Part shown: positions 1-32,000 of the stretch, one piece after another
Layout of the letters: each line of letters begins with the position of its first letter
Position numbering within the stretch: position 1 is the first letter of the stretch
Origin: Methanopyrus kandleri AV19
GTDB taxonomy: Archaea; JAADCQ01; Methanopyri; Methanopyrales; Methanopyraceae
Direction of reading: 5' to 3'
DNA length: 32,000 nucleotides
Assembly (NCBI RefSeq): GCF_000007185.1
Contig: NC_003551.1
Location: forward strand, 1,320,001 to 1,352,000
Notes under the pieces: generated by a model
What the model saw: the letters and a program-made list of their open reading frames with translations, nothing else
Databases searched by the model: none
What the model was told of the DNA's origin: nothing
Translations under genes and position numbers: made by a program

Positions 1-1492
1 GCGCGAGCAGGAGGGCCACCGACAGGTCGGGGGCGTAGCTGGACAGGTACTGCCTGGCGATCAGGAACCCGCTTATACCCATGGCCTCGCACCCGACCAG
101 TCCCACACCCACGGTCCCCACACCCAGCGCGCCCCGCCTGGCGGTCGCGACGTCCTTCAGGTCGTTGCAGCTCTCGAGCCTCCTGAACTCGACGCCGAGA
201 CGGCCGTCCCTCCTGAGTCTCCTGAGCCCTTCGATGATCCTGTCCACGAGCGTCTCCGCCCTGTCCAGGAACGCGATCCTGTGCCGTCGGAGGTCGAGCC
301 TCGTCAGGATCTCCAGGATCAACCCCACGTCCTTCTCCTTCCGCAGGTACAGTGGCAGCAGGTAAGCGCGCCACTCGCCGGACGCCTCCACCGAGACGCG
401 AACCGACGGTCTCTCCAGCACGGGGCGGTTGGCGATCACCACGTACGCCCCGGGCAACCCGTAGTACTCGCCCAGCATCAGCTCGAGCGCCTTCTCCACC
501 GAGTCGACCTCCGGTGCGAAGACGACCCCGCCACCGGTGGCGAGCGCGATCCAACCGCCGATACCGACCTCCTCACCCGTTCTCACCGCGTGATCCAGCT
601 CGAGGAGGGCCCGCACGACCCTTACGCGTCCTTTACCCTTAACGCTCTCGATCCACTCCTCCAAGCGGCTCTCGACGACCTCACGGACCTTCTCGGCGTA
701 GTCCCCGAACACGACGTCCCGGAGCTTCCCCCTGGTATCCTCGCTCGGGTTACGGTCCAGGGCCGCCCAGACCGTGCTCAGGTGGACGAGCCGGCCACCC
801 AACGACTCTCTCAACGAGTCGCGCACGATGCCCTCCTTGACCTCCGCCAGGAGCGATCGGACGAGGCCGTGGTGGGCGTCGTCCAGGACCACCAACGACC
901 CGCTCAGGACCTCGCGGAGCCTGTCGACGCTCATGTGAGGTTCCTCACCCTCCTCCCGCATGGCCCGCTCGCGCGATTCGACGAACCGGGGTAGGTCCCC
1001 GAGCTTACGGTAGGTCAGCAGGACGACGCCGCGTTTCACCTTCCTGGCTCCGACCATGAAGTTGTGATCCCTGACCACGTCGCAATCGCCGCACCGCTCC
1101 CAGGTGCACGGGCCCTCCACGTACTCGCGAAGACGCTCGAAGTAACCCCAACGCCCGAGCTCCATCGGGTCCCCGTCGGCGCGTCTGTACACCTCTTCGT
1201 AGAACTCGGGGGTACACTTGGGCAAACTGGAGAGTTTCGGATCTTCTCCGAAGTTCTTCAGGAACTCGCTCACGGGTATCTCGCACTCGTAGTCACCGAG
1301 ATCCTTCAACCGGAGGACGTCGGAGGAGCCCGAGAGCTTGTCCCTCAAGACCCGCTCGACGTCGTCCAGGAGCGGCTCGGGGGCGACGTAGAAGCATATA
1401 TAGGACGCCTCCCCGGCCGTCAGCAGGTTCTCGACGACCCTACCGACCGTGTACGACTTCCCGACCCTCGAGGACGTTCCGCAATCCGGCAT
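1..1492 (-). CDS. P-loop NTPase (archaeal ATPase-like); N-terminus in window, C-terminus runs off the left edge
   Basis: Absent from the ORF track because it has no stop in the window. Manual reverse-strand translation from ATG 1492 is open to position 1, with frame checked at 1492, 1057 and 61. It reads MPDCGTSSRVGKSYTVGRVVENLL... with a Walker-A-like SRVGKS, a Walker-B-like LVVLDDAHH, a Cys cluster CTWERCGDCD and a hydrophobic C-terminal stretch GVGTVGVGLVGCEAMGISGFLIA. An upstream in-frame GTG at 1555 is an alternative start. The plus-strand ORFs 281..994 and 1064..1522 look like antisense artefacts. Confidence 0.6.
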   Translation of the reverse strand, partial: MPDCGTSSRVGKSYTVGRVVENLLTAGEASYICFYVAPEPLLDDVERVLRDKLSGSSDVLRLKDLGDYECEIPVSEFLKNFGEDPKLSSLPKCTPEFYEEVYRRADGDPMELGRWGYFERLREYVEGPCTWERCGDCDVVRDHNFMVGARKVKRGVVLLTYRKLGDLPRFVESRERAMREEGEEPHMSVDRLREVLSGSLVVLDDAHHGLVRSLLAEVKEGIVRDSLRESLGGRLVHLSTVWAALDRNPSEDTRGKLRDVVFGDYAEKVREVVESRLEEWIESVKGKGRVRVVRALLELDHAVRTGEEVGIGGWIALATGGGVVFAPEVDSVEKALELMLGEYYGLPGAYVVIANRPVLERPSVRVSVEASGEWRAYLLPLYLRKEKDVGLILEILTRLDLRRHRIAFLDRAETLVDRIIEGLRRLRRDGRLGVEFRRLESCNDLKDVATARRGALGVGTVGVGLVGCEAMGISGFLIARQYLSSYAPDLSVALLLA

Positions 1493-1838
1493 CCCCCACG
1501 CGACCGCCTCACCCCGGAGTGACGCGGAACGACGTCGCGATCCCGGGAAGGGCACCCCCGTTATCCCGTAGGAAAATAATTGACCGACGACACCACGACG
1601 GACGCCGTCACGGGGGTGCCCGGCATCGAACGTCTCCGTATCCCGGCTCCCGACCCAGGGATCCCGCAGCCCGGGGGACCGGCGAAGGTGTCGTGACCGA
1701 CGTCCCGCCCGTTGGGGCGTCCGAACTGAAGGTGGGCCTCGGATCTAGAACGAACTGATGGGTGTAAGGGAGTAACGACCGAAGCCGACCCCGAAAAACG
1801 GTTAGTAACCTCGAAACGCTTCGACCGGTGGGAGCGGT

Positions 1839-2108
1839 TCACCCGAACAGGAACGACTCGACGAGAGCCTCGGCCTCCTCGTACTCGCCCTCGTCGAGCA
1901 ACTCCGAGAGGAGATCGGCGGGGTCGTACTCCGACCCGCTCTCCATGAGGACGAGAGCGTCCTCGAAGATCCTCCTCGCCTCGTCCAGCATCCTCAGGGC
2001 CTCGATCAGGTCGAGCGGACTCTCCGCGTCCAGGGCCGTCTCGACGGCCTCGTCCGCGAGTCGCTCCGACTCCCAGATCAGCTCCCAGGGGTCCAAACCG
2101 TTTTTCAC
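1839..2108 (-). CDS. hypothetical small, very acidic, helical protein (89 aa)
   Basis: ORF with high GC3. Its ATG overlaps the stop of the upstream ORF by 4 nt (2105-2108). The sequence is D/E-rich and helix-prone (…LDLIEALRMLDEARRIFEDALVL…). No family recognised. Confidence 0.5.
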   Translation of the reverse strand: MKNGLDPWELIWESERLADEAVETALDAESPLDLIEALRMLDEARRIFEDALVLMESGSEYDPADLLSELLDEGEYEEAEALVESFLFG

Positions 2109-2365
2109 CCCCTCCCTCCGACGTCTTCCAGGGCCCGTTTGAGGGCGCGGCGGGCACTATCGTAGGCCTCGGTGCCGGGTTTCACTCCTTCCTGCTCCAG
2201 GTATCGCTCGAACCTCGCGATGAGCTCGAGGTTCACGGTCTCGCGCACGACCTCGTCGACCCGTCGGGACAGGCGCAGGAGCGCCCGTCCCGTGGCGGTG
2301 TCCTCGCCGACCCTCGCGGCCTCGCGCCTCAGATGTTTCCGGAGGCTGTTCATGACCCGGAGCAT
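2105..2365 (-). CDS. hypothetical small, basic, helical protein (86 aa)
   Basis: ORF translationally coupled to 1839..2108 by a 4-nt overlap. It is Arg-rich and helical (MLRVMNSLRKHLRREAARVG…). No family recognised. Confidence 0.5.
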   Translation of the reverse strand: MLRVMNSLRKHLRREAARVGEDTATGRALLRLSRRVDEVVRETVNLELIARFERYLEQEGVKPGTEAYDSARRALKRALEDVGGRG

Positions 2366-2641
2366 CAGGTCCGGGTTCCGCGCCAGTGCCTTCCCGACGG
2401 CGTCCCGCCCACGGATCGCTCAGAGGTCCCGACCTGATGGCACGCTCGGACGGTAAAAGCGTTGCCATTCACCCCCGCGCCGGTGCCCGCGGACCCTCCG
2501 CCGTCGACCAGACCCGATCTTGTATGGTGCAGGAGCGAGGGCATAGTCGGGACTCAGGATGGCAAGGCTTTTATCTTAAGGCACTGTCTCATCATCGCTC
2601 CCATACAACTTAGATGCACCTGAAGGGACCATAAGCCGGGG

Positions 2642-3265
2642 TTGGTCGAGTCGCACGCTCACGTCCCGATACCCTCGGACCCCGTGGAACGGATCCGAGC
2701 CCTCCGGGTTCTACGGGAGGTGTACCGTCGCGGGAAGAAGCCGGGCTTCGAGGTGACCTACCGGACGGTGAGCGGGAGTACCTGCGGTCCGTACTACGTC
2801 GCGAGGTGGCGGAGGGACTCGAAGTTCAGACACGGTAGGACCCTCTACCTAGGCAAGCCCGAGAACGAGAGCGTTCGGTTCACCGAATGGCTGGTTTCAC
2901 TGGATCGAAGTGAGGTTCTGGAGCTCGCGCGACACCTCATGCGCAACCTCCGCTCCGTCCTCAAGACCCTCCTCACCGAGGTCTCGAGCCTCCCATACAA
3001 GAGGGCGAGATGTGTCCTGACCCGCGGGCTCGCGCTGGCCTTCGACGCCAGACCCTCGAACTCACCGCGAATCCGCGACCTCCTAGAAGAACTTCCCGAT
3101 CGACTCGAATCCTTCCTCGTGAGGACCCTCGGAGGCTGGCCCGCGCATTACTCCTCTCACTTGAACAAGATCATCCGTTCTCGAAGGAAATCCCTCGACG
3201 GGAGGCACGAGGTACCCGACGTACAACTCGAACTCGAACGCTGGAGGCTGAGGCACGACCGGTGA
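2642..3265 (+). CDS. hypothetical protein with N-terminal 'GPYYVARWRRD…LYLGK' motif
   Basis: TTG-start ORF of 207 aa, about 65 nt downstream of a TATA-like cttttatctta (about 2568-2578). The N-terminal motif CGPYYVARWRRDSKFRHGRTLYLGK resembles the GPYWY…GK…yiGk beta-hairpin module that I recall from proteins of integrated elements. That recollection is unverified. Confidence 0.5.
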   Translation: MVESHAHVPIPSDPVERIRALRVLREVYRRGKKPGFEVTYRTVSGSTCGPYYVARWRRDSKFRHGRTLYLGKPENESVRFTEWLVSLDRSEVLELARHLMRNLRSVLKTLLTEVSSLPYKRARCVLTRGLALAFDARPSNSPRIRDLLEELPDRLESFLVRTLGGWPAHYSSHLNKIIRSRRKSLDGRHEVPDVQLELERWRLRHDR

Positions 3266-3296
3266 ACGCCGGAGAAGGGCGTCGGACCGGCGCGGG

Positions 3297-3674
3297 TCAA
3301 TCGCCCCCGTCACCACCGTCCCCGTCGTCACCGTCTCCACCGTCACCCACGTCACCCACTCCGTCACCCGTGTCCTCGTGTAGACGGTCGAACCCCGAGA
3401 ACACCCACCCGACGGGAGACCCACCGAAGGCCAACTCGAACTCATCGTCATCTCGGTCGAAGATGGGGTGGATAACATCGTGTGATGATATCGTCGCGGC
3501 GACCCGTCCCCCCAACAGGGCGACCATCGGTACGTCGTCCTCCGGTTTACGACCCATCGGCACCACGACGCCGCGCAGGCGGTAACCCTCGGTCTCCCCT
3601 CGAGTCTCACGCGGAAGGTCACGAGACGTCCCCTCCCGGGCGAGCTCACGCATGTTCTCGTCCGACCCTACCAC
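3297..3674 (-). CDS. hypothetical protein with C-terminal Gly/Asp low-complexity tail
   Basis: ORF with high GC3 ending in …DTGDGVGDVGDGGDGDDGDGGDGGD. An alternative ATG at 3653 would overlap the upstream stop by 8 nt. No family recognised. Confidence 0.45.
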   Translation of the reverse strand: MVGSDENMRELAREGTSRDLPRETRGETEGYRLRGVVVPMGRKPEDDVPMVALLGGRVAATISSHDVIHPIFDRDDDEFELAFGGSPVGWVFSGFDRLHEDTGDGVGDVGDGGDGDDGDGGDGGD

Positions 3675-3864
3675 CCCCCAGGACCCTCCTCAGCGAGCCG
3701 CGACGCCCTTCGGCACTCCCCCGGACCACGAACTGGACCCCGGTCCTCAGGGAAACCGCGTCGTTTGGTACCTCTAGAAGCCCGGAGAGCCTCGAATCGA
3801 GCTCGTCCCGGGTGCCCCTCCCTTCGAAGGTGACGCCGACCAGGCCTCCCGTCGCCTCTACCAC
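3646..3864 (-). CDS. hypothetical small protein (72 aa from GTG 3864)
   Basis: This is the C-terminal part of track ORF 3646..4095. GTG 3864 overlaps the TAG (3858-3860) of the upstream membrane ORF (GTGGTAG), which suggests coupling. GC3 is high. The part of the track ORF upstream of 3864 overlaps the membrane ORF in another frame. Confidence 0.3.
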   Translation of the reverse strand: MVEATGGLVGVTFEGRGTRDELDSRLSGLLEVPNDAVSLRTGVQFVVRGSAEGRRGSLRRVLGGGRVGREHA

Positions 3865-4157
3865 TTCGAGCGGATCACGTCGGCACACACCTCGTGCGAA
3901 CACGAGATCAGAAGCACGATCGATATCCGGGCCGTGAAGGGCGCCAATACCATCGCCACGACCGTGGGAAGTGACGGTACGATCGAAGGGGCCAGCAACA
4001 CGGCCGACAGCAGGAGGACGGGTGAGACCATCTCGAGTCTCCTGAGCCGTCGTGGGGCGCGTAACGTCCCCACGACGTCGGGCACCGTCGGACACTCCCC
4101 GACATGGTCGGTGGAATCACCCACGGTGGGGCGCGTACCCGACGGCCTTACCCCCAC
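3858..4157 (-). CDS. small membrane protein (two predicted TM helices)
   Basis: ORF containing MVSPVLLLSAVLLAPSIVPSLPTVVAMVLAPFTARISIVLLISC. The internal ATG at 4031 is an alternative start. An AT-rich TATA-like stretch (tttatctaaaaagg on the minus strand, about 4205-4218) lies upstream. Confidence 0.4.
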   Translation of the reverse strand: MGVRPSGTRPTVGDSTDHVGECPTVPDVVGTLRAPRRLRRLEMVSPVLLLSAVLLAPSIVPSLPTVVAMVLAPFTARISIVLLISCSHEVCADVIRSKW

Positions 4158-4334
4158 GCGGTCGGACGCCCGCCCGGGAAAGATGGTAAACTGAAGTGTT
4201 TCCTTTTTAGATAAACCGGTTTCCGAATAGGATCTTAGGACTCGCCCGACGCCCTCGCTCGCCGAGGTTTACCATACAAGAGGAGAGGGGAGAGGACCGG
4301 ACCCGCCCGAGGGGCCGGATCGCAACGCGTGGGA

Positions 4335-4649
4335 TCAGAACCGGAGCCCCCGCACGCCCTCCGCGTCGACCCACCTGGCGACCCTGAGGCACCTCCGGCA
4401 CATCGGCACGACGATCAGGCTGTCACCCTCCTCGAAGTCCACGCGGGCGACGACCCTCCGGAGCACCCGAGCGTGCACCTCCGGCTCGGCGAGCAGCGCG
4501 TACGTCGAATACTGCAGCCTGAACGCCCCGTGGGACTCCAGAAGCTCGCGCAGCTTGCGGCGCTCGGCCTCCCCTCCCGGTTCCTTGAAGTCGTAGACGT
4601 AGAGGCGGAGGCGCGGGGACGGACCCCCCAGGACGCCCAAGGTCACCAC
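4335..4649 (-). CDS. cas2: CRISPR-associated endoribonuclease Cas2
   Basis: Cas2-like ferredoxin-fold pattern: …RLRLYVYDFKEPGGEAERRKLRELLESHGAFRLQYSTYALLAEPEVHARVLRRVVARV…SLIVVP. The preferred start is GTG 4649 (or 4646), 2 nt after the pAgo stop codon. The track's longer ORF (start 4766) would overlap the pAgo 3' end. Confidence 0.85.
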   Translation of the reverse strand: MVTLGVLGGPSPRLRLYVYDFKEPGGEAERRKLRELLESHGAFRLQYSTYALLAEPEVHARVLRRVVARVDFEEGDSLIVVPMCRRCLRVARWVDAEGVRGLRF

Positions 4650-4651
4650 CC

Positions 4652-6754
4652 TCAGACCGGCCAGGGCCGCTCCGAGACCGGGTCCCCAGGACCCACCGAG
4701 ACCCCGTACCTCGCGAGCCTCGACGCCCGATCGGCGTAGAGCACCGGTGCAGGCAGACGACTCCACGTCCCGGACGGGTTACCCCAGTTCGAGGCCGTGA
4801 GGTCATGGACCAGCCCGATCAGGTCCCCGTCGAGCTTATCGTCACGGCGGCGCAGCGCGATCGGCCTCGGGGTCCCGGGCTTCTTATCGCCCCGTCTCCG
4901 CGGCGTGTACGGTGAGCAGCATAGGTGGACGGTCGATCCGTCGAGCCGCACGTAGGCGCCCCTAGGCGCCCGCCACCCCTCCCCCTCGATCGCGTAGACG
5001 GTCGGGTCCGACTTGATCACCTCGACGACCGTCACGTCCAATCCCAGCTCCCGTCCGACCTCCCGGACTGCCTCCAGCTCCTCCCCAGGAACGGTCCCGT
5101 CCCTGAGGTAGACCACCCGATCCGAGTACTCCCGGGCCGTTTCCAGGACGATCTCGGCCGTCCTCCCCGACGTCTCGCCCCGCTCCCCCACGGGCACCGT
5201 GAACGTCCTCCCGTGCTCGATCAGGCCATCCTCATCGACCACGAAGCACGAGCAGCAGGCCCGGCCCTCGACCACGCGACCGCCCTCGACCTTCCTCGAG
5301 ACGTCCACGCCGACCACCGCGACGTCCTTCGGACCCGAGGTCGCCCTAACCGCGTACGGCTGACCCGCGTGCTTGCAGTGGATCCCGACCGCCAAAACCG
5401 TCGCCGCGTACTTCACGGTCTTCCCGTCGGAGAGGACGCGCTCCGTGAAGCACTGGACGAGCGGGTCCCTCCTCTTGACCCTCGCGTACGTCCGATCGTC
5501 GTCCGACAGCACCCCGACCAGCACCGGCCCGTCCGCGTCCCCCACCAAGTCCGGGAGGTCCACCGCGTCCGCGACTCTGACGTCACCGGCCTCCACGTCG
5601 TGACCGAGGAGGCGCCGCAGCCTCCCGACGACCAGCTCCAGCAGGCGCTCCAGGTCCCGCTCCGAGATCCCGGCGCGCCCCGGGAGCTCCCGATCGGCCA
5701 CCAGGTGGACGGCCTCCCCGTCCAGCTCGCCCGCACCCTCGTAGGGACCGTAGTTCCACAGGAGATCGTTCAACTCCGTCCGCTTACCACGTTTCTCCCC
5801 ACCCGCGACCACGGCCGGCGGTCGGACCCTCCGCGTGTCCGTGGACCCCGGGTGCTCCCTCACCTCCACCGCGACGTCCGGGAACCTCCGCCGGAACTCC
5901 CCGAGACCCCGATCCAGCAGGTACCGGCCGACCGAGACCCTGTCCGCGACCCCCAACCTGAAGTACTCCGTCACCGGGTGCACGGGTACCTGCCACCTCA
6001 GGACGTCATCCGGGTAGTGGAGAACACCACCGCCCACCTTGACCGTCACCACGACCTCCGGATCCACCTCCACGCCGTACCCGGACCAGTGCTCCCTCAA
6101 CCTCTCCAGGTCCCACCCGTCCTCGCCCTCCCATTCGTCGGCCGGGACGGCGTCCACGACCTTCAGCCTCCTACCCGTGAGCCCACCGTCAGTGGGGATC
6201 ACGTACGTCCCCGGGAGGACCCGCTCGGCCCACCCCACGCCCCGATCCCTCACCAGGTCCTTGAGCCGGACCCTCGAGATCGCCCTCGCCCTGGGATCCA
6301 CGGACAGGAGCACGGTACCGTCCCCGAGGGCCCTGGCGCGGACCTCGAGCCCCAGCCTCACCTCGACCGGACCGTACTCGCGACCCAGCGTCCTCAGGAC
6401 CCGATCCCTGACCTCCCTCCAGTTACCGAGCGCGTACACGCCCGGGATCCTCTCCCCGTCGAACCTCCCACCGTAACAGACCTCGAAGAAGTCCCGGTCG
6501 CACAACAGGGAGTACCCGGTGTCCAGCTCGAACCCGAGCCCCTCCAGGCCGAGGCGCAGGGCGGCCCGCACCGCGTAGGCCCTGGCGGTGGGGGACAGGT
6601 CATCCCAGCTCACGCGCTCGCCCCGATCTCCGGCCGAGTAGACGACGGTGTCCACCTGGAACGCGAACTCTCTCTCCCTCAAGTGGTCCTTCACGGCTCC
6701 GCGGGCGGCCCCTCGATCGTGGTAGTCCTCCCTACGGAGAACCTCGAAGTCCAT
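4652..6754 (-). CDS. ago: long prokaryotic Argonaute (pAgo), PIWI domain with apparent DEDD tetrad
   Basis: 700 aa from ATG 6754 (MDFEVLRREDYHDRG…). PIWI motifs: GVDVS, GERGE (Glu finger candidate), YLRDG and LPAPVLYADRASRLA, with spacing similar to characterised Agos. MID-like Y/K/Q/K pattern: YARVK…VQCF…AVGIHCKHAG. The track ORF's extra 49 N-terminal residues (to 6901) overlap cas1 and are Ser/Arg-rich junk. Confidence 0.9.
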   Translation of the reverse strand: MDFEVLRREDYHDRGAARGAVKDHLREREFAFQVDTVVYSAGDRGERVSWDDLSPTARAYAVRAALRLGLEGLGFELDTGYSLLCDRDFFEVCYGGRFDGERIPGVYALGNWREVRDRVLRTLGREYGPVEVRLGLEVRARALGDGTVLLSVDPRARAISRVRLKDLVRDRGVGWAERVLPGTYVIPTDGGLTGRRLKVVDAVPADEWEGEDGWDLERLREHWSGYGVEVDPEVVVTVKVGGGVLHYPDDVLRWQVPVHPVTEYFRLGVADRVSVGRYLLDRGLGEFRRRFPDVAVEVREHPGSTDTRRVRPPAVVAGGEKRGKRTELNDLLWNYGPYEGAGELDGEAVHLVADRELPGRAGISERDLERLLELVVGRLRRLLGHDVEAGDVRVADAVDLPDLVGDADGPVLVGVLSDDDRTYARVKRRDPLVQCFTERVLSDGKTVKYAATVLAVGIHCKHAGQPYAVRATSGPKDVAVVGVDVSRKVEGGRVVEGRACCSCFVVDEDGLIEHGRTFTVPVGERGETSGRTAEIVLETAREYSDRVVYLRDGTVPGEELEAVREVGRELGLDVTVVEVIKSDPTVYAIEGEGWRAPRGAYVRLDGSTVHLCCSPYTPRRRGDKKPGTPRPIALRRRDDKLDGDLIGLVHDLTASNWGNPSGTWSRLPAPVLYADRASRLARYGVSVGPGDPVSERPWPV

Positions 6755-6770
6755 CCGGACCCGAACAGCG

Positions 6771-7766
6771 TTAGACCTCCAGGGCATCCCACACAACCCC
6801 CACGTCCTCGGGGTCGAATTCGAGCGGCTCGGGCGGGGACTGACGCGAGACCCCGTCGCGGACCTCGCGGATCCGACGGTCGACCGCCTCGAGCAGGCCA
6901 CCCCGGACCCTGCTCAGGACGGTCAGGACCGGGGCCGACACGGCGTCGAGATCGCGCAGGAGGACCGCGTCTCCCTTCCACCTGAACATCTCCCTAGACA
7001 GCGAGCCGTCCAGGAAGCGGCGGAGCACGGGGACGTCCACGGCGAGCGCCCTCCACTCCTCCATCAGGTCCAGGATCAGCCCCGGCCGCCTCCCCCTGGG
7101 ACCGTGGAGGAACCCCAGGAACGGCTCGAGCCCCGCCGCCACCGTCCTCGAGAGCAGGACCGGCAACAGCACGCCCGCGTACCCGAAGCTGATCGCCGCG
7201 TTGAACGGGTCCCTCGGGGGACGCCTCGTCCTCCTCCCGGAGAACGCCCAGTCGGGTAGGACCTCCGCCAGGGCCCGGAAGTACCGGCAGGCCGCCCTCC
7301 CCTCGTAACCGCGCAGCGCGTCGGTGGAACCCGCGTTCAGCGCCCTCTCGGCCTCGGACCTCACCTCATCAGCCGCGTCCTCTAATCCGGTGATCCCGGT
7401 CTCATTGGCTAGGAACTCGAGGACCGCGGCCCTGGCCAGGATCGAGGAGGCGATCAGCGGACGGGCGAAGGCGAGACGCGCCGACGGTTGTGAGGCGATC
7501 TCGTACTGCTTCAACCTCAGGGTCGCGTACCGCTCCGAGAACGGTACGGTCACGCCCAGGATCCGGTTCCCTCCGAGGTACACTATCGGGACCTCGTTTC
7601 TGAGCGCTAACCGCACGGCCTGGGTCGTGATCTGGGCTCCACCCGCGATGATTATCCCGGTAGTACGGACCGCTGAGTACTTGCTCTTCCCGATCCGAAA
7701 CGCGTCTTCTCTCCTCTCGATCTTACCCCTTCTCAGGAAGATCACGGTGTCGTTCGGGGCGCCCAT
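6771..7766 (-). CDS. cas1: CRISPR-associated endonuclease Cas1
   Basis: Cas1 hallmarks: …YEGRAACRYFRAL…, RRTRRPPRDPFNAAISFGYAGVL, GFLHGPRGRRPGLILDLMEEWR. ATG 7766 is preceded by ggtggggtg (SD-like). TTG 7787, the track start, is the alternative. Confidence 0.95.
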   Translation of the reverse strand: MGAPNDTVIFLRRGKIERREDAFRIGKSKYSAVRTTGIIIAGGAQITTQAVRLALRNEVPIVYLGGNRILGVTVPFSERYATLRLKQYEIASQPSARLAFARPLIASSILARAAVLEFLANETGITGLEDAADEVRSEAERALNAGSTDALRGYEGRAACRYFRALAEVLPDWAFSGRRTRRPPRDPFNAAISFGYAGVLLPVLLSRTVAAGLEPFLGFLHGPRGRRPGLILDLMEEWRALAVDVPVLRRFLDGSLSREMFRWKGDAVLLRDLDAVSAPVLTVLSRVRGGLLEAVDRRIREVRDGVSRQSPPEPLEFDPEDVGVVWDALEV

Positions 7767-7805
7767 ATCGGACACCCCACCGTCCAAAGAAGGTAGGTTA
7801 CGGGT

Positions 7806-7862
7806 TGATATTATTTACGCCTTAGTTTGACGAAAATATCAGTATATATATTATTTTTATGA
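7806..7862 (-). promoter_or_regulatory. AT-rich promoter region (TATA-like) upstream of the cas1-ago-cas2 operon
   Basis: gtatatatattatttttat lies at 7841-7860, 55-95 nt upstream of the candidate cas1 starts, against a strongly GC-rich background. Confidence 0.35.
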
Positions 7863-8406
7863 ACGATTTCTCGGCGCTCAAGCCTTGAAACCGGGGAATT
7901 CGAGGTGCGGTGATCGCCTGGGATCGGGATCGATTAACGCAAACAGCTTATATTGACCGGACATATGCTCGCGTCGCGGCGCGTTCCTAGGACATGATTA
8001 CACCAGCGTACAGGACGCTGAAAGGTTGGCAACTACGCTCGGAAGCCCTGCCTGTCGACCCCGATGGCTCTACACGCGCGGTACGACGGATCGACGGACT
8101 CCGGGCGTCTTCGGGTTCGAGACTTCCCGCCAACGACATCTTAGTGCCGAGCCCGGAGGCGGACAACGGCCCGAATCGTCACGTGTCACCGTAATCGCGT
8201 GAACGATCATCCTTGAACTATTATCCACACTATCTCGAGTTTAAACTGACACTAATTAGTTATAAAACGACTATAATTTTATTACTTAATAGAAATAAAG
8301 TTTTGAAACCTGTAATTACCTATTTTAACTATTAAGTTAATTGTAAGAGTTACGATTCTGACATCGAGGTCATGAAGCGTGCGATCGAAACCTCCGTACC
8401 TCGAGA

Positions 8407-8671
8407 GTTTCATTACCCATTTTATCACGGACGTCCACGGCACGTATCTTGCGCCGGGTTTCATTACCCATTTTATCGCGAGTTAATCGTGAGGCTCAGT
8501 GTGAGTTCTCGGATGAAGACTGAGAGATCGTTGAAGACTTTTTCGTTTCATTACCCGTATTATTGCGGGTTAATTGCGAGACTAGACCTATGTGCTCTGT
8601 TATAACCCATGCGTCGGTGGTCGTCATGTTACCCCGTTTCATTACCCGTATTATTGCGGGTTAATTGCGAG
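8407..8671. CRISPR. mini CRISPR array: 2 intact and 2 degenerate 36-nt repeats
   Basis: Identical repeats GTTTCATTACCCGTATTATTGCGGGTTAATTGCGAG at 8545-8580 and 8636-8671, with an internal hairpin ACCCG/CGGGT. A degenerate copy at 8458-8493 has 6 mismatches. At 8407-8442 only the first ~22 nt are conserved. Spacers are 51 nt (8494-8544) and 55 nt (8581-8635). Transcription direction is ambiguous (see findings). Confidence 0.85.
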
Positions 8672-9240
8672 GGCGGGCGGTTCTCCCGGAGGATCACCCT
8701 TTACACTCCGAAACCACCGAGGGGATTCCCCATCCCTGGCCCACCAAAACCAGCACATCAGTTTTATTTAAAGATTATCCCGATTCCGCTGAACACTTGA
8801 TCATACTAAAATCCAACACTAATTCGTTTCCATTTAGTCGAAAGCTTAATATACAACATTGGTAATACCGAAAATCATAGTTTCTTCTGATGAGTAATTA
8901 ATAAGTTAACTTAATGAAGTAATAATTACATAGTGTTGATGAACCGCTTTGATACCTCGTGAGAATCACAATTCTTTGCTAACGGTTAGAATCGTTATCC
9001 CTTCGAAGCGAAGTAAGGTGCAGGATTCGCACTATTAAAGTGCACTAGTTGGGCTATAGCCAAAGTCTAAGCGATATCAGTAAGTATGAGTAAATAGAGT
9101 AATACTCAATACTCAAGCGCCCCAGAACCACCACCTCCTACGGGGAAGGACCAGCCTTTCCATCCGGTTAATTAACTCGATAAAAAGTGAGTATGATGTA
9201 GTATTATAATCATCACGTATTTATAACACCAATCTCACCA
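8672..9240. other. long AT-rich ORF-less block flanking the intact end of the CRISPR array (candidate leader)
   Basis: The first ~70 nt are spacer-like, followed by ~500 nt of markedly low GC with no credible ORF. It contains a strong TATA-like ttttatttaaag at 8763-8774, about 95 nt from the last intact repeat. Confidence 0.4.
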
Positions 9241-9451
9241 CAGGCCCGCGACCCGACTTCCGAGTCGTCGACCTTCATCCCCGATTAGCGCCCGCCGTTG
9301 CCGTTCAACCTTCGGGTAGGAGGGTGATCCGACCGAGGTGAGCGCGTCTTCGGGCCTCACGCTCTCGACGTCGAGAAGGGGCGTCGCCGAAGCGGCTGGA
9401 GATAGTAGCGGGGGACGGGTAAAGATCGAGGTGGCGGAAGCGATCGGCGTG

Positions 9452-10918
9452 TCACACGCGGGCTCTGCACCTCGGCGGGATCACGGGCGGTACCAGGACC
9501 GGGAACCCTCGCTTGCCGCCCTTCTCAGGGGGTTTCTCGGGCGGCTGTTCCGGCGGGCTCTCCGGTGGGTTGCTCGGCGGTGTCCGACCCTGCCCATCCC
9601 GTCGCCCTCGCTCCTTCACGGTGAACGACAGCCGCTCCCTGTACTCACCGTACGGCCCCTCGTACCTCACGATCAGGGTGTAATCGCCGGGTTCCTCCGG
9701 CGCCCGGAACCTGAACATCACCAGGCCACCGTCGACGTATCCCCCGGGTAGTAGTTCCACCGCACCCAGGTCGGTGACCGACCCACGTTCGTCCTTCAAC
9801 TCGAACCTCAGGACGCCCTCCTCCGGCCAACAGTCCCACGGCCACTCGTCCGCACACCAAGGCCCCCACCAGTACAGCCGCGGTCGGACGAGCACCGTCA
9901 CCTCGGAACCGGCCTCTACGGGATCGGGCGTCAGCGAGATATCGAAGATTACCCTCTTCTGCCTGATCTCGACCACCATGACCACGGGTACGTACGGGAA
10001 CCCGAACCTCTCGACGACCCGCGGCCACTCCGACCGTACTACCTCGGCGCGTTTCCGCTCGTACTCCTCGTACGACATCTTCCGCGGGTCGATACCGACG
10101 ACGTCGATGGTGACGACGTCTCCCAGCGCCAGCATCAGGTGGTCCATGACGTGGACCTCGTACGACGTCCAGGGGGCGCCTTCAGGGACGTGGGTGAAGA
10201 CGCCGTCCGGCCACACGAAGAGCTCGACCTTGACGCTCAGCGTCCTGAGGGCGCAGTCCAGACACCACGCGGCCGGGTACGGCTGTACCGGGACGGGCCA
10301 CTCGACGGCTCCGATATCGTACAGGTACTTCAGCTTCACTCCATAGGGGAACGATATGCCCTCACCGTTCCAGACGGGTTCTACCATCTGGAGGTCCGGC
10401 ACCCGGTGCACGGCTGGTATCCTGAGCTCCAGGACCAGGGCGGAGTCGTGGGCCTCGGGCGTCACCCGGAAGTCGAGCTGGGTCCACTTCCAGGTCTCAT
10501 CTAGGAACTCCCACGTGACCTCCGAGCCGTCCGCGGGTTCTACCCGCTCCCATTCCTTCCAGATGATGTACATCCACTCCTCTGCCGGCGGTACTTCTTC
10601 CGCCTCACCCCACTCGATCTCCGGGTAGAACCTCGCCTCGAGGACCTCCGCGTCCGGCGGCAGGAGCACGTGCAACGTCACCGGCTTCCCGGGGTTCCTG
10701 GTACTGATCGCCGCGATGTACTCCGCGTCCACGTAATCGAGGACCTTATCGCCGTGCCACGTAGTCTCTTCCTTCCAGTGGACGTCCTCGACGATCAGCC
10801 AGCTCTTCACGCTGACGTCCGGGAGCACCTCCGGGTCCACCCAGACGGCACCGTGACCCGGTAGCGGTAGTAGGATGAGGGCGACCGGAAGCACCGTCGA
10901 TGGGAAGGCCCGCCTCAT
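9452..10918 (-). CDS. secreted/cell-surface protein, paralogue of 29240..30568
   Basis: ATG 10918 gives MRRAFPSTVLPVALILLPLPGHG (signal peptide). It has an Ig/CARDB-like C-terminal module (…LVMFRFRAPEEPGDYTLIVRYEGPYG…), a Pro/Glu linker and the tail FPVLVPPVIPPRCRARV. Identity to the 29240 gene is roughly 50% (estimated by eye). The track ORF's extra N-terminus (to 11089) precedes the signal peptide and crosses the promoter. Confidence 0.8.
   Translation of the reverse strand: MRRAFPSTVLPVALILLPLPGHGAVWVDPEVLPDVSVKSWLIVEDVHWKEETTWHGDKVLDYVDAEYIAAISTRNPGKPVTLHVLLPPDAEVLEARFYPEIEWGEAEEVPPAEEWMYIIWKEWERVEPADGSEVTWEFLDETWKWTQLDFRVTPEAHDSALVLELRIPAVHRVPDLQMVEPVWNGEGISFPYGVKLKYLYDIGAVEWPVPVQPYPAAWCLDCALRTLSVKVELFVWPDGVFTHVPEGAPWTSYEVHVMDHLMLALGDVVTIDVVGIDPRKMSYEEYERKRAEVVRSEWPRVVERFGFPYVPVVMVVEIRQKRVIFDISLTPDPVEAGSEVTVLVRPRLYWWGPWCADEWPWDCWPEEGVLRFELKDERGSVTDLGAVELLPGGYVDGGLVMFRFRAPEEPGDYTLIVRYEGPYGEYRERLSFTVKERGRRDGQGRTPPSNPPESPPEQPPEKPPEKGGKRGFPVLVPPVIPPRCRARV
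10469..10522. repeat. 54-nt stretch identical to 30128..30181 (inside the paralogous genes)
   Basis: gaagtcgagctgggtccacttccaggtctcatctaggaactcccacgtgacctc occurs in both genes and encodes EVTWEFLDETWKWTQLDF. The flanking DNA is much more diverged. Confidence 0.9.
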
Positions 10919-10950
10919 GCCCAAGCCCCGGGCGGTGGGCGTACCGGGGA

Positions 10951-10980
10951 GGTATGAAAATATTTTTCGTACAGGTAATA
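10951..10980. promoter_or_regulatory. AT-rich TATA-like element in the divergent intergenic region (secreted-protein gene / cas10)
   Basis: ggtatgaaaatatttttcgtacaggtaata is the only AT-rich patch between the divergent genes. It lies about 40 nt upstream of ATG 10918 on the minus strand and could also drive the csm operon on the plus strand. Confidence 0.4.
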
Positions 10981-11273
10981 GCGCGGGTGTTCTCGGACGT
11001 GGGTCGTCCCGCACGGGATGCTCCGATCCGAGCCGGTATCCGGGGTTCGTCACCGTCCAGGGGTTAGGCGACCCGCAGCTGTTTTCCACTGAGTCAACCG
11101 ACCGACGGGAGGCCGCTGAAACCGAGCCTCGGAACGGTTACGGTTTCCTCATCAACGGAACTGGTTTTGAGAAATCGAGGGTGTGTCGCGCGTCGTTAAC
11201 ACTCCGATGGGATTACTACCCTTATAACTCGGGACGGCCACCTTGGTGTCCCTATGCCGGTGGGGGTGACCCG

Positions 11274-14015
11274 GTGGAGCGGGTGGCCCTGGCGGGGCTC
11301 CTCCACGATGTCGGGAAGCTCCCGCAGCGCTCCGGGGAGCGCGGGAGCCACCAGAAGCTGGGCGCGGAGCTGCTTAAAAAGGCCTTCGGCGGTCGGGAGC
11401 GGGAGGACGAGACGCTGGGCCTCGCGGTCCTGGCGGCACGGTACCACCACTCCGACTCGCTCGGGGACGCTCGGCCGAGTGACCTGGAGGTCCCGGAAGA
11501 CTGGGGCCTGGAGCTGGCGGTCGTGGCCCTGGCCGACACCCTGGCGAGCGCGGAGCGCGGGAACAACGAGCTCGACCGGGAGGAACCCCGTGGCGATCAC
11601 CGCGGGTACTGGACCCTGTACAACCCTTGGTACCGGATCTGGGAGGCCTTCCGGAGGCGACTGGGCGGCGAGGTCCCGGGCGGCTGGGGCTGGACCGAGG
11701 GGCGTCCGGAGTTCGTCCCGGACGAGCTCCCGCTCCTGCACCTCAACGTCGACCCCCGGGAGTTCGAGCCCCCGAAGGTCGTGGAGGAGGGTGAGGGTTA
11801 CCGGGGGCGCTACCGCGGGCTGGCCGGGAGGTTGACCGAGTGGTTGAAAGGGCTCGGTGTCCGGGACCATCCGCACCCGTTCGACCCGGCCCGGGTGGCG
11901 ATGGAGGTCACGACGTCGCTCGTCCCGGCCCAGCACTACATCCCCGAGGGCCGCGACCACATGCGCTCGATCACGCTCTACGACCACTCGCTCCTCACCG
12001 CGTCCCTGGCCTCGTGCCTGTGGTACCTGGTCGAGGAGGGTCACCTCGACGGCCCGGAGGATAACCCGTCGGAGGCTTACCACCGGTTGAGGGACGGGTT
12101 GAGGGAGGGCCGGGGCTCCTTCCTCCTGGTGCGCGGGTCGCTCTCCGGTATCGGCGAGTTCATCCGCTCGGTCCGGCGCGCGTCCCCGCTCGAGGAGAGG
12201 AGGCGTACGGCCTCGTACCTCAAGATCATCCGGGGACGCTCGGCCTTCGTGGACCTGCTCACGGCGGGCGCGGCCTGGACCGTCCTCCGCGAGACCCTGG
12301 GTCGGGACGCGCACCCCGCGTTCCTGCTCCGGGCGGCGGGTGGCTCCTTCACGCTCCTCCTGCCGAACACCGAGGAGGTCCGGGAGGCGCTCGAAGCGGT
12401 TCGGGAAGGATTGAAGCGGTCGGTGTCGGAGGGCAGCGACGGGGTCCTCTCCCTCGGGCTGGCCTGGGTCGAGCTGGACTGGGACGCCCTGATGAGGAGG
12501 GAGCGGTTCAGGGAGCGCGTGGAGGAGCTGGGTCGCCGGGAGTCGGAGGACCGGCGTCGCGCGGTCCTGCCGGGTCGGGGGACGACGTCCCGGGTCGAGG
12601 AGCCCTGCCCCGTCTGCGGGAGCCCGGTCCCGGAGGATGAGGGGTGCGAGCACTGCGAGCGGCTGGGGGACCTGGGCGACTCCCTGGTCCGCCGGGACGA
12701 GGAGGACCGCCCGGTGTTCGCGGGTTTCCTGGTCTACGAGGATCGGGACGGTTCCGGGGACGGTGGGGATGTCGTGCACGAACGCGACGGGCACCGGTAC
12801 CGCGTGCACCACGTGACCCGCGAAGGGTTGGGCGGTGCCGTCTCGGTAGGTGGACTGCTCCTGGTGGATCCGGCGCACGTGGAGGAGGCGCTGAAGTGTG
12901 CGCGGAAGGCGGCAAAGGAGGGGAAGTCTCCGGCCCGGGTCGTCATGTCCTACTTCCCGTGGTACGCGGCTACGAAGGACGACGTGCCGGAGTCGGAGGG
13001 AGAGGAGGGGATCGCGACGTTCTCGGGGATGGCGGAACGCTCCCCGGGCGCGTCCCTGCTGGGGTTCGCGTACGTGGACGTGGACAACCTGGGCGAGTGG
13101 GTGAGGGAGGCCGCGGGCGACGCGTTCGGCGTACTGCTTTCGATCTCCAGGTTCACGGACCTGGTCTTCCGCCACTGGGTGAACGCGCTGGGGTTCCGGA
13201 CGGTCGCGGAGTTGCTGGACGACGTGCCGGGACTCGAGGTGAGGCTGGCGGACGGCGGGCGGGAGCTCGACCCGCCGGAGCTGCTACCGAGGTTCGGGGA
13301 GGACGGGGAGCCCGAGCCGGAGCACGGGGAGGACCGCGGTCGGCCGTTCCTGTTAGTGTACTCGGGCGGCGACGACCTATTAGTGGCGGGCGCGTGGAAC
13401 GAGGCGTACTCGCTGCCGTTCGAGGTCTTCCTGCTCTTCTCGCACGTCACGGGTTACCTGCCCGTCGCGTCCCTGTCCGGGGCGGTCGTGCTCACGCGGA
13501 AGAAGGCCCCGTTCCACCTGGTCCTGCGGGCGCTCAAGGCGCGGGAGCGGGAGGCTAAGCGCGCGGGTGAGGGCGACGACCCCGTGCGGGTGAGGCTGGC
13601 GCCGAAGGGTTACGTTTCGCTGTTGAGGTTATCCGTTTCTAAATCATTGAATGTCAAAGAATTGGAATCGGATAGCGAAAACCAGGATACACATCCCGTC
13701 CCCGGACCCGTGCGGTTCGACCTGGCCCTCGCCGCGGTGGACATGTTGAAGGACGTCGTGGGCGCGCTCGACCGGAAGGCGCGGGCCTACCGGCTGCTCC
13801 GCGCGCTCCGGTCCTGGTGGGGGCGCGGCGACGTGGGAGCTGCCTCGGCGCTCGCGTACGTCGTCTCCAGGATGGAAGACGACTCGGGGGTCGACCTCTC
13901 CGGGACGCTCCTCTCGGTCCTGCCGGTTAAGCCTCCCGAGGACGCCGAGCTGTACCCGGTCGGCCTGTTCGACGTGGCCCTGATCCCGCACCTGATCGCG
14001 AGGAGGGGAGGATGA
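11274..14015 (+). CDS. cas10: Cas10/Csm1, type III-A large subunit (HD + two Palm domains, GGDD)
   Basis: Motifs: HD LAGLLHDVGK…ARYHHSD; SLSGIGEFI (DxSGIQxFI-like); zinc finger CPVCGSPVPEDEGCEHC; cyclase motif LLVYSGGDDLLVAGAW. The preferred start is GTG 11274, preceded by tgggggtgac. GTG 11181 is the alternative. The track start 10875 overlaps the divergent promoter and is unlikely. Confidence 0.93.
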   Translation: MERVALAGLLHDVGKLPQRSGERGSHQKLGAELLKKAFGGREREDETLGLAVLAARYHHSDSLGDARPSDLEVPEDWGLELAVVALADTLASAERGNNELDREEPRGDHRGYWTLYNPWYRIWEAFRRRLGGEVPGGWGWTEGRPEFVPDELPLLHLNVDPREFEPPKVVEEGEGYRGRYRGLAGRLTEWLKGLGVRDHPHPFDPARVAMEVTTSLVPAQHYIPEGRDHMRSITLYDHSLLTASLASCLWYLVEEGHLDGPEDNPSEAYHRLRDGLREGRGSFLLVRGSLSGIGEFIRSVRRASPLEERRRTASYLKIIRGRSAFVDLLTAGAAWTVLRETLGRDAHPAFLLRAAGGSFTLLLPNTEEVREALEAVREGLKRSVSEGSDGVLSLGLAWVELDWDALMRRERFRERVEELGRRESEDRRRAVLPGRGTTSRVEEPCPVCGSPVPEDEGCEHCERLGDLGDSLVRRDEEDRPVFAGFLVYEDRDGSGDGGDVVHERDGHRYRVHHVTREGLGGAVSVGGLLLVDPAHVEEALKCARKAAKEGKSPARVVMSYFPWYAATKDDVPESEGEEGIATFSGMAERSPGASLLGFAYVDVDNLGEWVREAAGDAFGVLLSISRFTDLVFRHWVNALGFRTVAELLDDVPGLEVRLADGGRELDPPELLPRFGEDGEPEPEHGEDRGRPFLLVYSGGDDLLVAGAWNEAYSLPFEVFLLFSHVTGYLPVASLSGAVVLTRKKAPFHLVLRALKAREREAKRAGEGDDPVRVRLAPKGYVSLLRLSVSKSLNVKELESDSENQDTHPVPGPVRFDLALAAVDMLKDVVGALDRKARAYRLLRALRSWWGRGDVGAASALAYVVSRMEDDSGVDLSGTLLSVLPVKPPEDAELYPVGLFDVALIPHLIARRGG

Positions 14016-14016
14016 G

Positions 14017-14541
14017 ATGGGCGCGGATCTGAGGCCGGCGGAGCTCGCGGAAGAGTACCTGTACAAGCCGGGTCGACTGGACAGGAACCGTAGGGAGGAC
14101 GCGGAGCGGAGGTTTGAGAGGTTGCTGAACGACTTCAAGGCTAAGAGGATACAGCTGAAGCCCTCGGACGACGGGCTCCTAGAGCTCGCGTTCTTCACGG
14201 CACTGGTGTCGTTGAATGTCTCGAACTCGCAGCTCAGGCGGCTGTACGCCGAGATCACGAACGTCCGCAACGAGACCAGGAGGGCCAGGGAGGGGAAAGG
14301 GAGCTGGGAGGACGTGGTAGCCGCCCTGGGCAAGGCCCGCGTCGTGCTCGCGTACACGAAGGGTCGGCAGGGGAAGGAGTTCGAGGGCCTGTACGAGGTC
14401 CTGGACGAGGCGCTGCGTAAGGCGACGAAGATCGTTGAGGACTCGGAGGACGACGACGTCCGGAGGCGCGCGATCGAGGCCCTTCACTTCCTGGCCGAGG
14501 GCATCGTCGCGTTCCACCGCTTCCTGGGCGGTAGGAGCTGA
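14017..14541 (+). CDS. csm2: Csm2 (Cas11 small subunit, type III-A)
   Basis: The ATG lies 1 nt after the cas10 stop. It is all-helical and carries Csm2-like motifs: SNSQLRRLYAEITNV…, ARVVLAYTKGR…, and FLAEGIVAFHRF at the C-terminus. Confidence 0.85.
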   Translation: MGADLRPAELAEEYLYKPGRLDRNRREDAERRFERLLNDFKAKRIQLKPSDDGLLELAFFTALVSLNVSNSQLRRLYAEITNVRNETRRAREGKGSWEDVVAALGKARVVLAYTKGRQGKEFEGLYEVLDEALRKATKIVEDSEDDDVRRRAIEALHFLAEGIVAFHRFLGGRS

Positions 14542-14553
14542 GGGGGGTCGAAC

Positions 14554-15609
14554 GTGGTCGGTATCGGCGGCACGATCACGCTGGTCGGCGAGATCCGGCT
14601 GAGGACGGGCACGCGGATCGGCACGTCCGAGGAGGAGATCGAGATCGGCGGGCTCGACAACCCCGTGATCAGGGACCCGGTGAGCGGATACCCGTACGTC
14701 CCGGGCTCCTCGCTGAAGGGGCGCGCCCGGGCGCTGTTCGAGCTCGCGTGGATGAAGAGCCGGGAAATCGAGCCGGACGTGTTCTTCGGCGCCCACCACA
14801 ACGAGCGCCACGAGTGCGGGTTCGTGCGGCGGGAGGTGTACGAGGAGGCTAAAGAGTACCTGCGCGAGGATCCGCCGTGGCTGGAGAACGGGACGTGTCC
14901 GGTCTGCCGGATCTTCGGGTCGGCGGGCGACGGGATCGGGTTCTCGGACCCGGGGAGGCTGGAGGACGAGCGCCGGGGACTCGGGTACGATCCCTACGGG
15001 CGGTACCGGGACCCCAACGACGCCCAGGAGCTCTCCGGGGTCGTGGACGTGAAGAAGGAAGCGCGCGTGGCCTTCAGGGACGCCCACCCGACTACCTACA
15101 CCGTTAATGACGTCTTCGAGCGGGCGGGCGAGCCCACGGAAGTCAAGCACGAGAACGCGATCAACCGCGTCAGCGGTGAGGCCAACCCGCGCTCGATGGA
15201 GCGCGTCCCGAAAGGTTCGCGCTTCGGTCTGGAGGTCGTCTACCGGGTCGAGGACGGGGAGGAGCTCGAGTCGGACCTGAAGTACCTGATGTCCTCGTTG
15301 AAGCTCGTGGAGGACCAAGGGATCGGCCACAGCACCTCCCGGGGCTACGGCCGCGTCGAGTTCAGGATCGCCGCCCTCTGCGCGCGGTCGACCGGGTGGT
15401 ACCTGGACCCGGGCGCGGGCGAGGGGTTCCCGGAGGAGGAAGACAAGGACGAGGCCGCCGACGAGGTCACGTACCTGAGTGACCTCGAGGCCGAGCGGTA
15501 CGAGATCGTGATCCGCGCCCGGGACCTGGAGGACCGGGCGTACCTGCGTCCCGAGGAGTGGGTGGAGCGGCTGGACGAGGTGGTCGGCGAGCTCCCGTGG
15601 GGCCGATGA
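14554..15609 (+). CDS. csm3: Csm3 (Cas7-family RAMP, crRNA backbone/target RNase subunit), unusually long
   Basis: Motifs: LRTGTRIGTSEEEIEIGGLDNPVIRDPVSGYPYVPGSSLKGRAR (includes the conserved Asp position), CPVCRIFGSAG, HENAINRVSGEANPRSMERVPKGSRF, and the G-rich loop SRGYGRVEF. GTG start with an upstream gagggggg. Confidence 0.9.
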   Translation: MVGIGGTITLVGEIRLRTGTRIGTSEEEIEIGGLDNPVIRDPVSGYPYVPGSSLKGRARALFELAWMKSREIEPDVFFGAHHNERHECGFVRREVYEEAKEYLREDPPWLENGTCPVCRIFGSAGDGIGFSDPGRLEDERRGLGYDPYGRYRDPNDAQELSGVVDVKKEARVAFRDAHPTTYTVNDVFERAGEPTEVKHENAINRVSGEANPRSMERVPKGSRFGLEVVYRVEDGEELESDLKYLMSSLKLVEDQGIGHSTSRGYGRVEFRIAALCARSTGWYLDPGAGEGFPEEEDKDEAADEVTYLSDLEAERYEIVIRARDLEDRAYLRPEEWVERLDEVVGELPWGR

Positions 15610-15610
15610 C

Positions 15611-16702
15611 GTGGAGCTGGTCCTGGAGCTGTCGCTGGGTCGGTTCCGCGCGGGGGACGCTATCGAGCGGACCCGGACCTCCGTCCCCGCCCAGACGCTC
15701 TTCGGGGCGATCCTCGGGGCGACCCTGGAGCTCCTACGCGGCGACGGCGAGGACCCGGACGTCGTAAAGGAAGTCCTAGACGCGCTGGTCGGCGGCCTCG
15801 AGCTCACGGACGCGTTCCCGCTGGACCGCGGGGGCGAGCCGCTGCTCCCCGTACCCGAGCACGTCCGCCGGGAGCTCTCGGACCCAGAGCGATACGGGGA
15901 GGTGCTGAGGGAGCTCGCGGGTGACGACGTAGACACGGGGACCCACGGGCTGGTGACCGAGCCGGAGCGCCTGCCGCTGTCCCTGTTCACGGATCTCTGC
16001 GTCGAGGGGTCGCCGACGGATCCGGCGACGCTGAAGCGGCTGCGGGAGTGGCTCTCGGGGGAGCACGACCCGGTCGTGGGCTCCGGCCGGCTCACCCACG
16101 CCTCGGTCCCCAGGACGGGCGATGACACGACGCCGTTCACCCTGGACTACGCCAGCGGCCGCGGGATCGAGGGTCCCACGCACGTGGCCTTCCTCAGGTA
16201 CGATGGGAAGGAACCGGACTACTACGACGTCGAGGCGCTGCTCCGCGCGGTCCTCCGTTATCTCAGGGACGCGGGGCTCGGCGGTGCCAGGTCCCGGGGC
16301 GCGGGTGAGGTCTTAGAGGCGGGGCTCAGGGAGCCGGAAGGCGAGGAGAAGCTGCTGTTCTCGCAGCGGATGAGGGTCGAGGAGGGCGAGCCCGCGATCA
16401 CGCTCTCGGCCTGCGCACCCGAGGGGGACGCGGAGTTCTACGGCCGGGTCGAGCGGAGGGGCCTCCACTACGCCCGGGTGGGTCCTTTCGTGACGAATTA
16501 CCGGGTCCCGCGCCACTACCTGGCCGCGACGGGTTCGTACTTCCCGGAGTGGCCCGGCGCGGAGAACCTCAGGTTCGAGGTCCCGGAGGGGCTGCTCCCC
16601 GGGTTCCTCCGGGGCGACCCGATGTACCGGGGCGGGTACGAGCTCGTCGTCTACGGTCGAGGGTTCCCGGTCCGGGTCAGGGCGTTGGGGGACGGGGATT
16701 GA
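15611..16702 (+). CDS. csm4: Csm4 (Cas5-family RAMP, type III-A)
   Basis: The GTG lies 1 nt after the csm3 stop. Motifs: N-terminal …SVPAQTLFGAILGATLELL (Csm4 S/PxxTLxGAi motif) and G-rich loop DAGLGGARSRGAGEV. Confidence 0.85.
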   Translation: MELVLELSLGRFRAGDAIERTRTSVPAQTLFGAILGATLELLRGDGEDPDVVKEVLDALVGGLELTDAFPLDRGGEPLLPVPEHVRRELSDPERYGEVLRELAGDDVDTGTHGLVTEPERLPLSLFTDLCVEGSPTDPATLKRLREWLSGEHDPVVGSGRLTHASVPRTGDDTTPFTLDYASGRGIEGPTHVAFLRYDGKEPDYYDVEALLRAVLRYLRDAGLGGARSRGAGEVLEAGLREPEGEEKLLFSQRMRVEEGEPAITLSACAPEGDAEFYGRVERRGLHYARVGPFVTNYRVPRHYLAATGSYFPEWPGAENLRFEVPEGLLPGFLRGDPMYRGGYELVVYGRGFPVRVRALGDGD

Positions 16703-18027
16703 CCGTCCTGCTGGTCCGGAACGTGGGCGTGAACGACGTCCGGGTGGACGGCGAACGGGTGAACGAGCCGTACTACGTGCTCAAGGAGCTGGTCGAGTCG
16801 GGCGACCTCGACGGCGTGTCCTTCCCGATCCTAGAACGGGTGCTGGAGGAGCTGGAGCCCGACCGGATCGTCCTCTTCGCGACGGACCAGGATCCGGGAT
16901 CGACCCCGAGGCATCTGAAGGCCAAGGACACGCTGTACGTCGCGGAGGCTATGCGCGAGCTCCTCGACGTCGAGGTCGAGGTCCGGGTGATCCGCGAGAA
17001 CCCGTCGGACCACGACGCGATGCTGGAGCTCTACGGCCGGGAACTCCCCGAGGTCCTGGACGGGGCCGAGGAGGTGTACCTGGACGTGACGACGGGTACG
17101 CCCGCCCAGTCGCTGGCCCTCGCGCTCAAGGGTCTCGAGGTCGAGCCGGACGCGGAGCTCGTGTACGTGTCCGAATCCACCGGGACTACCCGGATCCGCG
17201 TGGGCGACGAGCTGCTCCGGCGGATCGCGGACGAGCTCCTGGAGTACGGGCTGAACGACCCGGCCGCCAGGGTCCTGTCCCACACCGGGCTGGACGACCT
17301 CCGTACCTACGCCGAGGCGCGGGCGGCCGAGGACCGGTTCGAGTTCGAGCGGGCTCGGGAGCTCTACCGGGGGCTCCCCGAGGACTTCCTGGACGTCTCG
17401 GATCGACTGGAGCGCGTGGAGCGGGCGCTCTCGGACGATCCCGTGGAGAGAATGGCCGAGCGCACCCGTTACGTCCTGGACCGGGCGCTGACGCACCTGA
17501 AGCGTGGCGAGTACGGTGAGTACGTCCTCCGGACCTGCGTCGCCCAGGAGATGATCCTGTGGACGACCTTCTCCGCGGTCTCCGGTCGCGAGCCTGACCC
17601 GGACGAGTTCGTGCGGCACGCGTCGCGGGAGGCGGACTGGGATCCCAAGTACGGTAACCTCGGGGACTTGATCCGCAGGGATCCGGTGAGCACCCTAGCT
17701 CGCTACCTCGGGGACTACCTGGAGGACCTCACCTCGCTCGAGGTCACCGACGCGGGTCGGGCGGCCGCCGTGAACGCCCTGGCCAGCTACTACGTGGTTA
17801 AGGGGCTCAGGGAGCTCCGGGACGACTACGCGCACCGGGCGATCAGGATCACGCTCGAGGATGTCCGGGAGGCCCTCGGACGCTCGCGCGTGGACTCGGA
17901 GTACTGGGAGAGGAAGCACGGTCACGGCCCCGACTTCAAGTTCCCGTCGGAGGAGGACGACCCGGAGGCGGCCGTCGAGGCCCTCCGGGAGTGCGTGGAC
18001 GCGATCGAGCGGGCGGTGGGTCGATGA
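16699..18027 (+). CDS. csm6: CARF-HEPN protein (Csm6/Csx1-like ancillary ribonuclease)
   Basis: TTG 16699 overlaps the csm4 stop (TTGA). The N-terminal Rossmann-like CARF pattern is VLLVRNVG…, RIVLFATDQD, VYLDVTTGTPAQSLALAL. The C-terminal HEPN R-x4-H motif is LRELRDDYAHRAIR. Family assignment is from motifs only. Confidence 0.72.
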   Translation: MTVLLVRNVGVNDVRVDGERVNEPYYVLKELVESGDLDGVSFPILERVLEELEPDRIVLFATDQDPGSTPRHLKAKDTLYVAEAMRELLDVEVEVRVIRENPSDHDAMLELYGRELPEVLDGAEEVYLDVTTGTPAQSLALALKGLEVEPDAELVYVSESTGTTRIRVGDELLRRIADELLEYGLNDPAARVLSHTGLDDLRTYAEARAAEDRFEFERARELYRGLPEDFLDVSDRLERVERALSDDPVERMAERTRYVLDRALTHLKRGEYGEYVLRTCVAQEMILWTTFSAVSGREPDPDEFVRHASREADWDPKYGNLGDLIRRDPVSTLARYLGDYLEDLTSLEVTDAGRAAAVNALASYYVVKGLRELRDDYAHRAIRITLEDVREALGRSRVDSEYWERKHGHGPDFKFPSEEDDPEAAVEALRECVDAIERAVGR

Positions 18028-19115
18028 GCGGGCTCGAAACCGTCGAAGTCCGGCTGGAGGTGCTCACGCCGCTCCACGTCGGCGTTCCCCGGGAGGAAGA
18101 GTTGGTCCGCGGGCTCGACTATCGGGTGGACGGAAACCGAATCCTCGTAGTGGACTTCACGACCCTGCCTCCGGAGCGGGCCGAGCGCGTGCTCGGGGCT
18201 CTGGAGGGCGGGGACCACGCGGAGGCCGAAGGATACCTCGAAGGCGCCGAGGTGCTCAGGGAGGTGGAGCTGAGGACGGGGGGCGTCCCGGACCGGTTCC
18301 TCCCGACGTACCGACCGACGCGGGTGGACGACCCGTGGATCCCGGGCACGTCGGTCAAGGGGGCGCTGAGGACCGGGCTCCTCCTGGCCGCCCTGAAGCG
18401 TCTGGACGGGCTGGGTACCGACCTGAGCACGCTCACCGATAGACTACCGCGCAACCCGAAGAAAGCCGCCGTGGCCCTCGATAACAGGCTCCGGGCTACC
18501 GTCTTCCAGGGTGGGACGGCGAGAAGGAGCTACCGCCGTAAGCCGAACCGCGGGTGGCCGGAGGTTTTCCCCCACGCGGACGTGCTGCGGGCGCTGAAGG
18601 TGGAGGACGCTAGGCCCGTCGGGAAGATACGGACCGCGGTGTACCGGGCGGAGCTGCACCCGAAGGGTAGACCGCTCGACGCCCGCGAGTTCGTGGTCTC
18701 CGGGACTTTCGAGCTCGAGCTCGGCACGGACCATGGCGAGCTGAAGCGCGTACTCGACACGTGGGACAGGGTGGAACTGCCCCGGCTGCCCAAGCCCGTG
18801 TTCCGTTTCCTCCGCGATGTCAGGAGCGGGCTACGGGACTTCTGGGAGGAGACGCTGGAGAACCCCGAGACGGTCCTCGAGCGCGCCCGGGAGGGCTGGC
18901 GTGAGGGTCTAAGGGCGCTGAGCGAACGGTTCCGGGTCGACGTGCCCGACGACGCGGACGTCCAGCTGGGGTGGGGAGGCGGCCGGCTCGTGAAGACCGC
19001 GCTCCCGCTGGCGGGTCGGGTCCTGCGGGGTCCGCTCGATCAGTTCGCACCCCAGACGGTTAAGCTCGTGGACGGCGAGGTCCCCGGGCTGGTCAGGGTC
19101 GTGGAGGGCGGGTGA
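18024..19115 (+). CDS. csm5: Csm5 (Cas7-like RAMP, type III-A)
   Basis: ATG 18024 overlaps the csm6 stop (ATGA). Motifs: MSGLETVEVRLEVLTPLHVGVPREEELVRGLDYRVDGNRILVVD, WIPGTSVKGALRTGLL, and the C-terminal QLGWGGGRLVKT G-rich loop. Confidence 0.85.
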   Translation: MSGLETVEVRLEVLTPLHVGVPREEELVRGLDYRVDGNRILVVDFTTLPPERAERVLGALEGGDHAEAEGYLEGAEVLREVELRTGGVPDRFLPTYRPTRVDDPWIPGTSVKGALRTGLLLAALKRLDGLGTDLSTLTDRLPRNPKKAAVALDNRLRATVFQGGTARRSYRRKPNRGWPEVFPHADVLRALKVEDARPVGKIRTAVYRAELHPKGRPLDAREFVVSGTFELELGTDHGELKRVLDTWDRVELPRLPKPVFRFLRDVRSGLRDFWEETLENPETVLERAREGWREGLRALSERFRVDVPDDADVQLGWGGGRLVKTALPLAGRVLRGPLDQFAPQTVKLVDGEVPGLVRVVEGG

Positions 19116-19145
19116 CGCGGGCCGCCGTGATCACACCCGACCCGG

Positions 19146-19160
19146 GGTAACTTATTTTCC
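19146..19160 (+). terminator. possible oligo-T terminator after the csm operon
   Basis: ggtaacttattttcc is the only T-rich tract after the csm5 stop. It could alternatively be a TATA-like element for the next gene. Confidence 0.25.
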
Positions 19161-19168
19161 GTCACGTT

Positions 19169-20202
19169 GTGTGCCCGATGACGACCATCGTCGGGCGGCG
19201 GGGAAACCGGCCCATGAGTCGCCCGCGCCCGGGATCCCGCGGCTGGATGCTGATGTCCGAGGGCGTCTTCGCGCTGATCGTGATCTTGTTGACCTTCACG
19301 GCGACGGTAGGTTCGATCCACTTCAAACACACCCATCCCAGGAAGCAAAACAGGCTCACCCGCCTGTCGCACGCCAGGTGCATCGTGGTCGTGACGGAGG
19401 ACCTATGCGGCGGGTCCAGGTACTCGGTCCGGCTCGCCGAGATGCTCAGGAGGAGAGGTGTACCGATGACGTTCGCCGTCCCGGCCTGGGAGGCCTACGC
19501 CTACCCCGACCGGATGAGGAAGCTGCGCGAGCTGGGAGGGGACCTCATCAACCACGCCAACGACGGCGGAGCGTCGTACGCGTTCCTGGGTCGCCCGGGC
19601 AAGGTGGCGGGGTTACCGGTGAAGACGCAGCGCCAGATCATCCACACGACCCAGAAGTGGATCCACAGGGCCACCGGCGTACGACCGGACGCGTTCAGGG
19701 CGCCCGGCCTGGCGATCGACGAGAACACGTACCGGGCCCTGGTGGAGGAGGGCATCTGGGTGGATTCGAGTAAGATCTACACCAGGCCCGGCACCCGGGG
19801 GGGCGCCCAGGTGGATCGCGATCGACGGCCACCGGATCCTCGAGGTACCCATAGCGTGCTACGCGGAGTGGCGGTACGAGCGCGGGCAGCCGGTGGAGCC
19901 GGAGTTCCTGTGCTCGTTCGCCGACGACCTGTTCGTGCGTCCCAAGATAGCGACCGGTCACCCCCGAGGAGGCGCTGGAGAACCTGAAGCGCGGGTTCGA
20001 CCAGTACTACCGGCACGGCCGGCCCGGCAGGCCCACGGTGTTCGTCGTGCTCTTCCACGAGCACATCACGGCCAACCCGAAGTACTGGTGGATCATCCTC
20101 GAGTTCGTCGACTACGCGCGGTCCCATCCCGGAGTGGCGTTCGCGACGATCGACGAGTTCGCCGAGTTGGCGCGTCACGGGCAGCGGTTCACCGCGTTTT
20201 GA
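19169..20202 (+). pseudogene. polysaccharide deacetylase-like (NodB-fold) gene interrupted by two +1 frameshifts
   Basis: Frame 1 (track ORF 19169..): TM/signal segment VFALIVILLTFTATVG, then …VVVTEDL…VPMTFAVP…LRELGGDLINH…FRAPGLAIDENTYRALVEEGIWVDSS. Homology continues in the +1 frame after a G7 run (19797-19803): WIAIDGHRILEVPIACYAEW…DDLFVRPK. It continues in a further +1 frame after a C5 run (19961-19965): EEALENLKRGFDQYYRHGRPGRPTVFVVLFHEHITANPKYWWIILEFVDYARSHPGVAFATIDEFAELARHG…, with the stop at 20200-20202. Confidence 0.65.
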
Positions 20203-20301
20203 TCGCCGGACGCCCACCGCGCGTCCGGGTCGTCGATAGCGTGTGTCGTCGTGCGGGAAGCCGTCGCTCACTCTCAAAACGTTAACATACCGTGATCGCC
20301 C

Positions 20302-20895
20302 GTGTCGTTCCGTATCGAAGCTCGACGGTTTCCGGTTCTCCGCGGGGGTGCGTACCTTCCCCCCGCCGTCGAGTTGAAGGGTGTGACCGTCCGCTTCGAG
20401 GGCTTGACGGCGCTGCGGGACGTCGATTTATCCGTCGAGGAGGAGTGTGGGAGTTCCTCGCGGGCAAGTACCTGGCCACGTGTCGCCTACTCGCGCGTGG
20501 CCTTCGGGATGCGGTACTTCCCCTCGGCTGAGGGCTGGGGCTTCGTACTGCTGGGGACCGTCGCCTCGGCGAGCGTCGGGGCCCTGGTGGCGCTGCTATG
20601 CCGGGAGGAGAAGTCCGCCAGCGCCGTGCTCAACGCCGTCGCCTCCCCGGCGATGTTCCTGGGGGCGGTCGTGGTCCCGGAGAACCTGGTGCCGAGGGTC
20701 GCGTTCGAGATCTTCCACCGGTACCCACCCGTGACGTTCATCCACGCGCTCCGGGCGACGGACCTGTACGGTAAGCCGGTAGCGGTCGCGGACGTGGTCG
20801 TGGGGACGGTCCTCACCGCGACGGTCTTCGCGGCCTCGGCCCTGGTGTTCCGGAGGGCGGCGAGGGAGCTGAGGTGTCGTAATTCGGGACTATAA
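20302..20895 (+). pseudogene. ABC-2 transporter remnant: ATPase N-terminus joined to the C-terminal half of a permease
   Basis: The ORF starts like an ABC ATPase (VELKGVTVRFEGLTALRDVDLSVEE) but has no Walker A, signature motif or Walker B. From about 20445 it switches to polytopic membrane sequence: GWGFVLLGTVASASVGALVALL…ASPAMFLGAVVVPENLVP…PPVTFIHALR. An overlapping frame (20292..20531) reads WEFLAGKYLATCRLLARGL, which is also permease-like and implies an additional frameshift. Confidence 0.6.
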
Positions 20896-21582
20896 TTCGA
20901 GCTCTTCCCCCACCCCGGGGCGCTCGCACTCGATCCCCCACCGCTCGAAGTGTCTCGCGTCGCTCGGTCGGAAGTAGTGACATCCTACCACCCGTCCCAC
21001 CCCCAGCTCCCCGAGCACCTCCGCCACCTGCCGGATCCGCGCCGCCCCCGGGTACCGGCAGAACCCCGCAATCACGGTCTCGACTTCCCACCGCTCGCAC
21101 ACCCACCGCACCAGTTCGACCAACTCCCCGGGCTCCCGGGCCGCCAGCAGCACCTCCTCCGACTCGAGCAGCAGACCCACGTTGTTCGGCCGCTCCACCG
21201 CGAGCACGCCCGACACTACCTCCTCCCTGTTCCGTACGCGGTTCACCCGGCGCACGTCGAGCTCGGAGGACGGGGACGCGAACACGGTGATCCCCGGGTT
21301 CCCGTCCAGGAGGCCCGGGAGCCCGCCGACGTGGTCGTCGTGGTCGTGCGACACGATCACCAGCTCGACGTCGCGCGGTTCCACCCCGGCTTCCTGGAGA
21401 TTGTGCAACAGGATCCTGTCCCTGCCGCCCGCGTCGAACAGCAGGCGGCGACCCTCCAGCTCCACCAGGCAGGAGAACCCCCACGACGGTCTGAAGCCCC
21501 TCCTCCCGCGCCGGTCGTCGTAGACCAACACCACCCGCACCCGACGCCTCACCCCCAGGAGCGGGAGGGTCCGCCGTTCCAC
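20890..21582 (-). CDS. metallo-beta-lactamase-fold hydrolase (COG1237-like)
   Basis: WGFSCLVELEGRRLLFDAGG… followed by VIVSHDHDDHVGGLPGLL (HxHxDH motif). Its 3' end overlaps the convergent ABC remnant by 6 nt. Confidence 0.85.
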   Translation of the reverse strand: MERRTLPLLGVRRRVRVVLVYDDRRGRRGFRPSWGFSCLVELEGRRLLFDAGGRDRILLHNLQEAGVEPRDVELVIVSHDHDDHVGGLPGLLDGNPGITVFASPSSELDVRRVNRVRNREEVVSGVLAVERPNNVGLLLESEEVLLAAREPGELVELVRWVCERWEVETVIAGFCRYPGAARIRQVAEVLGELGVGRVVGCHYFRPSDARHFERWGIECERPGVGEELEL

Positions 21583-21690
21583 GCCCGCGTCCCGATAGAC
21601 GATCTAGGAGGATGCCCTCGGGCGCACACCCCTCCGGCCCGCGCTACGTGGACGTGTCAATCGAGGGCGCGGGGCTCCGGAGACGCGAGC

Positions 21691-22119
21691 GTGCTAGTCT
21701 ACGGGTGGCGCGTGGTCGACGTCGGCGGCCTGGAACCCTCCACGCTCCTCACCTGGATCGCCACCTACGGCGGTCCCCGCGGCCGCTGCACGTTCGTGTT
21801 CTGCCTTTCCCTCGGGGCCGAGACCCCGTGGGTGCCCCCGTACCCGGATGTCACCCTCGACGGCCTGCTGGGGACTTCCACGTCCCTCCTGACGGCCCTG
21901 CTCACCCGGGCCCTCGGGGTGCCCCCGGACGTCTTCAACCGACCGGTGCTCGCCCCGAGGCTGCCCGAGCGGTACGCGCTCGTCGGTCTGGCGGCCTGTC
22001 TCACGGCCCTGACCACCCGCCACTACCTGGGTCCGCTCATCTACGCGACCCTCGGCGTGTTCGTGCCCGAGGGGTGTTCCTCACCGGCGTTCCGCTCGCC
22101 CTCTGGGGGCTCCGCCTGA
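21691..22119 (+). CDS. hypothetical membrane protein, N-terminal segment (possibly the first half of a frameshifted gene)
   Basis: GTG 21691, in the frame of track ORF 20950..22119. GC3 is very high and the sequence is hydrophobic: LLTWIATYGG…CTFVFCLSLG…LVGLAACLTALTT…LGPLIYATLGVFV. The rest of that track ORF (20950-21690) is antisense to the MBL gene. Confidence 0.45.
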   Translation: MLVYGWRVVDVGGLEPSTLLTWIATYGGPRGRCTFVFCLSLGAETPWVPPYPDVTLDGLLGTSTSLLTALLTRALGVPPDVFNRPVLAPRLPERYALVGLAACLTALTTRHYLGPLIYATLGVFVPEGCSSPAFRSPSGGSA

Positions 22120-22703
22120 TCGCCGCGGGCACGGGACTGCCGCTCCCCCTCGTCGGCGCCCTCGCCTGGCTCTTCCAGTGGGTCTTCGACGAGAACGAGG
22201 AGCCCGACGTCGTCCCGCCCAGTTACTGGGTCCTACCGCGAGTCGTCCTCTCGAAGCCGCCGACCTGGTACCTGGAACGCGCGCTCGAGTCCCCGGACAC
22301 GCTCCTGGACTACCTCCTCACGGGCGCGGTCGTCGTCAGCCTACCGCTGCCCCTCACCCAGCTCGTCTGGGTCCTCCTCGGCGGACCCACCGGCGTGCTC
22401 GAGATCCTCGACTACCTGGTCCAGCTGATCGGGGAGATCATGGAGGACCCCGGCCGCACCTTACCCGAGGTGATCCTTTGGTTCCTGCTCCCGGTACTAC
22501 CCCACGTCGTCCACGTCCCGACGTGGCTCGCAGCGTTGGGAGGGTTACCCGCGCTCCTAGCCCACGCGGGCGGTCTCCTGCTGGCCCCGCACTTCCTCAC
22601 CCACGCGCCCGCGGTCACCTTCGGGGCGACCGTCACGGTCTCGAGAGGCGGATCGTGTCCGACCGGCGTCCGGAACGTGTCCGCGTCGGGCCCGTCTCCG
22701 TGA
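22074..22703 (+). CDS. hypothetical polytopic membrane protein (possibly the second half of a frameshifted gene)
   Basis: In the frame of track ORF 21612..22703, only the part from about 22074 looks coding: VFLTGVPLALWGLRLIAAGTGLPLPLVGALAWLF…VVVSLPLPLTQLVWVLLGG…ILWFLLPVLPHVV. The upstream part is Pro/Arg junk. GTG 22074 is a possible independent start. Confidence 0.45.
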   Translation: MFLTGVPLALWGLRLIAAGTGLPLPLVGALAWLFQWVFDENEEPDVVPPSYWVLPRVVLSKPPTWYLERALESPDTLLDYLLTGAVVVSLPLPLTQLVWVLLGGPTGVLEILDYLVQLIGEIMEDPGRTLPEVILWFLLPVLPHVVHVPTWLAALGGLPALLAHAGGLLLAPHFLTHAPAVTFGATVTVSRGGSCPTGVRNVSASGPSP

Positions 22704-22854
22704 CAGCTTCCATGTCGCTCGGGATCTCACGACGGGTGTAGCTCCGACGGGAGAAGTGGAGTGAACGAGTCGGTCAGTGTCCCCGCGGTGGACGTACCGA
22801 TCGCCCCGACGGTCGAGCCCACGCACCGGCCGGCACGGCCTTTAACGCGCGTCG

Positions 22855-22877
22855 GGGTTCGAACCCTTTATATTATC
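22855..22877 (+). promoter_or_regulatory. 12-nt perfect palindrome abutting a TATA-like box upstream of the Roadblock gene
   Basis: GGGTTCGAACCC (22855-22866) is followed immediately by tttatattatc (22867-22877), about 110 nt upstream of GTG 22985. Confidence 0.35.
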
Positions 22878-22984
22878 TTTACTCAGACATAACCCTCCAG
22901 CTTAAACCACTCCCAGACCTCAAACCACCAACTGTCAACACAACCTCACCAACTCGAGGATACCGTGAGTGGGGGTGGGAGCGC

Positions 22985-23332
22985 GTGATCGAGAAGGTGT
23001 TGGCGGATCTCAACAGGGTGGCGGGCGTCAACGGCTCGATGGTGGCCTCCAGCGACGGGTTGGTGGTGGCGGAGGCGGTACCGCCCGAGGTGGATCCCGA
23101 GATCGTGGGGGCCATCGCCACCACGGTGTACGGTTCGGGGGAGCGCGTCATCGAGGAGATGGAGCTCGGGGAGCTGAAGCAGATGCTGGTGGAATCCACC
23201 GACGGGAAGGTGGTCATCATCAGGGTCGACGACGATGCCCTGCTGGTGCTCATCGCGGACCCGGACGCGAACCTCGGACTCATCAGGCTGAAAGCGCGAG
23301 AGGCTGCCGAGGAGATATCCAAGCAGCTCTGA
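22985..23332 (+). CDS. Roadblock/LC7 (MglB-like) domain protein
   Basis: 115 aa. VLADLNRVAGVNGSMVASSDGLVVAEAVPPEVDPEIVGAIATTVYGSGERVIEEMELGELKQMLVESTDGKVVIIRVDDDALLVLIADPDANLGLI is a typical Roadblock/LC7 pattern. GTG start preceded by gggggtgggag. Confidence 0.85.
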   Translation: MIEKVLADLNRVAGVNGSMVASSDGLVVAEAVPPEVDPEIVGAIATTVYGSGERVIEEMELGELKQMLVESTDGKVVIIRVDDDALLVLIADPDANLGLIRLKAREAAEEISKQL

Positions 23333-23954
23333 ACGCGGGTACGCGGCGTTCGACCTCCCCACGCCCCGACCGGCTCCTTCCTTCCCGCGGAACGGGCGTC
23401 TACCGGGTGCGAGGAAATCTGTCCGCCCGGAGTCCGGCGGAGCTCACGTCATACGGAGTGGGTTACTACGGCTCCACTGTAACGTGAGAACGGGTGCTGA
23501 AACCATTGCGATAAAGCCCATGAACTCTAAGGAAGTTTTTCCTATCTACCCACAATTCAACGCGTAGAAAGCGGTATAAAGCGTGGATTATGTTATATAT
23601 AGTGTCCATCAGGATCATTGGGGTTAGGTTGTGAGGGGGTTAGATTGTCTATTTAACAGTTTGCTGATGGATGTCCTGATGAACGTCGCTCACGCGTCCG
23701 TGATTACGGCGCTCCAACGGCAGTGACGACCGATGACGCGTCGGTCGACGTGTCATTCCCCGGGCGTGGACCCGTCCTGCATGAAATAAGAATGAACGAA
23801 CACGTGGGTATCTCATTGCTGAACCCTATTTCTGGGACTTTATCGACGTTTCGTTTAACTCCCACGGGGTGAGCCGGGCGGTGATCCGACACAGACCGGC
23901 GGGGACGATCGGCGTCGGACCGCCCACCGTCCGCGACCCGGTTGACGATCGGCG

Positions 23955-24728
23955 GTGATTTACGTTCCGCTGAGTAGAGCGACCCGGTCGGTCCACCGGA
24001 GGCGCCGCACCACCGCCCTGAGTGACCGTGGGGGAGCACCCCCGTTGGTCGAGCCCATCCGCTCCCTCCCGGGATCCCGCACTCGGGTGAAGCTCACCCG
24101 GGAGTGTATCGTCATCCGCGAGCGCGGTGAGACCCGTCGGATCCGCCTCGAGGACGTCGTAGGAGTCAAGGAACACCCGAGGAGGGCGTCGAAGGCGCTG
24201 GACCCGGCCGAGGATACGCGGCTCGTCCTGATCACCGGGGACCTCGAGAGGCTCGTGCTACTGGTCCGCGACGGGCGATTGTACTGGGGCCTCAAGGCGC
24301 TCCTCGCCGCCAGGGACGGCGAGACCGACCGGTTGATCAGGTACCTAACGGAGCTGCTGCGGATCGCGGGGCATCCGCCGCTCCTCGAGCGTCGGGACGG
24401 GCGCGTGCTCCTCCGGTGGCCGTGGCTGGAGTTGGAGCTGGGGTCACCCGAGCGGGCCGAGACCGTCTACCGCGAGCTGCTCTCCAGGTGGGAAGAACTG
24501 TTGGAATCCGACGAGAAGGGTCACGACCTGGACCGGGAGGCCCGTCCGGTGTGGGTGGCCCTCTCCGTGCCGCTGGCGCCCATGGTGATGACGGTGGGCG
24601 TCCATCGGCGACTGATCGCCCAGGTCAGCCCCGTGCTGATATGGGGAGCGAAGCTCGCGGTGGACGTCCTCGAGCGCGTGCTCGGGAAGGGGCCCATCCA
24701 GTGCTCTGTGGCGTGGGAGTCGGTCTGA
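23955..24728 (+). CDS. hypothetical protein (start uncertain: 23955, TTG 24045 or GTG 24087)
   Basis: ORF with high GC3 from about 24045 onward. It has a beta-rich N-terminus (VKLTRECIVIRERGETRRIRLEDVVGVKE…TRLVLITGDLERLVLLV), then helical sequence, and a hydrophobic C-terminus. No family recognised. Confidence 0.5.
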   Translation: MIYVPLSRATRSVHRRRRTTALSDRGGAPPLVEPIRSLPGSRTRVKLTRECIVIRERGETRRIRLEDVVGVKEHPRRASKALDPAEDTRLVLITGDLERLVLLVRDGRLYWGLKALLAARDGETDRLIRYLTELLRIAGHPPLLERRDGRVLLRWPWLELELGSPERAETVYRELLSRWEELLESDEKGHDLDREARPVWVALSVPLAPMVMTVGVHRRLIAQVSPVLIWGAKLAVDVLERVLGKGPIQCSVAWESV

Positions 24729-25228
24729 TCTCCGTGGTGCCCTGGCTCGCGTTGTTCGCCTTCCCGTACTGGTACCTGGCGCGCCACGCGCTCCCCTACG
24801 TGGATGGGCCACTGAGGTTCGAGCTGACGCGGAGGCTCGGGACGATGGGTGCGGTCACGGGGCTCTGGTGTCTCCTGGCACCGCTCGTCGTGGGGATGTA
24901 CGCGCCCGCCGTCGCGATACCAGCGGCGGCGGTGTCCATCGTGCCGGCGGTCAGGGCCGTGATGGCGTGTCTGCGCGCCCCCTCGGAGTTCACCATCGCC
25001 CTGATGAACGTGGGGACGTGGGCGCGACGGACGTCCGCCGCGGGTGCGTGCGTCGCGCTGGTCGCGACCGCGCTGGCGGGTCCGGTGGTGGGTGGCCTCG
25101 CGGAGCTGGCCTCGGCCGTTGCGTGCGCGTACGTCGTCTCGAGCAGGGTGGGGATCGCCTCTCACCTGGCTAAGAGGGTCTGGATACCGACCGACAGGTG
25201 TTCCGGGCAGCGACCGGCGAAGGGATAG
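24701..25228 (+). CDS. hypothetical polytopic membrane protein
   Basis: GTG 24701 within track ORF 24416..25228, overlapping the upstream gene end by 28 nt. It reads VLCGVGVGLISVVPWLALFAFPYWYL…AVTGLWCLLAPLVVGMYAPAVAIPAAAVSIVPAV…ACVALVATALAGPVVGGLAELASAVACAYVV. The upstream part of the track ORF is Gly/Arg junk. Confidence 0.55.
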   Translation: MLCGVGVGLISVVPWLALFAFPYWYLARHALPYVDGPLRFELTRRLGTMGAVTGLWCLLAPLVVGMYAPAVAIPAAAVSIVPAVRAVMACLRAPSEFTIALMNVGTWARRTSAAGACVALVATALAGPVVGGLAELASAVACAYVVSSRVGIASHLAKRVWIPTDRCSGQRPAKG

Positions 25229-25307
25229 TGCGGGCGCGTTTCCGCGCTCTCTCCCCCTGGGGAAGGGGGTGCGGGTCGGTGACGCGGGTTCCCCGTTCGG
25301 GCGGGCC

Positions 25308-25586
25308 TCATCCCCGATCCCGACGTCCGCTCTCGAGCCGCTGGACGTGCAGCGGGTCGATCCGGTTGAAGAACTCCTTCAGGAGCGCGACCTCGGCGGC
25401 GGTCAGCCTGAACCCGGTCCACTCCCAGGAACCGTCCTCCCGTTCACCGTACCGCACGAACACGCCACCGTCCGGATCGTAGCGGAGGATCAGGGCTCGG
25501 GCCTTACCCTCCTGATCGCGGAAGATGGGCACCTCGGTGGACTCCACGACACCCACTCCCCGGGACACCGATCCCGACCACGCCAT
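25308..25586 (-). CDS. hypothetical small protein (92 aa), downstream partner of the AAA+ ATPase
   Basis: The ATG lies 21 nt after the ATPase stop, with gaggggga in between (SD-like). GC3 is high. No family recognised. Confidence 0.55.
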   Translation of the reverse strand: MAWSGSVSRGVGVVESTEVPIFRDQEGKARALILRYDPDGGVFVRYGEREDGSWEWTGFRLTAAEVALLKEFFNRIDPLHVQRLESGRRDRG

Positions 25587-25607
25587 ATGGTTTGGGGTGT
25601 CCCCCTC

Positions 25608-26639
25608 TTAACCCACCACGTCCTCGAACCTCAGATCGAGGTCGTCCTCGGACGCTATCGTCTCGTAGGCGATCTTCGGTCCCGGGATCTTGCCCTCGGC
25701 GCACCACTGGGAGTAGTTGTTCATCAGCGCGTTCACCCACGCGTGCACGAGGCACTCGACGTCATCCTCCGGGGCTTCCAGGTCGCAGAGGGCGTAGTAC
25801 TCCCGGACCACGTCGGCGACGGCCTCCGGACCGCCGAACGCAATCACGGTGTCCGCGAACCTGTTGATCTTGTCCTGGACGTAGGCCATCGCGATCTTCC
25901 GGGCGAGTCCGGCACCCGCCCCGATCGGGAACCGTTTAGCCGCCTCCAGGAGAGCCGCCGCGAACGCCTCGCGGAGCTCGCGGAGGTACCCCCTGAAGAT
26001 CTCCTCGGCAAACTCGCCGGAAACGAACGGTCCCTCCGCGGCGCATCCGGCCAGGTGCACGGCCTGGACGTCCCAGGAGATCCGCTCGTACAGCGCCTCG
26101 ACGGCGCGGGGATCCACGGCGCCGCTGAGGACCCGATCCCGGATGTCGCCACCTACCCCACCGATGTACTGCATACGGCCCAGGAACCGGATCAGATCCA
26201 CCTCGGGGAACGCCGGGACGGCGCGCCCCGCGAACAGGAACCGGCGGTTGTGCCTGACCGTACGTAGCTCCCCGTGCGCCACCACCTCCAGCCTGAAGTC
26301 GAGGACCTCGAGGACGAGCTTCCGGACCTCCGGCGAGCCGATGGAATCGCACTCGTCCCATCCGACGAACCCGGCGGGGTAGTGCAGCACGACGCCCGGA
26401 CGGTCGGTGCGCTCGTCCCACACCATCGCCTCTCGGGTCACGCCCTCCCCGGACACCACGGCGACGCTGAAGGCGTCGAGGAACGTGGTCTTGCCCGCCC
26501 CCGGCCCGTCGACGAAGCACATGTGTCCACGGAGGTTCAGGGCCAGGCCGACGGCGCGGACAGGGTCGAAGAAGAACCCCAACGCCTCGACGACCTTCCT
26601 CAGGTCGGCGTCCGGACAGAGGTCACGGTCCACCGCCAC
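25608..26639 (-). CDS. AAA+-type P-loop ATPase (motif order resembles the MCM/Mg-chelatase clade)
   Basis: Walker A FVDGPGAGKTTFL; Walker B GFVGWDECDS, followed by KLVLEVLDFRLEVVAHGELRTVRHNRRFLFAGR. This parallels DEfDk…alhEamEqq…i.kaG…l.aR..vlAaaN. The C-terminal half is helical. Clade assignment is from motif order only. Confidence 0.75.
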   Translation of the reverse strand: MAVDRDLCPDADLRKVVEALGFFFDPVRAVGLALNLRGHMCFVDGPGAGKTTFLDAFSVAVVSGEGVTREAMVWDERTDRPGVVLHYPAGFVGWDECDSIGSPEVRKLVLEVLDFRLEVVAHGELRTVRHNRRFLFAGRAVPAFPEVDLIRFLGRMQYIGGVGGDIRDRVLSGAVDPRAVEALYERISWDVQAVHLAGCAAEGPFVSGEFAEEIFRGYLRELREAFAAALLEAAKRFPIGAGAGLARKIAMAYVQDKINRFADTVIAFGGPEAVADVVREYYALCDLEAPEDDVECLVHAWVNALMNNYSQWCAEGKIPGPKIAYETIASEDDLDLRFEDVVG

Positions 26640-26856
26640 GACCCCGTTTCAACGTGTTCGTCGTCCGTAGAGACGTGCGACGAGTCACCGTGGGTGCTGG
26701 GGTACCGTGTCGAAAAGTGGATGAGGTCGGGGGCAGGATATCACCGTTTCCGGGTAAGGCCGCCGGCCCTTGAAACCCGCCGGCGATGGGAACTGAACTC
26801 TCGTGTCGGCGATGGGTCCCGACGGCTCCGTAGGAGCGTCATCCTCAACCCGGGTT

Positions 26857-29166
26857 CTAGAGCGGTAGACTCCCCTGCGCCACCGTCAGCGCACCCAGGA
26901 GGAAGATCACGCAGTAGCCGACCAGTCGGGTCACAGGCTTCAGCGCCTCGCGAAGCGGGGAGGGTAACGAGTCGACCACGAGCTCGCCCAGGAAGTTCGC
27001 GACGACGGTCAACGGCGAGCCCGTGTCGCCCCCGAAGGCGGTAGACACCCAGTAGAGGAGCAGCGGCGTGAGTAGCAGCCCGACCAGTACCTCCAGCGGC
27101 TTTGGTCTCCGATCCCAACCCCTCCGCGGTTCGAACTTCCGGAACCCCTTCAGGTCCTCGAACTCCTCCACCACGAGCCACTCGAAGCCGCCGGCCTCCT
27201 TCCGGTCGTAGTAGCTCGAACCGAGCACCGTCCCACCGCCGACGACGGGTATCACCAGCTTGCCGTTTTTCATCGGTACGATCGCACGGATCACCAGGAG
27301 TCGATCGGGCGATACGTCGACGCGGACCACCCTGTACTCGACGGTTCCGATGTCGGGTACGTTCATCTCACCCTCCCGAACCACTCGATACTGGACCGGC
27401 TGGAATCCCGGCGCGAGTACGCCCGTGTACGCGTCCCGGTACGCGTCCCTCGGGACCGTCCCGTACTTGAGAATTTTCGAGCCCGCGGGCAGGGGGATCT
27501 CGGGTACCGTCGCGACCACGTCCACGAGGACCTCGTCCCCGCGCACCGACCTCACGATCACCGTCTCCGGACCCTCGGAGAGACGTCGGAGCTCCTTCTC
27601 CCACAGCTGCTCCGTGTTCAGGCGCGTTCCCCACGACCCCTCGACGTTCAGGAGCAGCAGGAACAGGTCGGGGTGCAGGGAGCGCAGCAACTCGGAGTTG
27701 GCGTACGAGGCGTACCACCGATCGCCCGCCCGGACCAGCGCCGGGATCGGATCACCGAAGGGGTGGAGGAGCAGGCTCGACGTGACGCCCAGCGGTAGGT
27801 ACCGCCACCCCGCCGGTACTAGCAGGTCCAGGTACAGGAACGAGTCGTCGTCCGCCCGCACGCGCAGCGCCAGGACCCCGTCGAGCAGGGGCTTCATCGC
27901 CCGACCGAGCCGGGACTCGAGGAAGAGGTCGCGTCGCGTGCGGAACTCCTCGTCCCACCAGGTTATCACGCTGACCTCCTCCGGCAGCTCGAAGGTCGTC
28001 TCGGCCGTCTCCGGGGCCGGCGAGTGGTTCCGCTCGCACCACGCCCTCACGTCGCCCGCGGTGGCCGAGCTGAGGACGGCGTCCGCGGGCACGACCGCCG
28101 CCGTCTCGATCCGGGCCTCCCGCGGCACGTAGACGGTGCCCTCGGTGCCCGGCCAGAGCCGTACGAACACGTGGACCTCGTGGAGGTTACCCTTCATCCC
28201 ACCGTCCAACACGGTGATCTGGGAGACGAACACGGGGGGCGGCGGTGAAGGCGGGAGGATCCTCGGGTTGGCGTGCGCGGCCGCCGGCAGGAGCGCGATC
28301 GCCGCGAGCAGCACCGCGAGCCGTCGACGCCTCACCGGGAGTGGAACGAGGGCCGGGAAGAGGTGATAACGGTACGGTGGACCTTCTCTTTCCCATCCCC
28401 AGTAGTTCACCTTCACCGGCCAGTACTCGTACTCCCTGAGGTCTTCGAGGCCGAAGGCGACGAGGGCCGGCTCGAAGGTGGGGACGTTGACGCCCTGCTC
28501 GATGACGAACCCGTAATCCGTCGGCTCGAGGTAGTACGAGTGTCTGTTGTCGGACTCGTACGTCGCCGCGTTGAACTCGTAACCCGGAACGAGGTACATG
28601 AGCAGGTGGTTGCTGACGAGCCGCGCCCGCACCTCGACGACGAGCAGCCCCGGGTCGACCCGGGCCTCCAGTACGGGGATATCGGCGTAGCCCCGCTCCA
28701 GGAGGCCCGCGAACGCGTTCCTCACGGTCTCGGGTATCCCGTCGATCGGAACCCGGACCGGCCAGTCGTCGCCGACGGGGGCGTAGAGCCGGTCGCGCCA
28801 CTCGAGCCCCTCCGAGGTCAGCCGCCAGTCCCGGACCTCGTGGCGTCCCCATTCCGACCGCGGTGGCAGGGCCAGCCCGTCGACCGTCCGGAGCTCGTCC
28901 GCGGCGAACCAGTACACTCCCCGGACCTCGGAGTTCAGGGGCAGGTAGACCCGGACGGTCCCGGGTTTCGACACGTACACCAGGTAGAGGATGTCCGCGT
29001 GGTCCTCGTCCGGCGGTCCCTCGAAGAACACGTCTACCGTGGGGGTCGCGGCCGCGGGTTGCGCGGCCAGGAGCAGCGCCAGGAGCGCCAGCACGGGTTG
29101 CCCTTCCCCCGCGGCTTGAAGGTATCCATACCCACTTAACGTTAACTCCCGACCCGTTGACCTCAA
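26857..29166 (-). CDS. large secreted/membrane protein built of two signal-peptide-led modules, with C-terminal TM helices
   Basis: The N-terminus has VLALLALLLAAQPAAA. An internal PALVPLPVRRRR is followed directly by LAVLLAAIALLPAAAHA (GTG at 28335). The C-terminus has two hydrophobic helices (LVGLLLTPLLLYWVSTAF…, YCVIFLLGALTVA). Each module begins with a …PGT.V.VY.P…-type strand pattern related to the 9452 and 29240 paralogues. Confidence 0.75.
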   Translation of the reverse strand: MRSTGRELTLSGYGYLQAAGEGQPVLALLALLLAAQPAAATPTVDVFFEGPPDEDHADILYLVYVSKPGTVRVYLPLNSEVRGVYWFAADELRTVDGLALPPRSEWGRHEVRDWRLTSEGLEWRDRLYAPVGDDWPVRVPIDGIPETVRNAFAGLLERGYADIPVLEARVDPGLLVVEVRARLVSNHLLMYLVPGYEFNAATYESDNRHSYYLEPTDYGFVIEQGVNVPTFEPALVAFGLEDLREYEYWPVKVNYWGWEREGPPYRYHLFPALVPLPVRRRRLAVLLAAIALLPAAAHANPRILPPSPPPPVFVSQITVLDGGMKGNLHEVHVFVRLWPGTEGTVYVPREARIETAAVVPADAVLSSATAGDVRAWCERNHSPAPETAETTFELPEEVSVITWWDEEFRTRRDLFLESRLGRAMKPLLDGVLALRVRADDDSFLYLDLLVPAGWRYLPLGVTSSLLLHPFGDPIPALVRAGDRWYASYANSELLRSLHPDLFLLLLNVEGSWGTRLNTEQLWEKELRRLSEGPETVIVRSVRGDEVLVDVVATVPEIPLPAGSKILKYGTVPRDAYRDAYTGVLAPGFQPVQYRVVREGEMNVPDIGTVEYRVVRVDVSPDRLLVIRAIVPMKNGKLVIPVVGGGTVLGSSYYDRKEAGGFEWLVVEEFEDLKGFRKFEPRRGWDRRPKPLEVLVGLLLTPLLLYWVSTAFGGDTGSPLTVVANFLGELVVDSLPSPLREALKPVTRLVGYCVIFLLGALTVAQGSLPL

Positions 29167-29239
29167 TTCGGGAAAAGATAATGCTTCGTGATCATGTTTA
29201 CGGTTTCCGAAAGAGCGAACCGGGGCGCGAGGGGGGAGA

Positions 29240-30568
29240 TCAGGCTCGGGCCCGGCGCCTCGGTGGGATCACCGGGACCACCGGGATCGGGAGCTTGCAC
29301 CTCTTGCCGCGTCCCTCCACGCGGAACGTCGCCGAGGTCTTCCCGTTACCGTACGGACCCTCGTACTCCACGAATAGGGTGTAATAACCGGGCTTCTCCG
29401 GCGCGCGGAACCGGAACTCCACCCATCCCTCGAAGCCGCTTCCCTCGGGTAACTTCACCTCGCCCAGCTCCATGACCGACCCGTGCTCGTCCCTCAGCTC
29501 GAACCTCAGGACGCCCTCTTCCGGTGCGTAGGACCACGGCTCCGGGTACGGCCGGACGAAGACGGTCACCGTGGAACCCGCGTCCACGCGCTCCGGTACC
29601 AGCAGGTCGAAGCTCACCTCCACCCGTTCCACGCCGATCACCGCGACCACGGGCACGTACGGGAACCCGAACCTCTGGGTGACCTGCGGCCACTCCTTCT
29701 CGATGACCTCCTCACGCTGGTGCTTCCACTTCTCGTAATCCTCCGCCGGTGAAACGTCGGCGAGCACGGCCACCCGAGCCTCCGGGAACACCAGCATCAG
29801 GTGGTCCGTGAGGCGAGCTTGACAGGTGTCCCAGCCCGGCGCGGCCGAGGATTTAGTGACGACGCCCTCCGGCCACGCGAAGAGCTCGACACCCACGTCC
29901 AACGTCTCGGAGCCGCTCCTGACGTAGAAGCTGTTGTCGTAGCCCGGCTGCGCCGGGATCGGCCATTCGATGACACCGTAGGAGTACTCCGATCGTAACG
30001 CATCGTCGTAGTGCTTCGGGTAGTACATCCGGAGGTTCGGTACCCGGTGCAGCGCCGGGATCCTGAGCTTCAGGACCAGTAGCGAGTAGGAGAACGGCTT
30101 CCCGGGGTCGTGCTCCGGCGTCACCTCGAAGTCGAGCTGGGTCCACTTCCAGGTCTCATCTAGGAACTCCCACGTGACCTCGGTCTGACCCTTGGGTTTC
30201 ACCTTCACGCTCTCGAACCTCGACGGATCGCTCAGGACCTCCGACGGACTCCGGTCCGAGACCTTCGGGTAGAACCTGGCCTCGAGCACCTCCGTACCCT
30301 GCGGTAGGAGCACGTGCACCGTCACCGGCTTCCCGGGCTCCTTGGCCTTGATAACCGCCATGTACGTCGCGTCCACGTAGTCGAGGACCTTCACGGTATC
30401 ACCGTGCTCCGTGGTCACCTCCTTCTCGTGGACGTCCTCGATGACGAGGTGGCTCTGCACGCCCACGTCCAGCAGCGCCTCCGGATCCGTCCACGAGTCA
30501 CCGTGAACGGGTAACGGTAGAACCAAGACGACGATCGGGACGATCGCCGGCGAAAGGACACGTCTCAC
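29240..30568 (-). CDS. secreted/cell-surface protein, paralogue of 9452..10918
   Basis: GTG 30568 is preceded by gggggtgag and gives VRRVLSPAIVPIVVLVLPLPVHG (signal peptide). It is collinear with 9452..10918 and ends …WVEFRFRAPEKPGYYTLFVEYEGPYG…LPIPVVPVIPPRRRARA. The track ORF's extra N-terminus (to 30817) is Arg/Pro junk. Confidence 0.8.
   Translation of the reverse strand: MRRVLSPAIVPIVVLVLPLPVHGDSWTDPEALLDVGVQSHLVIEDVHEKEVTTEHGDTVKVLDYVDATYMAVIKAKEPGKPVTVHVLLPQGTEVLEARFYPKVSDRSPSEVLSDPSRFESVKVKPKGQTEVTWEFLDETWKWTQLDFEVTPEHDPGKPFSYSLLVLKLRIPALHRVPNLRMYYPKHYDDALRSEYSYGVIEWPIPAQPGYDNSFYVRSGSETLDVGVELFAWPEGVVTKSSAAPGWDTCQARLTDHLMLVFPEARVAVLADVSPAEDYEKWKHQREEVIEKEWPQVTQRFGFPYVPVVAVIGVERVEVSFDLLVPERVDAGSTVTVFVRPYPEPWSYAPEEGVLRFELRDEHGSVMELGEVKLPEGSGFEGWVEFRFRAPEKPGYYTLFVEYEGPYGNGKTSATFRVEGRGKRCKLPIPVVPVIPPRRRARA
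30128..30181. repeat. 54-nt stretch identical to 10469..10522
   Basis: See the feature at 10469..10522. Confidence 0.9.
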
Positions 30569-31002
30569 GTTCTCACCCCCGAAGTGGATCGTCGGAAGCT
30601 CCGACACTAAAGTTTTCGGTAACTCATCTCCGGGGTCGTGGGTCTTCCAGCGTGATGTGTACCCGGGAATCCGCGGGTGCCGCCGTGGGCACGGTCCCGT
30701 CCCCGGCGTGGTGCGCCGGCGCTCCCGCGTTCCTCCCGCGGGGGGCACGGGGGGTGGGGACTCCCCGGTACCCGCCCAGGACTCCCGGGACGCCCTCCGA
30801 CGGTTCCCTGTCCGCAAGGTCTATCCTCGGCATCGTCACCGTCCCAGTTCTCCCGGCGCGGACCGGTGGGGGCGCAATCGCGGGTGGACGGGACGGGCGT
30901 ACGTCGGTCCCTCGTGCGTGCGGTCGCGTTCTCGGTACTGACTACACACTCCGGCTCGTTCCTCACCCCGTAGAGTAGGGTCGAGAGACTCGCCCCGACA
31001 CT

Positions 31003-31692
31003 GTGGGGGGAAGGGTCGAATGGTGGCCGGAGCCTCCGAGTGGCGGAAGACGTGCGAGGGAGTCCGGTCCCGCGATAGGAAGATCGGTCCTGTTACTCGC
31101 GATCCCGCTGCTCTTGATGGTGTCTCCCGTCTCGGGTGTCACTGTTTACGTTCCGGACGTCGTCGATGGTGCGTTCTCGTTGGAGAAGGAGGGGTTGGAG
31201 CACGCTACTCCGGTGGTCACGAGCGGGCCCGTCGAACGCTTCAACACGTTCGAGAACATGGTCGTCGATTACGAGTACGTATCGGTTTCCGATAATCACG
31301 ACCTCGTCGTTTGCAGTAACCCGTTCGACGAGATCGACGTGAGGATCACCCCGGAGGGAATCCGCGTCGAGTACCAGACGTCTCGTGGGACCGTCCGACG
31401 CTCGCTGTCCTTCAACCCCGAGCACACGTACCTCGTACTCGGACTCCAGGGCCTCCGCACGATCCCCGTCGAACCCCAGCAGGGAGGCGGCGAGTTACCC
31501 GTACTCATCATCCACGATCACAGGGTCTACGAGCCCACCACGTACTTCCCATCCCCCATCCTCGGGCGCTACGCCCGGGACGTCACCCCACTCGCTCAGG
31601 CCGTCGAACTCATGGGAGGCTACGACCTCCTTGTCAGGCTAGAGGTCGATGGTAGCACCGTGGCCTTCGATCTCGTGAAATCCGACGGGTAG
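31003..31692 (+). CDS. hypothetical secreted protein
   Basis: GTG-start ORF with a basic n-region and hydrophobic core (GRSVLLLAIPLLLMVSPVSG), followed by beta-rich sequence. No other in-frame start exists before the signal peptide. Confidence 0.6.
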   Translation: MGGRVEWWPEPPSGGRRARESGPAIGRSVLLLAIPLLLMVSPVSGVTVYVPDVVDGAFSLEKEGLEHATPVVTSGPVERFNTFENMVVDYEYVSVSDNHDLVVCSNPFDEIDVRITPEGIRVEYQTSRGTVRRSLSFNPEHTYLVLGLQGLRTIPVEPQQGGGELPVLIIHDHRVYEPTTYFPSPILGRYARDVTPLAQAVELMGGYDLLVRLEVDGSTVAFDLVKSDG

Positions 31693-31716
31693 GGCGCCTA
31701 CCGGGTCGTCTGCGAT

Positions 31717-32000
31717 TTGAACACCGGGAAGGCATGGCGCGAGTCCCTACCACCCGAGGAAGCTCGGAAGCTCCTCGACCTGGCCCGGGAGGACCTGGCT
31801 AAGATCCCTCAGTTGAAGTCTGGCGAGCTCGAGGACGAGTCGGGACTCCGGCTGGTCGTTTACGACGTCACCGAGGATAAGGTCCTCCTATTGCTCGCAC
31901 GCCCGTCCCTCGAGTTCATCCGGGGGCATAACCCGAGACTCGCGGAACTCCTGCACGTACTCGAGAGCACAGCGGATAGCCTCCTCGAATGGGATATCTT
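31717..32000 (+). CDS. hypothetical protein, partial (runs off the right edge)
   Basis: Manual translation shows an open, high-GC3 frame from the TAG at 31690-31692 to the window end: …AWRESLPPEEARKLLDLAREDLAKIPQLKSGELEDESGLRLVVYDVTEDKVLLLLARPSLEFIRGHNPRLAELLHVLE…. The first possible start is TTG 31717. It is in the same frame as the preceding gene. Confidence 0.35.
   Translation, partial: MNTGKAWRESLPPEEARKLLDLAREDLAKIPQLKSGELEDESGLRLVVYDVTEDKVLLLLARPSLEFIRGHNPRLAELLHVLESTADSLLEWDI

What the first reader, a model, noticed from the sequence alone, without database searches (positions are those of the whole stretch)
4335..7787. Long, apparently catalytically intact Argonaute nested between cas1 and cas2 in one compact operon
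Seen in sequence:
- cas1 stops at 6771 and the ago ATG is at 6754, a 16-nt gap. The ago stop is at 4652-4654 and the cas2 GTG is at 4649. The three genes therefore look co-transcribed from the AT-rich promoter at about 7840.
- No cas4 and no type I effector genes accompany cas1/cas2.
- The Ago has all four PIWI catalytic positions (GVDVS, GERGE, RDG, YAD), a canonical-looking MID 5'-end pocket (Y..K / Q / K) and a full-length N-PAZ-MID-PIWI size of 700 aa.

Established knowledge: pAgos are guide-directed nucleases that can generate their own guides by chopping DNA, and Cas1-Cas2 integrates short DNA fragments.

Inference: the physical nesting suggests a functional link. Ago might supply or select prespacers, or act as an interference arm for the adaptation module. 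I recall comparative-genomics notes of pAgo genes embedded in CRISPR-cas loci, including in Methanopyrus, but as far as I know no mechanism is established for this arrangement. I cannot verify the literature here.
Basis: partly seen in the sequence, partly recalled or inferred. Interest (0 to 1): 0.85.

Follow-up and report, generated by a model that had tools for sequence, protein, structure and literature searches.

The report
Known Methanopyrus Argonaute inside cas1-cas2 operon
This is the already published case of the archaeon Methanopyrus kandleri carrying an intact Argonaute nuclease gene between the two CRISPR spacer-acquisition genes; the layout is real and conserved in the genus, but its purpose is still untested.

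Summary
On the minus strand, cas1 (7766-6771), a full-length Argonaute (6787-4652) and cas2 (4640-4335) lie head to tail with no oligo-T terminator between them.

Two coordinates need correcting:
- ago most likely starts at ATG 6787, giving 711 aa and a 17-nt overlap with cas1, not at 6754.
- cas2 most likely starts at TTG 4640, not at 4649.

The protein is 100% identical to MK1311 (AAM02524.1) of M. kandleri AV19. Its place in the cas operon was reported in 2006 and repeated in 2009, 2013, 2015 and 2018. The finding is therefore already known. I found no biochemistry or mechanism for it.

What this work adds:
- The DEDD catalytic tetrad and the canonical YKQK 5'-phosphate pocket are invariant, so this is not an MpAgo-like "MID-OH" Argonaute.
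- A confident model matches full-length Argonautes.
- The cas1-ago-cas2 order persists in four further Methanopyrus-lineage sequence types, down to about 55% Ago identity. The three genes diverge in step and are under purifying selection.
- CRISPR arrays flank the trio in all but one locus, which breaks off upstream of cas1.
- A complete type III-A module lies 3 kb away.

A functional link to spacer acquisition is plausible but unproven.

The parts
6771..7766 (-). cas1 (331 aa from ATG 7766; the longest ORF reaches TTG 7787). The catalytic residues E155, H221, D233 and E237 are present.
   Evidence: Pfam Cas_Cas1 4.5e-58 and TIGR00287 5.9e-54. The residues are invariant in four orthologues and were checked.
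4652..6787 (-). ago, a full-length prokaryotic Argonaute of 711 aa, identical to MK1311 / AAM02524.1. Approximate domains from the model: N-L1-PAZ-L2 residues 1-355, MID 356-478, PIWI 479-711.
   Evidence: 100% identical to P0138. PADLOC pAgo 1.1e-147. AF2 model pLDDT 85, pTM 0.84. Foldseek matches to full-length Agos, E 1e-27 to 2e-32, TM 0.55-0.67. Start codon argued.
5372..5488 (-). Codons of the MID 5'-phosphate pocket: Y434 (5488-5486), K438 (5476-5474), Q445 (5455-5453), K472 (5374-5372).
   Evidence: Invariant in the four aligned Methanopyrus-lineage sequences, the window's included. Invariant or nearly invariant in the 27-sequence pAgo alignment. The YKQK pattern is shared with most of 102 full-length pAgo hits. 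Codons verified.
4730..5305 (-). Codons of the PIWI catalytic tetrad: D495 (5305-5303), E538 (5176-5174), D563 (5101-5099), D686 (4732-4730).
   Evidence: Invariant columns in A1 and A2. They lie in segments that align with the A. aeolicus Argonaute (1yvu) and CtAgo (9iad) PIWI domains. The DEDD pattern appears. Codons verified.
4335..4640 (-). cas2 (101 aa from TTG 4640; alternative GTG 4649 gives 104 aa).
   Evidence: TIGR01573 5.8e-24 and Pfam CRISPR_Cas2 1.5e-07. Gene callers give 101 aa in L001 and L004. N-terminal comparison.
7800..7866 (-). AT-rich segment upstream of cas1 (GC 0.30 in 7800-7849), a candidate archaeal TATA/BRE promoter. A GGGG ribosome-binding-like run lies just before the cas1 ATG.
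   Evidence: Composition, sequence. AT-rich elements and the GGGG run recur upstream of cas1 in L001-L003. No transcript data.
8407..8671 (-). CRISPR mini-array. It has two perfect 36-nt repeats (8636-8671, 8545-8580), one degenerate repeat (8458-8493) and one truncated repeat (8407-8429). Spacers are 55 and 51 nt. The degenerate end faces cas1.
   Evidence: (Rfam CRISPR-DR11, 63.5 bits).
8672..8775 (-). CRISPR leader with the box A element TTTAAA (8767-8772). [quoted passage not shown] The array is therefore read in the same direction as cas1-ago-cas2.
   Evidence: Sequence. The geometry matches the description for all five M. kandleri arrays in PMC3695527. Spacers are C-rich in this orientation.
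10875..19115 (+). Type III-A effector module: cas10/csm1 (10875-14015; HD at residues 143-144, GGDD at 831), csm2 (14017-14541), csm3 (14554-15609, = PDB 4N0L), csm4 (15611-16702), csx1/csm6 CARF-HEPN (16549-18027) and csm5 (17991-19115).

Best explanation
The locus is the CRISPR adaptation operon of Methanopyrus kandleri AV19, with the long Argonaute MK1311 nested between cas1 and cas2.

Shown:
- The three ORFs overlap or nearly abut: cas1/ago overlap by 17 nt, and ago/cas2 are 11 nt apart.
- No oligo-T terminator and no AT-rich promoter-like stretch separates them.
- A CRISPR array and a type III-A effector module lie next to them.
- The Argonaute has the full N-PAZ-MID-PIWI fold, an invariant DEDD tetrad and an invariant YKQK pocket.
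- The gene order is retained across Methanopyrus lineages.

Inferred:
- The three genes are co-transcribed and translationally coupled.
- MkAgo is an active slicer that binds 5'-phosphorylated guides. By analogy with PfAgo, MjAgo, TtAgo and TtdAgo, these are most likely small DNA guides directing DNA cleavage.
- Co-expression couples Argonaute attack on invading DNA with spacer capture. Ago-made breaks or fragments would raise the supply of foreign DNA substrates for Cas1-Cas2. This locus has no Cas4, and type III systems are reported not to need a PAM (PMC5965380).
For: - Identity: the Ago is 100% identical to AAM02524.1 / Q8TVS7, and Csm3 equals PDB 4N0L.
- Gene families.
- Junctions and absence of a T5 run on the coding strand.
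- Start codon evidence.
- Fold: pLDDT 85, with Foldseek full-length matches to AaAgo, TtAgo, TtdAgo, CbAgo, hAgo2 and Siwi.
- Motifs.
- Conservation: the cas1-ago-cas2 order is kept in L001, L002, L003 and L070/L071; L004 carries the window's own allele.
- Co-divergence: against L002 and L003, Cas1 is 59-67% identical, Ago 56-58% and Cas2 63-80%.
- Purifying selection: dN/dS is 0.20-0.48 for all three genes.
- Arrays flank the trio, with their degenerate ends facing it, in the window, L002, L003 and L004; L070 also carries an array, downstream of cas2.
- Flanking genes differ between loci while the trio stays constant.
- M. kandleri crRNAs carry 5'-OH ends, whereas the pocket is of the 5'-phosphate type. 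This argues that guides are not crRNAs.
- Published precedents: TtAgo together with plasmid raises cas and CRISPR expression, and long-A pAgos cooperate with Cas4-family nucleases.
Against: - No transcript, biochemical or genetic data exist for MkAgo.
- Synteny is seen only within one genus, so vertical inheritance of a chance insertion is not excluded.
- None of the 64 loci with the nearest Cas1 relatives encodes a PIWI protein, so Cas1-Cas2 of this type works without Ago elsewhere.
- One metagenomic lineage (L070/L071) has an early TGA and a frameshift in ago while cas1 and cas2 remain intact.
- Spacers are 48-67 nt, far longer than the 15-30 nt of Argonaute guides (abstract of PMC10954474). 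Direct hand-over of guide-sized DNA is therefore unlikely.
- Guide and target chemistry cannot be read from the sequence.
Confidence: 0.45

Rival explanations
1. Co-located but independent. The Argonaute is a stand-alone innate defence nuclease whose gene landed between cas1 and cas2 in an ancestor of Methanopyrus. It has been inherited vertically since. At most it shares a promoter with the adaptation genes and has no mechanistic exchange with Cas1-Cas2.
For: - The family is confined to Methanopyrus. Only Methanopyrus-type sequences score below 1e-30, and the next hit is at 1e-12.
- The nearest Cas1 relatives lack any PIWI neighbour.
- ago carries lesions in L070/L071 while cas1 and cas2 are intact.
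- Makarova et al. 2009 judged pAgo-CRISPR cooperation unlikely in general, and Swarts et al. 2015 argued that pAgo is not directly involved in adaptation.
Against: - The insertion sits exactly between two genes that are normally adjacent. The start overlaps cas1 in four lineages (14-29 nt), and the gene order has stayed the same while the flanks were rearranged.
- A second, unrelated pAgo group (MID-OH, MpAgo-like) is also always found with cas1 and cas2. Independent recurrence is hard to put down to chance.
Confidence: 0.35
2. Extra CRISPR effector. The Argonaute is loaded with CRISPR-derived RNAs (crRNAs or their fragments) and serves as an additional interference arm of the type III system. 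This was proposed for MpAgo-like proteins.
For: - The array is transcribed towards cas1-ago-cas2, with no T5 run in between.
- MpAgo-like pAgos in CRISPR loci use 5'-OH RNA guides.
- The idea of shared guides was raised in the 2009 review discussion.
Against: - The MID pocket is the canonical YKQK 5'-phosphate type, invariant in every lineage. M. kandleri crRNAs need T4 PNK treatment before sequencing, so they carry 5'-OH ends.
- No MID-OH pattern was seen among the 136 best homologues.
- crRNAs with about 55-nt spacers are much longer than Argonaute guides.
Confidence: 0.08
3. Integral adaptation subunit. Argonaute is part of the integrase complex and helps to select, trim or measure prespacers. 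This would account for the unusually long spacers of Methanopyrus arrays.
For: - Spacers are 48-67 nt, median 55. Arrays beside the nearest Ago-less Cas1 relatives have periods of 65-81 nt, which gives estimated spacers of about 33-57 nt, most of them 34-45.
- The ORFs are tightly coupled, and Cas1 has a conserved acidic C-terminal tail encoded across the ago start.
Against: - Spacers of 37-57 nt occur in Thermoproteus tenax, where no Ago link is reported.
- The lineage with a damaged ago (L070) still has 49-66-nt spacers, although these could predate the lesions.
- No structural or interaction data exist.
Confidence: 0.12

Closest known systems
MK1311, the Methanopyrus kandleri AV19 Argonaute in the cas operon (Makarova et al. 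2006 and 2009; Su et al. 2013; Swarts et al. 2015; Willkomm et al. 2018)
   Same: It is the same gene. The protein is 100% identical. The literature states that it lies between cas1 and cas2 in a CRISPR-cas locus of an organism with type III-A and III-B systems.
   Different: Nothing differs in the object itself. This analysis adds the corrected start, the motif and fold checks, the conservation in further Methanopyrus lineages, and the array and type III-A context.
MpAgo-like 'MID-OH' long-A pAgos of Marinitoga piezophila and Thermotoga profunda (Kaya et al. 2016; Ryazansky et al. 2018)
   Same: They are long, catalytically active pAgos encoded inside type III CRISPR-cas loci next to cas1 and cas2.
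   Different: Those proteins replace the 5'-phosphate pocket with a MID-OH pocket and use 5'-OH RNA guides. They sit in subtype III-B loci with the scheme Cas1-Cas2-Cas6-pAgo-Cmr. MkAgo keeps YKQK, sits strictly between cas1 and cas2, neighbours a III-A module, and no MID-OH-type protein appears among its 136 best homologues.
DNA-guided long-A pAgos of thermophiles (TtAgo, PfAgo, MjAgo, TtdAgo, AaAgo, CtAgo)
   Same: They share the four-domain fold, the DEDD/DEDX tetrad and the 5'-phosphate pocket. They are the best sequence and structure matches in the PDB.
   Different: Sequence identity is only 12-18%. Outside Methanopyrus only the MID-PIWI half is detectable by sequence for most hits. None of these is nested in a cas1-cas2 operon.
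APACE1: cyanobacterial long-A pAgo plus the Cas4-family nuclease ACE1 (Mol Cell 2025, PMC12094033)
   Same: A long-A pAgo is co-encoded with a protein of a CRISPR-adaptation-related family and shown to cooperate with it. CtAgo (9IAD) is among the best PDB sequence hits.
   Different: The partner there is a Cas4-like nuclease acting in interference on invading DNA. Here the partners are Cas1 and Cas2, and no Cas4-like gene was found in the window.

Membership tests
Long catalytically active prokaryotic Argonaute (long-A type) | PIWI domain with the complete DEDX catalytic tetrad | tested here: met
   D495, E538, D563 and D686 are invariant in A1 and A2 and lie in segments that align with the A. 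aeolicus Argonaute and CtAgo PIWI domains. The Pfam Piwi score alone is below the gathering score (25.7 vs 28.9 bits), but the PADLOC pAgo model scores 1.1e-147.
Long catalytically active prokaryotic Argonaute (long-A type) | MID domain with the Y/K/Q/K 5'-phosphate binding pocket | tested here: met
   Y434, K438, Q445 and K472 are invariant in the Methanopyrus sequences and match the pattern of most of 102 full-length homologues.
Long catalytically active prokaryotic Argonaute (long-A type) | N, L1, PAZ and L2 domains present (full length) | tested here: met
   The AF2 model (pLDDT 85, pTM 0.84) aligns over 770-886 columns with full-length Argonautes, TM 0.55-0.67. Caveat: the MSA contained pAgos, and the N half has almost no sequence signal outside the genus.
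Long catalytically active prokaryotic Argonaute (long-A type) | Guide-dependent endonucleolytic cleavage of a complementary target | not testable with these tools
   No biochemical report on MkAgo was found.
MpAgo-like MID-OH CRISPR-associated pAgos | MID-OH pocket (canonical Y and K replaced, 5'-OH guide binding) | tested here: not met
   The canonical YKQK pocket is retained. The definition of MID-OH comes from PMC6299218.
MpAgo-like MID-OH CRISPR-associated pAgos | Encoded in a CRISPR-cas locus with cas1 and cas2 nearby | tested here: met
MpAgo-like MID-OH CRISPR-associated pAgos | Subtype III-B context (Cas6, Cmr genes) with the scheme Cas1-Cas2-Cas6-pAgo-Cmr | tested here: not met
   The neighbouring module is type III-A (Csm1-5 plus Csx1/Csm6). 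No Cas6 or Cmr gene was detected in the window.
CRISPR adaptation module (Cas1-Cas2 integrase) | Cas1 with the catalytic E/H/D(E) residues, and a Cas2 partner | tested here: met
   E155, H221, D233 and E237 are invariant. Cas2 matches TIGR01573 at 5.8e-24.
CRISPR adaptation module (Cas1-Cas2 integrase) | Adjacent CRISPR array with a leader | tested here: met
   The array is at 8407-8671 and the leader box A at 8767-8772. Arrays also flank the trio in L002, L003, L004 and L070.
CRISPR adaptation module (Cas1-Cas2 integrase) | Spacer integration activity, and any dependence on Ago | not testable with these tools
   Requires integration assays or genetics.
Single operon (one transcript) | Overlapping or abutting ORFs on one strand, with no terminator or promoter between them | tested here: met
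   cas1 and ago overlap by 17 nt, and ago and cas2 are 11 nt apart. The only T run of 4 or more on the coding strand is one TTTT inside ago. The region 4001-7000 has GC of about 0.69.
Single operon (one transcript) | A continuous transcript across both junctions | not testable with these tools
   No transcript data are accessible. The published M. kandleri RNA-seq targeted small RNAs.
pAgo plus Cas4-family nuclease systems (APACE1-like) | A Cas4-family PD-(D/E)XK nuclease gene adjacent to ago | tested here: not met
   No Cas4 or PD-(D/E)XK hit in any scanned ORF of the window.

The most novel reading that the evidence does not exclude
The Argonaute is a working part of the Methanopyrus spacer-acquisition machinery. 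It either generates or hands over invader DNA to Cas1-Cas2, or it sits in the integrase complex and contributes to the unusual spacer length of about 55 nt. That would directly link the two guide-based prokaryotic immune systems. The new support is the conservation of the nested order across Methanopyrus lineages.
Probability: 0.2. Interest if true: 0.8.

Novelty: already known. Interest (0 to 1): 0.35.

Why it matters
Whether Argonaute defence and CRISPR adaptation ever work together has been an open question since this very locus was pointed out in 2006. If MkAgo feeds or shapes spacer acquisition, it would be the first mechanistic bridge between innate, guide-based DNA interference and heritable CRISPR memory. 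It would also explain how a Cas4-less type III system obtains prespacers.

What this analysis adds is modest:
- The arrangement is conserved and under selection across the genus.
- The protein has a canonical 5'-phosphate pocket, unlike the MpAgo group.
- The gene starts inside cas1.

These points sharpen the experiments but do not change the status of the finding: known arrangement, unknown function.

Tried and rejected
- Plasmid collection search with the trio: no match.
- Exact look-up of the 700-aa form: nothing found. The 711-aa form was found, which helped to correct the start.
- Word-indexed homologue search with a 27-sequence profile: only the same three proteins.
- Genome-collection scan with the Ago profile: no relative found, so Methanopyrus genomes seem not to be retrievable there.
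- Metagenome scan: returned only the contig already in hand.
- AF2 with four sequences: unusable, pLDDT 46.7. It was replaced by the 27-sequence run.
- Kaya et al. 2016 and Swarts et al. 2014 are not held, so the MpAgo locus layout is cited second-hand.
- The sigma-70 promoter and bacterial terminator scan does not apply to an archaeon. I used AT content and oligo-T runs instead.
- Membership in the MpAgo-like group was considered and rejected because the pocket is YKQK.
- A spacer-end nucleotide bias that might betray Ago processing was looked for in 22 spacers. Nothing convincing emerged (second base C in 13 of 22 against a 38% C background).
- The 'Ago as ruler' idea was weakened by long spacers in T. 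tenax.

Full report
**Observation**

The ORF map and the raw sequence confirm three consecutive minus-strand genes.
- The upstream ORF is Cas1 (Pfam Cas_Cas1 4.5e-58; TIGR00287 5.9e-54).
- The downstream ORF is Cas2 (TIGR01573 5.8e-24).
- The middle ORF hits Pfam Piwi only weakly (8.3e-06, below the gathering score). It matches a PADLOC pAgo model at 1.1e-147 over residues 81-710.

**Start codons**

The four aligned sequences, the window's included, all keep the residues S-N-A-x-x-V upstream of that ATG. At the DNA level these codons vary synonymously between lineages; the Ala codon is GCT, GCC, GCG and GCA. The codon corresponding to ATG 6754 is CTA or CTG in two lineages.

The start is therefore most likely ATG 6787. 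This gives 711 aa and a 17-nt overlap with the end of cas1. Gene callers and GenBank use the same form. In the other lineages ago also starts inside cas1, with overlaps of 14-29 nt. cas2 most likely starts at TTG 4640 (101 aa), 11 nt after the ago stop. cas1 most likely starts at ATG 7766 (331 aa).

**Operon character**

- The coding strand between 7787 and 4335 contains no run of five T's. The only T run of four or more is a single TTTT inside ago.
- GC is about 0.69 across 4001-7000 and falls to 0.30 in 7800-7849 upstream of cas1.
- AT-rich elements and a GGGG run just before the cas1 start recur in the other loci.
- This fits one promoter and translational coupling, but I could access no transcript data.
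- The bacterial promoter and terminator scan is not informative for an archaeon.

**Identity of the window**

The 711-aa protein is 100% identical to AAM02524.1 / WP_011019679.1 / Q8TVS7 of Methanopyrus kandleri, carried on a 1,694,969-bp record. The neighbouring Csm3 is the crystallised M. kandleri protein 4N0L. The window is therefore M. kandleri AV19 and the gene is MK1311.

**The Argonaute**

- The Methanopyrus sequences share invariant D495, E538, D563 and D686, and invariant Y434, K438, Q445 and K472.
- In a 27-sequence alignment with distant pAgos these are invariant or nearly invariant columns.
- In an alignment with 102 full-length homologues they fall on the YKQK/DEDD pattern that most of those proteins show.
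- The segments carrying the three aspartates align with the A. aeolicus Argonaute and CtAgo PIWI domains.
- A four-sequence AF2 run failed (pLDDT 46.7).
- With the 27-sequence alignment the model reached pLDDT 85 and pTM 0.84. It matched full-length Argonautes over 770-886 alignment columns, with E values of 1e-27 to 2e-32 and TM scores of 0.55-0.67. The matches include AaAgo, TtAgo, TtdAgo, CbAgo, human Ago1/2 and Siwi.
- The 'full-length, catalytically intact, canonical MID pocket' claim therefore stands.

The family is very isolated. In 1.8 billion representative proteins only Methanopyrus-type sequences score below 1e-30. The next hit is at 1e-12 and usually covers only MID-PIWI.

- Upstream of cas1 lies a CRISPR mini-array at 8407-8671. 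It has two perfect 36-nt repeats, one degenerate repeat and one truncated repeat, with spacers of 55 and 51 nt.
- The degenerate repeats face cas1.
- A TTTAAA box lies at 8767-8772, and G residues lie 71-73 nt upstream of the repeat at 8671. This is the geometry published for all five M. kandleri arrays.
- The array is therefore read on the minus strand, towards cas1-ago-cas2. No T5 run intervenes, so read-through cannot be excluded.
- Three kilobases further on, on the plus strand, is a complete type III-A module: Cas10 with HD and GGDD motifs, Csm2, Csm3, Csm4, a Csx1/Csm6 CARF-HEPN protein and Csm5.
- No Cas4, Cas6 or type I gene was detected in the scanned ORFs.

**Conservation**

- The order cas1-ago-cas2 recurs in a second M. 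kandleri strain (L001, Ago 95% identical), a Methanopyrus sp. MAG (L002, 54-58%), a hydrothermal metagenome contig (L003, 52-56%) and a further population from the same sample (L070/L071).
- Against L002 and L003 the three proteins diverge in parallel: Cas1 59-67%, Ago 56-58%, Cas2 63-80%. The N and C halves of Ago diverge at equal rates.
- dN/dS is 0.20-0.48 for all three genes.
- Flanking genes differ between loci. In L003 there are arrays on both sides and an MCM gene upstream. Arrays lie next to the trio in every locus except L001, whose contig breaks off upstream of cas1.
- In L070/L071 ago has a TGA at about codon 6 and a frameshift in a C-run near codon 340, at the L2/MID border. cas1 and cas2 are intact there, and both Ago halves still show dN/dS of about 0.47. 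This could be recent decay, a split Argonaute, or a sequencing error reproduced in both assemblies.

**Survey outside the genus**

A scan of one genome per prokaryotic species with the Cas1 profile returned 64 loci, at most 49% identical over their best matching segment and mostly 28-42%. They are bacterial apart from one Methanoperedens fragment. None has a PIWI-domain ORF within 10 kb. Their arrays have periods of 65-81 nt, which gives estimated spacers of about 33-57 nt, most of them 34-45. Methanopyrus arrays have periods of 84-103 nt and spacers of 48-67 nt.

**Literature**

- Makarova et al. 2006 called the presence of the Argonaute MK1311 in a M. kandleri cas operon 'perhaps the most remarkable observation'.
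- Makarova et al. 2009 repeated it and noted that it was then the only such genome.
- Su et al. 2013 state that the Argonaute gene lies between cas1 and cas2, and that the organism has III-A and III-B systems and five arrays.
- Swarts et al. 2015 and Willkomm et al. 2018 discuss a possible link to adaptation and say it is untested.
- Ryazansky et al. 2018 describe a second group, the MID-OH MpAgo-like pAgos, always found with cas1 and cas2 in III-B loci.
- Searches for 'MkAgo' and related terms found no biochemical or genetic study.

**Mechanism**

Shown:
- a compact, conserved, selected three-gene unit beside an array and a type III-A module;
- an Argonaute with every sequence and fold hallmark of an active slicer that binds 5'-phosphate guides.

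Inferred:
- The three genes are co-transcribed.
- MkAgo cleaves with DNA guides, by analogy with its nearest characterised relatives.
- Argonaute attack on invader DNA is coupled to the supply of substrates for Cas1-Cas2.

Arguments bearing on the models:
- The crRNA-guide model is disfavoured because M. kandleri crRNAs carry 5'-OH ends while the pocket is the 5'-phosphate type.
- Direct transfer of guide-sized DNA is disfavoured by the roughly 55-nt spacers.
- The null model, a chance insertion inherited vertically with co-regulation only, remains strong. Synteny is confined to one genus, related Cas1 proteins work without Ago, and one lineage may be losing ago.
- Against the null model stand the exact nesting, the overlapping starts, the stability of the trio while its flanks change, and the independent recurrence of the association in the MpAgo group.

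**Verdict**

The finding is already known. I rate interest at 0.35. This is a long-standing, still unanswered question with slightly improved comparative support, not a discovery.

Noticed in passing
window 8407-8671; L003 5948-6602 and 12863-13538; L070 8153-9107: Methanopyrus CRISPR spacers are unusually long: 48-67 nt, median 55, with 36-nt repeats. Arrays beside the 64 nearest Cas1 relatives have periods of 65-81 nt, giving estimated spacers of mostly 34-45 nt. Long spacers also occur in Thermoproteus tenax, so a link to Ago is not established.
   Followed up: partly
L070 5089-7261 and L071 6177-7238 (JGI sample 3300026512, the same sample as L003): In a second Methanopyrus-like population ago has a TGA at about codon 6 and a frameshift in a C-run at the L2/MID border. 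This leaves a 353-aa MID-PIWI ORF, while cas1 and cas2 are intact. Both halves still show dN/dS of about 0.47. It may be recent decay, a split Argonaute resembling AfAgo plus its N-L1-L2 partner, or a sequencing error reproduced in both assemblies.
   Followed up: partly
22 spacers from L003 and L070 (the mismatch cut-off dropped the window and L002 spacers), read in the crRNA sense: Spacers are strongly C-rich (C 38%, G 23%, T 24%, A 16%) in the inferred crRNA orientation. The crRNAs would therefore be complementary to purine-rich strands, as expected if type III targeting of transcripts selects spacer orientation. This also supports the array orientation assigned here.
   Followed up: partly
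window 9452-11089 (-) and 29240-30817 (-); L001 9454-11031: These are paralogous genes of 525-545 aa (45% identity over 526 aa; DNA blocks 71-96% identical, about 19.65 kb apart). They have no hit in Pfam, NCBIfam or PADLOC. The two window copies bracket the type III-A module and about 10 kb of unrelated genes. A gene of the same length, also without a Pfam hit, lies near the trio in the other M. kandleri strain but was not compared.
   Followed up: partly
window 2642-3265 (+); also L001, L002, L003, L070: A DUF1678 gene (5.7e-102) lies within a few kb of the cas1-ago-cas2 trio in every locus examined, although its side and orientation vary.
   Followed up: no
window 7788-8406: About 620 nt separate the array trailer from cas1. 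The stretch includes a GC-richer segment with a 66-aa plus-strand ORF (7994-8194) that has no family hit, and a possible further degenerate repeat near 8312-8350. No T5 run lies on the minus strand, so pre-crRNA read-through into cas1 is possible.
   Followed up: partly
window 6771-6935 (Cas1 residues about 275-331): Cas1 has a conserved C-terminal extension of about 55 aa beyond the Pfam Cas1 domain. It ends in an acidic, proline-containing tail (SPPEPLEFDPEDVGVVWDALEV), and its last codons overlap the ago start. It is a candidate partner-binding tail but was not analysed further.
   Followed up: no
window 14554-15609 and 10875-14015: Csm3 is identical in length and sequence match to PDB 4N0L (8.4e-240). 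Cas10 retains the HD (residues 143-144) and GGDD (831) motifs, and a Csx1/Csm6 CARF-HEPN gene sits inside the csm operon. The type III-A system therefore looks fully functional, with cyclic-oligoadenylate signalling.
   Followed up: yes
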